Shown: positions 1-64,000 of the stretch, piece by piece
Layout of the letters: each line of letters starts with the position of its first letter
Numbering within the stretch: the stretch's first letter is position 1
DNA from: Escherichia phage vb_EcoM_bov11CS3
Direction: 5' to 3' (one strand)
Length of the DNA: 64,000 bases
Sequence record: MT884009.2
Translations under genes and position numbers: made by a program
Notes under the pieces: model-generated
The model's input: the letters and a program-made list of their open reading frames with translations, nothing else
Databases searched by the model: none
What the model was told of the DNA's origin: nothing

Positions 1-4
1 CTCC

Positions 5-1987
5 TTATTTGGTGTTATTCTTTGTATCAATCAGCTCACGGTATTCAATCATAGCAGGGGTGTCCCAATATTTCAAGCCTACATGCTTCAAAAGTGGGTA
101 TTTCTTTTCCAATCTTGCAATATAGGCCTTCCCGCATTTAACTCGGTTGGCGATTAAGATTTTGGCACGATGATTTAGCTCACTGTGCTTCCACGTGGTG
201 TTACCTTCCCACTTGTGGAAATGTGGCCGATAATTTCCAAAATCTTGCATGGGAATAATTTTCCCTAATTGTCTATACAGGCTGTCATAAGAAGTCTCAT
301 TTGCTGCACGGGTCAGTAAGAATTTCCAAGCATCCTCTTTCAACAGGTGCTCCACATTCTTCTCTGTAACATACTGGCAATCAGGATCAGTCCAAAGCAG
401 ACGAGATTCAGATACCAGATACAGATCTTCACCTTCAGGAATCTGAAGTGCCGCACGTACACGGTCATAATCTTGCTGGTAGATGTTACTCATCTGCCCC
501 AGCCAACAACTTCCACGTTGGATATCACCCTCATAAGGGATGCAGTGTTTAATCTTCCGGAACTCTGCCTTAGTAATACGCTCACGGCGGAAGTAACCAT
601 CCTTCTCAAGTTTTTTAACCCAATAGCCTGGCTCATAATGAGTTTTTGTTTCACCTTTCTTCGCAGGTCGGCGAGGGAGCTCTGATAACAATTTGATCGT
701 ATCTGCAAAGAACGGGTGGTGTGCTGCCTCTTTAAACTCTTTCACCAGATCAGTGTTCCGGCAATAGAAAACGTTGCGTCCGGTGATCTCGCTTAAGTAG
801 TTACACTTATTTCGGTTATATTTGCCGTCTCCGTCGTTAAATACTAAATAAACTCCCCGTAAGAATTCTACCTTTCCGTAACAAGCGTAACCTATGCGGC
901 CTTTATTTAAGCCGCCAGCGAAGATCTCACAGTCCCCCAAATTTCCTAGGCCTGTCTCTTCCCATCGTTCCCACATAAAATTCTTACCGAAGATGTGCCC
1001 GAACACTCCACTGTTCTTCATCATCTCGCGTGCTTCTGAGGATGTTTTTGCTGTCTCCAATTCCGCAACAACTTCTGCCCCACGTAAACGGATACCCTCT
1101 TTGACAAAAGCCTCCAGGCGATCCTGGAATCCACCGTCGTCATGGCCCTCTATGGTCCATTCGCGCCCAGGGTTAATATTGCAATCCCCAATAGGAATCT
1201 CTACACAGATTGCAGGGTAGTCTGTCAATGTTTCCAGGAATTTAGATCGGTAAGGTTGGTGACCCATTACCACGCGACTCTCGTCAGAGCTGGTATAACC
1301 TTTCAGGATAGTCATTTTCCAACCATCTTTCTCGTAGCGATACTGCGCCTCAACCTTGTCACCTTCCAGCATCTTACTGGTCATAGGGTCGGTAACGGTA
1401 AACGGAAACTTTGCATAGCGTAGGCATGACGCAATAGCAGTGCGATATTTCAGAACATGCTCTTTCTTAACATGGAACTGAACTTTTACCCCGTTGTGCT
1501 CTTCAGTCTTCCGCTCGCGGATCTTGGTAACGTTTGGGATACCCTGATCCAAGAACAATAGATATGTGCTTTCAACACCGTTGTGCACACTAATCACATC
1601 GAAAGTGTCCACCATGCTGAACGGGGCCTTTGAACCTACACCTTTATTACCTACCAGAGCGTTGCTGTTGCGCTTGGTTGACTCCCCGAGGTTCATGAAA
1701 GTGTTGCGGACCATCTCTTCTGACATACCCAATCCAACGTCCTGCACAAAGAAGTATGGTTCAAGGTCTGTAGGGGAGTGAATGATGATCGGTACATCAC
1801 CCCGTCCAGACTCAACATGGGAGTCCACAGCATTGAAGATTGGTTCACGGCAGCTTGCCAGCACCTTATCTTCGTAAATCCCTTTAATGATTAGCCCAAA
1901 AGTCTCTTTGTTCAGAGAAATTGAGCCCCTGGTGACCTCCATATTCCCGGTTAGTACTGCTTTAGTTTCATTACTGTTTACAATCAT
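5..1987 (-). CDS. rIIA: rIIA-like protein with N-terminal GHKL (histidine-kinase-like) ATPase domain, 660 aa
   Basis: GHKL motifs in translation: N-box EPIFNAVDSH, G1 DVGLGMS, G2 GNKGVGSKAPF. Stop codon at 5-7, so the gene is complete. Family assignment from remembered rIIA architecture, not searched. Confidence 0.5.
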   Translation of the reverse strand: MIVNSNETKAVLTGNMEVTRGSISLNKETFGLIIKGIYEDKVLASCREPIFNAVDSHVESGRGDVPIIIHSPTDLEPYFFVQDVGLGMSEEMVRNTFMNLGESTKRNSNALVGNKGVGSKAPFSMVDTFDVISVHNGVESTYLLFLDQGIPNVTKIRERKTEEHNGVKVQFHVKKEHVLKYRTAIASCLRYAKFPFTVTDPMTSKMLEGDKVEAQYRYEKDGWKMTILKGYTSSDESRVVMGHQPYRSKFLETLTDYPAICVEIPIGDCNINPGREWTIEGHDDGGFQDRLEAFVKEGIRLRGAEVVAELETAKTSSEAREMMKNSGVFGHIFGKNFMWERWEETGLGNLGDCEIFAGGLNKGRIGYACYGKVEFLRGVYLVFNDGDGKYNRNKCNYLSEITGRNVFYCRNTDLVKEFKEAAHHPFFADTIKLLSELPRRPAKKGETKTHYEPGYWVKKLEKDGYFRRERITKAEFRKIKHCIPYEGDIQRGSCWLGQMSNIYQQDYDRVRAALQIPEGEDLYLVSESRLLWTDPDCQYVTEKNVEHLLKEDAWKFLLTRAANETSYDSLYRQLGKIIPMQDFGNYRPHFHKWEGNTTWKHSELNHRAKILIANRVKCGKAYIARLEKKYPLLKHVGLKYWDTPAMIEYRELIDTKNNTK

Positions 1988-2484
1988 TTATTGCGCTCCT
2001 TGTAGTAGATATGACTCCCGAATTGAGCTGTCCTCTGCATCTTTTTTGCCCATTTCGGTCGTACTTTGGTTGTATGGTAGTGTGTTGCTCCACCTGTTAT
2101 GTCCATAGCCATGTATGCAACATGGTTGTTATTATAGACCTTTAGAAGCATCTTTGCAAGACTTTTAGCGTGATCCCATGAATCTTTTTCTGTCACCTTA
2201 AAAGTTTTGCCGTGGTTTGTCCACGAAAACTGGTTAGGTTGGTAGACAATCTTTCTTATAGTGTCTGGGTATTTGGGGTGAGATTTCCTGTTTAGTGTGG
2301 CAAACCCTGATGCCAGCATACCCATCGTGCCATCCCCTCTAGCCTCCCTGTAGATATTGCATGCCAGAATGTTTTCCTTAGTATCTGAGGGCTTGCAAGT
2401 ATGATATACTTTTTGTTTTGGTGCTGCAACAACAGGCAGCGATAAAAATGCGCTCAAAATAATAGCAAAGATCTTAATTTTCAC
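1984..2484 (-). CDS. SleB-type cell wall hydrolase with N-terminal signal peptide, 166 aa (endolysin candidate)
   Basis: N-terminus MKIKIFAIILSAFLSLPVVAAP looks like a Sec signal. Domain pattern NIYREARGDG ... YQPNQFSW ... GGATHYH fits the SleB/Hydrolase_2 family. 4-nt overlap with the downstream gene. Confidence 0.65.
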   Translation of the reverse strand: MKIKIFAIILSAFLSLPVVAAPKQKVYHTCKPSDTKENILACNIYREARGDGTMGMLASGFATLNRKSHPKYPDTIRKIVYQPNQFSWTNHGKTFKVTEKDSWDHAKSLAKMLLKVYNNNHVAYMAMDITGGATHYHTTKVRPKWAKKMQRTAQFGSHIYYKERNK

Positions 2485-2491
2485 AATAACT

Positions 2492-2521
2492 CCAAATAGA
2501 AAATCCCCGCCGAAGCGGGGG
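2492..2521 (-). terminator. Rho-independent terminator-like hairpin
   Basis: Plus-strand CCCCGCCGAAGCGGGG (2505-2520); on the minus strand the stem is followed by ATTTTCTATTT. Lies between the 126-aa gene and the hydrolase gene. Confidence 0.5.
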
Positions 2522-2533
2522 AGGTCTTAGAAA

Positions 2534-2914
2534 TTAATCGTAGTGTGCCAAAATCTCTCCATCGTTGCAAGTTCCCTCTACAAAGTTATGAAGATTCATG
2601 CACTCATCTTGATAGAAGAATTTACCGCTTTTCAGCCGTAAGCCAAACAACTCCGCATCTCCACGATGGCAAGCCTCTACAAGTTCATAGATTTCATACG
2701 GCAACTCTCCGTCGTCATGGAAGAACCCAGCCTTATCGTTGACATAGATGAAGAAATAATCACTGCTATCGCAAGCGTCCAATATTTTAAACCAGATTTC
2801 ATCTACATCTTTTTCTCGGATATCAATCACGCAAGTGGAGCTGCATTCGTACTCCTTCTCCGGCTCCTCGGTCAATACCACCCGGTAATTTCCCCGCTTA
2901 CCTACTTTAGCCAT
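2534..2914 (-). CDS. hypothetical protein, 126 aa
   Basis: ORF track; compact spacing with neighbours; no recognisable motif. Confidence 0.5.
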   Translation of the reverse strand: MAKVGKRGNYRVVLTEEPEKEYECSSTCVIDIREKDVDEIWFKILDACDSSDYFFIYVNDKAGFFHDDGELPYEIYELVEACHRGDAELFGLRLKSGKFFYQDECMNLHNFVEGTCNDGEILAHYD

Positions 2915-2923
2915 ACAACCCCC

Positions 2924-4108
2924 TTAAGCTTTAGCTAAAATGGCGCTAAACTCTTCACCAAACTCTTTTACAATCTTCATCAGGTTTGGGTACGCTTTGA
3001 TCAGTTGAGCAACGATCTTGTCACGCCCTTTACCGATAAGCAAGGCATTTCCTAAGGCATTAGGTTTCATCATCGCCATAAAGACTGAGAATACAAAATC
3101 TCGGTTCTCGTCCTTGAAGTTTTCCCAAAGGAAATCGAGGAAGTTTGCCACGCAGCTGACAAGATCTTCATCTGAGATACTTGCATTTTCCATCATATTA
3201 CGAATAGCGATACAACCTTCAGATCCAAGAATCCACAAGATGTCTGGCTGCTTAGGACCTACGTATTCTTTGCAACCCCCTGCCATAATCCGACCGATTT
3301 CCGGTAAATTGCGTTTCTTGGTGTGGTAGGTCCAGATCTCTACCGCTGCAGTGTGACCAATAGCACCTTGCAGAAGAACACGGGCCATAGCGTCAGAAAT
3401 AATACCGCTGTCAAAATCGTGCAGGATATCAGATGCAGCAACCCAAGATCGCGGTGTGGCAAAAGATGGGCAATTAATCTCAGCCATAGCCTCATAATTA
3501 TCAATAGCTGACGGAACTCTTTTCAGATACCCAATTACAGAGGAGTGCACTCCATTAAGGAATGCGTAGTCCTCAATAAACACCTCTGCATTGCTTGTAA
3601 CTTCTACAATGATAAAACGGTTAGCCAGAGGGGCTTCAAGCGCCGAAAGAACCGCACCATCTGTAGAACGGTTACCTGCAGCTACAAAAACAGAGCCCTT
3701 AGGGAATGCATAGGTGCCGCACTTGTGGTCGAGCATAATTTGCATTGCAACCTTTTGCAGGTAATTATCTGCATGAGTAAGCTCATCCAGAAAGATAATT
3801 CCGCTCCAGTCCGGATCTGCAGGCCAGAATTCTGGAATTGCAAACACTGTACGTGTAGTTCCATCCGCTTCTACAGGGATAGGTAGCCCAGATAAGTCGG
3901 CAGGATCTTTATCTGACAGTCGCACGTCAACCAGGTTGTCATCTCGCTCACCGAACATATTATCGGCGATCTGCTTCATCACCTGGCTCTTCCCCACGCC
4001 CATTGGTCCTAAAATCAGGACAGATCGGTTATGACGTTGGGCAAACTGAATGATAGCTGGCAACTCACGGACAGTGATTTGACCACTTTCAAATACGTTT
4101 CTTGACAT
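2924..4108 (-). CDS. MoxR-like AAA+ ATPase (AAA_5/CbbQ-type), 394 aa
   Basis: Walker A ILGPMGVGKS, Walker B IIFLDELTHAD, downstream AAGNRSTDG...LANRF segment typical of MoxR-type ATPases. Confidence 0.7.
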   Translation of the reverse strand: MSRNVFESGQITVRELPAIIQFAQRHNRSVLILGPMGVGKSQVMKQIADNMFGERDDNLVDVRLSDKDPADLSGLPIPVEADGTTRTVFAIPEFWPADPDWSGIIFLDELTHADNYLQKVAMQIMLDHKCGTYAFPKGSVFVAAGNRSTDGAVLSALEAPLANRFIIVEVTSNAEVFIEDYAFLNGVHSSVIGYLKRVPSAIDNYEAMAEINCPSFATPRSWVAASDILHDFDSGIISDAMARVLLQGAIGHTAAVEIWTYHTKKRNLPEIGRIMAGGCKEYVGPKQPDILWILGSEGCIAIRNMMENASISDEDLVSCVANFLDFLWENFKDENRDFVFSVFMAMMKPNALGNALLIGKGRDKIVAQLIKAYPNLMKIVKEFGEEFSAILAKA

Positions 4109-4401
4109 TAGTAAAAGTCCTCTACTTGTGTGTAAGTGTTTTCAAAGTTTTCCAAAACAGATGCCACATCGGATCTGTCAATATCGTACACAACTTCCCA
4201 GTTGTATGCAACCCTTTCTGCTGTTGCTTCTTCAGGACTTAGCCGTCTACTGGGGTGAAAGAATGTTGGGGTACACCTTCTTAGTTGTCTTCCGGTTTTC
4301 CCATAACAATATCTGTGGATAACTTTGTCAAAATTTAACTCTTTTTCTGCACAAAGTTCGTGTTTCTGGTATAACATGTTTATTACTCTTCTAAGCGGCA
4401 T
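4108..4401 (-). CDS. hypothetical protein (start uncertain: 4416 GTG, 4401 ATG or 4377 ATG)
   Basis: ORF track; ATG at 4401 is preceded by GGTGGTGG; overlaps stop of upstream gene. Confidence 0.4.
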   Translation of the reverse strand: MPLRRVINMLYQKHELCAEKELNFDKVIHRYCYGKTGRQLRRCTPTFFHPSRRLSPEEATAERVAYNWEVVYDIDRSDVASVLENFENTYTQVEDFY

Positions 4402-4419
4402 CCCTGCCACCACCACCTG

Positions 4420-4800
4420 CTAGAATGCAGTTCGAATCCAGACAAGGTTCTTATCTGCCCAATCATAGAGGCAAGTCATTGCGCTATTGAATTGCTCACA
4501 CGGAGGATAATCTTCTTCCATCTGGCGCATAGCAGATCCTTGTGGGTAAAGCTCCCGTGCTGCAAGCCACGCATCGTAGTCATCCACGGTATCGAAGTAG
4601 TATACAACATCCTCCAACTCAGGATCGAACTTTGAATTATCAGGATCCAGTTGTTCAGGGAACTTGGAGCGTAACTTGCCAGCCACAATGCTTGCCAACT
4701 CGCTAACATGCTTATTGTCCCACTCTACTAGTTTCCCGTCTTCAGCGATGCGTCCTAACCACTGATCATGAAGGTCAACTGTTGTCTTCCACCGGGCCAT
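4420..4800 (-). CDS. hypothetical protein, 126 aa
   Basis: ORF track; acidic, Trp-rich; no recognisable motif. Confidence 0.5.
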   Translation of the reverse strand: MARWKTTVDLHDQWLGRIAEDGKLVEWDNKHVSELASIVAGKLRSKFPEQLDPDNSKFDPELEDVVYYFDTVDDYDAWLAARELYPQGSAMRQMEEDYPPCEQFNSAMTCLYDWADKNLVWIRTAF

Positions 4801-4802
4801 TA

Positions 4803-5060
4803 TCAGTCCACCTCTTCTTCTCGTTGCAGTTCAAGATACCCGTAGGTCTGGATATCTTCAAGGGTGTGGAAATCCCCATCTGCCGCTAAGGCACGAACAA
4901 CTTGGCACAAAACTTTATGAGGAACTTCATCCAGACCCAGATTCAGTGCAGGGAACACCTTATCTAAGTCAACAAAATAAACGAACTGTAGCTCACCAGC
5001 TTCAAAAGGTGTATCTTCAATAAACATCTTCTCGGCATTAGTCAAGATCTGCACTTTCAT
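4803..5060 (-). CDS. hypothetical protein, 85 aa
   Basis: ORF track; 2-nt gap to neighbour. Confidence 0.45.
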   Translation of the reverse strand: MKVQILTNAEKMFIEDTPFEAGELQFVYFVDLDKVFPALNLGLDEVPHKVLCQVVRALAADGDFHTLEDIQTYGYLELQREEEVD

Positions 5061-5437
5061 TATTCTGCCTCCTCTTCTTTTTCTTCGGCGTTAGTTTCAG
5101 TGCTACCCCACTCTGGAGTTTCCACCTCGATAGTAAACTCACGCACTACACGGTAATTGCCCATGAAGCGCTCCACCTCGTCAAGGCTTATGGCGAGGCC
5201 ATTGGCAACCAGGTCTGCAGCACCCTCTTCTACCAGATAGTCCAGATTGGCTTCCAAAGCTTCAGGCTCGAACCCTGTCAATGCAATCAGATAACCTTTC
5301 CCTTCATCAGGTAGGACAATACAGCCCAACTGATTTTCTTTAAAAAGGCAGTGACCATCATTATTGATGGGGTGTTCATTGCAGTAAATAGCTGCACGAT
5401 AAGTAGCTTTAGACATCGGTAAGGCCTCCTTAGGCAA
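5060..5437 (-). CDS. hypothetical protein, 125 aa
   Basis: ORF track; start overlaps upstream gene. Confidence 0.5.
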   Translation of the reverse strand: MPKEALPMSKATYRAAIYCNEHPINNDGHCLFKENQLGCIVLPDEGKGYLIALTGFEPEALEANLDYLVEEGAADLVANGLAISLDEVERFMGNYRVVREFTIEVETPEWGSTETNAEEKEEEAE

Positions 5438-5708
5438 TTGTCATTTTACATTCTTGAAATTTTAACACAAGACGGTGATTGTGTCTAGTGTCTAAAAAGA
5501 TTTTTTCAACCATCAGGCACACGGTATAACCGTCCATCTTGTTAACAACAAAATCTCCAAGGTGAGGGAGGATGTCCCCTGGATTGGGGAAACATAACCC
5601 GCTCAAGAAGGCATCATCGGTGGTGGACTTAATGGATTTCCACACATTGTCTGCCTGAACATTTTCACCCACATAGTATACACTACCACATGCCTTCATC
5701 ATAGTCAA
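5430..5708 (-). CDS. hypothetical protein, 92 aa
   Basis: ORF track; overlapping stop/start with neighbours. Confidence 0.45.
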   Translation of the reverse strand: MTMMKACGSVYYVGENVQADNVWKSIKSTTDDAFLSGLCFPNPGDILPHLGDFVVNKMDGYTVCLMVEKIFLDTRHNHRLVLKFQECKMTIA

Positions 5709-6604
5709 ATCTCCGCGTAAATTAAACTGGAATCAGTATACTTCTTTAACGGGTAAATATCCTGTCCATAGATGCCGTCATTAAACACCTCATCTACCCA
5801 AAGGCTACACTTATATCCCATCATTTCTAAAACGCCCATCTCTTCTTCGGTGAACTTATCACCGCTCTTGCAAGATGTCAATACCTCATTCTGTACTCTT
5901 GCTACCTCGAAGCGGTTATTGGCAATATCACTATTGGCAATCAAATACTCACCTAAAGGGTGTGCAGCATTAAAGATGCACAGTGGACGGTTGACGTAAT
6001 AGTCTCCTGGTGTATAAAAATTGTTGAGATCCTTCACCAGAACATTCTTATCAGTCACTTCATTTATAACATCATGCATATCACACATCTTTATATGTTT
6101 GAGGATTCCATCCCCCATCACAAAATAAAAACTTGCTGAGACACTCTCGGCATAGATCTTACTAGATCCGTTGTAGTTGTATTTTACGCGAATGCTTACA
6201 GGGGTTTTGCCTGTCGCGTTAGCCATCATCCAAAGGAACGGAAGTTCAAACCTCTCCTCTGAGGAAACAAAAGGTGAAGTTGCCAGAGATCGGAAACCTC
6301 CAGAAAAGTTGAAAGTTACAGAGCCGCTCCGGCGATATGATACCGCATATTCTACTTTTATATCGACATAGCCGTTGGAGTAAGTGTGGCCTCCATTATC
6401 CAGATATGTCCACTTATCAGATCCGGATACCAGCCTACGCTCAATAACCTTCATTACTATAGGAATTAGCGGGTTGGTACAAACCGATTTTGAAGTAGCT
6501 TTATCATCCAAAGCCTCATAAATTGCAGAAAGGATATCACCTGCTGAGAGATTGGTTGTGATATCTTGTTTCCACCGAGTGCTAAAGCTGTTAAGATTTG
6601 CCAT
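5705..6604 (-). CDS. hypothetical protein, 299 aa (start moved to ATG at 6604)
   Basis: ATG at 6604 is preceded by AGGAG (sense ACAGGAGCACTTAATCATG); the track start at 6646 has no such site. Confidence 0.55.
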   Translation of the reverse strand: MANLNSFSTRWKQDITTNLSAGDILSAIYEALDDKATSKSVCTNPLIPIVMKVIERRLVSGSDKWTYLDNGGHTYSNGYVDIKVEYAVSYRRSGSVTFNFSGGFRSLATSPFVSSEERFELPFLWMMANATGKTPVSIRVKYNYNGSSKIYAESVSASFYFVMGDGILKHIKMCDMHDVINEVTDKNVLVKDLNNFYTPGDYYVNRPLCIFNAAHPLGEYLIANSDIANNRFEVARVQNEVLTSCKSGDKFTEEEMGVLEMMGYKCSLWVDEVFNDGIYGQDIYPLKKYTDSSLIYAEI

Positions 6605-6644
6605 GATTAAGTGCTCCTGTGTTCGTTTTCTTTCGAATGGGTGC

Positions 6645-6673
6645 ACTATATCGTAGATTTATAGTAAAGTCAA
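6645..6673 (-). promoter_or_regulatory. sigma70-like promoter for the leftward gene block
   Basis: Minus-strand reading: TTGACT (rc of 6668-6673), 17-nt spacer, TATAGT (rc of 6645-6650). Confidence 0.45.
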
Positions 6674-6686
6674 CACGTTTTTGAGG

Positions 6687-6715
6687 TTGACATCTGTCGA
6701 GGCACTTGATAAGAT
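6687..6715 (+). promoter_or_regulatory. sigma70-like promoter for the rightward gene block
   Basis: TTGACA 6687-6692, 17-nt spacer, TAAGAT 6710-6715; about 30 nt upstream of the ATG at 6747. Confidence 0.4.
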
Positions 6716-6746
6716 TTCTTCACCTGCAGAGCACGAGAGACAACTC

Positions 6747-7724
6747 ATGAATCTTGAAAAATATTATACACCAGAAGAGTTAGAGCGCCTGCTCAAAAAA
6801 TACAGACGCAAACAAAATAATGCACGGAAACGAGATATAGAGTTCAACCTGTCATGGGAAGAATACCTCCTATTTGGTAAAAAACTTTTAGGAGAGGGGG
6901 TATGCGACTATACCCTTATACCTTTCGACATGCACACAGATGAAAACGGGCTGGGGAATCCTTTCTACCCATCTCTGGAGCGGATAGATGATGAAGGTCC
7001 TTACGCAATTGACAATTGTTGTGTGGTAGGGTTGAGGTGCAACGCTCTGAAAGACTGTCTGGTAGATAAAAAGACTGCAATATTGATAAAAGACAAAACT
7101 GATCGAAAAATTGTCCAGCAGATGATGCTTCACCTGAGCGAAGAGCGTATGGAGAAATTGAAAGGTGATTATACTTTTGAAGATTTCATCTTGCAATATG
7201 GGACAGAAGAAGATAAACTAGCACTTTTTGACGAAGAGGAAGAAGATATGTCACCAATGCAGGACTTTAAAAATTTCATGGCTGATCGTGCAGCCAACAA
7301 ACACATTTCAGACATCGTAAACGAAACTGTGACAGAAGAAATTGGAGAACAGAACTCTGAAGAGGAAAAAGAGCCTCAGGAGGTCGAAGAGGAGATTGCA
7401 GAAGAGGTTCCTGCACTGCCTGATGATGTTGAGGTTGCTAAGGCTTACACTTTCTATTGTCAAACGTTCTACGATGCAGGTATGAAAGTTGATCTGTCGT
7501 TCAGCCAATTTAAGAGTTCGTATGTTCGCAAATGCTGTGCTTTAACTGGTGAACGTCTCGGAGCTGGACTTAAGCCCCTGTTAGTGACCGACTGGAATAA
7601 AGGTTTCACCAAAGGTAACTTTATGGTAGTATCTCCAATTATGGAGAAAGCTATGACAGATCTTATGAAGACCACCCGCATGACAATGACAGAGTTGGCA
7701 GGTATTTTCAAACACGTTAAATAA
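6747..7724 (+). CDS. hypothetical protein, 325 aa, with acidic region; possible degenerate HNH/EndoVII-like segment
   Basis: Start moved from track TTG at 6681 to ATG at 6747. Segment SLERIDDEGPYAIDNCCVVGLRCNALK resembles an HNH beta-beta-alpha motif but lacks the first His. Acidic tract EEEEDMSP...EVEEEIAEEV. Confidence 0.5.
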   Translation: MNLEKYYTPEELERLLKKYRRKQNNARKRDIEFNLSWEEYLLFGKKLLGEGVCDYTLIPFDMHTDENGLGNPFYPSLERIDDEGPYAIDNCCVVGLRCNALKDCLVDKKTAILIKDKTDRKIVQQMMLHLSEERMEKLKGDYTFEDFILQYGTEEDKLALFDEEEEDMSPMQDFKNFMADRAANKHISDIVNETVTEEIGEQNSEEEKEPQEVEEEIAEEVPALPDDVEVAKAYTFYCQTFYDAGMKVDLSFSQFKSSYVRKCCALTGERLGAGLKPLLVTDWNKGFTKGNFMVVSPIMEKAMTDLMKTTRMTMTELAGIFKHVK

Positions 7725-7729
7725 TGACA

Positions 7730-7744
7730 GGGGCCATTGGCCCC
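7730..7744 (+). terminator. GC hairpin (possible terminator/attenuator) after the 325-aa gene
   Basis: GGGGCCATTGGCCCC palindromic stem directly after the stop at 7722-7724, followed by TTCTGGAGTTTT, which also contains the RBS of the next gene. Confidence 0.35.
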
Positions 7745-7757
7745 TTCTGGAGTTTTA

Positions 7758-9218
7758 ATGGATAGCAGAAGTTCAGAAATCATTGCCTCACAAAAAGATG
7801 ATGCCCTGAGAATGTTGCAGGCTGCACGTATGTATCTCCTTGAAAAGCTGCCGTTTTACGGCACACTGCTGTCAGGGTTGCAGTTCGTAGAAAACCACAC
7901 ATGGTGCTCCACCATGGCAACCGACCATAAACGCATCTACTACAGCCCCGAATTCATTATGGGATTGGCAGATGAGCGCAAAACAATTCTTAAAGCATCT
8001 CTGACTGACGAGCAGTTTGAAATGGCTGAGGTTTTCTATTCCCCTAAATCTGTGAAAGAGGTGGCCTTTCTTCTGTCACATGAGGTGGGGCATATTATCT
8101 GTGATCACCTAGTCCGTGGTAAAAGCTTTGAGCCAGAGCTGTTCAATATTGCTTGTGATCACGTTATCAACACAGGCCTTGTGGTGGACTTTAGCAAGCC
8201 TCCTTGTGTTTTCTTCCCGAAGGGGAAAAGCACTACGTTCGTAAAAGGTAAGCCTTTTGGTTTCTTAGCCAGCTGCTACTGCGACATGAGGTTTCATGGA
8301 TGGATTGCTGAGAACGTCTATGCAGTTCTTGATAAGCAAAGAGATCAGAATAACGGTAAAAGTAAGAGTGGTAAAGGTGATAACTCTCAGGGGGATAAGC
8401 GACAAACCGATGATCACATGAGTGGGAACGGTGGCACCAGTGATGATCTCGGAAAGGCTATGGGGTATGATCAGCCACAACCTGTAATCAGCCAATCTGA
8501 TAAAGATCAGGCCATGCAAGACTCTGGTGACATGCTGGAAGCAGCAATGCAAGCTTCTGGAGGTAGTTGCCCTGAGGCGGTGCGTGAGTTTGTCAAGAAC
8601 AGAGGTAAGCCTGTAATCAACTATATAGACATCATTAAGCAACGTATGTTGTCTAAACGAAAGGCTGAACTAACCTACAGAAAGCCTGGTCGCCGATCTG
8701 GATCTTTGACCAGCACAATGCGAAAAGTTGGGGCTATAAACAAGAACCAGCACGTTATTGTTCCTGGTCGTAATCCGGAAAACACTATAGATATTGTGGT
8801 GGCTTTAGACGTTTCTGGCTCGATCTCTCAAAGAACTTTAAAGAAAATGTTCAATGAGATCACCGGATTGTGCAATCTGTATAAAGAGTTTAAGGTTACG
8901 ATGTTCTGTTGGTCAACCGAGGTTGGAGAGGTCAAAGTATACACTCGCGGCAACATAGACGAGATGATCAACTATGAGGTCCACTCAACATGGGGCACAA
9001 CAGCTGCTTGCGTGTTCGAGTATCTGGATGCCAATATACCGAATGCAAAAGATGTCATCGTCCTGACCGACCTATACTTTGAGCATAACTTTGAACAAAA
9101 GGCTGTTGACAACAAGTGGAAAAAGTACGATACTTTATGGGTTCTCACCGAGGGGTATAATAAAAATTATATCCCGAGCTTTGGGAAAACTGTGGAATTA
9201 ATCGAATACGCCAAGTAA
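7758..9218 (+). CDS. vWA-domain protein with N-terminal HExxH metallopeptidase-like domain (DUF2201/CobT-like), 486 aa
   Basis: HExxH in SHEVGHIICDH; vWA MIDAS-type motif DVSGSIS plus downstream TWGTT and LTD. Start moved to ATG 7758 (GGAG 5 nt upstream). Confidence 0.7.
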   Translation: MDSRSSEIIASQKDDALRMLQAARMYLLEKLPFYGTLLSGLQFVENHTWCSTMATDHKRIYYSPEFIMGLADERKTILKASLTDEQFEMAEVFYSPKSVKEVAFLLSHEVGHIICDHLVRGKSFEPELFNIACDHVINTGLVVDFSKPPCVFFPKGKSTTFVKGKPFGFLASCYCDMRFHGWIAENVYAVLDKQRDQNNGKSKSGKGDNSQGDKRQTDDHMSGNGGTSDDLGKAMGYDQPQPVISQSDKDQAMQDSGDMLEAAMQASGGSCPEAVREFVKNRGKPVINYIDIIKQRMLSKRKAELTYRKPGRRSGSLTSTMRKVGAINKNQHVIVPGRNPENTIDIVVALDVSGSISQRTLKKMFNEITGLCNLYKEFKVTMFCWSTEVGEVKVYTRGNIDEMINYEVHSTWGTTAACVFEYLDANIPNAKDVIVLTDLYFEHNFEQKAVDNKWKKYDTLWVLTEGYNKNYIPSFGKTVELIEYAK

Positions 9219-9233
9219 GAGAGGACGTTATTT

Positions 9234-9491
9234 ATGGCAACAGAAGTAGTAATCAAATCTGAACGCCCAGTTAAAAAAGCTATCAACACGTTCCCTGTGG
9301 GAACCATTGTGAGCATGATCACAGAGTCAGGCCGTGTATCTACGCTGCTGATTGTGAAATCTGCATGTTCTTCTTGTGTGTGGGCTTACGATCTGGACGA
9401 GAAAGAACTAAAAGATTTTGTTGGGGAGCTGAAAGCAACAGAGCTCGATGCTCGTATCGAAGTATTTGGTGAAACTGTGGAGGAAGAGTAA
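9234..9491 (+). CDS. hypothetical protein, 85 aa
   Basis: ORF track; tightly packed in operon. Confidence 0.5.
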   Translation: MATEVVIKSERPVKKAINTFPVGTIVSMITESGRVSTLLIVKSACSSCVWAYDLDEKELKDFVGELKATELDARIEVFGETVEEE

Positions 9492-9754
9492 TGACCACGA
9501 AAATCACTATTGCAGAACCGAAAGCTAACACGCAACCTATCGAAAAATTTAAATGTGGTGAGGTGGTAACATTTACACCAGATAATGAGGATGCTAAGAT
9601 TTTCGCCATGGTCACAGCTGAGTGGATGTGCGACAATACCACACAGGTTCTGCGTTTTGACACCTATCTTACAGATGAAATCAGGAACGACAAGATCGTG
9701 ACTGGTGTTGATACTGAAATTGTTTTCTACAAGAGCTTTTTAGAGGGTTTCTGA
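9491..9754 (+). CDS. hypothetical protein, 87 aa
   Basis: ORF track; start overlaps previous stop. Confidence 0.5.
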   Translation: MTTKITIAEPKANTQPIEKFKCGEVVTFTPDNEDAKIFAMVTAEWMCDNTTQVLRFDTYLTDEIRNDKIVTGVDTEIVFYKSFLEGF

Positions 9755-9755
9755 T

Positions 9756-9989
9756 ATGGCAAAAATTCGTAAATTATCCAACAATCAGGTTGTGAAAGAC
9801 TTTGAATCTGGAGAGATTCTTTATGTTCGTGATGCAGATGACGAAGGTGAAGATCTTGTTATGTTGGTAGGGCACGCTGAGGACGGATGCATCCAAGCTG
9901 TTTTTCTTGAAACAGCTATGGTGCACTGGATAGAGCTGGACCTGAAAGCACGAAAACCTAAAGCAGAAATCTTGATTTACGAAGATTAA
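9756..9989 (+). CDS. hypothetical protein, 77 aa
   Basis: ORF track. Confidence 0.5.
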   Translation: MAKIRKLSNNQVVKDFESGEILYVRDADDEGEDLVMLVGHAEDGCIQAVFLETAMVHWIELDLKARKPKAEILIYED

Positions 9990-10005
9990 CAAAAAGGAGA
10001 GAGCC

Positions 10006-10455
10006 GTGTTGAGCAAACGTGAATGCGACAGCATTAGCCTAAATTCTTATAAGAAACAATGGTTTGGGGTGGAAGTTTGCCGACTGCGGCTAGGCTCCTA
10101 CCTGAACTTCGTTTATTATGAGAGCGACAGCCGTATCGTTTCTTATGAAGTGTTCTACACTAAGAACACATTCGAACTGCGCCGTAAAGCAGAGGGAGGG
10201 AGAACTACCACCCAGAATAATTGGGAAACTATTCTGCCTCCAGATGTTATAGGAAGTCCCCTGAATGTATCTGAAGATGAAAATCTTATGGTTCATGCTA
10301 TGATGGGACTTGACAGCTTAGAGCTGGCGATCTATGATATGTCCATCGAAGCAGTTAAGCTGGACTACATCGAAAACACTTTAGAGGAAGGTATCAAGAA
10401 GTTTCTCAGTGAGAAATTAAAAGATCACTTTCATAAGGAGCTATACCTGTTATGA
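10006..10455 (+). CDS. hypothetical protein, 149 aa (GTG start)
   Basis: AAGGAGA at 9994-10000, 5 nt before GTG at 10006. Confidence 0.5.
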   Translation: MLSKRECDSISLNSYKKQWFGVEVCRLRLGSYLNFVYYESDSRIVSYEVFYTKNTFELRRKAEGGRTTTQNNWETILPPDVIGSPLNVSEDENLMVHAMMGLDSLELAIYDMSIEAVKLDYIENTLEEGIKKFLSEKLKDHFHKELYLL

Positions 10456-10697
10456 AGACTCGTAAAGAACGTAACAAAATTTTACCTGGAGCTCTCGAAC
10501 ACCTGATGAAGTGCAGATCTATTTGGCACTCTGCCAAGGAAGGGCAGAAGGTGGTTGTGGTTAGTGACAATACCAACCCGTTTGGAGATTATACCACTAT
10601 GATGGCCCCATATGTCCGTGATGGCGTTGTGGAAGTGGTCCCTTACAACGGTCTGCATGAACGGCACTTTGAAAGCACTTTGCTAGTGGAGCTATAG
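10452..10697 (+). CDS. hypothetical protein, 81 aa
   Basis: ORF track; 4-nt overlap with upstream gene. Confidence 0.5.
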   Translation: MKTRKERNKILPGALEHLMKCRSIWHSAKEGQKVVVVSDNTNPFGDYTTMMAPYVRDGVVEVVPYNGLHERHFESTLLVEL

Positions 10698-10699
10698 TC

Positions 10700-11266
10700 A
10701 TGGCGGTCAATGTGGCTTACAACACAGGAAAGCTTGACAGAGACATTGGGTGTCTTGTCCTTTCAGATACAGAAGAGTATTGGGGTTATGGGTTGCTGTC
10801 AGACCCACACCCGAGCAACCTTGTATCAACAGTGCTATACCGCTACGACCCTGTGCCAACGGTACACGACAAAGACATTCACGACCTTCGGATCAAGTGT
10901 CTGGAAGATCTGCTGAACAATGGTTGCAACGATCTGCAGGTAGCCAAGGAGAAGCTTACAAACATTCACAAAGAGGAAGTGATGAGCACCCTTAGTAAAA
11001 GATCAGTGCACAAAAAGATGATGCTGAACTTTGCAATGGGTATCTACATGGACGGGTATAAGGGAGGGGATCCGATCCTCAAGCTTCGCTGCCCAACACT
11101 GTGGGAAAGAGTGGTTGACAGTAAGGACGGTACTGCCCTGCTCGAACTCCACACTGCAGGTTGGATTTGGCGGTATGTAGACGGATACCCTTTATGGGCA
11201 TGTGGGCCAGGGGAATTTGTTGACAGACCTAGCGCGGTGGTGGATTTACTATTGCAGTTTGAATAA
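10700..11266 (+). CDS. hypothetical protein, 188 aa
   Basis: ORF track. Confidence 0.5.
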   Translation: MAVNVAYNTGKLDRDIGCLVLSDTEEYWGYGLLSDPHPSNLVSTVLYRYDPVPTVHDKDIHDLRIKCLEDLLNNGCNDLQVAKEKLTNIHKEEVMSTLSKRSVHKKMMLNFAMGIYMDGYKGGDPILKLRCPTLWERVVDSKDGTALLELHTAGWIWRYVDGYPLWACGPGEFVDRPSAVVDLLLQFE

Positions 11267-11323
11267 AAAGGTGAGTTATAAGGTATTCATACACCTACCA
11301 ACAATACAACAGGGGAGACTGAC

Positions 11324-11599
11324 ATGACAAAAGAAGAGGCCGACGTATTAGATTTTGCACTAGAGGCTACGCAGGAGGCTTTGGTGTTAGCTTGGAAAAT
11401 GAACCAGCGTGCTGCAGAATGCAACCACCGCATCAATGAGATTCTGGGAATGTCTATGTATGATTTCACTATGCATGCCGGAGAGATTCCTGAATTAACT
11501 GCAGAGATGAATGATCTTGACAATAAAATTAATATCATTCTGAAGACAGCAGAAACAACTCACCAAACCGCCCGTAAATTTATCAACGAGAAGGTGTGA
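11324..11599 (+). CDS. hypothetical protein, 91 aa
   Basis: ORF track. Confidence 0.5.
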   Translation: MTKEEADVLDFALEATQEALVLAWKMNQRAAECNHRINEILGMSMYDFTMHAGEIPELTAEMNDLDNKINIILKTAETTHQTARKFINEKV

Positions 11600-11601
11600 A
11601 T

Positions 11602-12066
11602 ATGGACTACAGCTACTGCGGGGAAGAAGTTCCTTTTAACTACAGCAATCTTACCACGAGCAATCCATATGAGACTCGCCACGGCACACACATCATTGCC
11701 ATTGACTTTGATGGAACGTTTAATGCGAGCCCTTTCATCTTCTCCCGCCTGATCAGGGATCTGAAGAAGGAGGGGTGGACAGTCTACCTTGTGACTTCCA
11801 GATTCATTACTCAAGACAATGTAGACATTGAGTATTGGCGCAAGGAGCTTGATGTTGGTGTGTTTTATACTGGAGGTGTTCAGAAGGCAGCCTATCTGGC
11901 GCAGTTTGATATCTACCCAGATATCTGGATTGATGATTCTCCGGCATGTATTCCGGCTAAGAATCAGTTAGAGTTTGCAATGAAGGAGATCGAGTATAAG
12001 TCTGAGGCTAAGCGGAACGGATGGCCCTTTATTATTGAAGATTACCCAGATCCTGAACCGGAGTAA
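11602..12066 (+). CDS. HAD-superfamily phosphatase/nucleotidase-like protein, 154 aa
   Basis: HAD motif I IIAIDFDGT (DxDGT), motif II LVTSR, motif IV WIDDSP. ATG at 11602. Confidence 0.6.
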   Translation: MDYSYCGEEVPFNYSNLTTSNPYETRHGTHIIAIDFDGTFNASPFIFSRLIRDLKKEGWTVYLVTSRFITQDNVDIEYWRKELDVGVFYTGGVQKAAYLAQFDIYPDIWIDDSPACIPAKNQLEFAMKEIEYKSEAKRNGWPFIIEDYPDPEPE

Positions 12067-12071
12067 GAGCC

Positions 12072-12242
12072 ATGAGGCGAAGATATCATTACCTGATGTG
12101 GAAGTTATATCAAAATGCTGCCAAAGCCTATCATATCATGTTTGGCAATGACGATCACTACATCATGTTACATCTCACCGCTATTAAGCATCACAATGAG
12201 TGGATTCATGCAATCGTGGCAGGTGATAAAGACTTTAAGTAA
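12072..12242 (+). CDS. small ORF, 56 aa (not in ORF track)
   Basis: ATG 12072 to TAA 12240-12242, read manually; GGAG 9 nt upstream; fills an otherwise empty gap. Confidence 0.3.
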   Translation: MRRRYHYLMWKLYQNAAKAYHIMFGNDDHYIMLHLTAIKHHNEWIHAIVAGDKDFK

Positions 12243-12369
12243 GATATGCCTTAAAACGCAACAGGAGTCCCTGTAGCGCACTTAACTCACCGCAGGTATA
12301 AGATTGCATTGCTGGGTAGTTTTGTGCGTTATTTTTAGTTACATAGCTTTCTAGACGGAGACCGATTAA

Positions 12370-12750
12370 ATGTGCAAGTGCAAATCCTATAATTGGAAAG
12401 TGAAAGGTGCCAAGCATCCAAATGTTATCGTTGATGTGCCTAAAAAACTTCGAGACGGCAAAAAACGTGTGTGCCTTGATAAGTGCATGGCTAAGCCTAT
12501 CATGAGTCTATGGGCGGCAGGATTGAAAACTCTAAACTGCTGCTGTGGTCATAACAAAGATGTTCCAAGCATCATTATCCCAGAGGATGCAGACCCTAAA
12601 GCTTATGCCAAAATATTGACCCGCTACCCCAGCACCTTTCTGATCGGAAAATGGTGTCACGATGAACTTCAATGGTGGATAGCGTACGGCAGTGTAGGTG
12701 CTGCTTTTGGCTTCCCAGCTTTGTCAGAGCGCTACGTCAAAGCATCATAA
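12370..12750 (+). CDS. hypothetical Cys-rich protein, 126 aa
   Basis: ORF track; multiple Cys (CKCK, NCCCGHNKD). Confidence 0.5.
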   Translation: MCKCKSYNWKVKGAKHPNVIVDVPKKLRDGKKRVCLDKCMAKPIMSLWAAGLKTLNCCCGHNKDVPSIIIPEDADPKAYAKILTRYPSTFLIGKWCHDELQWWIAYGSVGAAFGFPALSERYVKAS

Positions 12751-12856
12751 TCTGTTTTAAGGCCTCAAACGAGGCCTGTGCCTTCAATAACTCTACCCTC
12801 CCTTGTGATTACACCCACCTTTCAAAAAACTTCCCCAAAACGCTTAAAAAATGTTG

Positions 12857-12886
12857 TTGACAGCACACACCCCAGTTTGCTATTCT
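12857..12886 (+). promoter_or_regulatory. near-consensus sigma70-like promoter
   Basis: TTGACA 12857-12862, 18-nt spacer, TATTCT 12881-12886, A-rich upstream tract; GGAG at 12907-12910 precedes ATG 12920. Confidence 0.5.
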
Positions 12887-12919
12887 CATTATCACAGATA
12901 CAGAACGGAGTAACAAAAA

Positions 12920-13249
12920 ATGGCACATGTGAATATTAAACTACATTATCATGGTAGAAAACCAAAATATCCAATGCATAAAGTATTTTGGGGGTTGCAT
13001 ATCCAAGAAAAAGAAGGTATTGGTTACTGGTTTTGTGACCACGATAGACAATGGCATACCCATGAAGAAGTGTGCACTATGATAGAGCAGGGTATTAAAT
13101 TTAATTTCTCAAACTATGATCATGGTGTTAATTGCATTCGAAAATTGAAACGATTTCTTAGAAAGAATCCTGAACTTAAAGGGCTTACATTCTTTATGTC
13201 TCATAACTACATGGGGTATAGCGCTACTGTAACTGCAAGGATTAAGTAA
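12920..13249 (+). CDS. hypothetical His/Cys-rich protein, 109 aa
   Basis: ORF track; follows promoter and RBS; low-GC segment. Confidence 0.5.
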   Translation: MAHVNIKLHYHGRKPKYPMHKVFWGLHIQEKEGIGYWFCDHDRQWHTHEEVCTMIEQGIKFNFSNYDHGVNCIRKLKRFLRKNPELKGLTFFMSHNYMGYSATVTARIK

Positions 13250-13250
13250 T

Positions 13251-13469
13251 ATGAGCAAAGTAAAATTTGTTAAATTTAAAAATCCTAACGGAATAACAGC
13301 CCTTATGATGGGTGTACACTTTACACCGGGCAAAGAGTATGAGGCAGATGTATACAATGGGATAGATGGTAAAGTTGGGATAGGTGTGTGGACAAACCGT
13401 GGAGAAAGATACTTTATCAAGGATATGGATGCTCACTGGGGTATTTGGGAAGTTGTTGGAGATCTGTGA
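13251..13469 (+). CDS. hypothetical protein, 72 aa
   Basis: ORF track; 1-nt gap to upstream gene. Confidence 0.45.
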   Translation: MSKVKFVKFKNPNGITALMMGVHFTPGKEYEADVYNGIDGKVGIGVWTNRGERYFIKDMDAHWGIWEVVGDL

Positions 13470-13538
13470 TGATGAAATGAAATACTGTTTCTTCGGCAAT
13501 ATGTAATATAGATTGGTTAAATATGGAGACTGATAGAG

Positions 13539-13739
13539 ATGGCTGATTTTTGTAAAGACTGTTCTGAAGAGTTGTTTGGTCGTGACTGCGGAGATCTGAA
13601 AGGATTGATCACGGAGAAGCAGTGGAAGGAAGGTTATGCGGCACCTGTTATCTGTGAAGGCTGTGGTTACACCTATGTCGATCATGAAGGTAAGCGTGTC
13701 CAGCCGTCTGAAGATGGGTCGTGTTGGGAATATTACTAA
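13539..13739 (+). CDS. small zinc-ribbon-like protein, 66 aa
   Basis: CxxC...CxxC pattern (CKDC ... CEGCG); GGAG before ATG. Confidence 0.45.
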   Translation: MADFCKDCSEELFGRDCGDLKGLITEKQWKEGYAAPVICEGCGYTYVDHEGKRVQPSEDGSCWEYY

Positions 13740-13743
13740 TTAT

Positions 13744-13778
13744 AAAAAGAAAGGGGCCAAACGGCCCCTTTTTATTTT
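13744..13778. terminator. bidirectional Rho-independent terminator between convergent blocks
   Basis: AAAAAGAAA-GGGGCCAAACGGCCCC-TTTTTATTTT: GC stem with A-tract on one side and T-tract on the other. Confidence 0.6.
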
Positions 13779-13785
13779 CCTCCTG

Positions 13786-16700
13786 TTAACTAGGGAAGTT
13801 TGTATAAGCTTCGAGATGGTATTGCTGGTTACCAGGTAGCATAACACCTATGCTTGCAATACCTAATGTTCTACCACCAGGGTTCCACTGAAACTTAAAT
13901 CCAATCCAACCCGAGCTTCTGGCTGCATCAATGTTGTCACTGTACCCAAAAGTGGCTAGACCATCAACACCTGCTCCGAAAAGCAGTTGTATCTGGTTCC
14001 TTGGTAGGCCAATAATTTCAGGTATGTAAGCACCAAAAAATGTAGGGTTGGTGGTTGTGGTCGGATTGTTCATTACCGGACCGGTAAAGACCCTCATATT
14101 AGACGTTCCTGCAGGTCTAGGGTAGGCCCCGTCAAGAGGATTTCCTTCCCAAATAAACCACTGAGGTGCCATCTGTTTGACAGTGAATGATGTTGAGGAC
14201 GTTTTGCGGCCTGCATCATCTGTAACTACAAACTTTATGGTGACATTCCCAGTAGCTTTAAATGTTACCAGTCCTGTGGTAGCATCCACTGTTGCAATGT
14301 TGGTATTGCTACTTTCCCAAGTCTTTCTAATCCCAGATACGTTGGAAGGGGTAATAGAAGGTTCCTGCATCTGCAGTTGACCACCCACAATCCCTATGCC
14401 GTTGCCAGGATTATACAGTGCACCAACCTCGTCTATAATGTTCCCTGCTTTGAGACTATACTTCCTTGAGAAATTGTAGGTTCCGTTATAAGTGTGTGTC
14501 CCTGAGAAGGTGACATCTGCCTTCCCGTAAGAGATGCAAACCAACGCATACTTCCTGTCAGGCAACGTTTCTCCAGTCTCTGGGTGAGTTTTACCCACCT
14601 GGAACACGCTCGGGTCAGTAGAGTCGTGACTATCGCTAATGGAGCTTGGACCGCCCATCAACTGTGACAAACAATTCCTTACCCATGTCCAGTTATTATC
14701 ACTGGAGAAGTCCACAGTCAAATCAAACACAACCCACTCATTCGGCTTCCACACAGGTGTTGCAATGGACTTGCCTACACCGCCTCCTTGGAGTGTTGCC
14801 GACTGTTCGGTGATCAGGGCCGCATAGGCCAGAGTCCCTAAACTCAGAGTCTGGCTTGCTGTCCTTACTACCTTAGAATCAGCATCTGTGAAGTTGTTGA
14901 TGATTTGGAATGTGCCATAAGTGTTTTTACAGGTAATTCTGGCGTTCAGTGTGTCAATCTTCCTCACATCTGCCATAGCAGTGTTAGACACAGAGAAGTC
15001 AGAAGCTTTAGCTGAGTTTGCCGCAACAGCAGGATCAACGTTAAGAGTTGCGTTGAACTGACAGGCAGGGGTAACCAGCAGCTTGTTATCACCTATTTGC
15101 TTCCATGAAACACTTTGAACAGGGAGATTCCATTTAATACCTGAGAAAACCTTAGCAACCCTTGGCCCCAAAGCTCCAGTCCTGTTGTCTTTACAGCACA
15201 TAGACATGGTGATCGTTGACGGAGTGGCCTGACCAAATAATTGCTGTGCTTTTGCAGAGGACATGGTGTAGAAATTGTCCTTAACAAACTCATCAGCGGC
15301 TAAAGATCCATCAGCCCTCCACCACTGGACCTGATACCCCGTTTTATCCCAACCACCGACCTGCTTCAAGTCCTCCCAGGAGATTTCCAGATCCCCAGTG
15401 GTAGGGTTGATTGCAGCAGTTCCCGGTGCTCCTGGTGACCACAATGGGATATCGAACCACGCTGGTTTAACCGACTGCACTGCATTAGGACCTATTGCAG
15501 CAGCAAGTTGTTGACCCATCAGCACGCGAGCATCTTTCACCAGGCCCCATTCTATCATAGACCCAGAGTAACCTTCTTTCTTGTAGGCAGAGGATCCGTT
15601 CAAATGGATGAGCCTGCTGCAGTCGAAGCCATACGCTCCACCACCGTTAGGATCTGCAAAGTTGGTTATGATTCTATCCCTAATATTTTTCCATGCCCTA
15701 CCTCCAATCTCGTAGTCATGGTCATAACATCTTTGCAACGTTGTCCAGCAAATGATTGCCATTCTTCTGCCACCTGTGAACCCGAAAGCGCCGTCATTCA
15801 GCTCTTTCCACAGGTAACAGTTGGTTGTCCACATAGCCCTGTGGATATTGAACCAGTTTATAGATTTAGCGGAGTTGTTCCACTGAGTTCCGGGTAATTC
15901 AGGCCACACTGCATTGACTAGCATGTCCTCTGTACCGGCATCCATTAAGAAACCTCTTACCTTCTTGCCCATACCTACCCTGTCTTTAGCAATCCAATTG
16001 CCAAACAGTCTCAGTTTTGGACCATAAACAACATCCTCTGGGTGCTCAAAAGAGACATACTTTAAATAGATTGTTGGGTCACCGTAGGTGCCATCACAAA
16101 CACTTTTGTGCATGTTTTCGCCAAGGTCTAGACGAAGCCCCGTCACTACTTTAGACGTGTCGGTGAATTTGTCTGTTAAGTCAAATTCATACCACCACCA
16201 CCCGCCACCTAGCATAAATTTCTTGCATCGCACAGCGTCTGTGTCAGATATTCTCTTATCCCCTGCAAAAGGTGAATCAGCAAACTGATAGTGCAGAGCA
16301 GTCTCAAATAGGTGGGTGGAAGTTCCGTTCTCTGCAAGAACTTGCTTACCTATCAGATCGCACTTAATGATCATCACAACACGCTTGTATCCGTTTGTTA
16401 CCGGAACTTGCATAGATATGGATGTTCCATCCATGTTCGATCTTAGATCACTCATGATGATATAGGGGTCGACAGCGTTACCTAAAGTTTCAGGCCCTGG
16501 AATTATCTTGTATTTCTTGACCTGGCCCATAAATCTGTCACTGGCGTAAGTTGCAGCCTCAAAACAAGAGCCACCACCAGGTAATTCTCCAGGTCCCCAG
16601 AAAAATGCCCCGTAGCAGTTATAGAACCACTTATTAGGATCGTATTTGTTCTTGAAGGTCTGGACCTCGTTGGCCTGTTTTGTCAAGAAAACCTGCGTAT

Positions 16701-19413
16701 CTGTAAAGATTGCAGGATTTACCCTTGCCTGACGCGGAGGGTAACCTGTAGTTTGGTTAAACCACAAATTACAAGAGTAATCCCTCATATAGTCATAATC
16801 AGAGTATTTGTTTACATCTTCGTTCCAACACATGTTTAGGTTGGTACCGCCCATGCATACAATATATTCTGCGACATACTTATCACTTCTGGTAGGAATA
16901 CCTATGAACCATCTGTTAACAGGCTCATCCCAAGCTGTGCGCTCATCTTTAACGCAGATAGCAATCCAGTCATGTGTTCCTGTTTTCTTGCACACATCGC
17001 GCTTCATACCGTAGTAGAACTCTTTAGTATTTGGCTCAGGTGCGCTTATCAGGTAGCTCCACGCCTGGTCTGCATAGGTTCCGTTGGTGCGAGGGTCATG
17101 ATCAAAGGCATACATGATGATCCTTTCCCCACCAAGATGTTCGCCAAGAGTAACTTTGACATTAACATCGCCGTAACCGTTGCGAACAACATCCATATTG
17201 TCAATAGAGATGCCTCTAGGGGTATAGGCAATCTTCAGCGAGTTATCCTCACTAGTGCCACCAAGTGTAATCCCTATGTTATTTGTTGTCCCGTCGGCAT
17301 ATCTTACTGTAGCTTCCCAGCGTATTCCGAAATATCCTACATCATGGCTGACAATTTTCAGTGTACGAGCGCCAGGGTGAGGTTTTCCAGGATCAGGCCA
17401 GGGGTCTGGGTGTTCGTGGACAGTCAACGACGTTCCGTTTTGCTCGTTAACCTGCAACATTTTACCACCTCTGCCGTTAGGGTTGAACTCCCATACGGCC
17501 TGTGTCTGCACCAAGTTGTTGTAGGTATTTCGTCTCTGATCATAAATCTCTTGGGTAACATCATAAGTGACTGATCCAGCATCCATTCTGTGGAGTCTGA
17601 CCATATACGATGTATCCCCTTCTACTGCAGGCTGAGTCCCATTCAGTCCGAAGTATACAGTATCGTTGACATGGAACTGTTTGTTTCTACCGACAGTATG
17701 CCACTTGCCGTTGGACGGATACGCAGGAACTATGGTGTTCCAGTTCAAAGTCCTTGTCGTGTAAGTTCTGCCTGTGCCATGCTTGTCATGATAGGTTATT
17801 TTTACAGAGTACAGGCCACGTCTGTTAACATTTCTGTTATACTGGGTAACAACAACTTCGTTGGCCCCGCCGTGGTTCCAGTTGGTGGAGAATTGGTAAT
17901 TTGCATCTGTAACAACCGTGCCTGCAGCATTTACCAGCTCAATCTTGTCAATAATGAACGTAGCCCCTTCTGGCTGAGGCTTCAATTTCATCTTGACCGT
18001 GTCACCAATGTAAATATTGCTAACGCTGCTAACACCGTTAACGTCGAAAATATCATCAACACCCCAACTGTCTACTGGGACATTTTTATACCAATTCTCA
18101 GGAACCTCTGTGAACCCCTGACTGTTAAGTCTGCCGCCAAACAGGTTGTTAGAGCCTGCAAAACTTCCCCTTGGGATGCCTGACCACCAAAGTTTACCAT
18201 TAACAACAGTAAAGGTCCCTAAGAAGCCTTCCCTGTGGATGCCTTGGAAATAAACACTCTCTGTCCAGCTAACTGGCAGGCGTTGCTCAACATATTTAGC
18301 TGTAGCAAGAGCTTGATAGTGGATAAAATTGGCCCTAGGGCTATTGTTTGCAGATTGTGCACCAATATCATTACACAAGTTGCGAGAGAATCCACGATAC
18401 TGCTTAGTGCCATTATTGAAGAAAATGCCACTTGTGCCGTACCCACGAGCCATTATTACCTCATGGGTGTAGGTGATATTTAAGGAACGCCATGTGTCAT
18501 CTCCCCAAACGTCTTGCCCGTAGAATACGTTAACAAGCTGCTGGTCATCGGGTCTATGCATCCTCTGTGTGGCAATTATTGCCCCGTTAGGACCACACAT
18601 AAACCCTTTCCACTCCTCATCTGCAGGAATGCCCCTCAAATCGTTACGAGTGATCTGCACAGGAGGCCAAACAAGGTCGTTTCTACTGTTATTTCTCAGA
18701 AAGTCGTATCCAGCAATCCAGAAGCCCCTAGGGCCACCGAAAATAACAGAGTTGTCATGCACCTCGCAGTTGATGCTTGGGTTTTTCCAAGGGCCTGTTT
18801 CAGGATTTTCCGATGTCTCACCGATCTTTACAGGGGTTGCATGCTGATTTTTGTCAACATGAAGAGAGCCGTAAGTATTATTGCCAGAGCCGTACAGGTG
18901 AAGCATACCATCAGCCTCTGGTGCAGCAATTACCCACACTGTATTGTTTACGCCACCCATTACTTCAACAAGTCTCTCAGGATGGGTGTCCAAATGCAAC
19001 CCTGTTACGATCTGTTCCGGCAAAGGTGTCCACTCTCTGACACAAACATCGTTTCCACCTGCTGCCTCCGATCCGATAAGACCAGCTGTGCAACCAATAT
19101 AGAAAAATTTATTATCGAATGTGCGGATTACAAATGCACGGTCAGCTCTCCAAACATGGTCTACGTTCCAAGCTGCCTCATTAGGATAGTTTATTGTATC
19201 AAGATCTCCAGTCCGACACTCTCCGAACCTATTATAGCCAGTAATATTAAGCTGACCATCATCAAAAAGTATAGCTAAGCTATTTACATAGGATACTGTG
19301 TTGCTTGTACCATCACTGTTGTCTATTGGGTATGACAGAACAGCAAGTTCCTTAATTCCACCCCTCTTATCGAGGAAATGACGACCAAGTTTTAGCAAAG
19401 GGATTGGAAGCAT
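13786..19413 (-). CDS. very large virion protein, 1875 aa, putative tail fibre/spike; N-terminal RCC1-like repeat signatures
   Basis: Last gene of the late operon; GGAG before ATG 19413; motifs such as LHLYGSGNNTYGSLHV resemble RCC1-type propeller repeats. Confidence 0.5.
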   Translation of the reverse strand: MLPIPLLKLGRHFLDKRGGIKELAVLSYPIDNSDGTSNTVSYVNSLAILFDDGQLNITGYNRFGECRTGDLDTINYPNEAAWNVDHVWRADRAFVIRTFDNKFFYIGCTAGLIGSEAAGGNDVCVREWTPLPEQIVTGLHLDTHPERLVEVMGGVNNTVWVIAAPEADGMLHLYGSGNNTYGSLHVDKNQHATPVKIGETSENPETGPWKNPSINCEVHDNSVIFGGPRGFWIAGYDFLRNNSRNDLVWPPVQITRNDLRGIPADEEWKGFMCGPNGAIIATQRMHRPDDQQLVNVFYGQDVWGDDTWRSLNITYTHEVIMARGYGTSGIFFNNGTKQYRGFSRNLCNDIGAQSANNSPRANFIHYQALATAKYVEQRLPVSWTESVYFQGIHREGFLGTFTVVNGKLWWSGIPRGSFAGSNNLFGGRLNSQGFTEVPENWYKNVPVDSWGVDDIFDVNGVSSVSNIYIGDTVKMKLKPQPEGATFIIDKIELVNAAGTVVTDANYQFSTNWNHGGANEVVVTQYNRNVNRRGLYSVKITYHDKHGTGRTYTTRTLNWNTIVPAYPSNGKWHTVGRNKQFHVNDTVYFGLNGTQPAVEGDTSYMVRLHRMDAGSVTYDVTQEIYDQRRNTYNNLVQTQAVWEFNPNGRGGKMLQVNEQNGTSLTVHEHPDPWPDPGKPHPGARTLKIVSHDVGYFGIRWEATVRYADGTTNNIGITLGGTSEDNSLKIAYTPRGISIDNMDVVRNGYGDVNVKVTLGEHLGGERIIMYAFDHDPRTNGTYADQAWSYLISAPEPNTKEFYYGMKRDVCKKTGTHDWIAICVKDERTAWDEPVNRWFIGIPTRSDKYVAEYIVCMGGTNLNMCWNEDVNKYSDYDYMRDYSCNLWFNQTTGYPPRQARVNPAIFTDTQVFLTKQANEVQTFKNKYDPNKWFYNCYGAFFWGPGELPGGGSCFEAATYASDRFMGQVKKYKIIPGPETLGNAVDPYIIMSDLRSNMDGTSISMQVPVTNGYKRVVMIIKCDLIGKQVLAENGTSTHLFETALHYQFADSPFAGDKRISDTDAVRCKKFMLGGGWWWYEFDLTDKFTDTSKVVTGLRLDLGENMHKSVCDGTYGDPTIYLKYVSFEHPEDVVYGPKLRLFGNWIAKDRVGMGKKVRGFLMDAGTEDMLVNAVWPELPGTQWNNSAKSINWFNIHRAMWTTNCYLWKELNDGAFGFTGGRRMAIICWTTLQRCYDHDYEIGGRAWKNIRDRIITNFADPNGGGAYGFDCSRLIHLNGSSAYKKEGYSGSMIEWGLVKDARVLMGQQLAAAIGPNAVQSVKPAWFDIPLWSPGAPGTAAINPTTGDLEISWEDLKQVGGWDKTGYQVQWWRADGSLAADEFVKDNFYTMSSAKAQQLFGQATPSTITMSMCCKDNRTGALGPRVAKVFSGIKWNLPVQSVSWKQIGDNKLLVTPACQFNATLNVDPAVAANSAKASDFSVSNTAMADVRKIDTLNARITCKNTYGTFQIINNFTDADSKVVRTASQTLSLGTLAYAALITEQSATLQGGGVGKSIATPVWKPNEWVVFDLTVDFSSDNNWTWVRNCLSQLMGGPSSISDSHDSTDPSVFQVGKTHPETGETLPDRKYALVCISYGKADVTFSGTHTYNGTYNFSRKYSLKAGNIIDEVGALYNPGNGIGIVGGQLQMQEPSITPSNVSGIRKTWESSNTNIATVDATTGLVTFKATGNVTIKFVVTDDAGRKTSSTSFTVKQMAPQWFIWEGNPLDGAYPRPAGTSNMRVFTGPVMNNPTTTTNPTFFGAYIPEIIGLPRNQIQLLFGAGVDGLATFGYSDNIDAARSSGWIGFKFQWNPGGRTLGIASIGVMLPGNQQYHLEAYTNFPS

Positions 19414-19432
19414 TGTGTTCTCCAGATAAGAA

Positions 19433-19454
19433 AACCGCCCCGTCAGGAGCGGTT
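19433..19454 (-). terminator. hairpin (attenuator-like) upstream of the 1875-aa gene
   Basis: AACCGC...GCGGTT stem followed on the minus strand by TTTTCTTATC. Confidence 0.35.
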
Positions 19455-19463
19455 AGATATATA

Positions 19464-21209
19464 TTAACGTTGTGCAATTACTACGTCTACGATATCACCA
19501 ACACCACAATATGTTAATTGCAGCAAGGTAACACTATTAGCCTTGTTATTAATAACAGGCGTTGCCGACAGGATAGCATACTTATCGTGCAAAGTCACGT
19601 TGTGACCTACAGCATCCTGAATGACATAGATAACCGCAGTGAATGGATAAGGTTTATCTTCCGCTGATGTACCAGGCCATTGTCCTATTGTAAAATCCCC
19701 TTTCGCGTGGACAACATACATACTGGCCTGCCCGTTAGGTGTCCATGTCCCACTGGACGCGTCAACCTCCTCTAAATCAAAATCTACCTTTCCTGCGTGG
19801 AAAGTAGGGGCAGTAATGGTTTTACCCGCCTCAATTTCTTGAGAGGTGGTTATCTTGCCACTGGAGTTAATGCCATTACAAACAAAGTTGACATTAGAGA
19901 AGTCTGGCAGCCACCCAGTCACTGTGCCGGATATTTCAAGGTTGTGAAGGTAGGTGGTGCCCGTCCCTGCTGCGTTTAAACTAACATCTCCATTTACCTG
20001 CAAGTTTCTGGTAACGTTGCAGTTTTCAGAGTTTGCAGTTGTTGCAGTTAAAGTAGTGGTTGTCAGCTCGGTAATTACACCTTTGTTGGCTGTAAGCCCT
20101 TCCCCTTCAAAAGTTGCACGCTCATTGACTCTTAGGGTATTCAGAGCTATGTTTTGGATAGAGGCTGTACCTCGAATAACTACAGATCCGCCAACTTCTA
20201 AATCACCATTTATTAATGCGTCCCCCGTGCTTTCAATATAGCTAGGGTAAATCATGGTGCCATCGACAGAGTAGGTTATCCCTGTAACAGTGCCTGTCAC
20301 CTCAAGGTTCTTAACCTTGGTGGTTCCATCTACCTGCAATGTCGGTTCGGTTGCTGCCTTCATGGCATTACCACGAATGTACACGTAGTCAAAAAAGTTA
20401 TTACCTAGACCATCAAAATGCACATCGTTATTATTAGCCACTGGTTTCCCAGAAGTTATAGTGTCAGCTATAACCCTGTGGGTGGACACTTCATGAGGTT
20501 GCAGCTCTGTGCTTCTCCAGTCTGCATGCTTAGGATCACTCCACGCAAAAGTAAGTGTAGAAGTATTTGCCGTGAGGATTAGGTTCCTGAAGCGTGCAGT
20601 AGAATCTGCTCCATTAACAGGCCCATGTAAGGTGAGTGTGCCACCAACTATAGTGTTAGCAAGTTCTGTAAGACCTTTTACCACCAAAGACCCTACAGTA
20701 ACTTTCATTCCCTCCATGGCTTCAAATATGCTATCCACATAGTCAACAACAAACTCTGTGTTTGCTATAGACTCGGATTTGTCGTCCATTGGAGGCGTAG
20801 GTACTCGCGGGTCACCTTCGAACCTCGGACTGTTAAGTTTTGCGTAGTATTTTGCCATTACTGCAGAATCGGTATATAATCTCCAGTTTGGAGATTGTGA
20901 AGGATCTGCTGGCATTCTAACCGGGTTAGATTTTGATGCTGCGGGAGCGTACCACCACTGAGGGCCTGTGTCCCCTTTAAACTCGTACAGCTGGTTAAAA
21001 ACTGTTGTGGATGCACCATACGCCCAAGGGATCGGTGGCGTTTTAAAATAAAGGGTGTCAAGCATGGCTTTTCGTACCGTAGGGATGGTGGTCCCATCCT
21101 CTACGACAACTTCATCCACAGCGTTACCGTTGACAATCAGGTGCAAACGTTCAGAATCAACAATTACTTGATCTACCGCCTGCTCAAAGCTTGTCATGTC
21201 TTGCGCCAT
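19464..21209 (-). CDS. tail fibre protein, 581 aa
   Basis: Position in fibre cluster; Thr/Gly/Asn-rich repetitive beta-type sequence. Confidence 0.55.
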   Translation of the reverse strand: MAQDMTSFEQAVDQVIVDSERLHLIVNGNAVDEVVVEDGTTIPTVRKAMLDTLYFKTPPIPWAYGASTTVFNQLYEFKGDTGPQWWYAPAASKSNPVRMPADPSQSPNWRLYTDSAVMAKYYAKLNSPRFEGDPRVPTPPMDDKSESIANTEFVVDYVDSIFEAMEGMKVTVGSLVVKGLTELANTIVGGTLTLHGPVNGADSTARFRNLILTANTSTLTFAWSDPKHADWRSTELQPHEVSTHRVIADTITSGKPVANNNDVHFDGLGNNFFDYVYIRGNAMKAATEPTLQVDGTTKVKNLEVTGTVTGITYSVDGTMIYPSYIESTGDALINGDLEVGGSVVIRGTASIQNIALNTLRVNERATFEGEGLTANKGVITELTTTTLTATTANSENCNVTRNLQVNGDVSLNAAGTGTTYLHNLEISGTVTGWLPDFSNVNFVCNGINSSGKITTSQEIEAGKTITAPTFHAGKVDFDLEEVDASSGTWTPNGQASMYVVHAKGDFTIGQWPGTSAEDKPYPFTAVIYVIQDAVGHNVTLHDKYAILSATPVINNKANSVTLLQLTYCGVGDIVDVVIAQR

Positions 21210-21218
21210 GATTTCTCC

Positions 21219-21485
21219 TTAAGCTTTTTGCTCTTCGTTTTTAACGTGGTCAGGGTGCTGGCAACCCCACCGGAGCGAGATGAATTTGCTAATAAGCTGG
21301 GGGCAAGCTACTGAAGGCGCGTATATCCACGCATACCATTCAGGAAGCGTATCATTATACCCCATATGAATAAACACCCCAGTCATCACCGCCATGCCTA
21401 TGTTCGACCATAGCTTAGATTGGGACACTTTCGTAGGGTCATCAGATGCCGCAACCAGTCCCCATAAAAACTGAGTTAGTTTCAT
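21219..21485 (-). CDS. small membrane protein, 88 aa (holin-like)
   Basis: Two or three hydrophobic segments (LTQFLWGLVAAS, IGMAVMTGVFIHMG, WYAWIYAPSVA) and a charged C-terminus. Confidence 0.35.
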   Translation of the reverse strand: MKLTQFLWGLVAASDDPTKVSQSKLWSNIGMAVMTGVFIHMGYNDTLPEWYAWIYAPSVACPQLISKFISLRWGCQHPDHVKNEEQKA

Positions 21486-21496
21486 TTACCCTCTTT

Positions 21497-22543
21497 TTAA
21501 GCATAAGATATAGTGATCCATTGACCATTTACAAGTTTTTGGATAGCACCTGTCCAGTAATCACCTTGATAAGGGTGTTTATAAGCGTAGTTACCAGAGC
21601 ACATCACATGTCCAGGGTAGACTCTTGACTCTCTGTAGGTGGTTTTAAAACGGTTTGCTATCCTTACATCATCAACCCCTCTGCTAGGCATAGGGATAGT
21701 AAGGTTACCGCTACTGTCTGCGCCGTTACCATTTACCCTGCGGACCACGTTTCTTCCACCAACTGTTGCATATTGGCCCCTGACGGTTTCATCGTTACAA
21801 TCAACTCTTCCACCTATTTGAGCGCTTCCGCAGGATTGTTGTCCATTAACAGTGGCTCTTGGTATAGTAACTGCATTGGCATTTGCAGAGGAACTTTTTG
21901 CATCGTTGCATTCAAGATTTCCTTGGATAGCCAGTCTTGCACGGTTGGCAGTTATAGCATTGAGCTTCATAGCCGAAAACACAGGCTGCCCACCAGAAGG
22001 CTGAAATCTCCAACGGAACCCGTCTATTTGGTGAGAAGGATCATCAAGGTCTGTGCCGTCAGCACCACCGATGTTGTCCATAATCCAGAAATCCATAGTC
22101 GTCTTGTCTGGCGTTATGGTGGTATATATTGCCGCACTGTCTGTTGACGCAGATGCAAACTCGATTCTTTGGAGACCTAAAGTTTGAGTCTGAGTCATTA
22201 TGTCTCCAGACTTGTCAACATATAGATCGTCCATTTCTTCAGGTGAGTATACATTGAGAACTTGACGTGCAGCAGCTTTGTCTGGAACGTCTGCTAGATT
22301 ATTAGTGACCCTTAAGAATCTATTATCCCATCCTGGGACAACATCTTCTGTTAAATGCTTTAACCACGCAGAAAGCATGTGAAGTTCAAAGTTAACAACT
22401 TCACATGCCATTCTTTGTGTCATATCCCAACCTTTCAATCTCTCTTCTTTTTTTGGTTGAGACTTATTCAACTCTCCCGTATTTTCAAGCACAACATCCT
22501 GATTGGCCCAAATATCAAGAGGGATAACTGGTTTAGTCATCAC
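21497..22543 (-). CDS. tail fibre protein, 348 aa (paralogue of 23555-24595)
   Basis: Shares PL(E/D)IWA, LNAITANRA, GNRNVVRSVNG and C-terminal QKLVNGQWIT with the 346-aa fibre. Confidence 0.6.
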   Translation of the reverse strand: MMTKPVIPLDIWANQDVVLENTGELNKSQPKKEERLKGWDMTQRMACEVVNFELHMLSAWLKHLTEDVVPGWDNRFLRVTNNLADVPDKAAARQVLNVYSPEEMDDLYVDKSGDIMTQTQTLGLQRIEFASASTDSAAIYTTITPDKTTMDFWIMDNIGGADGTDLDDPSHQIDGFRWRFQPSGGQPVFSAMKLNAITANRARLAIQGNLECNDAKSSSANANAVTIPRATVNGQQSCGSAQIGGRVDCNDETVRGQYATVGGRNVVRRVNGNGADSSGNLTIPMPSRGVDDVRIANRFKTTYRESRVYPGHVMCSGNYAYKHPYQGDYWTGAIQKLVNGQWITISYA

Positions 22544-22583
22544 GTTCTCCTGAGAAAATTCCTTAGGACTATTTTAACACTTT

Positions 22584-22619
22584 AGAGAACAAAATGCAAG
22601 AACGGAGTCCTTTCCGTTC
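22584..22619 (-). terminator. Rho-independent terminator-like hairpin
   Basis: GAACGG-AGTCCTTT-CCGTTC stem, followed on the minus strand by TTGCATTTTGTTCTC. Confidence 0.4.
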
Positions 22620-22629
22620 TGACCTTTGT

Positions 22630-22944
22630 TTACCTTTTACTATGCTCTACGAGCATGTGCAAAATCTTTTGTACATCAGCTCGGATGCCGGAGACATCTG
22701 TCCTGACATCCTGCTTAAGGTCGTTAATATCGGCCTCTAGCTTGCTTAACCGGGTCTCGATAACGGAATCAAGTCTATCTTTTGTAACCATACTGTTTTT
22801 CACTAAGATGAGGTCTTTCTCCAGCTCATCTAACCTCTTGGAAATGCCTTTCCATTTGGTGTGCCACTGGTTGAAAGCCCATACACAGATCGGGACAACG
22901 GTACCCATGCAGATACCGTATAATGCCGCCAAATCCAACTCCAC
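22630..22944 (-). CDS. membrane-anchored coiled-coil protein, 104 aa
   Basis: N-terminal hydrophobic segment LAALYGICMGTVVPICVWAF followed by charged heptad-like sequence. Confidence 0.4.
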   Translation of the reverse strand: MELDLAALYGICMGTVVPICVWAFNQWHTKWKGISKRLDELEKDLILVKNSMVTKDRLDSVIETRLSKLEADINDLKQDVRTDVSGIRADVQKILHMLVEHSKR

Positions 22945-22955
22945 AACACCTCCTC

Positions 22956-23540
22956 TTAGAGGGTAGGTCGCTCCGGGAAGAAAATGTCAGGGGCTTTAGA
23001 TGTATCTATTTCAAGAAGTTTTACCCTGTACATTTTCAAATCTCTGATGTTACGTTTCTGGTCATCAGTAAGATCATATTCAAGGTCAATCATGTCTTGA
23101 TAGGCACCAATTCTAGCAGTAGCCCAAGCAAGTTCTGTCTCTATGACACCCTCTGCCTGTTGAACAAAGAATTCATTGTCTGTGACAAATTCATCACCAA
23201 CTAAACGCAAAGCGTCGTGGTGAAGCATAATGTTTTCTGGTACCTCTTCTTTTTTGGCGATAACCACACGAAGACCTGGAGCAGGCCATAAGGCATCAGG
23301 TTCTTCTGTAGATGTCTTAAGAATTCCCTTTTCGTCAACAAGTAGGAAGATACAACCCGGATTTTCTTGTCGTAATGTTCGTGACTGCACATACCAATCG
23401 CCATCATCATTACGTAAAAAATACCCAGTGTATGCGGTGTAATCCTCAACCTCTTGAGGGGTCAGCTCTTTGGTTTCCTTGTTGGCGTGGTATTCGCCAG
23501 ATCCCGGCTGGTAAAGTTTAAACTCTTGAAGTATTTTCAT
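22956..23540 (-). CDS. tfa: tail fibre assembly protein (lambda Tfa-like), 194 aa
   Basis: C-terminal YRVKLLEIDTSKAPDIFFPERP matches the remembered lambda Tfa C-terminus (YRVLLNRVDTSTAPDIEWP); lies directly downstream of a fibre gene. Confidence 0.7.
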   Translation of the reverse strand: MKILQEFKLYQPGSGEYHANKETKELTPQEVEDYTAYTGYFLRNDDGDWYVQSRTLRQENPGCIFLLVDEKGILKTSTEEPDALWPAPGLRVVIAKKEEVPENIMLHHDALRLVGDEFVTDNEFFVQQAEGVIETELAWATARIGAYQDMIDLEYDLTDDQKRNIRDLKMYRVKLLEIDTSKAPDIFFPERPTL

Positions 23541-23554
23541 GCTAGTCCTCCGAT

Positions 23555-24595
23555 CTATGCATAATTAACAGTGATCCATTGACCGTTTACAAGTTTTTGT
23601 AAAGGTCCTGCCCAGTAAGTTGAACCACGCATCTCTTTTTTGTCACCGAAATGCCAGCCTGTGACAACGTAGCCGTTGCGGATTGGAGATTCAGAAACGC
23701 CGTCCACAAGTCTTGCACCGATTCTGATGTCTTGCACACCTGTCTGCGGGATAGTGATCGTTACATCACCGTTACCGTTAGCCGTCACTCCGTTCACAGA
23801 GCGAACCACATTTCTGTTACCGACAACACAGTGCTGGCTTCTTACAACCATACTGTCACAACTTGCACCACCATTAACATATACTGACCCAGCAGTCAAT
23901 TGACTAGCCACATTACAGTTGGTGAATGTTGCGGTATTGCTGATAGTAAGGTTATTACACCTCATGTTATCGACAACTTCAACATTGCCTACCACTTTCA
24001 ACAGCGCACGGTTAGCTGTGATCGCGTTAAGGTACATCAAAGTGAACTCTGGATTAATATCCGGCTGAGTTGGCTGGAATCTCCAACGAAACGCATCTAT
24101 TGTAGATGTGCCACCATCATCAAACGACCCAAAATTATCACTTAACCCAAAGTCGAGAGTTGTCTTATCTGGGCCAATAGTTGTCTCTATCCAAGCCTTA
24201 TCTGTCTCGGCAGCTTTAAAGTTGATACGTTGCAAACCCAATGGGCCTGTCATTGTATCACCTGTAACTTTTACATACCTGGCGTCTGCCTCTTCCTTGG
24301 TAATAATCCCAAGGTTTCTACGGGCAACAGGAATGTTCAAAAGATCACTCAAGTTATTATCACGTACCAGATAACGGCCTTCTTGAGCGGGGATCTGCTC
24401 GTCAGCAATGTATTTTGCCCAAGTTCCGAGCATATTGAAAATATAGTTAAGTTCTTCACATGAGGGCTTTTGACCAAGATCCCAACCTTTTCTCCACAAA
24501 TCATCAATCGGGCGTAGCCTGTTCTGTCTGTGGGTGTTAGGCAGAACCTGATCCTCCTCTGCCCAAATCTCTAATGGAAAACTAGGTTTTGACAT
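23555..24595 (-). CDS. tail fibre protein, 346 aa
   Basis: Paralogue of 21497-22543; followed by the Tfa-like gene. Confidence 0.6.
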   Translation of the reverse strand: MSKPSFPLEIWAEEDQVLPNTHRQNRLRPIDDLWRKGWDLGQKPSCEELNYIFNMLGTWAKYIADEQIPAQEGRYLVRDNNLSDLLNIPVARRNLGIITKEEADARYVKVTGDTMTGPLGLQRINFKAAETDKAWIETTIGPDKTTLDFGLSDNFGSFDDGGTSTIDAFRWRFQPTQPDINPEFTLMYLNAITANRALLKVVGNVEVVDNMRCNNLTISNTATFTNCNVASQLTAGSVYVNGGASCDSMVVRSQHCVVGNRNVVRSVNGVTANGNGDVTITIPQTGVQDIRIGARLVDGVSESPIRNGYVVTGWHFGDKKEMRGSTYWAGPLQKLVNGQWITVNYA

Positions 24596-24607
24596 TTTAT
24601 CTCCTGA

Positions 24608-26680
24608 TTATGAGAAGTCTGGCGGGACAACATCTTCTACATACCCTTTCAGAGCAACCTGCCCCATATGAAGCACGGTAGAATCTCTAGCGGTAACAGT
24701 GATGCTGTCAGACATTACTTGCGGGTATGCCCACACATACTGTTTTACCTCAGGGTATCTATACTCTATAGTTGCCATGTTTCCGCAAATACATCTCCAT
24801 AAAAATTCTTGGTAATTCCTAGTTGGGTCGTAGCCATATACCGGAGCAAGCTCTTTACTAGGAACGAACCCTGCAAGGTATTGTATTTCAGACGGTTGCC
24901 AACCTAACTTAACGATAGGTATGTTTACAGACTCTTTTGCCTTTTCAATACCTCCCTGCATCACCCAATCGTAGCACTCGGTGCAGAAGAAATCAAGAGC
25001 ACCTGCTTCCTTTTTATATTGGTCAGCAAGGTTCAGCTTTTGTGTAAGCTCAGTTTCCATAATGGTTGGGAAAAACAACAAAGCTGTCATCTGAGCTGAT
25101 GCAGCGTGTGCCTTTATTGCCTTTGAAATAGCCGCAATACGAGCGCCAAGCTTACCACGACAAAATGCTACATACTTGTCGTAAACACCGCCAGTTTTAG
25201 GATCGTCAATAGTCCCAATATCTAATGCATACTCACCTGTCTCATCATAAAACGCCTGTTTTGTAGGGTAATCATAAATACAAGGTCTACGAGTATCGGT
25301 ATTGTACCACCACCACGGTTCACCAACCTGCATAATCACTGGCAGGTTGTTTCTCATAGCGGCTGATGCAAAATTCTTAAATACTGCAGTAAGGAAATTC
25401 ATACCCTCTTCAATGGTTGGAGACAGGAGGTAGCTACAAGGTGTATACCCTGTTTTAGCGTAATTATCGTTCCAGTCTCTTTGGGTCCATTCCAACGGGC
25501 AGGCATCGCTGAAAAGCTCAAAACTTACAGATTGCATAACGTCGAAGTTATGTCGTTTGGCATTGTACATAAAATCATCATGCCATTTATAAGCTGCAGC
25601 GTTTAGCGCTCCTGTTCTGTTTATAGACCATTGAGTTCCTGACCATGTGTAGTCATAATAATGACTCATACCAACATAATGGTTTATGGTTCCGGTATAG
25701 CCCAGACGCTTGATATTGTTCAACACCCTTAAAGGAGATACGTTCCACATATCGTCATATGCGGTGCAGATCCCAACGTCGTGCTCTCTCACCTGAATAT
25801 TGTTAAGTTGCATCATTTTCCAGCCTGTGTCTGGCTGAAGCAGATCTAGGCGCAACTCACACTCTACGTTTTCCGTTCTCGGGTCTGTGCTGTTACTTAC
25901 CCAGTCTTTAGGCATAAGCGGTATTAAAATCCTTCTCACCTGCCGAGGATCAACACCCATCATGCTGTTGTTCTGGTCCATCCCGACGCAGTCCTCAAAA
26001 TCAATATGAATTTCTGCAACATTCTTATCCTCTGAGATGCTGACAGCATATTGAGCTAAAGGAACATAGATGATTGTGCCATCAACAAGGTCTACAGTCA
26101 TAATCATCTTTTCAGGAGTGGAGAAGTTGCTGGCGTTGGTTATTGACATTCTGAACCAAAGCTTGGTATTTCTCATCTCATAATGATCATCAAACCCAAT
26201 ACCGAAATGATCATACTTGTCAACTGTTTCCCAAATGCACCCGGCCATACCTCCATATGTTCTTGACACTAAACGGTTAATACAACAGTTATTATCTGCA
26301 ACAATACAGGTACTTTCAGTCTGCTGAGTAGTTGTAACCCAATATCTTGGGTGGAACATTCTCTCCTCAACAGTATCCCAAGATATCCTGTCAAGATTCT
26401 CATCTGAAACTATTGTACATTTCGCCCTTTGTGTTCCAATCATCACCCCTTGGGATTTTGATGAAAACTCCATAAAGAAGCTTCTTGGCAACCTATTGGG
26501 TAATTTGTCAACAATTTCCACCGGGATCTCAATACTGGTTGCCCCAATTGGGATAGTTACATCGCCCTCAACATGATTATAATCCCTACCAGGAACGGCA
26601 GTATCCTGAACTGTTCGGTAATGAAACTGTGCAGCCATTGTAGAGTAATCACGGTAAGGTTTAAAAACAGCTGTTGCCAT
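24608..26680 (-). CDS. tail fibre/tailspike-like protein, 690 aa
   Basis: Size and position between baseplate genes and fibre genes; no catalytic motif identified. Confidence 0.45.
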   Translation of the reverse strand: MATAVFKPYRDYSTMAAQFHYRTVQDTAVPGRDYNHVEGDVTIPIGATSIEIPVEIVDKLPNRLPRSFFMEFSSKSQGVMIGTQRAKCTIVSDENLDRISWDTVEERMFHPRYWVTTTQQTESTCIVADNNCCINRLVSRTYGGMAGCIWETVDKYDHFGIGFDDHYEMRNTKLWFRMSITNASNFSTPEKMIMTVDLVDGTIIYVPLAQYAVSISEDKNVAEIHIDFEDCVGMDQNNSMMGVDPRQVRRILIPLMPKDWVSNSTDPRTENVECELRLDLLQPDTGWKMMQLNNIQVREHDVGICTAYDDMWNVSPLRVLNNIKRLGYTGTINHYVGMSHYYDYTWSGTQWSINRTGALNAAAYKWHDDFMYNAKRHNFDVMQSVSFELFSDACPLEWTQRDWNDNYAKTGYTPCSYLLSPTIEEGMNFLTAVFKNFASAAMRNNLPVIMQVGEPWWWYNTDTRRPCIYDYPTKQAFYDETGEYALDIGTIDDPKTGGVYDKYVAFCRGKLGARIAAISKAIKAHAASAQMTALLFFPTIMETELTQKLNLADQYKKEAGALDFFCTECYDWVMQGGIEKAKESVNIPIVKLGWQPSEIQYLAGFVPSKELAPVYGYDPTRNYQEFLWRCICGNMATIEYRYPEVKQYVWAYPQVMSDSITVTARDSTVLHMGQVALKGYVEDVVPPDFS

Positions 26681-27366
26681 TAACCCTCCTGTCTAGTTGC
26701 GTTTACTGTAATACTTTCACAATAAATGGTTGTGGTGTCCCAATCAGGTCTTACGTCAGGAACATACAGCAAAGTAGCCAGCCCACCAACTCCGAATTGG
26801 TTTTCTTCCCACACTGATCCGAAGCCAAGAGCTGTAGAGTCCCCTTCAAAACCAAAAGCTTGCCCTTGCGATTCTGTAAGACGCAAATGACAAGGTAATG
26901 GTAGCATATCTAAGATCTGATCGATAGACTGCAATATGTCAAAGCAAGTTTTTCTAATATTTATGTCAAACCTGAAGTTGTCTCCTTTCCACGTATCGAA
27001 ATTGTCTCTTCCGAACAATTGTCGCAAGGTGGAGATGACATCTTCGCGAGTCCCGCCCCTTGATGCTGCGGCCTGCTGAATAATTAGTGTGGCACGAAAA
27101 TCAGCATCTGAAAGTCCATTCCTAAGAATACCAAGTTGATTACCAACTTCGTCAAGGTATCTTCCGCTGGCATTGTTAAGCAATCTTCCTTCAGCCAAAC
27201 CTACCAGCATCTTATCAACATCCTCCAACCTTTTAAGGTATACGGTTAAGAATGTGACTAAATTAACCTTCTCAGCCAGAAAATCTCCAGGTAGGTAGTC
27301 AAGACCTCCCTGAACAAAATCTGGCAGAGTGTGGATGTGGTTAACATCCGACTTAATCTCTGCCAT
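26680..27366 (-). CDS. baseplate protein, 228 aa
   Basis: Position; overlapping stop/start with neighbours. Confidence 0.45.
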   Translation of the reverse strand: MAEIKSDVNHIHTLPDFVQGGLDYLPGDFLAEKVNLVTFLTVYLKRLEDVDKMLVGLAEGRLLNNASGRYLDEVGNQLGILRNGLSDADFRATLIIQQAAASRGGTREDVISTLRQLFGRDNFDTWKGDNFRFDINIRKTCFDILQSIDQILDMLPLPCHLRLTESQGQAFGFEGDSTALGFGSVWEENQFGVGGLATLLYVPDVRPDWDTTTIYCESITVNATRQEG

Positions 27367-27377
27367 ATCTCGCCGCC

Positions 27378-28868
27378 TTAAATAGTTTGTTGGAAAGTTA
27401 TATTACTTTCGTCGAGGTCAAACACCTCGGTCATGTTCGCAACAATATCGTTTGTAGTGTAAGCTTCATCAGAAGCTCCTACGGATTTAACTTGAATTAC
27501 CAGTCTATTAAATCTGCCTATTGACACAGCAGCGGATGCAGCACCGACCAATTGGATATTGTATAACGTATCTGCAACATCCAGTCCGTTAACAACCTGC
27601 AAAAGAGCCTCTACAATGGCATCTTTTTCGGTTGTGGAAAGCGCAGCACCGGAGTAGGTAATTCTTACATCCAAGCGGTAGGTATTTGCCTTGGAGTAAT
27701 AAATTCTTTCAGTTTGACCGTCAGATGTAATGACATCGTAGAAAATATTACCATAAGTCCTGTTCGTACAGGCTATAGTTTGGTAAAGTGCTTGGCAAAT
27801 GTCCTCCGTTGCACCACCAAACACAACCACTTGGAACTTGTAAGGAGGTATACCTTTAGCATCAGTTTTATCAGTGTTGTTGGAGAACACTCTCACTTTC
27901 TCAACACCTTTCACCTCGCTTACAGCGCTAAGGATTGCAGGACGGGTAGCCTTCGATGTTAACTGTTTTGTGCTGGAAGCTCTTAAGCGATACTCTGAGT
28001 CTTTCTCAACATCCCTGCCCTCATTGAATCTTTCTCTGTTGGTAAGCTTGATAAATCCACTGGGAGTAGGTGACATTGTTGTCACGGTTTCTGCCTCTCT
28101 TGACAGCTCACCAGCCTCGTTAGCGATAACATCTAGGGTGATAGTTCTTTCCCCTACAATCGGAGATACTCTGAAATCTACCCTACTATTAAGTCCAACT
28201 TGATCAAGATTCGAATTGTACCCTATCCACAACGTTCCTGTCAACATATCGATCTGAATCAAATCGTCGTTCAACAGGGTTGTATTATCGACAATGAACT
28301 GCTTAATCTCTCCGTAAAAGCTTGGCAGATCAGAGGAGTCCAGAGACTTATCTGTTAAAACCAGACTTTTTGTTTTGATACTTCCATCTGTCTGGTTGGT
28401 GATTTGAAAGTTGTATTTACCAATCCTTAGGTCTGGAGCATTTATTCTGTGGGCAATAAGATTCCCTGCCACCTGCACATCATTGCTAAGAATAAAGTTG
28501 CCACTATCCAGCGTATAAGTTTTGGAATCATAAATCATATTGTACGGCACAGTTGTGTTGATTGTCAACTGGCAGGTACCTGATGATTTAGAACGGCCTC
28601 TTCGGTAAATACCCTGTCTTCCAAGAAGCTCATCTAGGTAAATACCTTCTGCCCCATACAGCGTCTGTGATGCGTATACAGATGCTGCCATAAGAATAAG
28701 TTGATACTCTCGCTCGTTGAAGATAGTGGTCAGCTTATCTGCAACGGAGTTACTCTGTACGTTGAAGTTTTCGCCAAAAGCACGGATCAGGCTTTGCTTA
28801 GTTTCAACGATTAGGTCATTTAGGGTTGGTATAACGAAACCAGCCTCTGTCAATCCATACTTAGCCAC
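27378..28868 (-). CDS. baseplate J-like protein, 496 aa
   Basis: Size and position; GGAGGAG before GTG start. Confidence 0.45.
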   Translation of the reverse strand: MAKYGLTEAGFVIPTLNDLIVETKQSLIRAFGENFNVQSNSVADKLTTIFNEREYQLILMAASVYASQTLYGAEGIYLDELLGRQGIYRRGRSKSSGTCQLTINTTVPYNMIYDSKTYTLDSGNFILSNDVQVAGNLIAHRINAPDLRIGKYNFQITNQTDGSIKTKSLVLTDKSLDSSDLPSFYGEIKQFIVDNTTLLNDDLIQIDMLTGTLWIGYNSNLDQVGLNSRVDFRVSPIVGERTITLDVIANEAGELSREAETVTTMSPTPSGFIKLTNRERFNEGRDVEKDSEYRLRASSTKQLTSKATRPAILSAVSEVKGVEKVRVFSNNTDKTDAKGIPPYKFQVVVFGGATEDICQALYQTIACTNRTYGNIFYDVITSDGQTERIYYSKANTYRLDVRITYSGAALSTTEKDAIVEALLQVVNGLDVADTLYNIQLVGAASAAVSIGRFNRLVIQVKSVGASDEAYTTNDIVANMTEVFDLDESNITFQQTI

Positions 28869-28901
28869 GTCACTCCTCCGGTATGAAAATCTCTACAAGG
28901 T

Positions 28902-28930
28902 ATTTTACCAAATTTTGTAACAATAGTCAA
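28902..28930 (-). promoter_or_regulatory. sigma70-like promoter inside the structural module
   Basis: Minus-strand TTGACT (rc 28925-28930), 17-nt spacer, TAAAAT (rc 28902-28907). Confidence 0.4.
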
Positions 28931-28937
28931 TCTGAGC

Positions 28938-28966
28938 ATAAAAATAAACCCCGCCGAAGCGGGGCT
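28938..28966 (-). terminator. Rho-independent terminator
   Basis: CCCCGC-TTCG-GCGGGG stem followed by TTTATTTTTAT on the minus strand; directly after the stop of the 1279-aa gene. Confidence 0.6.
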
Positions 28967-28973
28967 TTAAAGG

Positions 28974-31900
28974 TTAGTCGTGAGACTCGTTCCAAGGTCC
29001 CTGGAAGCTTGAGTTAGAACGACTAACGATCACAGTGGGACAGGAGATTGTGACACCTGTCACGCTAGACGTTGACCACGGTGTGTAAATCTCGATAACA
29101 ATGTCTATAGTTTGTTCACCCAGACCTGTTATCCCTACCGCACACATGCCGTTGTTGTCGTTAAAATACTTCTTGCCAGCAAGGATCTGATGACCAGCTA
29201 TCCATGCATTCAATTGGGAGCTGGCAAGAGTACCATTCAGTTTAAAGAAGAATGTTACGTTCTTACCCTGACCTGAAACGTTATCTACGTATCTCCACCT
29301 CCAACGGCAAACCCTTTGCTGGGAGTTATATACTGGAGCACAATCCCCGTAAGTCCTGTGTGCAACAATTGCACCTTCGAACTGGTTAGCGCGGATAACA
29401 GAAGCTTCTACACGACCACGGAAGGTACCTCCGGTTGCATCTATGGTGCCTCTAAAGCTACCATTATTGGCATAAACATCCCCACGGAAGGTACCGCTAG
29501 TGGCGTTAACTGCCCCTGTGAAGTTACCAGAACTGGCGTTGATGTTGCCTTTCACCCACACATCCATAAATTGGGCGTGCCCGTTCTTGTTAATATACCA
29601 ACCGTATTTATGGTACCCGTTGCCATCGTAGTTGTTTGACGAAATTTCTTGTGCGATCTTGGCAGAGGAGATCGTGCCATTCTCTATAAAAGCGTCTTTC
29701 AAGAACGCTTGGTTGTTCTTGATTGCGAAAGCAAGGGTTGCTGTTCCATTGCCAGGGTTGTATACCGCAAAATTGTTTGCGCTAACCATGAAGTAGGATT
29801 GAACTTGGCCTCCAGACCCTTCCATCCCCAACTGAATACCTGCAACATATTTATTCCCTGCGGAGTCTACCTGTATTTTTGTGCCCCATTGAGCATTTAC
29901 TTTACCCTCTAAGTCGGTTACAGCCTTAGATGTTGTAGCTACTGCAGCCCTGATCTCAGACACATCCCCAACATCATCAATGATCTCCTGCTTAGCAACA
30001 GCAAGTTCTTGACGAATAGCTGACGCTGTGCCGTTGATAAGGTCCACAGTGGCTTTGTTGGTATCGGAAATTGTAGCATCCAGCGCTGTTTTTGTGGAGG
30101 TCAGTTTTCCATCCAAAGCATCAATCGCTTGCTTGTTGGTAGAAATCTCCCCACGTGCAGAAGTTATCTGCTCTGACAGTGCAGATGTTTTCTGATTCAG
30201 CAAGTCAGTTGTGGCCTTGTTGGTATTGGCAATCAAGGTGTTGAGGTCAGTTTTTGCGGTAGTTATCTTGCCGTCAAGGGTGGTATAGTTTTTAGATACC
30301 GTCGCGTTTGTCTGACTAATCTTTTGATCCAGAGTTTCAGATGTCCTGTTCAAAAGATCTACAGTGGCTCGGTTAGTGCTCAAGATGCTTGCGTCAAGTT
30401 CTGTTCTCTGAGTATTGATCTTACCATCCAGAGTTTTATCTCCGGCTAAATACCCGCTCTCAACTCCCTCTATCTGCTCTACCAGCTCACCTTTGGCGGC
30501 AACCAATTTCTCATCTAAAGCCTCTGTCTTTTTGTTCAGAAGATCAGTAGTTGCTTTATTGGTTGTCTCAATCAGGGATGCCAATCTTCCACTTTCAGTG
30601 TTCAGATCGTTGGTGAACTTGTTCTGTGCAGCAACAAGTTTCCTATCCAGCGCTGTGATATTGCCATTGACATCCTCAAACTTCTGAGTTGTCTCTGTAA
30701 CTACCGCACCTATTCTGTCTCCAAGTTGCTGGAATGCCTCATCTACCCTACCATCCATGTACCTGTTAAGTTCTGTGACCCTATTTTCAACCTCTTCAAT
30801 AGATGAATCTAAAGTGCTCATCAACTCTTTATAAGTTTCTGTCTTTTTAAATTCAGCATCTATCTGAGGCATCAAATCCTCAATAGAGGTGTAGCAGCGT
30901 GCAGCGCATTCTACAAACTGAGAACTACCAAAAGCGTTTGTGGTTCGAATATACCAATAATAAACCTTATCGTTCTGCAGACCTTCAGATGTCCAAGTTG
31001 AACCAACACCCATACGGGTGGCGTTTGAAGTAACGGTTGCATCACTGGTGTCGGGCAACCTTGTCATACCGGATGTCCAAAAGTCATACTGGGTGCTAAC
31101 ACTTGCTAAATCCCTACTATGCGGAATCAAGGTGATAGCAAAGTATCCTTGCTTAACCTCTACAGAAACCGGAGCTTCAGGTGCCTGAATGTTAAACTCA
31201 CAATACGCTTCTGGAGATACACCACCTTTATAAGATGTTGCAACCACGGTTGCTGTGTATGACCCTTTTGTCAAACCTTCTACTCTGACAAACTGCTCAA
31301 CTGTCTGTGCTGTCCAAACAATCTCTCCGTTCTTTCTTACCTGCACAATGTTTTGAGCATAAGTCCCAACGTTGTCCCAAGCCAAAACACCGTGAGTTAC
31401 TTCCCCAGCTTGGAGAACGGAGTATCTGAAGTTTTGCGGCTGAGCTACACCGGACGGGGATATCGGAATATCTACATCGCCGGAATCCGGAAGTTGCCCT
31501 GTGGCATCATTCCACTCTTTAGCATCTTGACGAAGTTTTACCTTGACACCGCCCTTTTTGGTGAACTCCCATTCAAGAACCCTCATTTCTTGGCCCACTA
31601 TACCAATACTTGGAAGATCCATTGTGACGTAACGACCAGGCTTAAATTTAAAACCTCGCATATTGCAGGTGACTTCAATAATCCTGCCAGCTCTGGCACG
31701 TCTTAAGAATATTGCAGAAACACGCTGAGCTTGATAAGGGCTGGTAACAAAGCGATAGTCTATATCGATTATCTTTCTTTCTCCATCCTTCTCTATCCAC
31801 TCTGGGACAAACACTGATGGAAAATCTGTTTCAGAATACCCTTTGGTCGGACTAGTGAATCTGCCAGTTATTGTGTTAGATCTTTTGTCAAATGAGGCTT

Positions 31901-32813
31901 CAGGATAGATCTTAACCTCACCGCAGACACAATCCTCACTTAGTGTCATTGTTGCCGGGCCATAGTATGCACCTACCAGCAGTCCATACTTACCAGCTAC
32001 ATAGCTGAGATCTGCACCACAAGCTTTCAGCATTTCTGCCATAATACTTGCTGGAGCCTCATCCATGTCGAACTCACCGTTAATGGTGTAACGGCGCTCA
32101 CTGGTTCCGTCCGCGTTTTTTACCGCCTCGTCGCATATGTTGGCAGCCTCCTTGAAGGACTCCCAGTTGATGGTTTCGTCAGGACATTTAAGGTACGTTC
32201 TTAAATAGTCTAGGATCACCAAGGCCGCGTTATTGGTATACACCTCTTTACTGATACGAGGATCATAGCATTTTTTACCAACCTTGACGAGTGTAACGTT
32301 TGGCAACCCAAAAGGGAACTTGTTAGGGTCAAACCTGAAGCTGGCACGTAGCCAACTGATCCCTCTACCTATCATGTCTGGTGACCACGATGGGCAGTGT
32401 GTACCCATGAAAGGATCCGATGTTTTTCTGTCGTTATGTAGCTCCCACGATACCAAATCCCCATACGAGGAAATAGGATTACCGTCGATGAGTATATCTT
32501 CTATACCTTCCAGAGGGTGATTGGCAAGAACAATAGCACAATGGAGGGTTCTGTCGCTATCCTGCTCCAAAAACGCAAGCAATCCAGATGTGCGTGTCTT
32601 CCCATACACTACAGAGCAAGGTGCAGCAGAAGATCTGAGAAGCTTTTGTCTATCTTGCTGACTTCTGTAAGATTTGTTGCCCTCAAAAATCTTATCCAAA
32701 GTTCTGGTGGTCACAGTGTTCAGGCTGTCAGCCAGAGCTGCCTTGGATGCGTTCCAGTCATAACTTGAAGATCTTGCAGAAGCAACGATGTTATCAATCA
32801 TTGCAATTGGCAT
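28974..32813 (-). CDS. large tail fibre/host-specificity-like protein, 1279 aa, with internal tandem repeats
   Basis: Central repeats of the type TNKATTDLLNKKTEALDEKL / TNRATVDLLNRTSETLDQKI / TNKATTDLLNQKTSALSEQI / TNKATVDLINGTASAIRQEL. Confidence 0.55.
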   Translation of the reverse strand: MPIAMIDNIVASARSSSYDWNASKAALADSLNTVTTRTLDKIFEGNKSYRSQQDRQKLLRSSAAPCSVVYGKTRTSGLLAFLEQDSDRTLHCAIVLANHPLEGIEDILIDGNPISSYGDLVSWELHNDRKTSDPFMGTHCPSWSPDMIGRGISWLRASFRFDPNKFPFGLPNVTLVKVGKKCYDPRISKEVYTNNAALVILDYLRTYLKCPDETINWESFKEAANICDEAVKNADGTSERRYTINGEFDMDEAPASIMAEMLKACGADLSYVAGKYGLLVGAYYGPATMTLSEDCVCGEVKIYPEASFDKRSNTITGRFTSPTKGYSETDFPSVFVPEWIEKDGERKIIDIDYRFVTSPYQAQRVSAIFLRRARAGRIIEVTCNMRGFKFKPGRYVTMDLPSIGIVGQEMRVLEWEFTKKGGVKVKLRQDAKEWNDATGQLPDSGDVDIPISPSGVAQPQNFRYSVLQAGEVTHGVLAWDNVGTYAQNIVQVRKNGEIVWTAQTVEQFVRVEGLTKGSYTATVVATSYKGGVSPEAYCEFNIQAPEAPVSVEVKQGYFAITLIPHSRDLASVSTQYDFWTSGMTRLPDTSDATVTSNATRMGVGSTWTSEGLQNDKVYYWYIRTTNAFGSSQFVECAARCYTSIEDLMPQIDAEFKKTETYKELMSTLDSSIEEVENRVTELNRYMDGRVDEAFQQLGDRIGAVVTETTQKFEDVNGNITALDRKLVAAQNKFTNDLNTESGRLASLIETTNKATTDLLNKKTEALDEKLVAAKGELVEQIEGVESGYLAGDKTLDGKINTQRTELDASILSTNRATVDLLNRTSETLDQKISQTNATVSKNYTTLDGKITTAKTDLNTLIANTNKATTDLLNQKTSALSEQITSARGEISTNKQAIDALDGKLTSTKTALDATISDTNKATVDLINGTASAIRQELAVAKQEIIDDVGDVSEIRAAVATTSKAVTDLEGKVNAQWGTKIQVDSAGNKYVAGIQLGMEGSGGQVQSYFMVSANNFAVYNPGNGTATLAFAIKNNQAFLKDAFIENGTISSAKIAQEISSNNYDGNGYHKYGWYINKNGHAQFMDVWVKGNINASSGNFTGAVNATSGTFRGDVYANNGSFRGTIDATGGTFRGRVEASVIRANQFEGAIVAHRTYGDCAPVYNSQQRVCRWRWRYVDNVSGQGKNVTFFFKLNGTLASSQLNAWIAGHQILAGKKYFNDNNGMCAVGITGLGEQTIDIVIEIYTPWSTSSVTGVTISCPTVIVSRSNSSFQGPWNESHD
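30040..30620 (-). repeat. about four imperfect in-frame tandem repeats (150-185 bp period) inside the 1279-aa gene
   Basis: Recurring plus-strand units at about 30049, 30212, 30365 and 30550 (e.g. CAGTGGCTTTGTTGGTATCGG / GTTGTGGCCTTGTTGGTATTGG). Confidence 0.5.
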
Positions 32814-33250
32814 TAATACCTCCAGACATCAACAACGATAGAATCTTTCATGTCGAACATAAAGACCCCTTTATCACCTTTCGCCCAAATCTGGTTGTTC
32901 CAGAACACACCAGCGGTGAGCCCGTTCAGACCTTCGAAAATGACAATATCTCCACGCTGAACCTGTTTAGGAGTATCCAGCCGAGTCATAAAGAGATCAA
33001 AAATAGTAGGCAGGTGTGTGGTTTTGAAACGAAGCATGCACCATCTTTTGCTTTCCAACTCTGTTTTATACGTTCCTTCGAAGTTAGAAAGAAAATCTGT
33101 TCCGTATTGGGCATCAACACACTTAGCTGCAAAGGTGCAACAATCGTGGAATCCCCATTCAAAAGGTATGGTGGCCTCTTCGTCAAACACTTTCCACAAT
33201 CTTTCTTGCCAATCCACTAAACGAGGGTGTGTGCTCATTAAACCTCCCAA
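32813..33250 (-). CDS. hypothetical tail-module protein, 145 aa
   Basis: ORF track; contains FHDCC and later His residues (weak peptidase-like hint only). Confidence 0.45.
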   Translation of the reverse strand: MGGLMSTHPRLVDWQERLWKVFDEEATIPFEWGFHDCCTFAAKCVDAQYGTDFLSNFEGTYKTELESKRWCMLRFKTTHLPTIFDLFMTRLDTPKQVQRGDIVIFEGLNGLTAGVFWNNQIWAKGDKGVFMFDMKDSIVVDVWRY

Positions 33251-33804
33251 ATGATCGGGCGGCTCGCCACCTGATCCACATATTTAAAAAATCTGTCATT
33301 ATCGTTTCTTGAGCTGTGGCTTTCCTCCGTGTACCGATAAGGAAAACCTCTTAACCAACTGTTGAAGATGGAAGAGATGGATATGGACAAAGCACTATTC
33401 TCCCCTGTCTGAATAGCCATATCTGTTATAAGGCCGTCAAACAAGCCATTAGTTGTGACAGGCAGACCATTCTCCATAGCGGTAATGTACAACGTGGCAC
33501 GACAACCGGAATACTCCGTCTTCAGAAGATCACCCACATACTTAGGATCAAACCCGTTCAATGTCGCTACCACAGATCCGAAGTTGGTGGCATCTTTCTC
33601 AGACACAGCAGTTAACGTTGCTGATCCACCTATCCCTATAAAATGTTGCCCCTCAATTACTACCACACCAGTGCCTGAGCACACCCTGACAGTTCCTGTC
33701 GGTAGCTCTAGCTTTGCAGCAATTAAAATCTCAACACCATCAAGCTCCAGCTTTTCAAGAAATAAATTATCTAATGGCGCTCTGATCATCTTAGAAATCC
33801 TCAA
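33238..33804 (-). CDS. tail/baseplate protein, 188 aa
   Basis: ORF track; overlapping neighbours. Confidence 0.45.
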   Translation of the reverse strand: MRISKMIRAPLDNLFLEKLELDGVEILIAAKLELPTGTVRVCSGTGVVVIEGQHFIGIGGSATLTAVSEKDATNFGSVVATLNGFDPKYVGDLLKTEYSGCRATLYITAMENGLPVTTNGLFDGLITDMAIQTGENSALSISISSIFNSWLRGFPYRYTEESHSSRNDNDRFFKYVDQVASRPIIWEV

Positions 33805-34381
33805 AGAAGTTGATAACTATATTATCACCTTTTTGCATAGCATCGACTTTTTGCTTAATTTTATGAATATCTCTGATATGAAACCTACCCTTCGGGGATT
33901 GAGTTATTATCTTCATAGTGTCCCCTGCGGCAATAGGTTTTCTAAGTCTTGGAGATATGCTTATAACAGCAGCCCCAACACCATCACTGCGCACTGGAGC
34001 TGTTACCACTTTCAACTCATCATTGACAGATATTTTATCGCCAGCTCTAGCTATGTCTCTGTTTGGCTCCCACCCAACCGTCTTCAAAAAATCGTCGTTA
34101 CCAGTAGGCCCCAGGGCGATTGGCTCATTAGCTGTTACTGAGTGACCGTAAGTTTTAATAAGAAAGATGTTTCCATCTTTATACACCTGATCAACAAAGC
34201 TCTTAAGCTCTAACAACTGTGACTCGCTGATATTAGAGACCGTCAAAGTGCCTTTCCAATTAGGTGTGGCATAGGTTACTTTTTGCGTTTTACCTGTAAA
34301 CGGACTTTTAAACGTAACAATATCTGCCAGCAGCTCCAATCTAATATCTGGAAGGTATCTAGGCCTTTCCCATAAAAACAT
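33791..34381 (-). CDS. tail/baseplate protein, 196 aa
   Basis: GGAGG before ATG 34381. Confidence 0.45.
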   Translation of the reverse strand: MFLWERPRYLPDIRLELLADIVTFKSPFTGKTQKVTYATPNWKGTLTVSNISESQLLELKSFVDQVYKDGNIFLIKTYGHSVTANEPIALGPTGNDDFLKTVGWEPNRDIARAGDKISVNDELKVVTAPVRSDGVGAAVISISPRLRKPIAAGDTMKIITQSPKGRFHIRDIHKIKQKVDAMQKGDNIVINFFEDF

Positions 34382-34412
34382 TGTGCCTCCGGGTTAAACA
34401 ATCATGATAGTT

Positions 34413-34441
34413 ATTTTACCAGATTTTGAGTTAATACGCAA
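34413..34441 (-). promoter_or_regulatory. possible sigma70-like promoter
   Basis: Minus-strand TTGCGT, 17-nt spacer, TAAAAT; weak -35. Confidence 0.3.
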
Positions 34442-34442
34442 T

Positions 34443-34474
34443 ACAAACAAAAAGCCCCCGCCGAAGCGAGGGCA
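34443..34474 (-). terminator. Rho-independent terminator
   Basis: GCCCTCGC-TTCG-GCGGGGGC stem followed by TTTTTGTTTGTAT on the minus strand, directly after the 1270-aa gene. Confidence 0.55.
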
Positions 34475-34480
34475 AAACAG

Positions 34481-37400
34481 TTACTTCAATTTCTCTTGCA
34501 ACCCAGTAACAACCTCTGTCAATTTTTTAACCTGCTCCTCAAGGGCGGTTATTTTATCATCCTGTTCCCTGCAAACCTGGACAAGCAAGCCTGTTACAGC
34601 TGCGTAATCCACGCTGTAGAATCTTTCCTCTGTTATCAAAGGAGTTCCATCTTGATCAGGGTTTGGGATTTCCTTTCTTTGCACGAAAGAGCTAACCGCT
34701 TCCGGCAGAGCTTCAAGCACTTCTTGTGCTATAACACCTGCATAAGGCATACCGTTCTCTTTAAGAGTGTAAGTATAACCCTTCATCTTCCGGATAGCTT
34801 CTAACGCATCAGGAATAACAGCTATGTTATCTTTCAGGTCTCTGTCAGAACTCTGATTGACAGATGTGCAATTCACAGCGCCGTTTACAGAAAGATATCT
34901 TGATTTATCCGGCAAGGTACCGCAATGCCATACCCAATTTGATTGAGACTCGTCAAGAACCTTAAACTCTAACACGTTTGGACGATCTCCTGTGCTGCCG
35001 TTACCCCAATAATACATATGGGCGGCATTAGCAGGCATGTTGCCACCGTTATTAGTAACATGGCTTCCAGAAATATACACCTTTAACTCTGGGGTTGGTA
35101 TTTCCCCTTCTGGGGTTGTTCCTCCATACCTGAAGCTAACACCATTACCACCTGTTTGGGTCCACGGGCCCCAAGTGAAGACCTGTTTCACCATATTCCC
35201 ATAACGTGTGAATCTATCGCCATGGTAGGTAATATACTCTTGAACACACCCATTACCGTCATTGGCGTTATTTTGCAACACAATAAGTGTTCCGGCCTCA
35301 TTTACGGGATAATGACGATCATATGTTGCATCATTATTTGCAGGCTGATGGTAAATACCTTCCCACAATCCGTGATAGGTGTTAAGGTCTGAAGAACCAA
35401 GACCTTGACCCCTGTGTTGCATGGCCTTATTCCAGGGATGGTGATTACCACCTTCTATAGACCTGGTGTATAAGTTACTTTGTCTGCCAGCAATCTGGAA
35501 AGCGTAGTTTCCCGAGAATCCTACAGATAACCCGCCTACAACCATGGTATCCTGTGGGCCGTTAACATTACCAGCTATTATTTTTGACGGGTTGTTAGGC
35601 CCAAACTGGTTGTTCCAGTCTGCACCCGTGTGGCATACAAAACCGCCCGGAGCTGAGAAAGTGCCATCTTTGTTGAAGTTGTAGAATCTATGAGCTGTGC
35701 CTACAACATCACGAACAATAACTTGAGCAGCTTCTGGAGTAGACCTGAACTCTGCTTGACCTTTAAGGCCAGCACCATTACCGCATTTAGAGGTAAACGT
35801 GCCGTTAGTTAGATCCTCTGTTCCATCTGATGCACACTGGAATCCTGCGTTAGAGAATAGCGCCTTTCTAGGACCACTGTAGCACAAATAGTCAAAACCG
35901 TCAGCCCATAGCTCTACTTTAGGCATGTTCATTTTGCTCATTATCGCATAGCGTTCAGCAGTGCCTATATAGTGCCACTGTGTGCCGCCGCCAGTGTAGA
36001 ACCCAGAGGTACCTTTGAAGTCAACAATAGGTCTGGTGTTGGTATTGTTATCTCCGAGAACAGCCAGATTTAAATCTGCTGACTGGAGAGGTGCAACGAA
36101 CTTAACACCGTCCTGATTGTCTGTTACAGAGCCAACCTGGTAATCTTGCTCCCTGGTAAACACCTCGACAACATTTCTACTTGCGTATATGCTGACAGGG
36201 AAAGCACGCGCCTCTGCATAGAAAGCAACATATTCTTGTTTACCCCTTGTTGGAGCAACCATCCCAAGAAGTGCTTTTTCATTCTGGTAGAAATTTACTA
36301 CCCCGTAGAAAGAGTCTCCTCTGTCTGTCCAACCACCAGTTCTATAGTGACACTGTAAGGTAGCACAGTTCATAGGGTCATTTCCAGATGACGATCTGGT
36401 AACTATGGTAATATCAGTACCAGTTGCTGGAGCATAGTACGGATCTGTTCTAACGATGATCGGGTAGTATTTCCCATCTTCCATCCCTGCGGTTCTTGGC
36501 AGTGTTAAGAAGTCTTTCACACCTGCTGCTATAGGAACTTTGAACAGATTCTGAGCATCTGCTAGAGTTGTAGCCCCGGTGCCACCTGCGGCTTGAGGTA
36601 GAGGTTCCCACTTGGCCTTCCGGTTGTTATAAACACCCCATTCCAGAGTGCCGTTACCGGATTCGTCCATCCCGCCATCCCAGATAACCATCTTGGCGGC
36701 TTTCTTAGATCCCCAGAAGCCTCTTTCTGCTCCTGAACTACGTATCCACTCTCCAAGTCCCCAGTTTGTCAGCTGACCAGTAAGATCCCCAACCTGCATG
36801 TATTTAGGGCAGTCTAATACACCGTCTTCGCGGAAACCCAAATATCTATGAGTTTCAGATCCTTTTGCACCTTTGTGGAGGTGGATTGTCAACCAAGCCT
36901 TATTGTCGTTTCTTACCTCAGAGTAGATCCTATATCCATGCTCAAGGACACCGTCAGCGCTGTATTTGTCCCCGTTAACAATACCGGATGCTGACTTAAC
37001 ATCAGCAGAACTTTGAGACAGGTAAAGGTGCCCGAAGGTAGGAGAATTTCTAGACCCGAGACCGATGTGCGATCTAAAGGTATCATCGTTACGAGGTCTA
37101 ACCATCGGCTGCCATGCAGTCCACTGATTTGTGTTGGCCTGATAGGTTCTCAAATACCAAACATCTACGTTAGAGAATGGGTAGTATTCCTGACGACAAC
37201 CTGTACCGCCGTTAGCATTGTTCTGCCAAACAATCAAGTGACCAGCACCAGAACCTGCAGGGTAACCATTTGCCTCAGTTGCATAAGCAGTCATCGGCTG
37301 GTAGTATACACCATCCTGATTACCAGTCAAGTTATTGATATTGAAATTTGGCTCAAGGGCTGCACGTTGCTTATAGAAAGCACCGATATTGATACGGACT

Positions 37401-38293
37401 CCAGCGGCATCTCTAGCCCCTGTGCCGCCTTGCTCTATAGCAAGAGGTTGCCACGAAGCTGTTTGTTGGTTCCACATACCCCAACGGCCTGTTGCATCAA
37501 GCTGCAAGTACCCTGCCGTATTTAAATCATCTCCAGCACGGATAACTGTTCTTGTTGGGTTGTTTGCCTCTAGGCGTTTAAATTCATCACGAAGTGCTAT
37601 TCTTTTCGTTGTTGCTACACCGTTGGTTACTGCAATGGTGTACATGGCTCCGGTGGTAGCGCCACGGAAAATACCATCAACAGTTGTAGTATCACGGCGA
37701 GATACCACACCGTTCAGAAATTTTTCACCAGCTGCTACAGAAGGGTAGTTGGTGGTTCTTCCCTCTTCAATAACTGCAGGGCCAACAAAGTTATCAAGGT
37801 GAATAACATCGCCTACGGTGTGCACTGTACCAAAATCTACACGCTGTGCAAGTGCTTTAGCATCGTTAGCTGTCTGAACAGTAACATCCATTACATCCTG
37901 GACAGACTGCCCTTCGGCTGTCATGATCATAGATGCGCCAATGGTAGATTCCAGCTCCTCCCTTAAGGACGGGTCAGTATATACCATCCATGCAGCGTCA
38001 GTAATCCCACCATCAGCGTACGGTGAAGACAGTGCAGGAACAGTGTGCGGAAATTCGCCTTTCCAACGCAGGTAGAGGTCTTCCTCTTCGAAGTAGGCAA
38101 AATCCATTGGGCCGTTTAACTTACCACCTTCCTTAAAGGAGATTACATGAGAAACAGTCCCATCCACATGGACAACATCGCCAATTTTTACACGACGGGT
38201 CAGGTCTGGTTGCTGAACAACCAGGTAATCATCCTCTGTCACTGCGGTAGTGGCAGGAAGAGATTCAATTCTGACAACTTTAATATCAGCCAT
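34481..38293 (-). CDS. tail fibre/tailspike protein, 1270 aa, with N-terminal anchor module and C-terminal intramolecular-chaperone-like domain
   Basis: N-terminus shares DD(F/Y)LVV.Q.D.TR..KI.DVV and FAY motifs with the 222-aa protein; C-terminus (SSDRDLKDNIAVIPDALEAIRKMKGYTYTL ... coiled tail) resembles self-cleaving fibre chaperone domains. Confidence 0.55.
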   Translation of the reverse strand: MADIKVVRIESLPATTAVTEDDYLVVQQPDLTRRVKIGDVVHVDGTVSHVISFKEGGKLNGPMDFAYFEEEDLYLRWKGEFPHTVPALSSPYADGGITDAAWMVYTDPSLREELESTIGASMIMTAEGQSVQDVMDVTVQTANDAKALAQRVDFGTVHTVGDVIHLDNFVGPAVIEEGRTTNYPSVAAGEKFLNGVVSRRDTTTVDGIFRGATTGAMYTIAVTNGVATTKRIALRDEFKRLEANNPTRTVIRAGDDLNTAGYLQLDATGRWGMWNQQTASWQPLAIEQGGTGARDAAGVRINIGAFYKQRAALEPNFNINNLTGNQDGVYYQPMTAYATEANGYPAGSGAGHLIVWQNNANGGTGCRQEYYPFSNVDVWYLRTYQANTNQWTAWQPMVRPRNDDTFRSHIGLGSRNSPTFGHLYLSQSSADVKSASGIVNGDKYSADGVLEHGYRIYSEVRNDNKAWLTIHLHKGAKGSETHRYLGFREDGVLDCPKYMQVGDLTGQLTNWGLGEWIRSSGAERGFWGSKKAAKMVIWDGGMDESGNGTLEWGVYNNRKAKWEPLPQAAGGTGATTLADAQNLFKVPIAAGVKDFLTLPRTAGMEDGKYYPIIVRTDPYYAPATGTDITIVTRSSSGNDPMNCATLQCHYRTGGWTDRGDSFYGVVNFYQNEKALLGMVAPTRGKQEYVAFYAEARAFPVSIYASRNVVEVFTREQDYQVGSVTDNQDGVKFVAPLQSADLNLAVLGDNNTNTRPIVDFKGTSGFYTGGGTQWHYIGTAERYAIMSKMNMPKVELWADGFDYLCYSGPRKALFSNAGFQCASDGTEDLTNGTFTSKCGNGAGLKGQAEFRSTPEAAQVIVRDVVGTAHRFYNFNKDGTFSAPGGFVCHTGADWNNQFGPNNPSKIIAGNVNGPQDTMVVGGLSVGFSGNYAFQIAGRQSNLYTRSIEGGNHHPWNKAMQHRGQGLGSSDLNTYHGLWEGIYHQPANNDATYDRHYPVNEAGTLIVLQNNANDGNGCVQEYITYHGDRFTRYGNMVKQVFTWGPWTQTGGNGVSFRYGGTTPEGEIPTPELKVYISGSHVTNNGGNMPANAAHMYYWGNGSTGDRPNVLEFKVLDESQSNWVWHCGTLPDKSRYLSVNGAVNCTSVNQSSDRDLKDNIAVIPDALEAIRKMKGYTYTLKENGMPYAGVIAQEVLEALPEAVSSFVQRKEIPNPDQDGTPLITEERFYSVDYAAVTGLLVQVCREQDDKITALEEQVKKLTEVVTGLQEKLK

Positions 38294-38307
38294 TCTTTCT
38301 CCTGAAA

Positions 38308-38324
38308 GGGGGCAAACAGCCCCC
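38308..38324 (-). terminator. GC hairpin between 865-aa and 1270-aa genes
   Basis: GGGGGC-TGTTT-GCCCCC on the minus strand, followed by TTTCAGGAGAAAGA-ATG. Confidence 0.35.
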
Positions 38325-38328
38325 TATG

Positions 38329-40926
38329 TTAAAGGTACAATCCACGGTATTGAGCATAAAGGCCCAGACCGCGAAGGATTTCGCCAGAGTGATAGCCAAC
38401 CGGATCAGAAACTGCCCAGCAGCCGTTTAAAATATTATCCCCATTAATGAAGTGGTGCTTTTGCAGTAGCTTCACACAGGCTTCTACAACAATATCTATT
38501 TGAGGTATTGTCTCTGAATACCCGCACAGACCTAGCCAGCAGCAACCTGCAAGCCATTCACCTACCACCCACATCCTGTCTCCTCTGTCCTGATAAGAAT
38601 ATCCCCCAGAGGTGTTAAAGTCTGTAGGCAGATTTCCTGAATGAGATGACTGGAATCTGTTGAGGAACCATGCCCATTTCTGGCAGAACAGGAATAGTCT
38701 TTCATCAACAGGTTCTTTATGTTTCTTGAGCTCATATATTGTGCGGCACGCAGCAACAAAAGATCTTGACTGGAGCTTAGAGTTATCTACCATCTCCCAC
38801 CAACCAGTCAACCCTTCATTACCTCTTTGCCATACATAACGTGAGGCAACTGGACCCTCTGTCTTAAATGTATTATTATACCAGACTTGAGCGTCATACA
38901 GAAAGCCTATTGTATTTGACAATCTATGGCGATCTATGTTTTCTGCACCCATGCAGTAGACTGCTGGGTATTGCATGCCAGGGTAGGGCCAATTTGGCTT
39001 TTCCTCTAAGAGATAGTTTTCCTTATCTATCACCTTTCCGGCAGGGAACACACCCGGTGTGTGCCTGTATGCACCTTGCTTGTAGTTTCTGACATAGCAA
39101 TCTCCAACCTTAGCGGTTGATTCTGTCTTGCTTGCCATCCATACACTAAACCAGATTAGATAAGCATCCCTATCTGCAATATAGAATTGCGGCAGCGTGT
39201 TGACGCAATATAGATCAAACAAGCCATTACCTATCTGCCTGTCGCTTAGGCTGAAATCCACAGAGGTGAGCCCCTTAGGATTAGCAAAGAAAGGTTTAAT
39301 CTCTTCTTCGGTGTGATGAGGTTGTGTCGGATCTAGTTTGAAATCTCCTAGAGTAAGAGTTTCTGTTATCCATTGTCCATTAGTGGCATATAGATCAGCA
39401 TACCATAACCACCTGTCTTTGTCAAGAAATTTGACCCTTACCATCTCATCATCTGATCGATAAGTTACTGAGTTTAAAGAAATCTCTCTTCCAAAATTGA
39501 AAGTTACTTTACCTCTTGCTATATTACAACGGGTGAAGTTGTCAGAGTGGTTGTAAATGTCGGTATCATACTGCATACTGACACTAGCGCCACCGCTCAC
39601 GGCAATGTTTTCCTCTTTAGGTAAGAGATACGGATTACCGTCTTTACCAACCACCTCTACGAAATCGGTAACCTTGGCAACTATTTCTGTTACCTCTGCC
39701 CCTCCAAAAGGAACCCCTATCCTGTACTGTTTTTTGTTATTGTTGCCATCATTAAGGATGAAATGTGGCTGGAACAGAACCCCTTCTCCTCCGAAATTCA
39801 TAACAATTTCAGCATCTCTGCCTATTTTGTATGTAGTCCCTTTTTGGATTATTTCGCAAGGCTGGCGTGCGTTCATTCTAAAATTGATATACCCGTCACT
39901 GTCCCTGCTCATGACAGGAACTGTTCCTGCAACAAGACAAGTACCATCTGTAAACGGTGCCTTAATCAACGTGGTCTTTCTAAACAGTTTGTCGTAGGCG
40001 TTTATATCACTGAAATTAAGCAACTTGTTGTAAGACTGTTCAAACGCGGTGTAATACTTTTCCTCACCTGTTAAGGTGTAGAGTTGATAACAAGCGTCAC
40101 ACCACATCTCTTCCCCGTCCAACTCTGGGGCTTGATTATCTGCAACCACGTTTATAGGATTTACAATTACAGGCGATCCTGCAGGTATCACCGATCCACC
40201 CTGCTCTTGGGGTAATCTTACACAATAGGTCACCTTGTGGCTGCCTGTAACACCCTTATCTTGTAATTGGATTGTGCCGAACTCTACAGACGTATGACCA
40301 CTGTCGGCTATGCTACCGTTAGCCCAATAGCGGTTACCATCCCATGCTATATACCACTCAACCCACCAACTTAATCCAGATGTTGTCCAATCTGGGTTAG
40401 CATCTGTGCCGCCGTAAACATCAGCGTCTACAGTGTTTCTTCCTAACACACCGTTATATGCTTGGAAGGCCTTGTCCAGGTATTCTCCCCATGTCGGAGA
40501 TCCAGCTGGGATTTTTCCTCTACCGTTAGTAAAAGACACCACCACATCTTTAAACCCACCATGTGATGGGACCCCGTCTGTGGATAGAGGGTAGTGGGAC
40601 AATCTTTGCATTTTACTTTCTACAGCATATGCGCCCAGAAGATGACTATTGTAAGCTTCCCAAGCATCTTTTGCCCTATCCAGATAGAAATCGCTTTTCG
40701 ATGCCCTGTATGCTTCAATGTATCCCAGAATCAACACAGCTTGGGACTCATGCATTGCCCAATCATTATTTATCTTATTACCTGCCCACCCTGCAGCTAT
40801 AAGACCATCAGGGTTTACTAGCTTATTTTGTGTAGGGGTGTTGGTAATACCTGTGTTGTTATCGAGGCACTTCCTGTGCCCCTCAATCATCTGAAATACG
40901 TTATCAATGTTGTGTTGAATACGCAT
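38329..40926 (-). CDS. putative tailspike/depolymerase-like protein, 865 aa
   Basis: Large Trp/Tyr/Gly-rich protein without the N-terminal anchor module, located directly downstream of the 222-aa adaptor-like gene. Confidence 0.4.
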   Translation of the reverse strand: MRIQHNIDNVFQMIEGHRKCLDNNTGITNTPTQNKLVNPDGLIAAGWAGNKINNDWAMHESQAVLILGYIEAYRASKSDFYLDRAKDAWEAYNSHLLGAYAVESKMQRLSHYPLSTDGVPSHGGFKDVVVSFTNGRGKIPAGSPTWGEYLDKAFQAYNGVLGRNTVDADVYGGTDANPDWTTSGLSWWVEWYIAWDGNRYWANGSIADSGHTSVEFGTIQLQDKGVTGSHKVTYCVRLPQEQGGSVIPAGSPVIVNPINVVADNQAPELDGEEMWCDACYQLYTLTGEEKYYTAFEQSYNKLLNFSDINAYDKLFRKTTLIKAPFTDGTCLVAGTVPVMSRDSDGYINFRMNARQPCEIIQKGTTYKIGRDAEIVMNFGGEGVLFQPHFILNDGNNNKKQYRIGVPFGGAEVTEIVAKVTDFVEVVGKDGNPYLLPKEENIAVSGGASVSMQYDTDIYNHSDNFTRCNIARGKVTFNFGREISLNSVTYRSDDEMVRVKFLDKDRWLWYADLYATNGQWITETLTLGDFKLDPTQPHHTEEEIKPFFANPKGLTSVDFSLSDRQIGNGLFDLYCVNTLPQFYIADRDAYLIWFSVWMASKTESTAKVGDCYVRNYKQGAYRHTPGVFPAGKVIDKENYLLEEKPNWPYPGMQYPAVYCMGAENIDRHRLSNTIGFLYDAQVWYNNTFKTEGPVASRYVWQRGNEGLTGWWEMVDNSKLQSRSFVAACRTIYELKKHKEPVDERLFLFCQKWAWFLNRFQSSHSGNLPTDFNTSGGYSYQDRGDRMWVVGEWLAGCCWLGLCGYSETIPQIDIVVEACVKLLQKHHFINGDNILNGCWAVSDPVGYHSGEILRGLGLYAQYRGLYL

Positions 40927-40927
40927 C

Positions 40928-41596
40928 TTAGATAGCTCCTGCGATAATCAGTGCCCCGTACCAAGTTAACCCGTTGTCGTAGGTTTCCAACTTGAAAATA
41001 TCTGTTGCACCAGCTGTAAATGTTAGGATAGGATCTCTTCCGTAGGACCATTTAACATTACCAGGCCAATATACTTTGTTGCCGCCAGAGGTCTGAGTAA
41101 TGCATACGGTTATAGTTCTCGCCACTCCTTCAAGACCTTCTGTTTGATTTTCAAAAGAGATTGTGGTATTTGAAGTTAGTCGAACCTTAAAGGTATCCGC
41201 AACTTCAAGATCCATATCAAGCTGACCACCGATAGATCCGTAATCAACTATTCTGCCAGAAGAAGTTGCAGCAAGCTCACCAAAAACAGACCAGGCATTT
41301 GCAGACACACCCCCAGCACCCTCTACAGTGGAGTCTGGGAGGATTATTTTAGGATAATCCCCGTTCCACGTGTAGTAGCGCTTAGTTTCTGGGTCATAAG
41401 CAAAGTCCTTCTTGCTCTTAAGATAACCACCCTCTGTGAAATAGACTATCTTAGTAATGCTAAGATCGTTGACAACATCGTCAATCTTAGCCTTTCTTGT
41501 CCCATCAGTCTGGTTGACAACCAAGAAGTCATCACTCAAGACTGTTTCTGCATCTTCAAGATCTGGAATTGGTATTGTAGGATAAGCTACAGCCAT
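40928..41596 (-). CDS. tail fibre adaptor-like protein, 222 aa
   Basis: N-terminus IPIPDLEDAETVLSDDFLVVNQTDGTRKAKIDDVV parallels the N-terminus of the 1270-aa fibre. Confidence 0.45.
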   Translation of the reverse strand: MAVAYPTIPIPDLEDAETVLSDDFLVVNQTDGTRKAKIDDVVNDLSITKIVYFTEGGYLKSKKDFAYDPETKRYYTWNGDYPKIILPDSTVEGAGGVSANAWSVFGELAATSSGRIVDYGSIGGQLDMDLEVADTFKVRLTSNTTISFENQTEGLEGVARTITVCITQTSGGNKVYWPGNVKWSYGRDPILTFTAGATDIFKLETYDNGLTWYGALIIAGAI

Positions 41597-41605
41597 GATT
41601 TCTCC

Positions 41606-42322
41606 TTAGTTAACATCAATAGCACGACCAGACTGGTTGGCAATAGCCTCATCATTGGAGGTAGCAATAACACCAGAGTATTCGCGCTCATCTGGAGCAA
41701 GCGTCCAGGTATTGCGGTTAATGGTTTGTTCTGCCTCAGTCATCAGCAGATCTTTATCCTGAGTCAACAGAGAGCCTACAGGGATCGGGTTTTCCATCTC
41801 AGGGCCAGCATACTGGTTCCACCATGTGGCATCTCCTGTTCTAGGCAATCTGAAGTTGATCAGATAGTACAGTTTATTAGCCCACTTAATCCAACCCTCA
41901 TCATCACAGAGAGAGGTTGTCCCAGAATCAGGCTGTGGGTAGGTGAACTGATCAAGACCTACGAAAGCCAGCCTTACAATCTCGTTCTCTTTGGTAACAA
42001 CCTCGAAGAACGCTTGGTATGTTCTCGATCTTCGGTCCATGGTAGACTGGAAGTTTATGATGTTTAGCACATCCGGCTCTTGTCTTGCCACTTCCATGAT
42101 CTTGTTATCAAGAACAGTCTTCATGACCTTCTTGCTGAGAAAGTCCATATAAGGGAAGCCAAACAGCTCGTCAAAGTACCAGCTCCCCTTCCACGTATTA
42201 AACCTCATCCACAAGCGCTGGCGCAGACTTACCCGGTTTGAATCTATCAACTCAAGACCTTTGTCTATCGCCAAATCGCCTGTCTGCGGGTCCATCAATA
42301 TATCACTATAAAGCGTAGCCAT
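41606..42322 (-). CDS. baseplate protein, 238 aa
   Basis: Position next to the spike gene. Confidence 0.4.
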   Translation of the reverse strand: MATLYSDILMDPQTGDLAIDKGLELIDSNRVSLRQRLWMRFNTWKGSWYFDELFGFPYMDFLSKKVMKTVLDNKIMEVARQEPDVLNIINFQSTMDRRSRTYQAFFEVVTKENEIVRLAFVGLDQFTYPQPDSGTTSLCDDEGWIKWANKLYYLINFRLPRTGDATWWNQYAGPEMENPIPVGSLLTQDKDLLMTEAEQTINRNTWTLAPDEREYSGVIATSNDEAIANQSGRAIDVN

Positions 42323-42334
42323 GAAAGCCCTCTA

Positions 42335-43012
42335 TTAGTGCGGTCCACTTGTCTCGCCATCAGGGCAAGAGTGGGTATGACCTTTATATTCTGCATAGAA
42401 TGAATCCAAATCCACACCTGCAGCAGTTATAATTCTACCAGATGGGTCTATTGTAGCACCATTCATTCTGATATTCCCATCCACAGCAGCTCGCAAATTG
42501 GCAGCCCCGTTAGTGAAAGAAAACTCCCCGCTGCTGTCGCACCGTAATGTCCCACCAGGTGTTTGAAGCTCAAAATCGCCAGAAGGTGTCAGTTTAAAAT
42601 AAACTCTATCATTCCATAACTCTACGTTATCAGGATCGATCTGTAAGGCGTTTGAGTCTGAATGAACAGAGGTGATTGCCCACCCTGGAAACAGGCCGTG
42701 AGTTTGTTGATCGTCGTTATTGTTTTCATTTCTCTCTGAAAACTGCAATCCTACAACATCTCCAGCCTTAATAGGGAGTGTTAACCTTGCCTTTCCGCTG
42801 TTTGCAGACATCACCTGAATTGGAACGTCATAGATAAGAGGGTATCTCTCCACATCTCCGTCATCAAACGTAGTTTCAGCTATTGGCTGCACGGCTGCAG
42901 AAGGTATACTGTAGTCTACACTGACAACTCTGGCCCTGATACTGGTGTGGTAGTCCCTCATTATTTTTTCTATAAAAGATCTTACAGCAGCATCTTTCCT
43001 ATTTATTGCCAT
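42335..43012 (-). CDS. baseplate central spike protein (gpV-like), 225 aa
   Basis: C-terminal GHTHSCPDG (HxH-type tip motif) and position in the baseplate block. Confidence 0.5.
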   Translation of the reverse strand: MAINRKDAAVRSFIEKIMRDYHTSIRARVVSVDYSIPSAAVQPIAETTFDDGDVERYPLIYDVPIQVMSANSGKARLTLPIKAGDVVGLQFSERNENNNDDQQTHGLFPGWAITSVHSDSNALQIDPDNVELWNDRVYFKLTPSGDFELQTPGGTLRCDSSGEFSFTNGAANLRAAVDGNIRMNGATIDPSGRIITAAGVDLDSFYAEYKGHTHSCPDGETSGPH

Positions 43013-44016
43013 TATACCTCCTCAGTTTTGTCAACAACTCCACCCACTGTTTCCCCAAGGCCAAGCTCTGTAGTGTAATCACCTCCTTCTATGGTGCCCT
43101 TATGATGCACCGTGATCACCTTATAGAATCCTGTATATTGCTTGCTTTTAAGATAAATAGTGGACTCTGGGAGGATAGCTCCGTTAAGGCAGGTGGTTAC
43201 AGTAAGGCCAACATCCTCTCTCGGGTTTTTCTTTTTCTTTTTAGATGTCGAACCACCTTTGGCAGCAGCTTTAGCTTTTCGTTTTTTAGCAGGTTCTGGG
43301 TTTTTAGGGGTAGGCGATCCGTGCATCCCAGACTCTGCACTTATTTCAAACACAGAGTCTTTGAACCTTTTTCCAACCTTGGTCCAATACAAAGCTCCAT
43401 CCTGAACGCTAAATGTGGAGTTGGTCAGCCTTGCAAACCTGCGGAGGTTCTCTGCAGTGTTTCCAGAGAAAGCCATAGAGTATTGCAAAGTCTGGTTTCC
43501 AAAACCAACAACCCTACCTTTTGGCAAGTTCATATCCTTCAGTAGGTCATTAAGCACAGAGTTCAGAGGTGTGCCTTTCTGATAAGATCTTGTGCTTTGG
43601 CACTTAATGATGTTCTCAGTACCATCCCCGAAGATGAACTTAGTTTTTCTGGTCGGACCTTCCCATCTGTCTTCAACAAACTCTACAGTTCCGGAGAATA
43701 TCAACTGGTTCTCATCATCATAGCCAGCTTCAAACATAACTGCAAGGGCATCAGCCTGATGCATATCCAGATAGTTAACTGTATCGTCAGACAGGTTGTA
43801 AACTGTCACATAACCTTTGTTTGGCTCTTTGGTATTGTCCTTTTGTATGTCAAACTCTATATTGGCGGCACCAGTGTCTGAGCTAACTTCATAAACTCCG
43901 GAATCACTCTCCCCTTTCTTTTCAACAGATTTTGGGATATTGGTTTTTGATTTACCGCCATGCTCTACCGGACGACCAAACAATAATCGCCATGTTCTAC
44001 GTCTGTACTCTGCCAT
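43012..44016 (-). CDS. baseplate hub/tail protein, 334 aa
   Basis: Position; Lys-rich tract KKRKAKAAAKGGSTSKKKKK. Confidence 0.4.
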   Translation of the reverse strand: MAEYRRRTWRLLFGRPVEHGGKSKTNIPKSVEKKGESDSGVYEVSSDTGAANIEFDIQKDNTKEPNKGYVTVYNLSDDTVNYLDMHQADALAVMFEAGYDDENQLIFSGTVEFVEDRWEGPTRKTKFIFGDGTENIIKCQSTRSYQKGTPLNSVLNDLLKDMNLPKGRVVGFGNQTLQYSMAFSGNTAENLRRFARLTNSTFSVQDGALYWTKVGKRFKDSVFEISAESGMHGSPTPKNPEPAKKRKAKAAAKGGSTSKKKKKNPREDVGLTVTTCLNGAILPESTIYLKSKQYTGFYKVITVHHKGTIEGGDYTTELGLGETVGGVVDKTEEV

Positions 44017-44396
44017 TATTCTAACCCTTGCTGTTCCTTGTAAAGATCAACCGGGGTGCCGTATACAAGTTGTAGCTCAGATCTCGCCCCAAGGTTATAT
44101 CTTCCAACCCTACCCCAATATTGATCGTCTTTAAACGACAGCGCCATCAGTCTACCTTTCGGTAAATCATCTCTGTAATGCAGTCCGTCTAAAATATCTT
44201 GACAAGCTGTTACTTTTCTGGTTACTAAAGGGCTGTCACCTACTGGACCAAGAGATAACCACCAGGACTCATCCCTCTCATTCCATTGCATACGCATTTC
44301 ATACGTTTCATTGTCTAAAACAACACGCATGGTTTGATCAGGAAAGCCGTCAATGTCCCACACAAAGGTAATTATGCACCAATCTTTAAGCTCCAT
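44016..44396 (-). CDS. tail protein, 126 aa
   Basis: ORF track; overlapping stop/start. Confidence 0.45.
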   Translation of the reverse strand: MELKDWCIITFVWDIDGFPDQTMRVVLDNETYEMRMQWNERDESWWLSLGPVGDSPLVTRKVTACQDILDGLHYRDDLPKGRLMALSFKDDQYWGRVGRYNLGARSELQLVYGTPVDLYKEQQGLE

Positions 44397-44408
44397 TATA
44401 CGCTCTCC

Positions 44409-45293
44409 TTATTTCCCGTTAACTTTGTTGTAGTTTCCCTGCTCAGAGGGGACTATGGTAGAAGGTCTTCCATATTCCTGATAATACCAATCCGCAGCCG
44501 ATTGGGTAACACCGTTTTCATCTGTCCACATCATAGATTTGTATGGCTGCCACTCCTCTGCAGCGTTTGTGGATGCAGTGTCTGCGAATGCTCCTGTGTC
44601 CCTCTTGTTACCCACGTTACTGCCATTCTTACAGTCGTTGACAGCACCTTTTTGCTGGGTTTTGCCTACTTTCTTAGGATTGCTGTATACAGTTGCATTA
44701 ACAACCTTATTCAAGTAGAATGTGCGGAACTCTGTAAGCTCTACATCAAACACCATTGCAGCGCCTTCACCAACAGACTTGTTGGCAGAAAGACTGGTTA
44801 TGATGTAGTTCTCAAGAAGTCTCTCCTCGGTAACCAAAGAAACCAACTGTCGCTTATTGATAATCTCAGTCAAAGCCTCCAATGCAGCGCCTGGTCGCAT
44901 AGATGCTGCAGGGTTTTTAGAGTCAGTATTCCTATCAATGTAGTTTTGCTCATAAATTATGTGTGGGGATGTATTTACCCTACCAGTAAAAGAAAATACA
45001 CCATCTTTAATTACAGCGTGGTCTGACAGGGTAGATTTATCTTCCACCGCAAACCCAGTCTTATCAACAGAATGTTTGAAAGAGTAATTCTCAACCTGAT
45101 CGAAGATAATGGCAAGATCGTTAGTAAAGTTTTTACCCTTCATCTCCGTATTGCGACCGCCATAGTTAAGACCGCTGACAAACATAGTGTACTTTACATC
45201 GCTTTCAGTTTGCTGCTCTGCCTTTTCAGCCTTTGGAGATTTAACCTCTTGAGGCTTGTACAGGTCTTTTTCATCAACTATATTGCTTGGCAT
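44409..45293 (-). CDS. tail protein, 294 aa (start moved to ATG 45293)
   Basis: GGAGAGG lies 3 nt upstream of ATG 45293; the track start at 45320 has no RBS. Confidence 0.5.
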   Translation of the reverse strand: MPSNIVDEKDLYKPQEVKSPKAEKAEQQTESDVKYTMFVSGLNYGGRNTEMKGKNFTNDLAIIFDQVENYSFKHSVDKTGFAVEDKSTLSDHAVIKDGVFSFTGRVNTSPHIIYEQNYIDRNTDSKNPAASMRPGAALEALTEIINKRQLVSLVTEERLLENYIITSLSANKSVGEGAAMVFDVELTEFRTFYLNKVVNATVYSNPKKVGKTQQKGAVNDCKNGSNVGNKRDTGAFADTASTNAAEEWQPYKSMMWTDENGVTQSAADWYYQEYGRPSTIVPSEQGNYNKVNGK

Positions 45294-45326
45294 AACCTCT
45301 CCAGGACACTCCGATACCATCTAGAT

Positions 45327-45355
45327 ATTGTATCATAAAATAGCCGTTTTTACAA
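45327..45355 (-). promoter_or_regulatory. sigma70-like promoter with extended -10
   Basis: Minus-strand TTGTAA (rc 45350-45355), 17-nt spacer, TGATACAAT (rc 45327-45335). Confidence 0.4.
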
Positions 45356-45357
45356 CA

Positions 45358-45387
45358 CCGATAAAATAAAGGGGGCCGGAGCCCCCC
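45358..45387 (-). terminator. Rho-independent terminator after the tape measure gene
   Basis: Long GC stem (plus strand GGGGGCCGGAGCCCCCC, 45371-45387) followed on the minus strand by TTTATTTTAT. Confidence 0.55.
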
Positions 45388-45398
45388 TGCACAGTTTA

Positions 45399-47735
45399 TT
45401 ACCAAAGGTCGGTAGACATGAAGTTGATATCTTTATTGTTCTCCCACTCAAGTTTTGCATCAAATATTTTGTTAAACTCACCCTCATCTATTGAAATCGT
45501 GATTTTCCCATCACTGATCTCTAAAGGTAGCATTTCCATAGTTCTTAATTGAGAAGCAAAACCAGGGCCACCCGGCAACGGAAGAGTCCCGCCCGGTAAG
45601 GTGTCCAAAGGATTAACAAACCCGTTACCTCCCGATATGATATCTTTGCGAATCATATCGCTGATAGTATCCAGCTGCTGATTTCTTTCACTTAGTGGGT
45701 TGTAACGGTCATTAAATAATTCCCCGGCGCTTAGTATTGTACCGATAATGCCCAGCTTACCGAGCAGACCAACTTTGCCACCAGGTGTCTTGAGGCCACC
45801 TCCACCTTTTCCTGCCGGAGCTCCACCACCAGATCCTTCTGTAGTAGCGGCACCCGCTGCTCCAGCTGCACCCCTTAGAGAGTTAAGGAATTTAAAGGTT
45901 TTTACAAGCATAGATGCCATGACAAAACCTTTTGTTAGGGCGTTGACGACCAGCATGATGGCAGCAGCAAACCCTGCCCATTTAGCATAGCTAAAGGTGT
46001 CATGAAGCTCTTCAGAATATTCCTTCGTCTTGGCTGTTATGAACCCCCATTTAATCCCCCACTCAAGGAAAAACATGCGGATCTTGACTATAGTGTTGTT
46101 TAGTTCACCAACTACCCAGTTAAGGCCTCTCACAAACCCGCTAACAAAATCACCAGAGGCATCCCACACAAATTGCAGAGTCTCACCAGTGCGGATTAGT
46201 GTATAATAGAACTCTGTTAGTTCGTCAGACCAACGGGTGAACAGTTTCTGACGAGTCAGTTCGATAAAGGTTTTCAGTCTGTTTTCTGCCAGCACGTTAG
46301 ACTTCTGCATTCTTTCATAACCAGCTGCAGATGCCTCGTTCATGTACTTAGCCACATACTTCATGATCTTGGCTGTTTTAACCTCGCCTTTCTTCATCAT
46401 ATCCATGAACTGATCCATGGAGAGTTCAGAAAGACCAAAAGCCTCTTTGGTGGCCTTGATAAAAGGTTCGTATGCACCAGGCAATGCTTCAGCAAGCTGT
46501 TGCTTCAGTTCCTCGGACATTACTTGTCCCTTGCCAAGCATCTGTTGGATTGCCATAATACCGCGCTGGTATTTTACCTCATCGGCACCATAAGCAGCAG
46601 CATACTGGGAGTATGCAGAAAACAGCTCATGCACTTCCTGATTTGTCATCTGGTTTTTGGCGTTTACCGACATCTGGGCGTAACCTTGAAGACCAGATTT
46701 GAGATCAAAACCAAGACGCATAGCCTCTTGCTGGACAAACGCAACCTCACTGTTGGCTTTGTTTGGATCTCCAGTAACAGCAGTAAGAGCAGCACTTGCC
46801 CCCTCCATCATGTGACCGGATCTGTTAACCGCAGCAAATCCAGAAAAAGCTGTATACGCAGCTGTTGCATTAATAACAGATCTACGTAAGTCTCTCATGG
46901 CATCGCCTAGTGTAAGCGTTTGACTGGTGGCGCTTTTAAACCCAGACTGCAGCGCTGACAGGTGGGCGTTAAAGGTTGACTTCTTCATCTCCCCGCGAGC
47001 AAACCTGGACTCTAACTCTGAGTATCCTGGCAAGCTTCCACGGAATCCGGCCCCATACTTGGCAGAAAGTCTTATCGCGGAGTTGTAGAGGTGGGTTCTC
47101 CTTGCCTCACGATCCGACATAAGCCTATTATCCATACCAGCTTTACTGTCTCTTCTTAGCTGTCTATGATAACGATTCATAGCGGCTGTCTGAGCTTTCA
47201 CAAGGTTAGGGTCGGAAGCCACACCACCCATATTAGGGTTACCGGGGATATATTTGAAAGATTTGGCATTAGCCAAAACTCTTGCCTTAGGTGCCTTATA
47301 ACCACCGTAAGACACTGGTGCAGATTTGGCAGCCTTTTTGGCCTCTTTAGCTTGCTGCTGGTAGAACTTACGCATCCTAGCCATTTCTGGATTTTTAGCG
47401 GTAAGATTACCTACAGCTTGTTTACGTCTCGCATTCTCCCTACGTTCTATTGCAGCCCTTACTGCAGCCTCTTTCTTGGCCTGTGCTACGCTCTCTCTGT
47501 GCAGTTTAGCATTTGCCTGAGATTGCTGTCTGGCAACCCTCTGCATTGTCTGCTGGGTTTTAACAGCTACCGCCTGCCATCTACTCATGGGGTTGGCTGA
47601 GTTAAAATCCTCGCCCAGTTTCCTGAACTCCCTCCCAATACTGCGAATTTTCTCTACAGCTTTTTTGTAGGAGGAGTTCTCTATCTCAAAGCCAATCTTG
47701 TTGACTGTTGTGGCAACTATTTTGTTTGTAGCCAT
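45399..47735 (-). CDS. tail tape measure protein, 778 aa
   Basis: Ala/Gln-rich helical sequence, Gly-rich C-terminal region, located directly downstream of the chaperone frameshift pair. Confidence 0.7.
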   Translation of the reverse strand: MATNKIVATTVNKIGFEIENSSYKKAVEKIRSIGREFRKLGEDFNSANPMSRWQAVAVKTQQTMQRVARQQSQANAKLHRESVAQAKKEAAVRAAIERRENARRKQAVGNLTAKNPEMARMRKFYQQQAKEAKKAAKSAPVSYGGYKAPKARVLANAKSFKYIPGNPNMGGVASDPNLVKAQTAAMNRYHRQLRRDSKAGMDNRLMSDREARRTHLYNSAIRLSAKYGAGFRGSLPGYSELESRFARGEMKKSTFNAHLSALQSGFKSATSQTLTLGDAMRDLRRSVINATAAYTAFSGFAAVNRSGHMMEGASAALTAVTGDPNKANSEVAFVQQEAMRLGFDLKSGLQGYAQMSVNAKNQMTNQEVHELFSAYSQYAAAYGADEVKYQRGIMAIQQMLGKGQVMSEELKQQLAEALPGAYEPFIKATKEAFGLSELSMDQFMDMMKKGEVKTAKIMKYVAKYMNEASAAGYERMQKSNVLAENRLKTFIELTRQKLFTRWSDELTEFYYTLIRTGETLQFVWDASGDFVSGFVRGLNWVVGELNNTIVKIRMFFLEWGIKWGFITAKTKEYSEELHDTFSYAKWAGFAAAIMLVVNALTKGFVMASMLVKTFKFLNSLRGAAGAAGAATTEGSGGGAPAGKGGGGLKTPGGKVGLLGKLGIIGTILSAGELFNDRYNPLSERNQQLDTISDMIRKDIISGGNGFVNPLDTLPGGTLPLPGGPGFASQLRTMEMLPLEISDGKITISIDEGEFNKIFDAKLEWENNKDINFMSTDLW

Positions 47736-47789
47736 GGTTTCCTCATAATAAAAAGGGCCAGATCCCAGAAAAGGAATCCGGCCCTTAGA

Positions 47790-48155
47790 TTATCCTCTCC
47801 TGCGCTTAGCTTTCGCAGCAGCTGCGGCAGCCTTCTGCTCCCGCTCCATTTCCCTGTTTTGGACGGTATCTAGGAATTCTTCGATATCAAGATACTCACA
47901 GAGCTTCAGGAAATACGCCATATCTGCAAGATTTAGCGATTCAAAATTTTCCCCTTTGAAATTCTTGAGCACCCTGCACCAAAGAAAGTCGAACCAGTTG
48001 AGTGAACTGTTCTTGGCTGCCCACTCACTGGCCCTCACAACAACCTTGCTTATTCCTGCTCTTCCGGAGTCTGATCCAGGTTGTTCACCTGCTGAATCAT
48101 ACCCATCTGCTGTAACATCTCCAGAAGGCTTCCTAAACCGTCTTGTGTGAAAAAA
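47790..48155 (-). CDS. -1 frame extension of the tail assembly chaperone (frameshift product C-terminal part)
   Basis: The -1 frame is open from 48164 to the stop at 47790 and overlaps the last ~37 codons of the 157-aa gene; slippery heptamer at 48149-48155. Confidence 0.55.
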   Translation of the reverse strand, partial: FFHTRRFRKPSGDVTADGYDSAGEQPGSDSGRAGISKVVVRASEWAAKNSSLNWFDFLWCRVLKNFKGENFESLNLADMAYFLKLCEYLDIEEFLDTVQNREMEREQKAAAAAAKAKRRRG

Positions 48156-48523
48156 CAGCCGTAGTTAACCTCCAGAACCTTACCTGCCAGCTTAATCATC
48201 TCCAGCAGATGCCCCGCAAACACAACATCCGGGTTAAGCTTATCCACACCATCTACGGTAATATCTTCGAACAAGATTTTAAATAGCTCTTCAATAGAGT
48301 TATCATCAAGTTCTTGGAACAGGTAAGCCAGAGCAGTAGGAAGGACCTCTGCCATGTTCTGACCGCCTGAGATAATAGATCCACCGATAGCACCTAGCGG
48401 GACAGCCACAATCTTACCGATTTTAGGCATGTTTTTCATTGCTTTCATCGGTCCCCAATGGGTGATCACAAAGTTGTGCCCTGCTAAATCAACCTCTGTT
48501 GTAGGTCTAAAGTTTATAGCCAT
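48050..48523 (-). CDS. tail assembly chaperone, 157 aa (short form)
   Basis: Position between tube and tape measure genes; AAGGA before ATG 48523. Confidence 0.6.
   Translation of the reverse strand: MAINFRPTTEVDLAGHNFVITHWGPMKAMKNMPKIGKIVAVPLGAIGGSIISGGQNMAEVLPTALAYLFQELDDNSIEELFKILFEDITVDGVDKLNPDVVFAGHLLEMIKLAGKVLEVNYGCFFTQDGLGSLLEMLQQMGMIQQVNNLDQTPEEQE
48149..48155 (-). other. programmed -1 ribosomal frameshift slippery site T_TTT_TTC
   Basis: Sense GGC TGT TTT TTC ACA in the zero frame (YGCFFTQ); heptamer sits 9 nt after the -1 frame opens. Confidence 0.6.
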
Positions 48524-48566
48524 TTTATAGCATCCTTATTAGTCATGTTGTGCACCATATTTGTGT

Positions 48567-48595
48567 ATTTTACCATGATTATGGTGCATTGTCAA
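48567..48595 (-). promoter_or_regulatory. sigma70-like promoter overlapped by an inverted repeat
   Basis: Minus-strand TTGACA (rc 48590-48595), 17-nt spacer, TAAAAT (rc 48567-48572); TGCACCAT (48551-48558) and ATGGTGCA (48581-48588) form an 8-bp inverted repeat across the promoter. Confidence 0.45.
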
Positions 48596-48630
48596 TTTAA
48601 CCTTTCAAGCAATTCAAGAACGTGTGTCAA

Positions 48631-48667
48631 AACCATAAAAGCAAAAAGCCCCACCCGAAGGTGAGGC
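48631..48667 (-). terminator. Rho-independent terminator after the tail tube gene
   Basis: GCCTCACC-TTCG-GGTGGGGC stem (one G-U pair) followed by TTTTTGCTTTTAT on the minus strand. Confidence 0.55.
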
Positions 48668-48685
48668 TTATGCTAAAGTGTGCCC

Positions 48686-49159
48686 TTAGATAATACCTGC
48701 AAGACCTGCGAGGCCAGTAAGAGCACCAGTGATGTTATCACGGTTGAGCCATGCATCCAGAATACCGATATCCCAGTCCAGCTGACCTACTTCGGTTCCG
48801 TAAGTCAGGTCAGGCTGTTTCTGGATCCAACCAATTGTGGAAATACCAGGACCCTGGCTACCTTCCAGCAGAACCGGGAAGAATACCAGGCCAGTAATCG
48901 ATGCCTGTTTCTGCCAGTCAGAAAGGTAAGCGTTCCATACAGAAGTGTTCTGCAAAGATACAGTCATAACACCAGATTGGTTACGAGACAGGGCAGCAGA
49001 CATTTCGCCATCAACACCAACATGAGGGTAGATGTTGTCTTCGTTTCTTGAAACAACGATCTTGGTGTCAGCAGCGAAGCCAGTGACACGCTGCTGCATC
49101 AGGTACAGTTTGACCTTTTTAGGGTCATACGCATAAGGAGTTAAAATTTGAGTTTCCAT
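48686..49159 (-). CDS. tail tube protein, 157 aa
   Basis: Directly downstream of the sheath gene; size typical. Confidence 0.6.
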   Translation of the reverse strand: METQILTPYAYDPKKVKLYLMQQRVTGFAADTKIVVSRNEDNIYPHVGVDGEMSAALSRNQSGVMTVSLQNTSVWNAYLSDWQKQASITGLVFFPVLLEGSQGPGISTIGWIQKQPDLTYGTEVGQLDWDIGILDAWLNRDNITGALTGLAGLAGII

Positions 49160-49169
49160 CTAGTCTTCC

Positions 49170-50546
49170 TTATTCAGTCATTGCAACAGCATTGGTGGAT
49201 TTAGAACCAACTTTGTCCAGAAGGACGTTGATCCGGATACGAACGAAGTGCAGGGCGTTGTTATACACCAGTTCTACTTTCACACCTTCCAGAACACGAG
49301 CAGCCAACTGATTGGTTGGGATTTCTGCACGTTTAGGAACTGTGATGATCGGGTCGTAGAATACATTATTGTCTTCGTCAAAACCTGTCAGAATCGCACC
49401 ATTCTTAATGCCAGTATTGATCGGGTTGTTCATCAGAACAGACTTGATAACCGGAAGATCATCATCAGACATCTTCATGCTTAAACCCATATTGGAGCGG
49501 CGATGCATGTATCCGAACATGGATTCTTCAGATCTGAACTTGATCCAGTGTGCAAAACGAATAGCGTCTGCATACTGACCTGAAGCACACTTACCTTCCC
49601 AGAAAGCGCCAACACCGTTAATCATTCTGTAGAAGTTAACGTGGTTTTCCCAAATAGCCATACGCTGAGTTAAAGTCAGAGACGGTGCAATCACACCTGG
49701 CATCTGTTTTAAGTGCAAGCTGTCGCCGTAAGACGGATCGTTGGATGCCATAGCACCTATGATACCACCCTCCGGGAAGTCCTTATCTGCACGAGGATCG
49801 TACATGCCGACACTGTCATATTGTGCAGCTTTCAGTTTGGTGGCGATGTTATTATCTTTACCAGTCACATCTTCTGCAGTAGAGTAGACATGCAGCTTGT
49901 AGTTAGCCTGAGCCCACTTAGCACATGCTTCAATGTCGGTGTGGTCTTCATGGCACAGGAAGTACCAATTGTCACGCTCAGCATTGATCTTATCAACTAC
50001 TGTAGAAGGTTTTTCAGCATTGGCGATATTTTTGATTGTATAGTTACCAGTATGGTAACCAACAGTACAGTCACCAGTGATGGTGATAACACCATCAGCA
50101 GCCTCTACAGTGATATCGTCCAAGTTATCATCTGCTTCGATTTTAGTCTTCATTGACTCTGCAATCTGAGTTGCAGCTGTTCCACCAGAGATAGGGACTA
50201 TCAAAGAGGTATTGTAGCTACCTTTTGCAATAGTCATTACGACATCGGTATCAGCTGCGGCAGCAATACCTTTAAAATCTACAGTGGTCTTTTCTTTGGC
50301 CTGTCTGCCGATCATAACGTATTGTGGAGGGAATACACCACCAAAAGCTTTTGCTGCAAACTCATACGCTGCAGAGCCTTGTGCGAAACCATCTTCCACC
50401 ATCTGATCCAGCTCTGCATATACGCGAGCTCGCTCAGTAAAGTTGTTGTGGATAGCGATGAACAGGGGAGTTTCGAAACCTACAGTGTCAATAGGCTGGG
50501 TTCCGAGGTTAACTGTAACATCTACCACTTTATCTAAATATGGCAT
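49170..50546 (-). CDS. tail sheath protein, 458 aa
   Basis: Size, position before the tube gene, sheath-like composition. Confidence 0.7.
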   Translation of the reverse strand: MPYLDKVVDVTVNLGTQPIDTVGFETPLFIAIHNNFTERARVYAELDQMVEDGFAQGSAAYEFAAKAFGGVFPPQYVMIGRQAKEKTTVDFKGIAAAADTDVVMTIAKGSYNTSLIVPISGGTAATQIAESMKTKIEADDNLDDITVEAADGVITITGDCTVGYHTGNYTIKNIANAEKPSTVVDKINAERDNWYFLCHEDHTDIEACAKWAQANYKLHVYSTAEDVTGKDNNIATKLKAAQYDSVGMYDPRADKDFPEGGIIGAMASNDPSYGDSLHLKQMPGVIAPSLTLTQRMAIWENHVNFYRMINGVGAFWEGKCASGQYADAIRFAHWIKFRSEESMFGYMHRRSNMGLSMKMSDDDLPVIKSVLMNNPINTGIKNGAILTGFDEDNNVFYDPIITVPKRAEIPTNQLAARVLEGVKVELVYNNALHFVRIRINVLLDKVGSKSTNAVAMTE

Positions 50547-50586
50547 TTGTTTCCTCTTAATATCTGTGCACGGATATCAAACACGC

Positions 50587-50614
50587 AGTGTAATCATTAC
50601 ACTACACAATTATA
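50587..50614 (-). promoter_or_regulatory. TATAAT element plus perfect 17-bp palindrome upstream of the sheath gene
   Basis: Minus-strand TATAAT (rc 50609-50614) followed by palindrome AGTGTAAT-C-ATTACACT (50587-50603); no good -35. Confidence 0.4.
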
Positions 50615-50618
50615 ACGA

Positions 50619-51170
50619 TTACTGACCACTGTCTGTAACCGCTTTACCAGAATTGGGTGAAGGGAAGTGTGTGGTTATTTCAGCCTTAATTCCCTGAAGA
50701 TCCTCAAAAGCCCCAATGTCTGTTTCAACAAACCTTACGTTAAATGTCAGCATCACAGTGGCTCTATTTTCATACGTCTGCTTATTCAACGGCACTCTTT
50801 GAGGTGAGATTGTTGAATTGTTAGAGTAGGCAAAGCACGATCCCAGAGGGAAATACTTGTCATAAAACATTGGAAGGTTTATTGCTTGCAATACTCTGCT
50901 AAGTGCAGCATATGCCCTGCCACGATAAGCTGTTAACAGATAAGTAACAGTGTAGCTGTGGGTGACGTAAGCATTACCCTCCGCATCTTGAAACTCATTA
51001 TCTTCCCAAGTGGTGGGATTGATCGCCAAGGTTTGTAAAAGCACAAACTCACCTTCCGGCTTCGGTATGGTAGAGCTTTCTGCCAAAACTACAGTTCTTC
51101 CTGTGGCAACCTTGACAAGCTTAGCAATGGTTGTTTCAAGATCAGAAAAAACTTTTTCGAAAGCTTCCAT
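50619..51170 (-). CDS. tail completion/neck protein, 183 aa
   Basis: Position between head and sheath genes. Confidence 0.4.
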   Translation of the reverse strand: MEAFEKVFSDLETTIAKLVKVATGRTVVLAESSTIPKPEGEFVLLQTLAINPTTWEDNEFQDAEGNAYVTHSYTVTYLLTAYRGRAYAALSRVLQAINLPMFYDKYFPLGSCFAYSNNSTISPQRVPLNKQTYENRATVMLTFNVRFVETDIGAFEDLQGIKAEITTHFPSPNSGKAVTDSGQ

Positions 51171-51595
51171 CAGTCTTCTCCTTCAGGCTCTTCTACCACA
51201 AAAAATCTATATCTCCCACCACCAGAGGTAACATATGCATCGCATTTTAAAACGGTAAACCATTTCAAGTCACCACGGATGTCAGGCAGCTGAATTTGAT
51301 CAGCCATTGCATATGTTCCTTCATCTGGACTATACAACTTGGTTGAGGAGTAGACTGTAAAAGCCTCGTACTGTCTGTCACCTTCTGGATTTATTTGAGA
51401 GGAGTAATCTTTAGCTGCCCTTCCTGTCAACGGCTGCACAACACACTCTAAGACATCAAACTCTTCATACTCAAATTCTAACCCCTCGTTAGCAAAAGGA
51501 CCACCAACTGTTTTGTTATACACTCTGTGGCGACCTTTGAATGTTTTACGGGGTATTAGCCTGTTCTTTCCTATCAGCTTATAACCTGCTGCCAC
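51170..51595 (-). CDS. head-tail joining protein, 141 aa
   Basis: Position; overlapping stop/start. Confidence 0.4.
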   Translation of the reverse strand: MAAGYKLIGKNRLIPRKTFKGRHRVYNKTVGGPFANEGLEFEYEEFDVLECVVQPLTGRAAKDYSSQINPEGDRQYEAFTVYSSTKLYSPDEGTYAMADQIQLPDIRGDLKWFTVLKCDAYVTSGGGRYRFFVVEEPEGED

Positions 51596-51604
51596 TCAAC
51601 CCCC

Positions 51605-52081
51605 TTATTTTTGCTGTCCAATTTTAAAGGTTGCAGATTCCAGCAGCACATCGTAATGCCGCATAGCCTCGTTGAAGCCCTTCTCTTGTGCCCACTGCTC
51701 ACTAACAGTAGGGTTACTAAACTGACCAGCCTCAATAACAAACTGGATAGCTTTGGCCCCTGTGTCCCCCATCTGCTTAAGAATAGCCTCTGCACTTGAT
51801 CCTCTAGCCATAGCTCTCAACAATTTTTCTGTCAAGGTCTGTAGTTGAGTGCTGTGAAATGCAAAAGCTGTCTCCATGAAATTGCGAACAGGCAGCCCGT
51901 TCCAACCGAAGTTGTGAATGGCTGCCAATGTTGCCATATTTAAGCCTGACGGGTGAGGTTCGTCATAAAAGCCGTAGGTTATTGTTTTACTTTCAAGTCT
52001 CACAAGTTCTTTGTAGAAGCGATCTAAACGCTTTAGGTTGAACCTTGTTTGACATTTAACCTTTAGCATTATATCCCTCAC
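51605..52081 (-). CDS. head-tail connector/virion protein, 158 aa
   Basis: Position. Confidence 0.4.
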   Translation of the reverse strand: MRDIMLKVKCQTRFNLKRLDRFYKELVRLESKTITYGFYDEPHPSGLNMATLAAIHNFGWNGLPVRNFMETAFAFHSTQLQTLTEKLLRAMARGSSAEAILKQMGDTGAKAIQFVIEAGQFSNPTVSEQWAQEKGFNEAMRHYDVLLESATFKIGQQK

Positions 52082-52122
52082 TAATGTATTTTACCACAAA
52101 GATACATCAAAAGCAACAATTT

Positions 52123-52743
52123 TTAAAAACTGCGTTTGCGTCTTGGGTGGCGAGGAGGTTGGTTATTTAGACCGCTGATAGGTGTAATCCCCTGGACATC
52201 GAACGGTCCGTTGCTGTTTTCATTAAATTTAACCCGAATTCCTTCGTCTACACGAACACCACCAATGATAATCATTCTGCTGTAAGCATCTAGCTCAGAA
52301 TCTACATAGTCTGGGTGTGCCAGCAGCCAATCAAGGAAATCCTTCCATTGGGCGTAGGAAGATCCACCACGAATCTCTATGGTCTCATCACCTATTTTTT
52401 CCAGACGGGAAGTTATACTTGCATTACCGCTGGACACTTCCTGCATCATCAGCCACCGCACCAGCTGCACAAGCACATTGTACTTAAGTAGAGGTAGCTT
52501 ATCAGGATCTGCCGGATAATTTAGTTTCAACTTCTCCATGTCAAGGAATGTTTTAATTACCTCATCAGGGAGGGTTTCCTCATCAACATTGCCAAGCAAC
52601 AACCTCATAATATTAATAAGAGGTTGGTCTGGATCAGGTTCCGGAGGTACAGGATCTTCTTTTGGTGGTTCTTCTGGGGTATCGACTACACCATCATGGT
52701 TAGGCGGTGACGGGATAATCTCTTCATCTTCATACCATGCCAT
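52123..52743 (-). CDS. virion protein with Pro/Glu-rich N-terminal region, 206 aa (start moved to ATG 52743)
   Basis: GAGGT 10 nt upstream of ATG 52743; a terminator hairpin occupies the track-extended N-terminus. Confidence 0.45.
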   Translation of the reverse strand: MAWYEDEEIIPSPPNHDGVVDTPEEPPKEDPVPPEPDPDQPLINIMRLLLGNVDEETLPDEVIKTFLDMEKLKLNYPADPDKLPLLKYNVLVQLVRWLMMQEVSSGNASITSRLEKIGDETIEIRGGSSYAQWKDFLDWLLAHPDYVDSELDAYSRMIIIGGVRVDEGIRVKFNENSNGPFDVQGITPISGLNNQPPRHPRRKRSF

Positions 52744-52755
52744 TTGAAAATACCT

Positions 52756-52792
52756 CGTAAAAATAAAGCCCCATTCCTGATTTGGAAGGGGC
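52756..52792 (-). terminator. Rho-independent terminator-like hairpin
   Basis: GCCCCTTCC...GGAATGGGGC stem followed by TTTATTTTTACG on the minus strand. Confidence 0.45.
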
Positions 52793-52802
52793 CTTAACAA
52801 AA

Positions 52803-53648
52803 TTATGCCAGTGCAGCCTCAAAATCTTTCATCATATTTTGGAAAGTTTTTGCCTTACTTAAGATAACACCGTGCTCTTTGGCGAAGGTTTGGAGTGCAT
52901 CTTTTGAACCACTTTTGTCATCTTCGTTGTTAAGAGCTGCGGCCTGCTGCAGTATGGCATCAACATCACTGCGAGAAGATCTTGATTCTTGTGCCTGTTC
53001 AGGATCCTGCTCAGTGCCTCCCGGTGCAGCCGGATCTGGGGATTCTTCACCGCCACCACCTGGTTCAGTAGGACCTACAGGTGGCTCCGGCTCTGGTTCA
53101 GGCAGTGGAGCTACCGTAGAAACCAGCCCAAGATTTACAACCTGAGAACGTTTCTTAGGCCACTCGATGGTGAAAGTTTGGGTATCTTCTTCATAAACAA
53201 TGTTGCATTGCTCATCGTTTATGGTCACTTTTTTAGGCATACCTTCAGGGTCCCACAGATGGCCCTCTGCCACGGAAACTTTGAAAGCAGCATCTACCTC
53301 TTTAAACACTGACGGAGTGAGTGTAATATTAACATCCCCGCTTTGCAGTGTTAAAGTGCTTTCATCAAGGTTCTCTGTGAAGAACAGAAGAATAACACCC
53401 ATACGGATAGTTGAAATACCAGTATCAATTGGCAGGCCTGTGTGTTTTGCAATCTTCTCGAAGAAGTCTACAATCGTTCTGCATGGATAGTGAACACTGC
53501 CAATAACGAACTCTGTTGGTGGCAGCAGGGCTGATAAACCAACATTGATTTCTGGATTATATTGTGCTAAAAATTGATAAAAACTTAACTGATTGTTGAA
53601 AACTCTTAATAGAGGATCATACTCAACTGGATATACGGCTCTCTTCAC
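52803..53648 (-). CDS. virion protein with Pro/Glu/Gly-rich linker, 281 aa
   Basis: Linker PLPEPEPEPPVGPTEPGGGGEESPDPAAPGG between two domains; immediately downstream of the capsid gene. Confidence 0.45.
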   Translation of the reverse strand: MKRAVYPVEYDPLLRVFNNQLSFYQFLAQYNPEINVGLSALLPPTEFVIGSVHYPCRTIVDFFEKIAKHTGLPIDTGISTIRMGVILLFFTENLDESTLTLQSGDVNITLTPSVFKEVDAAFKVSVAEGHLWDPEGMPKKVTINDEQCNIVYEEDTQTFTIEWPKKRSQVVNLGLVSTVAPLPEPEPEPPVGPTEPGGGGEESPDPAAPGGTEQDPEQAQESRSSRSDVDAILQQAAALNNEDDKSGSKDALQTFAKEHGVILSKAKTFQNMMKDFEAALA

Positions 53649-53667
53649 GGGACACTCCTGTTAAACC

Positions 53668-53705
53668 CTAATAAATAAAAAGGGGAGGGGGAGAACCCCC
53701 TCCCC
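53668..53705 (-). terminator. strong Rho-independent terminator after the major capsid gene
   Basis: 10-bp GC stem GGGGAGGGGG-TTCT-CCCCCTCCCC followed by TTTTTATTTATT on the minus strand. Confidence 0.65.
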
Positions 53706-53729
53706 ATATGGGATGAATCACCTTAGTGA

Positions 53730-54737
53730 TTATTCACCTTTCAGAGTTGCTTTAACAACCAGCTCTGGACGGGTGTTAACTGCCAGCATGGAAGTTTCAG
53801 ATTCAATCTTCTCTTCACGCAGGTATGCAGAGTGTTTATACCACATGTACAGTTCCTGTGCTGGAGTGTTTGCTTCGTTAACATCGTCTGCCGGAGCAAA
53901 GTGCAGCTGGAACATCTGATCAATACCCATCGGCAGAATGCGAGCTTCTTTCTTAGGAATATTGCCAGAGATATCTTCGATAAAGGTGATACCTTTATGC
54001 TCAAACACACGGTATACGCTGTCTTGACCGCCAGCACCCAGACGGCGACGCAGAGGTTCCTGAGCAGAGCCGTAATAGGTGTATGCCAGTTCTACCAGCG
54101 GGTGATGAGTAACAGCACTGAAGAACTCCGGTGAGCACAGAGCTACAATGCGATAGCCAGCTGCGTTATCACCAGCTTGCAGTGCGATGTGCAGACGAGC
54201 TTCTTCCAGAACCTCCATAGGATCCTGATCTGCTTTTGCAGGGTCGATCTCAACAGACTTCTGAGACACACCCCACAGAGTGTAGTAATCATACTGACAG
54301 GTGGTGTCACCAGGTGCATAGGATTTACCCAGAATAGCCTGGAACAGCGCTTTCTCACGCAGTGCTTCATGAGAAACACGGATACGGCGAACAACGCGGG
54401 TTACTACGTCCTGAACAGTTTTCGGAGCATCAGGAGTGAAGTAACGACGGAAGTTCTGAACATCTGCGGCAGTGATGCCTTTGTCCAGAGGGAAGAACGG
54501 GATGTTCAGGTTTTTAACCTGAGCACGTTCACTACCAACGTAGTTACGCTCACCACCACGACGGCGTGCCGGAATGTCGGTTACAACTTCATCAACACGC
54601 TCAATCTGAGCAATTGTTGAGGTGCCGAGACGGGTTTCGAACAGATCCATACCAGTAATCAGGCGGAATTGACGTGGAACAAGGTCCAGAGTAGCACCTA
54701 AATCAACAATGCCAAATTCATCTTTACGAGTAATCAT
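53730..54737 (-). CDS. major capsid protein, 335 aa
   Basis: Position after scaffold and small decoration-like gene, size about 36 kDa, strong terminator downstream, GGAG before ATG 54737. Confidence 0.65.
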   Translation of the reverse strand: MITRKDEFGIVDLGATLDLVPRQFRLITGMDLFETRLGTSTIAQIERVDEVVTDIPARRRGGERNYVGSERAQVKNLNIPFFPLDKGITAADVQNFRRYFTPDAPKTVQDVVTRVVRRIRVSHEALREKALFQAILGKSYAPGDTTCQYDYYTLWGVSQKSVEIDPAKADQDPMEVLEEARLHIALQAGDNAAGYRIVALCSPEFFSAVTHHPLVELAYTYYGSAQEPLRRRLGAGGQDSVYRVFEHKGITFIEDISGNIPKKEARILPMGIDQMFQLHFAPADDVNEANTPAQELYMWYKHSAYLREEKIESETSMLAVNTRPELVVKATLKGE

Positions 54738-54785
54738 TTATTTCTCCAAAGTAAAACTTAAATATTTTCCCGAACAATTTAGGAC

Positions 54786-55175
54786 TTACTCTTCACCAAG
54801 AGTCTGGACGTGAACTTTGTTACCCAGAGCTTCCAGCTTTTCAAGAACAGCCTGCTTAGCTGCTTCACCGTTAGACCCCAGCAGCTTATCTTTTGCAAAG
54901 GTAACACCGTGAACTGCAACAACTAGTTTATATTTCTGACCTGTTTGCAGAGGCTCAGCAAGATGAACTTTTCCTGCATCTTTTACCAAAGCTCGGTCTA
55001 CAAGAACACCATAAACGTCTGAGCCATCATCGTTAGCGATAGTGCCAGTTTTTGTTACAACAGTACCCGCATGGTGGTGCTCTGTCAGTGTAATTTCCAT
55101 CTCTTTAAAATTGTAGCCAGCATCGCTAGAATCAACTTTGCCGAGCACGATATCAGAATATTGAGCGGTAATCAT
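54786..55175 (-). CDS. head decoration-like/small head protein, 129 aa
   Basis: Position between scaffold and capsid genes. Confidence 0.4.
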   Translation of the reverse strand: MITAQYSDIVLGKVDSSDAGYNFKEMEITLTEHHHAGTVVTKTGTIANDDGSDVYGVLVDRALVKDAGKVHLAEPLQTGQKYKLVVAVHGVTFAKDKLLGSNGEAAKQAVLEKLEALGNKVHVQTLGEE

Positions 55176-55195
55176 TTATTTCCCCCGTTAATGTC

Positions 55196-56173
55196 TTATT
55201 TGTTAGATTCTGCACGTGCACGAGCAAGTGCTTTTGCAACGTTTTCAGCAAGAATTTCTTCTGCGGATTTCGCAATATCATCCACAACAGGTTCGCCATC
55301 ATTACCATGTTCAGTGGTGGCAAACTCTTCTTTAGTTTTATGCACCTCTGCTTCCAGCTCTTCAATTTTTGCTTGAGCTTTCTCCAGCATAGCTACGATA
55401 GGTTCGTTAGCTTTTTCCAGCATGAAGTCAACCAGGGTTGCGTGATCTTCTTCACCAACAAAGCTTAAAGCTTGAGCCTTAGTCAGCATTTTAGCTTTTT
55501 CAACTTCAACCTGGGCCTTGATGATTTCTTCAGCTTTACTCTGGGTTGCTTTCAGCTCTTCTACTTGCTTCAGCAGATCCAGATACTCTTTAGTTTTGGT
55601 TACGTCCACCGGATTCTCCTCGGTATTTGCGGATTTTGCAACATCATCCACCTCGGTAGTTTTATCCACCTCAGCAGGTTCCTGTACCGCCTTGATCAGG
55701 TTCCCTTCTTTATCGAAGAGATCAGCGGTTACTTGTTCAAAAATCTGTTGTGTTTTTAACAGGCTGTACTGATCTACCACACTAAGCTGCTTGCCTTCTT
55801 TTGCAGCCTTATGAATGGTCACGTTATCACAACGCTCTTCCAGCCATGCAATACAAGACTCTGCGTCAGCTTGCGCCCATTCCCAATCAGGATGCTCTTT
55901 AGCCCAAGCCTCCTCTTCAATCTCAAAACCAAGCATGTGTGCAAGTGCTTTAGCATCATCATACCACATATCGAAGAAACGACGCAGGTATTCTTCAAAG
56001 CTAAGCTCCACAGTAACTTGGCGAAGTGCCTTAACAATATCGTCTGTTAACTGCTCAGGCTTAAGATCACTCTTCATCAAAAGAGATACAGGTCTGTTGT
56101 TAGCGCTATAGCCTTGCGCCTTATGGCACAGGGCAATCCCCTTCTCTTTAATAGTAATCGTTTTTTCAGACAT
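55196..56173 (-). CDS. scaffolding protein, 325 aa
   Basis: Highly acidic, helical, Glu/Lys/Ala-rich (KAQVEVEKAKMLTKAQ, KIEELEAEVHKTKEE); position after portal. Confidence 0.6.
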   Translation of the reverse strand: MSEKTITIKEKGIALCHKAQGYSANNRPVSLLMKSDLKPEQLTDDIVKALRQVTVELSFEEYLRRFFDMWYDDAKALAHMLGFEIEEEAWAKEHPDWEWAQADAESCIAWLEERCDNVTIHKAAKEGKQLSVVDQYSLLKTQQIFEQVTADLFDKEGNLIKAVQEPAEVDKTTEVDDVAKSANTEENPVDVTKTKEYLDLLKQVEELKATQSKAEEIIKAQVEVEKAKMLTKAQALSFVGEEDHATLVDFMLEKANEPIVAMLEKAQAKIEELEAEVHKTKEEFATTEHGNDGEPVVDDIAKSAEEILAENVAKALARARAESNK

Positions 56174-56592
56174 TATTCATTGCCCTCTTCTACAACACTG
56201 ATCCCGAAGTTTACGTTGGTAATTTCACCAGTTTCTTCATCAACATTACCTGTTGCCTGAATGCTTAGGCCACCAACAATGCCAGCCTTCTTAGCTTCCC
56301 ATAATTCAGGATTATTGTATTTAACTTTAGCAACCCAAGAGCCAGCCTTGATGACCTGCTCAGTGCCAATTACTACAACATCAAACTCTTCTTGAATCCA
56401 CGTCTTTTCAATAGTGAAAGCATCTGTAGAGGTCAAGTGGAAAAGGTTTTCAGAAACTAGGCCTGCAGCGTATGCTGCGTCCCAGTTATCTTTAGCCTTT
56501 TTGATGGTGTCTTTACTCATCCACTCACCGTGAGCATCTTTAGTGTCAGGCTCGTAGATGATTTCGTAGGAAATCATTTCTTCCTGTGGCAT
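56173..56592 (-). CDS. head morphogenesis protein (possible prohead protease position), about 139 aa, start uncertain
   Basis: Track ORF 56173-56748 overlaps the portal 3' end by about 90 nt; internal ATGs at 56604 and 56592. Confidence 0.35.
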   Translation of the reverse strand: MPQEEMISYEIIYEPDTKDAHGEWMSKDTIKKAKDNWDAAYAAGLVSENLFHLTSTDAFTIEKTWIQEEFDVVVIGTEQVIKAGSWVAKVKYNNPELWEAKKAGIVGGLSIQATGNVDEETGEITNVNFGISVVEEGNE

Positions 56593-56659
56593 CTTATTCC
56601 CCATGTGGATTATTTTATCACGCCAAAGGAGGTTTTGCAACCCCCTGTGTTGATAATTT

Positions 56660-58216
56660 TTAATTTTCCATGTTGGATATGGAATTATCTCTGGTTGATG
56701 ATATCTTAGAAGTGCCGTTGCCAGTGGATCCTGCAGCCATTCCATCACCAGCTCTACTGATGTCCTGGCCCAAGAGCTTCATCAGCTCTTCCTGATCCAT
56801 GTCCTCGTCAAATCTTTCATCAAACCCGCCTACTTCAAGAATCTTATTAATTACTGCAGGAGTTTTTGGCAAGTAACCTACAGCACCGATCCTCTGGACA
56901 AACTTGGAGAAGCTCTCCATATCCACTTCTTCAATCAGACCAGGTTTCAGTTTAGGCATATCATCATCTTCAAGGATGATACCATTCAATGCCAGAAGCT
57001 GTGGAATAAGATCCTTATTGAAGGCTTCAGTGATAATATCTATATCACGCTGAACAAAATGACCATGGATAGACTGTTTTGACTCAGACAGAGAGAAGGA
57101 TCCAACGTTATCGTTACCGAGGTTAATAAAGCCAGCACCGAAACGGTCAAGAATCGCCTTCTTACGGGCATCAATCAAATCTTTAGTGGAATACTGCTTA
57201 CCCATACCGTCAACCCCCTTCAGGGTCATGGAGTAAAGCTCTTTACCAGACTTATCTCTATCAGACGGAAGTATAAAGAAACTTTGCTCACCACTATGGG
57301 CGTTTGCTGCGTCAAGCATAAGATCTGCAACCATTCTCCCTTCCATTGAATTCGGGTCAATGCTGGCCTTGTTCAAAATATTGGAAGGAATTTTCAGCTC
57401 AAGCACACCACCAAGGTCTTTGGAACAGCCAACAACCTCAAGGTTTTCAATCAGAACTTTCTCACGGAAAGATCTGTAGCAACCTATCATCGGTGACACA
57501 CCTGCAGGGTTAGATTCTGTTCCTGACAGGGTCATGAGCATAAGCTTTTTAGCAGGGATGAAAATTTCAGGCTCATTAAAGCTTTTTGAAGGCATTGCAG
57601 CAAGAGGTCCAGCCCAGCGTGCATTCTGAGTGTTTAGAAATGCATTAGGTGACTGATAAATACCTGTCAGTGTTCTACTATTCTTGTCAAAAACAAACGG
57701 CTCTGATCTGGACAGGCTGGCCTGAGGTCGGAATGCAATTTTATCAATAAGAAGCATCCCGGCATATTTACCTTCTTTCTCTCTGCGGTATACTTTCTCA
57801 AACAGTGAAAAACCATACTCGTTAAAGGTAGCTGCGCTTCTTGCAATATCTCGAAGAGTTTGTTGGTTTGCCAAATTACGCAAAGAATACTCTATAAGCT
57901 CGGCAGCTTTCTTAGAGTCTTCACTTTTAACATTATAAAGGATCTTAAAATCATTGAATGCTTTCGTGATGAAAACATATTTTGTATCTAAGGCAGTAGC
58001 AACTGTGGAATCACATTTCATAGTCTCCACTGTGGCAATCAGCTGAGGCCAACGCAATTCCTCAACCATCATAGATTGCGATTCTGCCATAATTTGGGAA
58101 AGTGCGCCAGAACCGATCTCACTCATACGAACATTATGAGTTGGTGCGCCTGCGTTCCCAGATTTATTCACAGTTTTGGCTGTGGCGTTGTGTTTCCTGC
58201 GGTTCTTTTTGGACAC
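56660..58216 (-). CDS. portal protein, 518 aa
   Basis: Size and position directly downstream of the large terminase gene. Confidence 0.6.
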   Translation of the reverse strand: MSKKNRRKHNATAKTVNKSGNAGAPTHNVRMSEIGSGALSQIMAESQSMMVEELRWPQLIATVETMKCDSTVATALDTKYVFITKAFNDFKILYNVKSEDSKKAAELIEYSLRNLANQQTLRDIARSAATFNEYGFSLFEKVYRREKEGKYAGMLLIDKIAFRPQASLSRSEPFVFDKNSRTLTGIYQSPNAFLNTQNARWAGPLAAMPSKSFNEPEIFIPAKKLMLMTLSGTESNPAGVSPMIGCYRSFREKVLIENLEVVGCSKDLGGVLELKIPSNILNKASIDPNSMEGRMVADLMLDAANAHSGEQSFFILPSDRDKSGKELYSMTLKGVDGMGKQYSTKDLIDARKKAILDRFGAGFINLGNDNVGSFSLSESKQSIHGHFVQRDIDIITEAFNKDLIPQLLALNGIILEDDDMPKLKPGLIEEVDMESFSKFVQRIGAVGYLPKTPAVINKILEVGGFDERFDEDMDQEELMKLLGQDISRAGDGMAAGSTGNGTSKISSTRDNSISNMEN

Positions 58217-58230
58217 AAGCTTTACCCCTC

Positions 58231-58266
58231 AAAACAGTATAACAAAATAGCCCTCGTCAGAGGGCT
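58231..58266 (-). terminator. hairpin (partial terminator-like) between terminase and portal genes
   Basis: AGCCCTC-TGAC-GAGGGCT stem followed by ATTTTGTTATACTGTTTT on the minus strand. Confidence 0.35.
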
Positions 58267-58316
58267 AGTATCTCCAATTACTTTATTGTACCACATCTAA
58301 TTAAGATTGGCAACAC

Positions 58317-59864
58317 TTAGATAAAACGCTTGAACATAGAAGGTGATGAGATTGATGGAATCACACAAGGAAGTGCTACCTCCTCTTTCTCCAGGAAATT
58401 AATCGCAGAAGCTACACAGTCTGCCCAGTCGTCTTTTCTGTTAAATGTTGATCTTTCCCCGTTGAATTTTTCAAGTTCAGTCAGAAATGCTTCCAGAGTA
58501 TCAGGATGGAAACTGGATTTTACAATCCTCACCATTCCTTGTTGTGCAAGATTGGCAAAAGGTGAGAACCTTGTCAGTTTAGATTTGTTGGAAGGCATTG
58601 GGTCTTCTTCAACCCTGAACCCTTCGGCGAGCAAGGATCTGGATGAGGTTAAGAACTCACTCTTACCTGCCTGACCTGGGTCCACAGAGAAGACGATTAT
58701 GCAATCATCACCATCGAACTGCGCCTGTTTCCTGATGATCACATCTCGTTCACCAGCCTTTTTACAGAACTTGCCTTCCAGACCTGTGGAATACCTCCCG
58801 TCATCCACGTTCTCAGGACAATAATCACCGGACAGGTAATAAAAGCCGTCGCTATCTTTACTTACCTTAATACTGGCAGTAAAGTCAGGAAATTTATTAC
58901 CGGAAGTTCTCTCGGTTCCTGCCTTATCCCATGCCCTGCAAGATACTGACCCAAGAGGTACTCTATCGGCATCACGAAGGAAAGATCTTTGAAAATAGTT
59001 TGCACCCTCAGGCTTTGCAAACCAGTTACCATGGAGAAGCTGAGCTTTTTCCAGCTCTGGTAGACCTTCGAGGAAAGCAAGGTATTCTGGGTTGTCTCTC
59101 AAACAGACAGGATTATCGAATATTGTTGCGCCTATGAACGAGAATGACAACGGTCTTGGCTTGATCTCTACGCCAAGTCCGTTAACCGTGGTGTATTTCT
59201 CTATCAACTCTTCTTTAGAATCTCCCCAGATAAATTCCCCGTCGCGTCGGATAAAATATCTTTTCTTACCGCATTTCTCCGGATCTGGATACCCTTCATC
59301 GTCCAACCACCATCTAACCAGTTTGGCAAGCATGTGTTCTGAATCGGGGTTACAGCTGATAACCATTCTTGATGGATACTTTGACTGAGATCGCAGACGA
59401 GACATCAGGTAGTCTATCTGCTCCCATTCGAACTGCGTGCCCTCATCGAAGCAAACCATGGTGTACTCAAGCCCCTGATGGTTAAGCTTATCTTGTACAT
59501 ACTCCATATGGCAGTATTTTACAACAGCTCCCTTTTTGCTTCTATCCCACTTGCCAGTGTTCGGATCAAACCGTGGAAAAATGAACTTATGATCCTTCTC
59601 TCTGAACTTTGGCTTAATGTTTTCAGGCAGATCACTATAAATAGCTACCGCTTTAGGCCATAGTCCACCCTCACCTTCCAACTGCGGGGTTGTTCTTCGG
59701 AACATAACCACAGAGCTGTGGGGGTCATCAATAATTTTAAGTGGCATCAATTGCAAGAGGAACGACTTGCCAGACCCTGCGGCACCGCCGATTACCAAAA
59801 TATCTGCATCGTTTTCGAGGATCATCTTCTGCTTTTCAGAACACGGTCCGTAAATCTTAGACAT
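58317..59864 (-). CDS. terL: terminase large subunit, 515 aa
   Basis: Walker A ADILVIGGAAGSGKS, Walker B-like MVCFDEGTQ, C-terminal nuclease-like region. Confidence 0.75.
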   Translation of the reverse strand: MSKIYGPCSEKQKMILENDADILVIGGAAGSGKSFLLQLMPLKIIDDPHSSVVMFRRTTPQLEGEGGLWPKAVAIYSDLPENIKPKFREKDHKFIFPRFDPNTGKWDRSKKGAVVKYCHMEYVQDKLNHQGLEYTMVCFDEGTQFEWEQIDYLMSRLRSQSKYPSRMVISCNPDSEHMLAKLVRWWLDDEGYPDPEKCGKKRYFIRRDGEFIWGDSKEELIEKYTTVNGLGVEIKPRPLSFSFIGATIFDNPVCLRDNPEYLAFLEGLPELEKAQLLHGNWFAKPEGANYFQRSFLRDADRVPLGSVSCRAWDKAGTERTSGNKFPDFTASIKVSKDSDGFYYLSGDYCPENVDDGRYSTGLEGKFCKKAGERDVIIRKQAQFDGDDCIIVFSVDPGQAGKSEFLTSSRSLLAEGFRVEEDPMPSNKSKLTRFSPFANLAQQGMVRIVKSSFHPDTLEAFLTELEKFNGERSTFNRKDDWADCVASAINFLEKEEVALPCVIPSISSPSMFKRFI

Positions 59865-60151
59865 TAACCGCTCTCCTTTGGAAACAGTGTTCTAATATAG
59901 TCTTGCAAAATGATCAATTTAGCTCTATCATTGCTACAAGACAGATTATTATCCCTCATAATGCCAGAATTCACTGCATCTGGCGCACCTTTCTTCAAAG
60001 GCATAGCTTTAGCAGGTGGTTTCATGGCACCTTCCGGGGGTTTAACAATCAACCTTCCTACATCCGGAGGGTCAATCTTGTATTCTCTCTCAACGTTGGT
60101 TGCACACCCACATAATAACAAGCACACAATAAACAGTGTAGCAACTCTCAT
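59864..60151 (-). CDS. o-spanin (Rz1-like outer-membrane lipoprotein), 95 aa
   Basis: Signal peptide with lipobox LLLCGC, Pro-rich mature part; AGGAGG before ATG 60151; ATGA overlap with the upstream i-spanin. Confidence 0.6.
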   Translation of the reverse strand: MRVATLFIVCLLLCGCATNVEREYKIDPPDVGRLIVKPPEGAMKPPAKAMPLKKGAPDAVNSGIMRDNNLSCSNDRAKLIILQDYIRTLFPKESG

Positions 60152-60546
60152 CGATCCTCCTGATTGATACTCTCATTATAAATATCTATAAGCTGATCAG
60201 GGAGTGTTGACTTCTTGCCTTCAGGTGACTGGAGGTAGATAATCTGCTTTTCTTTACCTGCCTTCTCAGCCATATTTAATTTATCCTGCAGATCAGAAAG
60301 GGATTTTTCAAGGTTTTTAACCTCCTCTGCGTGGCCCATTTTAATTTTGTCGGCCTGCTTTTGTTGCTGATCAAGGATCCGTTCCCACTTTAACTCTGTT
60401 GCTGACACACCCTCTTGGTAGGCTTCATTAAGCTTAGAGTTAAACCAATACACGGCCCCAAGATAAGCTGTACCTATAGCCGCTGCAAAAACTAAACCTT
60501 TTATGATCCCTCTATACCTACTCAGCCATGTTAAACCTGAAATCAT
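60148..60546 (-). CDS. i-spanin (Rz-like), 132 aa
   Basis: N-terminal transmembrane anchor GIIKGLVFAAAIGTAYLGAVYWF followed by charged coiled-coil region; GGAG before ATG. Confidence 0.6.
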   Translation of the reverse strand: MISGLTWLSRYRGIIKGLVFAAAIGTAYLGAVYWFNSKLNEAYQEGVSATELKWERILDQQQKQADKIKMGHAEEVKNLEKSLSDLQDKLNMAEKAGKEKQIIYLQSPEGKKSTLPDQLIDIYNESINQEDR

Positions 60547-60564
60547 TTTAAGGCTCCAGAAACG

Positions 60565-60595
60565 AAAAAACCCCGCAGCTATACAGCTAACGGGG
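60565..60595 (-). terminator. Rho-independent terminator
   Basis: CCCCG...CGGGG stem followed by TTTTTTCGTTTC on the minus strand. Confidence 0.55.
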
Positions 60596-60651
60596 CGGGT
60601 TAAAATTGAGTAACCTAAATAGATCGAAACTAACTAAAAGGAGACTAATAC

Positions 60652-60921
60652 TTATCGAGGCACTCGGTGGATGATTCTAACAGTAACTGCATTTTCATTC
60701 ATCAAGTATGCATCTACATCTCTGTAAATATAAAACTTCTGCTCACTATCAACAACACAAGCTACTGCCCCTTCAGAGTTGTCTTCAAAAAAGACCACCA
60801 CTGCATCGCAGCTGAGTTCATGATATGACTCTCGAAGATTTACAGCCAGAGGATTGAAATCGTCACGAAAATCTACGGTATGGGTTGGATTTACACGCTC
60901 TACAATTTTAAGTGTATACAT
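60652..60921 (-). CDS. hypothetical protein, 89 aa (start moved to ATG 60921)
   Basis: The track start at 61011 would run into tRNA-Pro; ATG 60921 is preceded by AAGGA. Confidence 0.45.
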   Translation of the reverse strand: MYTLKIVERVNPTHTVDFRDDFNPLAVNLRESYHELSCDAVVVFFEDNSEGAVACVVDSEQKFYIYRDVDAYLMNENAVTVRIIHRVPR

Positions 60922-60967
60922 TTTAAAGGTTCCTTTTGTTTGTATATGTTTAAAGTATAACTGAAAG

Positions 60968-61044
60968 TGGTCTCCACGGAGTGATTCGAACACTCGACCT
61001 CCTGATCCCAAATCAGGCGCTCTACCAAGCTGAGCTACGCGGAG
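60968..61044 (-). tRNA. tRNA-Pro (anticodon TGG), 77 nt, CCA encoded
   Basis: Hand-folded: acceptor CTCCGCG/CGTGGAG, anticodon stem CCTGA/TCAGG with loop TTTGGGA, T-arm GAGTG-TTCGAAT-CACTC. Confidence 0.8.
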
Positions 61045-61055
61045 TATTTATTATT

Positions 61056-61130
61056 TGGTGGCCCTGGGTGGAATTGAACCACCGTCTGGCGATTATGAGT
61101 CGCTTGCTTGAACCTTCCAGCTACAGGGCC
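61056..61130 (-). tRNA. tRNA-Met (anticodon CAT), 75 nt, CCA encoded
   Basis: Acceptor GGCCCTG/CAGGGCC, anticodon loop CTCATAA, T-arm GGTGG-TTCAATT-CCACC; Met versus lysidine-Ile not distinguishable by eye. Confidence 0.7.
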
Positions 61131-61131
61131 T

Positions 61132-61207
61132 TGGTGCTGATGGCAGGACTTGAACCTACAACCTATTGATTACAAATCAATTGCACTACCGATTGTGCTA
61201 CATCAGC
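61132..61207 (-). tRNA. tRNA-Thr (anticodon TGT), 76 nt, CCA encoded
   Basis: Acceptor GCTGATG/CATCAGC, D-arm GCAC-AATCGGTA-GTGC, anticodon stem ATTGA/TCAAT with loop TTTGTAA, T-loop TTCAAGT. Confidence 0.8.
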
Positions 61208-61212
61208 AAAAA

Positions 61213-61311
61213 GGTGCTAGGTGATGGAATCGAACCACCTATGTATTCAACGACTACCTCGTCTATTTTCAGGATTAAAAATCCTCGCCCTTGCCAAAGG
61301 GCTTACCTAGC
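61213..61311 (-). tRNA. atypical tRNA-like gene, 99 nt, anticodon loop TTTTTAA (Lys-TTT-like), about 30-nt variable region
   Basis: Perfect 7-bp acceptor GCTAGGT/ACCTAGC, D-arm GCCC-TTTGGCAA-GGGC, T-arm GGTGG-TTCGATT-CCATC, but only a 4-bp anticodon stem (AGGA/TCCT) and an oversized variable region with internal hairpin ACGA-GGTAG-TCGT; 3' end CC-T, not CCA. Confidence 0.35.
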
Positions 61312-61409
61312 TCAGTATGTTGACCATGTTGCTAGTCGGCGATGACGACTGTAACATTTGATAATCCGGTTCTGCTTCCGGCTTTCGCTTAATTACAAGG
61401 TCAACAATG

Positions 61410-61500
61410 TGGCGGAGAGTAATGGAATCGAACCATCATCGAGTCATCCTCAACGGGACGGTTTTCAAGACCGCTTGAGCACCATTGCTCCCTACCCTCC
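61410..61500 (-). tRNA. tRNA-Ser (anticodon TGA), 91 nt, long variable arm, CCA encoded
   Basis: Acceptor GGAGGGT/ACTCTCC, anticodon arm GCGGT-CTTGAAA-ACCGT, T-loop TTCGATT. Confidence 0.75.
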
Positions 61501-61614
61501 TTTATAAATTATACTGATAATGACACTGATTTTCGAGCAGTTAGTGACTAGTATAAACGACGATAAATATCAATGCCATTATCTGCATTATTTATGCATC
61601 TAAAAATATAAATT

Positions 61615-61701
61615 TGGTGGGGAGTGGTGGAGTCGAACCACCCGAGTCGCAATGACAATAGATTTACAGTCTACACCGCTACCTCTACGGGATAACTCCC
61701 C
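61615..61701 (-). tRNA. tRNA-Tyr (anticodon GTA), 87 nt, long variable arm, CCA encoded
   Basis: Acceptor GGGGAGT/ACTCCCC, anticodon region GACTGTAAATCT, T-arm GGTGG-TTCGACT-CCACC. Confidence 0.75.
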
Positions 61702-61705
61702 AATT

Positions 61706-61780
61706 TGGCACCCCGTACTGGACTCGAACCAGTGTCAACGGCTTAGAAGGCCGCTGCTTTATCCACTAAGCTAACAGGGC
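61706..61780 (-). tRNA. tRNA-Arg (anticodon TCT), 75 nt, CCA encoded
   Basis: Acceptor GCCCTGT/ACGGGGT (two G-U pairs), D-arm GCTT-AGTGGATA-AAGC, anticodon arm GCGGC-CTTCTAA-GCCGT, T-arm ACTGG-TTCGAGT-CCAGT. Confidence 0.7.
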
Positions 61781-61838
61781 ACTGGGTGGCTTTCTTTTAC
61801 ACCTTAGCCGCCAGAAAAGGTGGGAGACCATGTTTACA

Positions 61839-61867
61839 ATATTACACTGTTAAGCAAAGTTTGTCAA
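61839..61867 (-). promoter_or_regulatory. sigma70-like promoter upstream of the tRNA cluster
   Basis: Minus-strand TTGACA (rc 61862-61867), 17-nt spacer, TAATAT (rc 61839-61844); about 50 nt upstream of tRNA-Arg. Confidence 0.45.
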
Positions 61868-61876
61868 GAAAATATT

Positions 61877-62215
61877 TTAACTATTGCCAACAGGCTGTAT
61901 TTCTGTGGTGAATGGCATAAAAGGTGCTGGTTTTTCAGCCTCTTCTACTACCACCTCTTCCTCTTCACCAAACATCTCATCATATTCTTCCTGCATTCGG
62001 TCTGCCTTATCAAGAACATACTCTGCAATGCTTTGACGAATATTTTGTTTGGTTTTCGGGTCCAACATCAGCTCTCTTAAAACTTTGTGAGCTTCTGGAA
62101 CCATCGCTATAAAAGATTCCTTCATATCAAGGATGTTCTTCTCTAGCTGAATGGCGTTGGACTCCTCTTTCAGAGGTCTGCCTCTACGGCGACGCTTTTT
62201 AGTTGTATCCGCCAT
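61877..62215 (-). CDS. small basic/acidic DNA-binding-like protein, 112 aa (terminase small subunit candidate)
   Basis: Start moved to ATG 62215, preceded by GGAGG; N-terminus MADTTKKRRRRGRPLKEE is AT-hook-like; acidic C-terminal tail. TerS assignment is an inference. Confidence 0.35.
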   Translation of the reverse strand: MADTTKKRRRRGRPLKEESNAIQLEKNILDMKESFIAMVPEAHKVLRELMLDPKTKQNIRQSIAEYVLDKADRMQEEYDEMFGEEEEVVVEEAEKPAPFMPFTTEIQPVGNS

Positions 62216-62226
62216 GTTTCCTCCAT

Positions 62227-62238
62227 TATCACGTGATA
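62227..62238 (-). promoter_or_regulatory. perfect 12-bp palindrome TATCACGTGATA abutting the RBS of the 112-aa gene
   Basis: Palindrome lies 2 nt upstream of the Shine-Dalgarno ATGGAGGAAAC. Confidence 0.35.
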
Positions 62239-62563
62239 GGTGGATTTTATCATAGCAAATACTGATTGTCAAGTTCGCCGCAGGGTGGTGTTCCCTGCGA
62301 CTTGTCCAGCGTCCTGGACCAGCAAGACCCAACAAGTGGGTTTTCCAGCTATACCCATTACCGCGCACAGGCTCGACCTTATTACAGGTTGGCTGGGGTC
62401 ACATCGTCATGTGCTGGCTGCCCCTACCATTTTAAGTGTGGTGCACTATCAAGCCCTCTAAGGGGAACTCAGCTTTCTCCGAACCCTGTTTCAAAGCATC
62501 CGGAGATAAAGCCATCAAATTCATCTTTAAATTGGATATTCATCATGATACACGAAAACAACC

Positions 62564-62806
62564 TCATTGTAAAGCACAAATAAATAAAACATACTTGATT
62601 TGTTTGTTATCGGGCTCAGGGTAGAAGTAGAAGATCTTGCTATCACCGATCTGAACACCACCATCCCAACAGCATAGCCCATAACCCGTATTCATACAAG
62701 CTAAGTCGTTGGCAAAATCTATTGCATCATCCAGTGCACGAAATTCACCTTCATCTTCTAAATAATCCTCATTCATGGAACGAAAAACGAGCTTAACCTT
62801 AAACAT
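62564..62806 (-). CDS. hypothetical protein, 80 aa
   Basis: ORF track. Confidence 0.4.
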   Translation of the reverse strand: MFKVKLVFRSMNEDYLEDEGEFRALDDAIDFANDLACMNTGYGLCCWDGGVQIGDSKIFYFYPEPDNKQIKYVLFICALQ

Positions 62807-62882
62807 AGCATTACCTGTAGACCTCGTAAGTTAAAATTGTATCACATCATATTGCAGATCTTATCAGGTAACATTATTTTTG

Positions 62883-63092
62883 TCAACAGATTCCGGCCTT
62901 ATCCCTCCTGTCTGCGTATTCTTTAATCGCAACCTCATCTGCATTGGTGACTAAATCTTCAAAGTAACTCTCAAGCTCCTCGTCAATGTCAGGAAACCAA
63001 CTCTTTTTCCTGTCAGTGTGAATCGCAGACTTGTTGAATTTATTACAGTTCTTTGCTACCGGGTTGTTCATTAAGCGCTCCTCAGCGTTCAT
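62883..63092 (-). CDS. hypothetical protein, 69 aa
   Basis: ORF track; overlaps upstream gene by 11 nt. Confidence 0.4.
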   Translation of the reverse strand: MNAEERLMNNPVAKNCNKFNKSAIHTDRKKSWFPDIDEELESYFEDLVTNADEVAIKEYADRRDKAGIC

Positions 63093-63660
63093 AGTAAATT
63101 TTATTTAACATTACCTCATCTTTTGCAGAAAGAATACCGAGATATGCATCACCGAATCTACCTGCAACAACCTCTGCATGATACATCACTTCGTTAATAT
63201 CGTCAAGAGTGATAACTGGATGACCGTATCTCTCTGAGTATTGTCTCAGAGTGCGATGTAGAGAGTCATCATCATAGGCAGACTTTTTAATATCACAAAC
63301 ACGACGAATAGCCTTGATGTCGAAAAAACCTGTGCGATACCACCCAAGAAAAAGGTTTCGTGCAGTGTCAACATCTACATTGATACCATCAAGAACCTTA
63401 TCTACAAGATAGCTGTCATCCTTTGGACCAGCGTCCTTAGTGCGAATGTAGTTGCCATCTTTTCCAGGCGACATCTCCTTCTCATCCCCAACCTGCATGC
63501 CATCATTTGGCGGTGTTAGCCACTTATCCGGATGCTTACGATCACGAGCGTTAGAATGATTACGCTGGAAACCGGGCTTCCACTTGAAAGTTTTCTCCAT
63601 CTGTTCTTCATTCTGATAACGTTTTGCAATCTTTTCACGGTCATCTTTGCGTGAACCCAT
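63082..63660 (-). CDS. hypothetical protein, 192 aa
   Basis: ORF track; charged N-terminal region. Confidence 0.45.
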   Translation of the reverse strand: MGSRKDDREKIAKRYQNEEQMEKTFKWKPGFQRNHSNARDRKHPDKWLTPPNDGMQVGDEKEMSPGKDGNYIRTKDAGPKDDSYLVDKVLDGINVDVDTARNLFLGWYRTGFFDIKAIRRVCDIKKSAYDDDSLHRTLRQYSERYGHPVITLDDINEVMYHAEVVAGRFGDAYLGILSAKDEVMLNKIYYER

Positions 63661-64000
63661 AGCTGCCTCCTCTTCAAGTTATAGAAAAACTCACTGTATC
63701 GCTTTGTAACGAGCTTTTCTATCAAACTGGTGCGATTGCATTACCTGGTATAGTTTATATAGCTGTGGAGCGATTTAGGGGCCTTCTTGTCAGTTTCCAC
63801 ACATAAACTTCATCCAAGCTCGCGCGGGAGACTCTCAACCGACTCCTTACGGCGCTGGCAAGCTTTCGTCGGTGGTCCACATCAGTGCTCGGCCTTTGGC
63901 CTGCGCTATCGCTTCGCTCCCACACATGTTAACAGACCTGCATGTATGCACTTCTGTTATTGTGTGCACCAGGGAGGCCCGGCATCTCGCCCCTCGTAGG

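Follow-up and report, generated by a model that had tools for sequence, protein, structure and literature searches.

The two small membrane proteins encoded within the short-tail-fibre module of Escherichia phage vb_EcoM_bov11CS3 most resemble the holin of this phage and a partner tethered to the membrane, rather than fibre parts or exclusion factors. We analysed a window of 64,000 nucleotides from this phage (MT884009.2), in which the best reading of the 88-aa and 104-aa proteins is that they act in lysis, a reading we hold with moderate confidence. The window is that of an rV5-like Vequintavirus: the 4 kb around the locus are 100% identical to Escherichia phage vb_EcoM_bov22_2, and other rV5-like phages match the window at 95–99.8%, save seven records at 90–95%. 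The locus corresponds to rV5 genes 33 to 29; this short-tail-fibre module, from a myovirus of the rV5 type, contains two paralogous short tail fibres, one Caudo_TAP chaperone, the 104-aa protein and the 88-aa protein. All five open reading frames are present where they were initially annotated, on the minus strand in a late operon, and the gene calls of two paralogous fibres, a Tfa chaperone and a membrane-anchored coiled-coil protein were correct. This gene content was already published in 2013 and 2021 and is confirmed here: the same genes, gp29–gp33, make up the Vequintavirus short tail fibre locus in rV5 (Kropinski 2013, PMC3606486; Maffei 2021, PMC8594841), and the 2021 paper named short tail fibre paralogs and a Mu gpU-like chaperone (PMC8594841). 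In the rV5 literature gp29 was left unannotated, gp31 was described as a 'membrane protein, 1 TMD', and gp129 was put forward as the holin (PMC3606486; PMC8594841). What is new relative to these papers is the history of the cassette and the lysis reading. The features of the locus and its flanks are as follows.

24608..26680, minus strand: 690-aa baseplate-attached glycosidase/deacetylase fibre protein (rV5 gp34; Pfam PF23845, 4e-80; PF23844; Calx-beta)
23555..24595, minus strand: short tail fibre 1 (rV5 gp33, 346 aa), Mu gpS/phiTE-STF type (phrog_4465, E = 2e-171)
22956..23540, minus strand: tail fibre assembly chaperone (rV5 gp32, Tfa, 194 aa; PF02413 Caudo_TAP; phrog_136)
22630..22944, minus strand: 104-aa protein (rV5 gp31; phrog_5345)
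22599..22620, minus strand: hairpin with an 8-bp stem and a 6-nt loop (folding against shuffles)
22570..22579, minus strand: late-promoter motif TGTTAAAATA, extended -10 type (rV5 'P030')
21497..22540, minus strand: short tail fibre 2 (rV5 gp30, 347 aa with the ATG start; phrog_4465, E = 2e-166)
21219..21485, minus strand: 88-aa protein (rV5 gp29; phrog_1322, E = 2.7e-32)
19464..21209, minus strand: 581-aa lateral fibre protein (rV5 gp28; phrog_4549)

The phage needs a holin that it does not visibly have. Its endolysin is lambda-R-like and soluble, with neither a SAR domain nor an N-terminal hydrophobic segment, and is encoded about 50 kb from the 88-aa gene; no holin homolog was found in rV5 in 2013 (PMC3606486). 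Published HIDEN-SEQ transposon data from the related phage Bas54 classify the endolysin as essential (0 of 24 TA sites hit) and the annotated 'putative holin' as non-essential (27 of 28 sites hit), and in the same assay T4 t and the Bas37 holin received zero insertions. Only three of the 15 essential unannotated Bas54 genes look membrane-like, namely the orthologs of the 88-aa and 104-aa genes and bas54_0110. The two orthologs are nearly identical to the proteins studied here (87/88 and 103/104 residues), and both are essential, with 0 of 19 and 1 of 20 TA sites hit, respectively. Transposon polarity in Bas54 looks weak: 0074 and 0198 tolerate insertions and overlap the starts of the essential genes 0075 and 0197; 0192, 0185 and 0203, situated upstream of essential genes, tolerate them as well. 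The essentiality of the 88-aa gene could conceivably reflect polarity onto the downstream 581-aa gene, which starts 9 nt past it and has an essential ortholog (1 of 123 TA sites hit). Being essential, moreover, does not tell a holin apart from an assembly factor.

The family context of the 88-aa protein points to lysis. Members of its family (phrog_1322, DUF2644-like; 67 representative clusters) occupy the holin slot in five or more unrelated lysis cassettes, beside endolysins and spanins; they lie after the endolysin and before the spanins in L008, L019/20, L023/24 and L025. In Bise the order is Mor, M15 endolysin, a phrog_1322 member whose start overlaps the endolysin stop, and an i-spanin with an embedded lipobox o-spanin; a Mannheimia prophage has Amidase_2, DUF2644, i-spanin and o-spanin. 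L023/24 carries M15_3, a phrog_1322 member and an i-spanin with an embedded o-spanin, L025 has M15_4 followed by a family member, and in L026 a member precedes the spanins. In the sister prophages L016–18, the same slot is filled by GTA_holin_3TM. The 88-aa protein has no Pfam match even at E ≤ 10, including to DUF2644 (PF10841), and precomputed PF10841 matches occur in distant phrog_1322 members (P0041, P0036, P0046 and, weakly, P0040). hhalign of the phrog_1322 family against a bona fide DUF2644 protein gave 50%. We found no mention of DUF2644 in the literature searched.

The initial annotation had called this protein holin-like, a description that its family context supports and its own hydropathy does not. 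The best 19-residue window reaches only 1.05 and the 17-residue windows 1.27 and 0.95 (Kyte–Doolittle), and TMHMM and Phobius detected no transmembrane domain in 2013 (PMC3606486). An AF2 model (pLDDT 80.5) has long helices at residues 22–43 and 49–73, the second of which contains two prolines. We propose, on the strength of this model and of the family, that it is a two-helix, weakly hydrophobic membrane protein, possibly a holin of the class II type. Class II holins, such as phage 21 S68, have two transmembrane helices with both termini inside. Like them, the 88-aa protein is small and would have two helices, a short acidic loop and then a charged tail, and phrog_1322 members adjoin endolysin and spanin genes. 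Unlike them, its helices are weakly hydrophobic, it has no dual-start motif and its C-terminal tail (16 aa, 31% charged, net -1) is not basic as in classic holins.

Near its N terminus the 104-aa protein carries a strongly hydrophobic segment (residues 3–24, Kyte–Doolittle 1.9), and its AF2 model (pLDDT 87.5) consists of helices at 5–50 and 55–103. A four-residue acidic N-tail (MELD) precedes the transmembrane segment and a basic flank, NQWHTKWKGISKR, follows it; the predicted topology is one N-terminal transmembrane helix (5–24), N-out/C-in, and a cytoplasmic coiled coil of about 80 aa. Its family is remotely related to phrog_462 (hhalign probability 81%, E = 1.2e-5, a single result between low-diversity coiled-coil profiles). 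In both Bise and the Mannheimia prophage, a phrog_462 protein with a transmembrane segment and a coiled coil is encoded just upstream of a Mu gp26 homolog and thus at the position of the gp25 releasin, so that the 104-aa family has a remote relative at that position in two lysis cassettes. The resemblance to Mu gp25 extends to size (99 versus 104 aa), about four residues outside, a single N-terminal transmembrane helix and, by prediction, N-out/C-in topology, the cytoplasmic part being a helical domain of 73–80 aa (Chamblee et al. 2022, PMC9239132). There is no detectable sequence similarity between the two (hhalign probability 1–3%), and the 104-aa protein has no Pfam match to DUF2730 (PF10805), the family of gp25, at E ≤ 0.1. 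Moreover, a releasin is paired with a SAR endolysin and encoded within five genes downstream of it. The rV5-type endolysin is encoded at a distance, and because it is soluble rather than SAR, the releasin mechanism as described cannot apply. For the 104-aa protein we propose a holin partner or regulator that is releasin-like in architecture. A role as a two-component i-spanin was rejected, as the charge pattern predicts a cytoplasmic C terminus; no lipobox open reading frame that could be an o-spanin partner was found near the gene. Spanins are annotated elsewhere, beside terL (bas54_0001/0002, corresponding to rV5 gp67/66).

If the lysis reading is correct, the 88-aa protein would be the real holin, made late with the tail genes. 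It would insert as an N-in/C-in helical hairpin and permeabilise the inner membrane at a set time, after which the soluble lambda-R-like endolysin would reach the wall. The 104-aa protein, with its single transmembrane helix and cytoplasmic coiled coil, may assist the holin, as regulator or co-factor; in architecture and cassette position it mirrors the Mu gp25 releasin. The location of the genes has precedents. The holin gene comes directly after fibre gene 17 in T7 (17.5) and after gene 38 in T4 (t); as in those phages, the proposed holin would be a small late-expressed inner-membrane protein whose gene stands at the end of a run of fibre genes and at a distance from that of the endolysin. 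The small proteins also keep this position in over 200 phages from several genera, so the earlier impression that membrane proteins are unusual in a receptor-binding cluster does not hold. The 88-aa family is unrelated in sequence to T7 gp17.5 (hhalign probability 0.7%) and to T4 T, a 218-aa single-transmembrane protein.

Lysis, exclusion and fibre assembly had all been offered initially as roles for these proteins; the holin slot and the Bas54 essentiality favour lysis, exclusion is contradicted and assembly is the main rival. According to this rival, which we consider possible but rather doubtful, the small proteins (with the multi-transmembrane protein of relatives) constitute a chaperone set or a platform at the inner membrane that is needed to build or attach the short fibres or the baseplate periphery, and they do not enter the virion. 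Several observations count against lysis or fit assembly. No lysis gene adjoins the small genes in this genome, a holin-like position beside endolysin or spanin genes being found for family members in the five cassettes and not here. In at least six genera the family occurs in tight linkage with genes for baseplate and fibres, and synteny with chaperone, wedge and fibre genes is strict in Vequintavirus, Seunavirus, Certrevirus, Mydovirus, Phapecoctavirus and Plateaulakevirus; in Phapecoctavirus and PsgM04F the 88-aa family gene lies directly upstream of a wedge gene, which a morphogenetic role also fits. The 88-aa protein equals baseplate proteins in conservation (51% identity between this phage and KpS8, where wedge proteins reach 57–60% and Tfa 26%). 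Both small genes share their essentiality with all the structural genes around them, fibres could be bound by the predicted cytoplasmic coiled coil, and the small proteins are absent from CB7 virions, as is the CB7 homolog of Tfa. However, both families also occur in lysis cassettes of Mu-like prophages, by endolysin and spanin genes and far from fibre genes, and Moby and ACP17 carry a homolog as a lone gene among replication genes. No fibre chaperone is known to be an integral membrane protein, and an assembly role would leave the phage without an essential holin candidate except bas54_0110. The latter is itself an alternative holin candidate and counts against the lysis reading as we propose it. 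It is improbable, but conceivable, that the roles within lysis are swapped or shared, with the 104-aa protein or a bas54_0110-type protein encoded outside the window as the true holin and the 88-aa protein as an antiholin or accessory. The transmembrane segment of the essential 104-aa protein is far stronger than that of the 88-aa protein (Kyte–Doolittle 1.91 versus 1.05), bas54_0110 encodes an N-terminal transmembrane segment (1.88) and is classed as essential (9/31), and most cassettes inspected contain coiled-coil membrane proteins alongside the family members. The slot directly after the endolysin nevertheless belongs to the 88-aa family, whereas the phrog_462 protein always lies by gp26/terS genes rather than by the endolysin and is also found in a Mu-like prophage (L021) without an adjacent endolysin.

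Roles in the virion or in superinfection exclusion are unlikely. That the small proteins are minor virion components of the fibre/baseplate complex would agree with the embedding of their essential genes among structural genes, and small proteins are easily missed by mass spectrometry and in low-resolution fibre density. We consider this very improbable: neither is among the 26 CB7 virion proteins, where the flanking fibre proteins CB7_31 and CB7_36 were detected by mass spectrometry and CB7_32 to CB7_35 were not, no peptides of either were found in the rV5 mass spectrometry table, neither is among the components named in the passages of the phi92 and phiTE cryo-EM papers considered, and the 104-aa protein has a strong transmembrane anchor. 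The least credible alternative is a superinfection exclusion or receptor-masking factor resembling Cor, Llp, Imm or Sp. It draws on the adjacent receptor-binding protein genes, on the PHROGs category of phrog_1322 ('moron, auxiliary metabolic gene and host takeover') and on the homolog in Moby and ACP17, which stands alone on the opposite strand close to the gene for DNA polymerase. Such factors are dispensable, often lipoproteins or secreted, and expressed early or in lysogens. The genes studied here, by contrast, are essential for plaque formation on K-12 and expressed from a late structural operon, neither product has a signal peptide or lipobox, and they are conserved across phages with different receptors, such as the flagellotropic phiTE and the LPS-dependent rV5, so that exclusion is largely refuted.

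Both fibres are of the Mu-gpS/phiTE type and share an N-terminal wedge-docking domain and the last ~20 residues. Fibre 1 matches the phiTE short tail fibre (PDB 9cuy) over residues 1–108 (E = 1.4e-19) and the Mu fibre protein S (5yvq) over residues 286–343 (E = 8e-7). Fibre 2 matches 9cuy over residues 2–84 (E = 1.1e-9) and has no direct match to 5yvq, although its last ~20 residues are common with fibre 1. A GTG at 22543 would give fibre 2 348 aa; the ATG at 22540, the start annotated in rV5, fits an AGGAG Shine–Dalgarno better. The two fibres are 43% identical by BLASTP (E = 6e-95) and 45.7% in a global alignment, compared with 42.3% reported in 2013 (PMC3606486). They are thus paralogous as first described; their divergence is not simply central, as the pairwise alignment places variable regions at about 50–100, 200–250 and 290–320, and residues 110–200 and 250–270 and the last ~20 are conserved. 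We found no relative of fibre 2 above 40% identity outside Vequintavirus, and by sequence it appears to be a paralog restricted to this genus. According to the text of the 2013 paper, gp30 and gp33 are among the rV5 proteins detected by mass spectrometry, and a peptide common to both C termini was not found in its Table S5 (PMC3606486). The chaperone belongs to Caudo_TAP (residues 121–192, 45.8 bits against a cut-off of 22.1), matches phrog_136 (E = 2e-36) and is encoded between the fibres, downstream of fibre 1 only. Its Bas54 ortholog is essential (2 of 35 TA sites hit), as are those of fibre 1 (3 of 61) and fibre 2 (1 of 57). Because each fibre is separately essential, both are probably needed; one chaperone probably folds both. 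Mu gpS/gpU, phiTE and phi92 (gp147, 'fiber III') similarly combine a homologous N-terminal wedge-binding domain and a C-terminal tip with a downstream Caudo_TAP chaperone (PDB 5yvq, 9cuy). Vequintavirus differs from these in having two tandem paralogs, each essential, with one chaperone for both, and from Mu in having no invertible segment. The 690-aa gene upstream of fibre 1 has an essential Bas54 ortholog.

Comparison with relatives suggests how the locus arose. In KpS8, phiTE and ABPH49 the order is chaperone, 104-aa protein, multi-transmembrane protein and 88-aa protein, and Aeromonas phiA009 has the same cassette with the multi-transmembrane open reading frame unannotated. We infer that the two small genes are the remnant of an older three-gene membrane cassette (104-aa, ~150-aa multi-transmembrane and 88-aa), in which Vequintavirus replaced the multi-transmembrane gene with fibre 2 and its own hairpin and late promoter. 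The initial pairing of fibre 1 with the 104-aa protein and of fibre 2 with the 88-aa protein is therefore misleading, as relatives have one cassette and fibre 2 was placed inside it. The terminator hairpin first noted upstream of fibre 2 (22584–22619) is real, with slightly different coordinates and an imperfect, interrupted U-tract. In its 61-nt context the folding energy is -19.2 kcal/mol (z = -3.3), which none of 200 shuffles equalled, and the two other rV5-like genomes used for comparison carry the identical hairpin. It is absent from the 20 terminators listed by the rV5 authors (PMC3606486) and is possibly a partial terminator. The late-promoter motif at 22570–22579, missed in the initial annotation, is the putative late promoter P030 of rV5 Table S4 (PMC3606486). 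The window contains 19 copies of TGTTAAAATA, where 6.2 would be expected, and 17 of these lie on the minus strand.

Over a 4-kb stretch around the locus, vb_EcoM_bov22_2 is 100% identical to the window and 113 further phage records are 90-99.8% identical, 99 of them at 95-99%. The matching records come from rV5-like myoviruses of the genus Vequintavirus, except for 16 labelled 'Campylobacter phage'; these GenBank records (MG0656xx), which name C. jejuni as host, match window positions 21000-25000 at 98-99% identity and are probably mislabelled or contaminant genomes. All five open reading frames described in the initial annotation were found. In rV5 numbering they are gp33, gp32, gp31, gp30 and gp29, flanked by gp34 and gp28, and the locus genes all lie on the minus strand within the late structural operon.

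Features of the locus and related regulatory elements
24608-26680, minus strand: 690-aa protein, gp34
23555-24595, minus strand: fibre 1, gp33
22956-23540, minus strand: Tfa chaperone, gp32
22630-22944, minus strand: 104-aa protein, gp31
22620-22599, minus strand: hairpin (61-nt context -19.2 kcal/mol, z = -3.3), U-tract interrupted
22570-22579, minus strand: late-promoter motif TGTTAAAATA, just 3' of the hairpin, the putative late promoter P030 of the rV5 paper
21497-22540, minus strand: fibre 2, gp30, more likely starting at the ATG at 22540 (GTG at 22543)
21219-21485, minus strand: 88-aa protein, gp29
19464-21209, minus strand: 581-aa protein, gp28
28901-28910, 34412-34421, 48566-48575 and 52087-52096, mostly minus strand: examples of other TGGTAAAATA motif sites

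A hairpin is indeed present upstream of fibre 2, but at 22620-22599 and not at 22584-22619, where it had been placed. The intergenic region that holds it is 100% identical among the rV5-like genomes compared, so that it shows no covariation. The late-promoter motif TGGTAAAATA, with at most one mismatch, occurs at 19 sites in the window against 6.2 expected, 17 of the 19 being on the minus strand. Elsewhere in the window, a strong bidirectional terminator hairpin at 13748-13773 marks the switch point between the convergent late operon and a plus-strand gene block; it is the published rV5 t026/t027 (PMC3606486).

The two fibres are paralogous, as had been proposed, with 43% identity by BLASTP (E = 6e-95) and 45.7% in a global alignment. 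Their divergence, described as central, is not confined to the centre: the divergent stretches fall at about residues 50-100, 200-250 and 290-320, whereas conservation is seen over 110-200, over 250-270 and in roughly the last 20 residues. The gene after fibre 1 encodes a Caudo_TAP chaperone (Tfa; 45.8 bits against a cut-off of 22.1), in agreement with the initial annotation. The phiTE short tail fibre (PDB 9cuy) matches the N-termini of both fibres (E = 1.4e-19 for fibre 1 and 1.1e-9 for fibre 2), and Mu gpS (5yvq) matches the tip of fibre 1 (E = 8e-7). The phiTE fibre docks on wedge protein 1, and phi92 'fiber III' (gp147) is described as Mu-like. The fibre and chaperone assignments are secure and ordinary. 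Kropinski 2013 (PMC3606486) reported that the two fibres are 42.3% identical and similar by HHpred to T4 gp12, identified Tfa in gp32, labelled gp31 'membrane protein, 1 TMD', and left gp29 without annotation, and Maffei 2021 (PMC8594841) described two short tail fibre paralogs and a chaperone, with Mu gpS and gpU as their homologs. Because these papers give the gene content, the locus observation is not new; structure-based support for it is now at hand.

The relatives change how the two small genes are to be viewed. In Klebsiella phage KpS8, Pectobacterium phiTE, Acinetobacter ABPH49 and Aeromonas phiA009 the order is wedge, baseplate protein, one short fibre, Tfa, phrog_5345, phrog_7451, phrog_1322 and the next fibre, where phrog_5345 is the homolog of the 104-aa protein, phrog_7451 a 150-aa multi-TM protein and phrog_1322 the homolog of the 88-aa protein. 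In phiA009 the multi-TM protein is encoded by an ORF of about 150 aa that carries no annotation (locus L014, ~3460-3900). The 88-aa and 104-aa genes are therefore the ends of one older cassette, and the idea that each belongs to one fibre falls away. In Vequintavirus the multi-TM gene is missing, and the hairpin, promoter P030 and fibre 2 stand in its place. No relative of fibre 2 with more than 40% identity was found outside Vequintavirus; the single fibre of KpS8 is 39% identical to fibre 2 versus 48% to fibre 1. A different arrangement is seen in Phapecoctavirus and Pseudomonas phage PsgM04F, in which the 88-aa homolog immediately precedes the wedge gene and Tfa is followed by a 111-aa TM-plus-coiled-coil protein, phrog_15210, that also matches phrog_5345 (1e-4) and phrog_462 (6e-7).

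The initial annotation called the 88-aa product a holin-like membrane protein. Its family does occupy holin slots, but its own hydropathy is weak (KD 1.05 over 19 residues; 1.27 and 0.95 over 17), and TMHMM and Phobius gave it no TMD (Kropinski 2013, PMC3606486). Its AF2 model, built from a 37-sequence alignment, has helices at 22-43 and 49-73 (pLDDT 80.5). Pfam and NCBIfam gave no match, even at E <= 10, and standard homolog searches with either small protein returned close relatives only, so that an exhaustive search of representatives was needed. The exhaustive profile search yielded 67 representative clusters for phrog_1322, to which all members of the 88-aa family are assigned. They share the motif SHTK(F/L)WSN, and behind it lie helix 1, an acidic loop, helix 2 (IYLGVVA..SK.LS.KYG) and a charged tail; in some, a third TM is present at the N-terminus. 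Several carry precomputed matches to DUF2644, a domain of which we found no mention in the literature searched. The T7 holin gp17.5, which had seemed to share an 'EW(F/Y)' motif with the 88-aa protein, was considered as a relative and rejected (hhalign probability 0.7%).

Outside the big myoviruses, the common denominator of phrog_1322 is the holin slot of lysis cassettes. In the Mu-like Pseudomonas phage Bise, Mor is followed by a Peptidase_M15_4 endolysin, a phrog_1322 member with overlapping start, and an i-spanin gene in which a Pro-rich, lipobox-bearing o-spanin is embedded; after the spanins come a phrog_462 protein (E = 4e-24) of 92 aa with a TM and a coiled coil, a homolog of Mu gp26 (phrog_436) and terS. 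A Mannheimia/Pasteurella Mu-like prophage has the order Amidase_2, DUF2644, i-spanin, o-spanin, phrog_462, gp26-like protein and terS. On metagenomic contigs a phrog_1322 member follows M15_3 and precedes an i-spanin with embedded o-spanin, follows M15_4, or precedes a C-terminally anchored coiled coil, i-spanin and o-spanin. Sister prophages carry GTA_holin_3TM in the slot after the M15 endolysin.

The 104-aa protein was correctly described as a membrane-anchored coiled-coil protein: its N-terminal segment is strongly hydrophobic (KD 1.9), and its AF2 model consists of two long helices, 5-50 and 55-103 (pLDDT 87.5). It has an acidic N-tail, MELD, and NQWHTKWKGISKR after the TM, a charge distribution that predicts an N-out/C-in topology with the coiled coil in the cytoplasm. 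This predicted architecture is that of the Mu releasin gp25, a 99-aa protein with four residues in the periplasm and a cytoplasmic domain of 73 aa (PMC9239132). The Mu order lys, spanin, gp24, gp25, gp26 and terS matches that of Bise, with phrog_462 at the gp25 position, immediately ahead of the gp26 homolog. An hhalign comparison of the 104-aa family with the phrog_462 alignment gave a probability of 81% (E = 1.2e-5) for 77 columns that take in the TM, a signal seen in profile-profile comparison only, since pairwise BLASTP between the 104-aa protein and the Bise 92-aa protein was not significant. Homology to Mu gp25/DUF2730 was not supported by comparison; architecture and cassette position alone are in common. 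Members of phrog_462 are also found without a nearby endolysin. The rV5-type endolysin is closely homologous to lambda R and lacks a SAR domain, so that the published releasin mechanism is not simply transferable. An i-spanin reading of the 104-aa protein was rejected: it runs against the predicted topology, and the spanins are encoded elsewhere. The sequences do not bear out the 'lipoprotein' label given to phrog_462 and phrog_15210: the members examined (L005, 8969-9304; L006, 9006-9341; L008, 5734-6012, all loci in other phages) have no lipobox cysteine and consist of an N-terminal TM and a coiled coil. Helical hairpins are not discriminating in structure searches, and Foldseek of both AF2 models against BFVD gave uncharacterised family members and non-significant 'holin' matches only.

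A transposon-insertion map exists for the Vequintavirus Bas54 (MaxBurger; bioRxiv 10.1101/2025.11.20.689424), whose proteins are nearly identical to those of the window (identical residues: 104-aa protein 103/104, 88-aa protein 87/88, fibre 1 343/346, fibre 2 345/347, Tfa 193/194).

TA sites hit by transposon insertions in Bas54 genes
Fibre 1: 3/61, essential
Tfa: 2/35, essential
104-aa gene: 1/20, essential
Fibre 2: 1/57, essential
88-aa gene: 0/19, essential
581-aa gene: 1/123, essential
1875-aa fibre gene: 281/336, non-essential
1279-aa fibre gene: 180/221, non-essential
bas54_0115, annotated 'putative holin' (outside the window, L029 36920-37291; 123 aa, KD 3.13): 27/28, non-essential
Endolysin: 0/24, essential
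i-spanin and o-spanin: 0/29 and 0/19, essential
bas54_0110, unannotated (outside the window, L029 34643-34996; 117 aa, N-terminal TM): 9/31, essential

Both short-fibre paralogs are individually essential, which argues against simple redundancy of the '2 LPS chemotypes' kind despite their homologous N-terminal wedge-docking domains and C-terminal ends, and points to a need for both on a single particle. Two fibres with homologous docking domains would have to share six wedge sites. The neighbouring 690-aa 'lateral fibre' protein, which matches the Pfam non-contractile tail sheath protein TIM-barrel domains (PF23845, 4e-80, and PF23844) and Calx-beta, is also essential, unlike the largest fibre genes. 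By the same method, T4 t and the Bas37 holin received zero insertions (bioRxiv 10.1101/2025.11.20.689424). Among the 15 essential unannotated Bas54 genes (0010, 0012-0014, 0017, 0018, 0021, 0037, 0039, 0087, 0101, 0110, 0184, 0195 and 0220), only three have the look of small membrane proteins: 0037 and 0039, the two small genes of the locus, and 0110. KD values of about 1.5 are also reached by 0010 and 0017, but these are located among head and tail genes. The gene bas54_0110 is an alternative holin candidate. Polarity in the map seems weak: 0074 and 0198, which run into the starts of the essential 0075 and 0197, tolerate insertions, and so do 0192, 0185 and 0203, each directly upstream of an essential gene. 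Insertions in the 88-aa gene may still act through a polar effect on the 581-aa gene, 9 nt downstream.

The initial annotation had considered lysis, superinfection exclusion and fibre assembly for the two small proteins. Exclusion is unlikely, and so is a virion role. In Certrevirus CB7, the 26 virion proteins identified include CB7_31 and CB7_36, which flank the cassette; the chaperone CB7_32 was stated to be undetected, and CB7_33 to CB7_35, which correspond by position to the cassette of the related phiTE, are not in the virion table. None of the test peptides searched for is present in the rV5 mass spectrometry table (19 proteins), and the accessible parts of the phi92 and phiTE cryo-EM papers name no such small proteins among the modelled components. 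The remaining choice is between lysis and morphogenesis. We favour lysis, at about even chances, because it is the sole function that explains both kinds of context, because the phage needs an essential holin other than the annotated one, and because holins behind fibre genes are normal in T4 and T7, so that membrane proteins in a receptor-binding cluster are not unusual, contrary to what had been thought. A variant in which the lysis roles of the two proteins are swapped appears rather improbable. An assembly-helper role, which we consider possible though on the unlikely side, is kept alive by the strict linkage to baseplate genes and by the weak hydrophobicity of the 88-aa protein.

Extending the lysis reading, we propose tentatively, and with somewhat less than even confidence, that phrog_1322/DUF2644-like proteins are a widespread holin family and the N-out/C-in coiled-coil proteins (phrog_5345, phrog_15210 and phrog_462) their dedicated partner; that the two travelled together between Mu-like lysis cassettes and large-myovirus baseplate modules of the phi92/rV5/PVP-SE1 type; and that in rV5-like phages the pair would be the true holin system and essential, the gene that has carried the holin annotation for more than 10 years playing no part in lysis. 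Few coliphages are isolated as commonly as the rV5-like phages, which are employed against O157 and as part of therapy cocktails. Their soluble lambda-R-type endolysin requires a holin, and the one candidate in the annotation is non-essential in Bas54. Should the 88-aa and 104-aa proteins form the lysis timer, two of the 15 essential 'dark matter' genes would be named, DUF2644 and the family now labelled 'lipoprotein' would gain a function, the releasin-like class of tethered cytoplasmic lysis factors, as yet little understood, would reach beyond Mu-like phages, and the fibre 2 duplication would have displaced a membrane gene, not brought its own. Should they serve in assembly instead, they would be membrane-bound helpers for fibres or baseplate, which would itself be unusual.

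Members of phrog_1322 also occur singly: in Stenotrophomonas phage Moby and Acidovorax phage ACP17, which have T4-like replication modules, a lone opposite-strand phrog_1322 gene lies between the DNA polymerase and dUTPase genes, the Moby gene having its own terminator and the ACP17 protein 3 TM.

Follow-up and report, generated by a model that had tools for sequence, protein, structure and literature searches.

How a large, enzyme-like protein without an anchor of its own is held on a phage virion is the question raised by three neighbouring genes in Escherichia phage vb_EcoM_bov11CS3 (MT884009.2). The window, i.e. the whole stretch of 64,000 nucleotides that was analysed, belongs to the genus Vequintavirus (rV5-like E. 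coli phages): over 7.1 kb, nucleotide identity is 100% to MT884010.2 (phage vb_EcoM_bov22_2) and 96.6% to phage V5, and RudolfGeigy has the same gene order. The three minus-strand ORFs code for proteins of 222, 865 and 1270 aa, and their coordinates proved exact (Table 1). The orthologues are gp43, gp42 and gp41 in rV5, and bas54_0025, bas54_0026 and bas54_0027 in Bas54. All three rV5 proteins, including the orthologue of the 865-aa protein, were detected in virions.

Table 1. Features of the three-gene locus (positions in the window; all residue numbers refer to the protein named).
Feature	Position	Strand	Basis
222-aa protein, N-terminal plug and C-terminal knob	40928..41596	(-)	PHROG 7760 'tail fiber protein', E 8e-120
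N-terminal peptide, first half of plug, 222-aa residues 1-47, MAVAYPTIPIPDLEDAETVLSDDFLVVNQTDGTRKAKIDDVV...	41456..41596	(-)	
Tail_spike_N domain, second half of plug, 222-aa residues ~48-108	41273..41455	(-)	
Beta-sandwich knob ('C-dom'), 222-aa residues ~116-222	40931..41251	(-)	pLDDT ~85-90
Junction of the 222-aa and 865-aa genes	40915..40945	(-)	GGAG, TAA stop, one base, ATG; sequence ATCGCAGGAGCTATCTAAGATGCGTATTCA
865-aa anchor-less glycoside-hydrolase-like protein (phi92 gp141 orthologue)	38329..40926	(-)	
Other parts of the predicted barrel, 865-aa residues 1-96 and 269-311	40639-40926 and 39994-40122	(-)	
Second beta-rich insert, 865-aa residues ~100-260	40147-40629	(-)	strand-only model segments
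Beta-rich insert, 865-aa residues ~329-613	39088..39942	(-)	strand-only model segments
Helical C-terminal part of predicted (alpha/alpha)6 barrel, 865-aa residues ~655-864	38335..38964	(-)	model secondary structure
1270-aa tail fibre	34481..38293	(-)	PHROG 6578
Plug of 1270-aa fibre (N-peptide and Tail_spike_N), residues 1-105	37979..38293	(-)	BLASTP E 3e-18; PF18668 39 bits
Peptidase_S74 intramolecular chaperone domain, 1270-aa residues 1149-1200	34694..34849	(-)	PF13884, 52.1 bits vs cut-off 22

According to an earlier note on this DNA, the 222-aa protein and the 1270-aa fibre share an N-terminal module of about 100 aa, which the 865-aa protein lacks. Both parts of this claim hold. Residues 8-105 of the 222-aa protein align with residues 7-105 of the 1270-aa protein (BLASTP, 38% identity, 55% positives, E 3e-18), and the motifs DD(F/Y)LVV.Q.D.TR..KI.DVV, FAY and GG..A.AW all lie inside this alignment. 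Both proteins match PF18668 (Tail_spike_N) above the gathering cut-off of 25 bits, with 41.0 bits (residues 51-105) and 39.0 bits (residues 46-103), respectively. The fold of this domain is like that of the N-terminal domains of CBA120 TSP1 and G7C gp63.1. The module, referred to as the plug, consists of an N-terminal peptide (N-peptide) and the Tail_spike_N domain. All-against-all BLASTP revealed it in no further protein of the tail cluster. An HMM for the N-peptide (first ~48 residues) matches only the 222-aa and 1270-aa ORFs within the window; the 865-aa protein has neither a match to this HMM nor, in the Pfam search, to PF18668. Beyond the window, the HMM matches alia_23 (E 3e-9) and the phi92 EndoN gp143 (E 1.6e-11). 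The N-peptide of the 222-aa protein aligns not only with the 1270-aa protein but also with gp51 and gp49 of PVP-SE1 and with the phi92-like alia_20. In the monomer model of the 222-aa protein its pLDDT is <50, as would be expected for a segment that is ordered only within an assembly.

The 865-aa protein has no Pfam or NCBIfam match and no CAZy-type family signature, and its homologues match GH127 and GH76 only below threshold (E 0.03-0.07). Its predicted fold, however, is a confident (alpha/alpha)6 barrel, interrupted by two large beta-rich (beta-sandwich) inserts. The earlier description as an enzyme-like spike needs correction: the model is glycoside-hydrolase-like and is not a spike in the usual sense of a trimeric beta-helix. 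PHROG 23426 matches residues 482-580. A carbohydrate-binding role of the inserts would fit the model. Among 42 diverse homologues, the conserved columns are E60 and Q62 (in a TEGQS-like motif), D270, D678, Q680, W699 and R721, and all of these except W699 are candidate active-site residues. Alignments of the family begin at the members' own residues ~5-15, so that an N-terminal anchor is lacking throughout.

It is the C-terminal knob of the 222-aa protein that accompanies this family. The knob carries the motif Q.(S/T)G.NKV.WP.NVKW..GR.P.L......D......D.G..W.G and is kept as the C-terminus of proteins with differing anchors in alignments from 10 lineages. A tblastn search of 50,697 phage records found the knob in 533 and the 865-aa protein in 522; these are nearly the same phages, with near-identical genus counts. 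The knob gene is directly followed by the gene for an 865-aa homologue in rV5-like phages, PVP-SE1, phi92/alia, Rosemountvirus birk, Vibrio D506, the T7-like Aeromonas Atoyac10 and Yersinia ISAO8, Crifsvirus A24, Kolesnikvirus vEam_S_24 and an SU10-like contig. In an IMG/VR scan, the two genes are neighbours on the same strand at 74 of 78 evaluable loci, which are not phylogenetically independent, with a distance of -15 to +61 nt between the knob match and the partner's start. No 865-aa homologue is present at the other four loci, and the gene after that of one distant knob protein codes for a Laminin_G_3 protein. Across 10 pairs, knob identity and partner identity are correlated (r 0.65, Mantel p 5e-5) but not tightly coupled: between PVP-SE1 and alia, the partner is 77% identical and the knob 47%.

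The anchors that precede the knob vary. They may be Tail_spike_N, the N-peptide only, Pfam Phage_T7_tail (E 1e-11), a coiled-coil-like segment or a major-tail-protein domain (PHROG 158, E 3e-21), the last of these in a large set of contigs 20-38 kb long. In Atoyac10 and ISAO8, the protein consisting of a truncated root and the knob is the only fibre gene product, and the 865-aa homologue is itself root-less. The pair of the SU10-like contig takes the place of the proximal and distal long-fibre genes, flanked by homologues of SU10 gp11 (adaptor) and gp16 (short fibre) (SU10: PMC9509320). Eight lineages, with non-homologous anchors, have another protein in the locus that bears the anchor of the knob protein.

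We propose an explanation that, as a whole, we hold to be moderately probable. The 222-aa protein would be a small, probably trimeric connector anchored in the baseplate. Its first ~105 residues may plug into a socket at the baseplate periphery, while its last ~105 residues, the knob, would be the cognate site at which the 865-aa protein docks, the product of the gene that follows and whose translation would be coupled. Only 1 nt separates the TAA stop from the following ATG in the window, and the corresponding gene pairs of other lineages overlap by 1-8 nt; such an arrangement is as expected if translation is coupled. The enzyme-like 865-aa protein probably binds or cuts surface polysaccharide and may act as an accessory host-range factor. 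As the 1270-aa fibre has a paralogous plug, it would mount on an equivalent socket and present a different distal module. No other protein in the tail cluster has a Peptidase_S74 domain. An S74-terminated fibre, 'TC12', was seen at the Bas49/Bas54 baseplate by low-resolution cryo-EM (PMC12143355), and we infer from the unique domain that the 1270-aa protein is this fibre.

Knob and enzyme may make up a portable cassette of two genes, grafted onto whichever structural anchor a phage has. In its widest form this is a tentative idea: an undescribed, horizontally mobile 'plug-and-play' adsorption cassette, typically accompanied by a knob-less paralogue with the same anchor and, in rV5-like phages, turned into an essential part of the baseplate. 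If so, its anchors include a myovirus baseplate plug, a T7 fibre root, an SU10-type fibre root and a tail-tube protein. With the knob-less paralogue, two kinds of subunit or fibre would share one type of socket. The cassette might also reconcile an anchor that is trimeric or hexameric with an enzyme that is monomeric.

That the 222-aa protein is an adaptor for the 865-aa protein, as the earlier note had it, is probable; the conserved adjacency supports this by comparative genomics but does not prove it. Transposon data for Bas54, a near relative of the phage in the window (HIDEN-SEQ preprint), indicate that adaptor is too narrow a term. On E. coli K-12, the 222-aa orthologue is classed as essential (7 of 47 TA sites hit), whereas the 865-aa orthologue tolerates insertions and is dispensable; the 1270-aa orthologue likewise tolerates insertions and is dispensable (154 of 238 TA sites hit). 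The 222-aa protein therefore does more than carry its partner, which cannot be its only, or main, function. It probably has an additional essential role in the baseplate, structural or triggering.

[quoted passage not shown] The 865-aa protein would then be attached elsewhere or loosely, and the genes would be paired through action on the same glycan and not through binding of their products. The knob indeed occupies the C-terminus, the usual place of receptor-binding heads, and resembles the capsid-spike knob of Pa223. An 865-aa homologue is absent from some knob loci, and gp140 of phi92 has been modelled as an independent small fibre (PMC13450770). We nevertheless regard this alternative as unlikely. 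In podophages of the T7-like and SU10-like kinds, whose known fibre sockets take only the root borne by the small protein, it leaves the 865-aa family without a means of attachment. The 95% immediate adjacency, the overlapping stop and start codons and the unrelated anchors would also go unexplained.

The topology could be reversed, the 865-aa protein being an arm-like scaffold fixed to the wedge on which the plugs of the 222-aa and 1270-aa proteins dock. Tail_spike_N-type domains of CBA120 TSP1 and TSP3 and of G7C gp63.1 reportedly dock on other fibre proteins and not on the baseplate. In phi92, the arm of the L-shaped 'fiber I' bears the endosialidase gp143 at its distal end, with another fibre branching off at the base (PMC13450770); gp143 has the N-peptide in common with gp140. 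Because of the distal position of gp143, the plug may dock on another fibre protein and not directly on the wedge. A scaffold role of the 865-aa protein is quite improbable, however. Since its Bas54 orthologue is dispensable while that of the 222-aa protein is essential, incorporation of the latter cannot depend on it. In other lineages, a T7 fibre root or tail-tube domain serves as the common anchor, and these bind the virion and not the 865-aa homologue. Nor would it be clear why the knob, and not the plug, co-occurs with the 865-aa family.

That the 865-aa protein acts in assembly, or is a structural relic with an inactive glycosidase fold, and is no receptor-binding or depolymerising virion enzyme, is very improbable: the missing Pfam and CAZy-type signatures, its dispensability on K-12 and a phage S144 homologue likened by its authors to neither fibre nor spike (PMC7432712) are outweighed by its detection in rV5 virions, the high-confidence barrel with its six acidic and polar candidate active-site residues conserved across the 42 homologues, and the retention of the family beside adsorption genes in many phage lineages.

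The plugged connector with its knob-docked enzyme can be compared with several known systems. The orthologous locus of phi92 is part of its 'Swiss army knife' apparatus (gp140-gp143, gp150, gp151). There, gp140 consists of N-peptide and knob, gp141 is the 865-aa homologue, and gp143 has the N-peptide of gp140, parallel to the 1270-aa fibre. In contrast to the 222-aa protein, gp140 has no Tail_spike_N domain in its plug; an endosialidase replaces the 1270-aa fibre as the variable partner, and an N4-gp65-like protein (gp142) lies inside the cluster. No density was assigned to gp140 and gp141 in the 2026 cryo-EM study (PMC13450770). The earlier note had credited the phage in the window with an unusually large set of receptor-binding proteins. 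The large ORFs that it listed exist, but not all code for fibres: the product of 1279 aa is lambda-J-like, and that of 690 aa resembles the non-contractile tail sheath protein of phage N4; a large set is, moreover, a described hallmark of Vequintavirinae and phi92-like phages (PMC8594841).

With CBA120 (TSP1-4) and G7C (gp63.1/gp66), the locus has in common that several receptor-binding proteins are mounted via modular N-terminal domains, those of TSP1, TSP3, TSP4 and gp63.1 being of the same PF18668 family and fold. No recognisable T4 gp10-like XD docking-domain protein was identified here, however, and the 865-aa partner has no TSP-type N-terminus and is not a trimeric beta-helix. The branched arrangement suggested earlier would, in the CBA120 sense, go beyond the data: the two proteins each bear the plug, instead of one being docked on the other, and the data fit two distal modules mounted by paralogous plugs on equivalent sockets. 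Enzymes with an (alpha/alpha)6 barrel (GH8, GH105/GH88, GH76, GH48, AGE-type 2-epimerases) have the predicted fold of the 865-aa protein, but identity is only ~10%, a family-level HMM match was not found, and the two beta-rich inserts break the barrel.

In T2-/S16-type phages, gp38 is a separately encoded distal adhesin bound at the tip of gp37. Likewise, the 865-aa protein would be a distal protein with a gene of its own, sitting on the C-terminus of a fibre protein whose gene lies immediately upstream. No relationship in sequence or fold is known, and gp38, a small adhesin, differs from an enzyme-like protein of ~100 kDa.

The podophages K1E, K1-5 and SP6 likewise have a short protein that provides both the virion root and a docking site (gp37-type adaptor, T7 gp17-like root) and a separately encoded, root-less enzyme (in part described in PMC13450770). 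Atoyac10 and ISAO8 have exactly this layout, with Phage_T7_tail root and knob followed by the 865-aa homologue. As expected for a system of the K1-5/SP6 kind, a root-bearing short protein and a root-less enzyme-like protein are adjacent and co-inherited while the roots vary (10 lineages; 74 of 78 IMG/VR loci). The protein that would be docked is, however, glycosidase-like with an (alpha/alpha)6 fold, typical of monomeric enzymes, which sets it apart from trimeric spikes of the beta-helix or endosialidase type; a small beta-sandwich knob at the C-terminus would be the docking element, and the root in the window is Tail_spike_N on a myovirus baseplate. A plug-sharing connector with a portable knob-enzyme cassette would be a variant of a known design.

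The 222-aa protein of the window is predicted to be a connector that is anchored on the baseplate, and its C-terminal knob would dock the anchor-less, glycosidase-like 865-aa protein, with which it would be translationally coupled. The 1270-aa fibre would carry a paralogous plug (the N-terminal ~105 residues) that fits an equivalent socket, and the 222-aa protein would have a further essential role, either structural or triggering. This four-part model is the best supported and, on balance, probable. By analogy with phi92, the obvious candidate for the socket is found in a wedge protein that resembles Baseplate_J (496 aa, a homologue of phi92 gp145), namely its C-terminal domain.

Features discussed, with coordinates in the window or in related loci (handles beginning with L) and Bas54 transposon data
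Feature	Sequence	Coordinates	Strand	rV5; Bas54 counterpart	TA sites; class
222-aa knob protein	window	40928-41596	minus	gp43; bas54_0025	7/47; essential
865-aa protein	window	38329-40926	minus	gp42; bas54_0026	94/189; intermediate, insertions tolerated
1270-aa fibre	window	34481-38293	minus	gp41; bas54_0027	154/238; intermediate, insertions tolerated
Tail-tip module	window	28974-34381	minus		
196-aa protein of module	window	33791-34381	minus		
188-aa protein of module	window	33238-33804	minus		
145-aa protein of module	window	32813-33250	minus		
1279-aa protein of module	window	28974-32813	minus		
690-aa protein	window	24608-26680			
581-aa fibre	window	19464-21209			
1875-aa fibre	window	13786-19413			
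865-aa homologue, PVP-SE1	L004	12666-15455			
865-aa homologue, phi92-like	L003	12345-15221			
Tail-tube group (example)	L043	3609-8649			
Distant knob protein locus	L011	5001-6621			
Distant knob protein locus	L082	3162-7923			
Distant knob protein locus	L095	4278-5793			
Terminase large subunit, RudolfGeigy	L001 (window)	43824-45958 (~58300-62400)			

The earlier note, made from the sequence alone, had given the ORFs and the motifs it quoted correctly. The N-terminal module that it proposed for the 222-aa and 1270-aa proteins was recovered (residues 8-105 versus 7-105, 38% identity, E 3e-18), and both proteins score above the gathering threshold of Pfam Tail_spike_N. As it also claimed, the 865-aa protein is devoid of this module, as are all other proteins of the tail cluster. 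The sharing had partly been spotted before: the PVP-SE1 record remarks for gp49 "similar to rV5 gp43 at N-terminus", and Kropinski et al. described a P22-tailspike-like N-terminus in rV5 gp43 (PMC3606486). The 222-aa orthologues bas52_0024 and bas54_0025 are labelled "sialidase domain protein" in BASEL, but no sialidase domain is detectable; the label was apparently prompted by the N-terminal module, which is non-catalytic and common to tailspikes. A motif, (H/T)LIV(W/L)QNNAN(G/D)G(T/N)GC(R/V)QEY, occurs twice in the 1270-aa fibre (residues ~352-370 and ~1001-1019). An internal duplication suspected by eye found no support in self-BLAST at E 1e-3, which gave no significant match of greater length.

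The combination of two anchor-sharing proteins with an anchor-less enzyme is not peculiar to rV5. An anchor common to the knob protein and a second protein of the same locus was also found in PVP-SE1 (gp51/gp49), phi92 (gp140 and the endosialidase gp143; HMM E 1.6e-11) and alia (alia_20/alia_23), and likewise in Crifsvirus A24, an SU10-like contig, Vibrio D506, Kolesnikvirus and the tail-tube group (see below). The anchors of these lineages are mutually unrelated, and the second protein is, in several of them, hardly more than an anchor. The simplest reading of the paralogous anchors is that one type of socket serves two kinds of subunit or fibre, one of which displays the knob and the enzyme.

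The knob (~105 residues) is modelled with confidence as a beta-sandwich. When 50,697 phage records were searched with tblastn, the 222-aa and 865-aa queries matched nearly the same phages (533 versus 522 records), with the same genus profile. In every lineage opened, the gene directly after that of the knob protein encodes an 865-aa homologue. The two genes have an overlap of 1-8 nt in other lineages and are separated by a one-base gap after GGAG in the window. The N-terminal part of the knob protein varies. It consists of the N-peptide and Tail_spike_N in rV5-like phages and PVP-SE1, of the N-peptide only in phi92-like phages, of the Pfam Phage_T7_tail root in the T7-like Atoyac10 and ISAO8, and of coiled-coil-like segments in Rosemountvirus, Crifsvirus and the SU10-like contig. 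In the latter, the pair is flanked by homologues of two SU10 genes, those for the adaptor gp11 and for the short fibre gp16, a position that is occupied by the proximal and distal long-fibre genes in SU10 itself.

When IMG/VR was scanned with an alignment of the knob alone (A4), it yielded 80 loci, 78 of which have enough downstream sequence. In 74 of these, a gene of the 865-aa family starts on the same strand between -15 and +61 nt relative to the point where the knob match ends. The largest group (20-38 kb contigs; L043 and ~45 similar loci, L029-L077) has a tail-tube anchor. It codes for a 563-aa protein ending in the knob, which is joined through a fibre-like linker to a major-tail-protein domain (first 141 residues; PHROG 158, E 3e-21). 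The next genes encode a 940-aa homologue of the enzyme and a simple major tail protein of 168 aa, which shares 38% identity with the N-terminal part of the 563-aa protein. This arrangement suggests that the tail tube displays the enzyme. Some distant knob proteins (L011, L082, L095), one of which contains Pfam Phage_phiTE_241_C, have no 865-aa homologue next to them; they are followed by a Laminin_G_3 protein, by a collagen-repeat protein (with a 133-aa ORF between) or by small ORFs. Thus, the knob may dock other partners, too. Cryo-EM papers on phiTE, Bas63, Sf14, SU10 and Pa223 contain no solved homologue of the pair. It might be argued that the 222-aa protein is an autonomous receptor-binding mini-fibre and that the enzyme is merely co-inherited; we consider this unlikely, as judged from these comparative data, which disfavour it.

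The 865-aa protein has no sequence match in PDB, Pfam or NCBIfam and no solved homologue in the PDB copy searched. Few homologues were obtained with word-indexed searches, and exhaustive HMMER and profile searches were needed; the HMMER search yielded 92 members of the family among 1.84 billion representatives. The alignments of nearly all members begin at their own residues 5-15 and, because of this, the family is devoid of an N-terminal anchor. An inverted topology, in which the 865-aa protein would serve as the scaffold, is likewise disfavoured by the comparison and is improbable.

The domain search proposed in the earlier note thus gave no Pfam or NCBIfam match, and a glycosidase-like barrel was found in the predicted model. 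The term "enzyme-like" is upheld by this (alpha/alpha)6-type barrel, while "spike", in the sense of a beta-helix, is not. The values listed for the protein versus enzyme classes are 28.8 for GH8, 28.5 for GH105, 28.3 for GH48 and for cellobiose 2-epimerase, 27.2 for GH76 and ~26 for GH88. In the model, the barrel is built from residues ~1-96, 269-311 and 655-864, with two beta-rich inserts (~100-260 and ~329-613). Residues 1-58, whose pLDDT is lower although they are highly conserved, are the foremost candidate for a contact with the knob, which would use its conserved Trp/Asp face. Conserved polar columns of the family (E60/Q62 in a TEGQS-like motif, D270, D678/Q680 and R721) are candidate active-site residues. 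A non-enzymatic or assembly role of the 865-aa protein, also disfavoured by the comparison, is very improbable.

Four 865-aa homologues (P0029, P0036, P0040 and P0066) have N-terminal extensions of 270-380 aa that end in a motif like that at the knob end. They were rejected as Rosetta-stone evidence (knob-enzyme fusions), since hhalign gave only 2% probability for a match to the knob. In P0070 (293 aa, a metagenomic cluster representative), the first ~190 residues correspond to the N-terminus of the 865-aa family and are directly followed by a knob domain (HMM E 4e-20); it may be a genuine "daisy-chain" variant, a product of recombination or an artefact of assembly. Between PVP-SE1 (Vequintavirinae) and the phi92-like phages (Stephanstirmvirinae), the 865-aa homologues share 77% identity, the corresponding knobs only 47%; the identity of these homologues to the rV5-type protein is only ~36%. 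These values suggest that the enzyme gene has been exchanged laterally by the two subfamilies.

Proteomics of rV5 virions detected gp41, gp42 and gp43 (PMC3606486), so that the orthologue of the 865-aa protein, whose absence from virions would have spoken against the earlier proposal, is a virion protein. Low-resolution cryo-EM of Bas49 and Bas54 revealed three baseplate fibres, including an S74-terminated class (PMC12143355), to which, in the window, only the 1270-aa protein would correspond. For phi92, a cryo-EM study from 2026 identified gp147 as fibre III and inferred gp143 to be the distal part of fibre I, but gave no assignment for fibre II or for what gp140 and gp141 do (PMC13450770). 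The most informative source is HIDEN-SEQ (preprint 10.1101/2025.11.20.689424), which mapped transposon insertions in Bas54; it provides TA-site classes per gene, and its numbering was checked against the three proteins (see table). In the K-12 competition sheet, bas54_0025 has zero insertions at all TA sites, and the first insertion in bas54_0026 is located 28 nt into the gene. Polar effects are ruled out as the cause of bas54_0025 essentiality because the next six downstream genes tolerate insertions.

The 7.1-kb region is 100% identical to that of Escherichia phage vb_EcoM_bov22_2 and shares 96-99% identity with roughly a hundred genomes of Vequintavirus (rV5-like). This E. coli Vequintavirus region also shows 97.5-100% identity to ~18-23 GenBank records titled "Campylobacter phage" (host C. 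jejuni; including MG065658, MG065661, MG065682 and MG065676), which have the look of contaminants or of assemblies with a wrong label. The tail-cluster genes are all on the minus strand, and their roles were assigned by synteny with annotated relatives. The cluster starts with the tape measure, tube initiator, plug, hub, spike and a sheath-initiator-like 238-aa protein, followed by the 222-aa, 865-aa and 1270-aa genes. Then come a four-gene lambda-like tail-tip module, the wedge proteins, an N4 gp65-like protein, two short fibres of the Mu type together with a chaperone for them, and the 581-aa and 1875-aa fibres. The module is siphovirus-style amid a myovirus baseplate cluster (PHROG "distal tail protein", "tail protein", DUF6950 and a protein similar to lambda J that contains Phage_Tail_Tip and Ig_J domains), and all four Bas54 orthologues tolerate insertions. 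It is not found at the corresponding position in PVP-SE1 and phi92, where no more than one small ORF (phi92 gp144) separates the fibre/spike gene from the wedge genes after it. Besides a Calx-beta domain, the 690-aa protein matches the families of the N4 non-contractile tail sheath protein (NCTSP_N plus TIM barrel, E 4e-80). In Bas54, the orthologues of this protein and of the 581-aa fibre are essential on K-12; that of the Big_2-containing 1875-aa fibre is dispensable. In the BASEL record of RudolfGeigy, the CDS for the terminase large subunit is joined from three pieces, suggesting that it is interrupted, for instance by introns or inteins.

According to Maffei et al. 2021, assigning genes to fibres in rV5- and phi92-like phages is a standing problem. 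The finding is of moderate interest because this problem becomes directly testable. The proposed assignment is specific: a small essential connector carries a glycosidase-like protein, and a long fibre has the same plug. It would aid the reading of cryo-EM maps of rV5- and phi92-like phages, and the conditional essentiality of fibres in transposon data could be read in its light. In the accessible literature, we found no account of a knob-enzyme cassette with exchangeable anchors (the tail-tube anchor included), of an (alpha/alpha)6 fold in the partner that would be docked or of a recurrent anchor-sharing triad. If the pair is a portable cassette, it would be a natural template for host-range engineering, and the enzyme module could be moved between myo-, sipho- and podophages by anchor swap alone. 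The Tail_spike_N module is already known, and so is the multi-fibre arsenal of these phages, to which the large receptor-binding set of the earlier note belongs. The adaptor-plus-enzyme principle is also already known, from K1-5/SP6, CBA120 and G7C.

Follow-up and report, generated by a model that had tools for sequence, protein, structure and literature searches.

Does the tail assembly chaperone gene of this rV5-like Escherichia phage encode one protein or two? An earlier note, made from the letters of the window (the whole 64,000-nucleotide stretch of DNA analysed here), had read a T_TTT_TTC heptamer in this gene as the site of a programmed −1 frameshift. Comparative evidence, comprising synonymous constraint on the heptamer, homology in the −1 frame and the pattern of substitutions, strongly supports that reading. 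Judged from sequence comparison, it is very probable that a short and a long chaperone are made from the one gene by a tandem −1 slip of the ribosome on T_TTT_TTC.

Tail-gene order and transcription signals

The 1.2-kb region that carries the chaperone locus matches that of Escherichia phages vb_EcoM_bov22_2 and DrSchubert at 100% identity; 115 rV5-like phage records (genus Vequintavirus) share at least 95% identity with it. On the minus strand, the genes run in the order sheath (50546–49170), tube, 157-amino-acid chaperone, −1 open reading frame (ORF) and tape measure, with the following features.

48686–49159 (−): tail tube gene, 157 amino acids; Pfam KPP10_Orf10 (7e-9) and phrog_280
48646–48669 (−): terminator-like hairpin on the tube side of the chaperone unit
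48567–48595 (−): σ70-type promoter-like site before the chaperone gene; TTGACA, 17-nucleotide spacer, TAAAAT, with an upstream TG
48050–48523 (−): short chaperone gene (G-like, TAC-N), 157 amino acids, 17.2 kDa; zero frame, ATG at 48523, TAA at 48052–48050
47753–47786 (−): terminator-like hairpin and T-run, beginning 4 nucleotides past the −1-frame stop
45399–47735 (−): tape measure gene, 778 amino acids; Pfam TMP_3 (1.5e-18) and phrog_5255 (E = 0)

The immediate upstream neighbour of the chaperone gene is thus the tube gene, whose product several records annotate as tail tube protein. The earlier note had named the 157-amino-acid protein a tail assembly chaperone encoded upstream of the tape measure gene, and profile searches agree: the protein matches Pfam PF21822 (Phage_TAC_15) over residues 15–129 at 2.3e-23, scoring 83.6 bits where the cut-off is 22, it is assigned to the 'tail assembly chaperone' family phrog_3840 at 1e-68, and its gene lies between those for the tube and the tape measure protein. 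The tape measure protein is presumed to be the client of the chaperone.

A strong promoter-like site belongs to the chaperone unit; it matches the consensus at 11 of 12 positions, and its counterpart is annotated as P51 in the rV5 RefSeq record. The unit is flanked by two terminator-like hairpins. The annotations of rV5 and Murica include the same features, the hairpin at 47753–47786 being given there as a Rho-independent terminator. Because the unit is bracketed in this way, the tape measure gene sits right behind a terminator.

A slippery heptamer where two frames overlap

Zero-frame codons 122–126 (48160–48146, minus strand) read GGC TGT TTT TTC ACA. The heptamer that they contain and the reading frames around it are laid out as follows.

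48165–48167 (−): TAA stop in the −1 frame, which is open from 48164, 9 nucleotides ahead of the heptamer
48149–48155 (−): slippery heptamer T_TTT_TTC in codons TGT TTT TTC (C123 F124 F125), X_XXY_YYZ register
47790–48149 (−): −1-frame extension (T-like), 119 codons plus stop, ending at TAA 47792–47790
48050–48148 (−): dual-coded overlap; the zero frame encodes a 32-residue acidic tail, the −1 frame an R-F-R motif and a Gly/Ser/Asp-rich linker

Deriving these features anew from the sequence gave the same codons, heptamer, −1 opening 9 nucleotides upstream, end at 47790 and fusion of about 244 amino acids that the earlier note had described. The product of a tandem slip would have 125 + 119 = 244 amino acids and a mass of 27.1 kDa, compared with 17.2 kDa for the short form. 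The chaperone gene and the −1 ORF overlap by 115 nucleotides, and T_TTT_TTC is the only canonical heptamer in this overlap. The sequence U_UU.U_UU.C is shift-prone in E. coli experiments and belongs to the efficient H_HH.U_UU.Y class, which is used by IS elements (PMC4066793).

Heptamers of this kind are common enough to raise the question of coincidence, in which case the heptamer and the long −1 ORF would have no function and the gap between the chaperone and tape measure genes would be non-coding. The long minus-strand ORFs of the window contain 45 in-frame X_XXY_YYZ sequences in 15,973 codons, or about 0.4 per gene of chaperone size. What sets the chaperone heptamer apart is the frame behind it. 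The window ORFs of at least 150 amino acids contain 34 in-frame heptamers in which Y is A or T, and the chaperone heptamer is the sole one of these trailed by a long −1 ORF: its −1 run is 360 nucleotides and no other exceeds 96 nucleotides, most of the others closing within 6–54 nucleotides, and it alone has a −1 frame that passes the stop of its own gene. This per-heptamer control was used in place of a window-wide statistic of −1 extension past the stop, which was dropped as confounded by ordinary downstream genes with overlaps of 4–31 nucleotides.

Conservation of the heptamer through codon choice

The site was compared with its counterparts in 13 diverged GenBank phages (chaperone identity 27–54%), drawn from Vequintavirinae, Stephanstirmvirinae, and Aeromonas, Rheinheimera and Pseudomonas phages, and in 34 loci from IMG/VR. 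One of the two seed patterns for the IMG/VR set held the Phe-Phe pair, and thus residue conservation in that set is biased whereas codon choice is not.

Of the 13 GenBank relatives, 11 (Vequintavirinae, Stephanstirmvirinae and Aeromonas phage TS9) have T_TTT_TTC at the homologous codon, as do 33 of the 34 IMG/VR loci; the remaining locus has T_TTT_TTT. When redundancy is removed, 39 of 40 contexts, down to 27% identity, carry a T-run heptamer (T_TTT_TTC in 38, T_TTT_TTT in one). The fortieth, from Rheinheimera phage Barba1A, shows another canonical heptamer, G_GGA_AAG, at the homologous spot. In Pseudomonas phage Amme-3 (around 1500–1520 of the fetched locus) the aligned position reads TCG GTT TTT ACT; the resulting G_GTT_TTT is not a canonical site for tandem slippage, yet a homologous −1 ORF follows it. 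This combination points to slippage of a single tRNA on T_TTT in the lineage of Amme-3, in line with the GTTTTT motif described in PMC12846349.

The surrounding frames are equally regular. In every relative, the −1 frame opens shortly ahead of the site, extends 140–296 nucleotides beyond the chaperone stop and ends just before the tape measure gene, and the +1 frame is shut within 7–127 nucleotides. The earlier note had regarded the locus as the conserved chaperone arrangement of tailed phages, and relatives down to 27% identity indeed keep the heptamer or an alternative heptamer, its register and the long −1 ORF.

Codon choice at the site shows synonymous constraint. The residue that precedes the Phe pair varies (Cys, Ser or Pro), and in all 39 T-run contexts its codon ends in T (TGT, TCT, AGT or CCT). 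Phe124 is encoded by TTT in 39 of 39 of these contexts and Phe125 by TTC in 38 of 39; the window's own usage is 50:50 for TTT versus TTC and 50:50 for TGT versus TGC. Synonymous codon identity, computed over 426 pairs whose nucleotide identity is below 80%, is distributed along the gene as follows.

Codons 1–115: 0.39
Seven codons before the site: 0.57
Three heptamer codons: 0.94
Nine-codon windows centred on codons 126–128: 0.83–0.86
Codons 135–140: about 0.4

Conservation of the heptamer in relatives is thus far beyond what chance would give.

The same comparison bears on a mechanism in which RNA polymerase, rather than the ribosome, slips: a base would be added or dropped in the T6 run, and some mRNAs would then join both parts in a single frame. 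With six T in a row, the site is a homopolymer, and homopolymer heptamers are under-represented in genes, partly owing to transcriptional slippage (review, PMC4066793). Six is short, however, relative to the runs of about nine A or T for which bacterial cases are described (PMC5009743). The exact X_XXY_YYZ register is also held, with Z = C in 38 of 39 contexts, and register matters for the re-pairing of tRNAs, not for a polymerase; moreover, Barba1A has its G_GGA_AAG at the same place without a long run. For these reasons, we consider transcriptional slippage very unlikely.

The −1 frame evolves as a protein from the slip site onward

In blastp comparisons, the −1 product of the window shows homology (3e-40 to 3e-10) to its counterparts in 12 diverged phages, and several of these alignments begin 1–5 residues after the shift. 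Past the chaperone stop, substitutions gather on the third positions of the −1 frame, with counts of 18/15/57 against one relative (L019) and 24/21/63 against another (L037). Inside the overlap, the substitution pattern instead tracks the codon positions of the zero frame.

Selection on the −1 frame is nevertheless visible within the overlap as a [R/K]-[F/Y]-[R/W] motif, 4–6 codons past the heptamer, that occurs in 30 of 31 contexts and lies far upstream of any candidate start codon. The Arg codons of this motif vary (CGG, AGG, CGC and AGA), and the zero-frame residues encoded by the same bases change (Asp/Gly/Ser/Arg/Thr, Phe/Leu/Ile and Gly/Ala/Asp). By these comparisons, the −1 ORF is under protein-level selection from four codons past the heptamer. 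The ORF is protein-coding, as third-position bias and homology attest, and has no conserved start codon; its matches among PHROGs are solely to families of unknown function.

These results return to the question of coincidence. Third-position bias, protein homology that reaches across families, the R-F-R motif and synonymous constraint on a heptamer that relatives conserve are all at odds with a non-coding gap and a functionless site, and comparison of the sequences leaves this explanation effectively refuted, with next to no probability.

A profile of the extra domain was searched against 1.84 billion representative proteins and gave 29 matches, 28 of which are ORFs of 42–102 amino acids. The first residues called for these 28 ORFs fall anywhere from profile position 1 to position 47, often inside conserved helices. 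The 29th match (E = 1e-3), an unrelated 479-amino-acid repetitive protein, was set aside. None of the 29 matches is a natural in-frame fusion of chaperone and extension, and a word-index search for such fusions returned three short ORFs.

Annotation of the downstream frame as a separate gene

Joined ORFs are absent from all 18 public records inspected, which include one at 100% identity, three close Vequintavirus records (the rV5 RefSeq record among them) and 13 diverged relatives, and from the feature names of the top 25 matches. The annotation of Murica, like that of most GenBank records, gives an 82-amino-acid protein from GTG 48038. Records for 241Ecol014PP and Hena1 have a gap at the −1 ORF, and those of diverged relatives have fragments of 38–89 amino acids with differing starts. 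The rV5 RefSeq record (NC_011041.1, 47514–47882, equal to window 47790–48158) places there a 122-amino-acid ORF50 that starts with CTG directly before TTT TTT and overlaps ORF51 by 109 nucleotides; its annotators evidently saw the long ORF and not the frameshift.

Taken at face value, these annotations describe two separate genes, the downstream one initiating at GTG 48038 (82 amino acids) or CTG 48158 (122 amino acids) with no frameshift involved. In favour of the GTG start, a ribosome binding site and start are annotated there in Murica, a weak AAGG lies 5 nucleotides ahead of it and some relatives have Met near its position. This Met alternates with Ile and Leu, however, as a hydrophobic helix position would, and conservation of the −1 peptide already begins at the R-F-R motif, well before the GTG, and persists through synonymous changes of Arg codons. 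The CTG start has in its favour the RefSeq annotation of the 122-amino-acid ORF50, but CTG is no normal start and the position is occupied by CTG, ATG, AAG, CCC, ATC or CTC across relatives. More generally, no start is conserved, given that called starts range over profile positions 1–47 and often cut conserved helices; some records annotate no ORF in the −1 region at all; and synonymous constraint on the heptamer would be left unexplained. We therefore hold two independent genes to be very unlikely, although minor independent initiation at GTG 48038 may occur, given the weak AAGG.

Ribosomal slippage on T_TTT_TTC, as the favoured reading, makes this an ordinary phage arrangement that has been left unannotated in the public records of the rV5-like group. 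None of the papers searched describes a chaperone frameshift in rV5-like phages, and the words frameshift, chaperone and tape measure are absent from the paper on the rV5 genome and proteome; a virion proteome would not be expected to contain chaperones. The chaperone family is carried by about 490 phage genomes in the collection, to which the correction of annotation probably applies as well, and the main value of the finding lies in annotation.

Candidate stimulators of the shift

One candidate 5′ stimulator is present in the window.

48169–48173 (−): internal Shine–Dalgarno (SD)-like GGAGG, 13 nucleotides upstream of the heptamer

The spacing agrees with the 9–14 nucleotides over which an SD sequence stimulates −1 shifts (review, PMC5009743). 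A GGAGG, GGAG or GAGG sequence 13–14 nucleotides upstream is found in 27 of 40 non-redundant relatives and is absent in 13. The element overlaps conserved Leu-Glu-Val codons, and because the motif coincides with these codons its role is only a candidate one.

On the 3′ side, the earlier note had proposed a search for a downstream stimulatory structure. That search, run by folding, z-scores, alifold and Rfam, turned up nothing conserved. Downstream of the heptamer, the fold of the window sequence has z = −1.69 and its main stem begins about 20 nucleotides away, and no stem-loop or pseudoknot of the dnaX or IS911 type occurs 5–9 nucleotides 3′ of the heptamer. Folding each of 40 contexts separately gave a mean z of −0.47, two alifold runs with different sets of relatives gave a consensus of about −5 kcal/mol essentially without covariation, and an Rfam scan of the region at a permissive E-value gave no match. 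A 9-bp long-range stem in the window, CUUCUGGAG...CUCCGGAAG, was rejected as it is not kept in relatives. Since no conserved 3′ structure was found, the efficiency of the slip may be low.

The highest synonymous constraint of the whole gene is found in the block of about eight codons past the heptamer (...CGGTTTCGG..., in which Gly129 is always GGT). One conceivable explanation is a structure-free slip with an unusual stimulator, either this block or the invariant nascent N-Y-G-x-F-F sequence, acting through an mRNA–ribosome or nascent-chain effect. We think this unlikely, though it would carry consequences if true: the constraint on the block would then go beyond a side effect of double coding, and a structure-free frameshift cassette would be common to hundreds of large myoviruses.

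Predicted products and proposed mechanism

Most ribosomes would translate the chaperone gene to its own stop and yield the 157-amino-acid product as the short chaperone, the presumed counterpart of lambda gpG. A minority would slip one base back when codons 124 (UUU, P site) and 125 (UUC, A site) are each paired with tRNA-Phe, and the two tRNAs would re-pair on UUU UUU. Reading in the −1 frame would then resume with CAC ACA AGA CGG UUU AGG and continue to the UAA at 47792–47790. The shift would be driven by the intrinsically shift-prone heptamer, and the GGAGG 13 nucleotides upstream may also pair with 16S rRNA.

The resulting 244-amino-acid fusion would be the counterpart of gpGT. It would consist of chaperone residues 1–125 without the acidic 32-residue tail, and would gain the R-F-R motif, a disordered Gly/Ser/Asp linker of about 30 residues and a four-helix domain of about 85 residues with a basic C terminus. 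Nearly the whole chaperone domain would be retained, namely residues 15–125 of the Pfam match at 15–129. The 32-residue acidic tail (pI 4.05) is private to the short form and is under purifying selection in the zero frame.

An AlphaFold2 model of the −1 part (mean pLDDT 75.5) predicts residues 1–30 to be disordered (pLDDT below 50) and residues 35–118 to form four helices, with pLDDT of 88–96 over residues 51–110, followed by a basic end. In a structure search with the model of the extra domain, the sole BFVD match was the domain itself and the PDB gave none, and sequence searches of the PDB were negative for the chaperone and the −1 part alike. The tryptic peptide that spans the junction of the predicted fusion is VLEVNYGCFFHTR (fusion residues 116–128).

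By analogy with lambda, the tape measure protein would be coated by many short and few long copies of the chaperone. The extra domain of the long form would recruit tube protein and thereby start polymerisation, and neither form would stay in the virion.

Comparison with known frameshift systems

In P2, a contractile-tailed phage, the gpE/gpE+E′ chaperone pair is encoded between the tube and tape measure genes and is produced by slippage on a T-run. The likeness to the locus studied here lies in the T-run slip, the gene position and the contractile tail.

The best-known frameshift in tail assembly genes of double-stranded DNA phages is that of lambda gpG/gpGT (Levin 1993; Xu, Hendrix & Duda 2004, as relayed in the review PMC5009743). 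Both systems have two overlapping ORFs between the major tail or tube gene and the tape measure gene, both have a long form, here a predicted one, composed of the chaperone plus an extra C-terminal domain, and neither requires strong RNA structure. The window carries the sequence traits of the G/GT type, namely gene order, chaperone identity, an in-register heptamer in the overlap, conservation and a coding −1 ORF that lacks a start. The differences are that the heptamer is T_TTT_TTC here and G_GGA_AAG in lambda; that the present phage is large (about 136 kb) and contractile-tailed, with a chaperone of another Pfam family (Phage_TAC_15); that its short form has a private tail of 32 residues under selective constraint; and that its extra domain has no detectable relative in sequence or fold among solved structures.

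A closer parallel is the −1 frameshift proposed in December 2025 for the chaperone locus of Vandenendeviridae (Pakpunavirus Adele) and Andersonviridae (PMC12846349), an analysis that covers these two families and not Vequintavirinae. The tail modules are related and share the same gene order, the −1 frame is unbroken in all genomes, and annotations routinely mislabel the downstream ORF as a hypothetical protein (PMC12846349). A T-rich site also stands at the aligned position, where Amme-3 has N-Y-G-S-V-F-T and the present phage N-Y-G-C-F-F-T. In contrast to the canonical T_TTT_TTC of Vequintavirinae and Stephanstirmvirinae, the site in those families is an invariant GTTTTT (G_GTT_TTT), which is non-canonical for a tandem slip. 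With the present analysis, the late-2025 proposal for these two related families is extended to Vequintavirinae and Stephanstirmvirinae, and the slip site is seen to have changed between G_GTT_TTT, T_TTT_TTC and G_GGA_AAG at a constant codon position. It leaves the understanding of tail assembly and of recoding unchanged.

E. coli dnaX resembles the locus in combining a canonical heptamer with an internal SD-like element 9–14 nucleotides upstream (13 nucleotides here). Unlike the phage site, dnaX needs a strong 3′ stem-loop and reaches an efficiency of about 50%; the search at the phage site detected nothing of this kind, and some relatives of the rV5-like phage lack the SD-like element.

Additional observations

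In Barba1A, a reverse-strand gene annotated as a 'putative DNA binding protein' (1820–2458 of the fetched locus) lies between the −1 ORF and the tape measure gene, and this insertion breaks an adjacency that is otherwise universal.

Two further heptamers in the window were recorded. A second in-frame T_TTT_TTC is located at 63328 (−) in ORF 63660–63082; its −1 frame is shut after 30 nucleotides and it shows no sign of use. An in-frame A_AAA_AAG, the most efficient slippery heptamer in E. coli, is located at 2047 (−), 57 nucleotides ahead of the stop of ORF 2484–1984 (166 amino acids). Its −1 frame runs for 54 nucleotides and ends 4 nucleotides before the normal stop, such that a slip would swap the last 18 or so residues. 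This heptamer is probably due to chance.

A cluster of seven tRNA genes lies at window positions 60968–61780 (Pro, Met, Thr, unknown, Ser, Tyr and Arg), and no tRNA-Phe gene was found in the window. The member without an assigned identity, at 61213–61311 (−), is a 99-nucleotide ARAGORN call with a four-base anticodon (atcc) that scores 35.5 bits against the Rfam tRNA model, for which the cut-off is 29. Candidate interpretations are a pseudo-tRNA, an insertion within a tRNA, or an anticodon loop of 8 nucleotides.

Finally, 18 GenBank records named 'Campylobacter phage' (host Campylobacter jejuni), including MG065635, MG065652–MG065655, MG065666 and MG065676, share about 99% identity with the rV5-like query. 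Several of them are unannotated or partial, and the set looks like a case of mislabelling or contamination.
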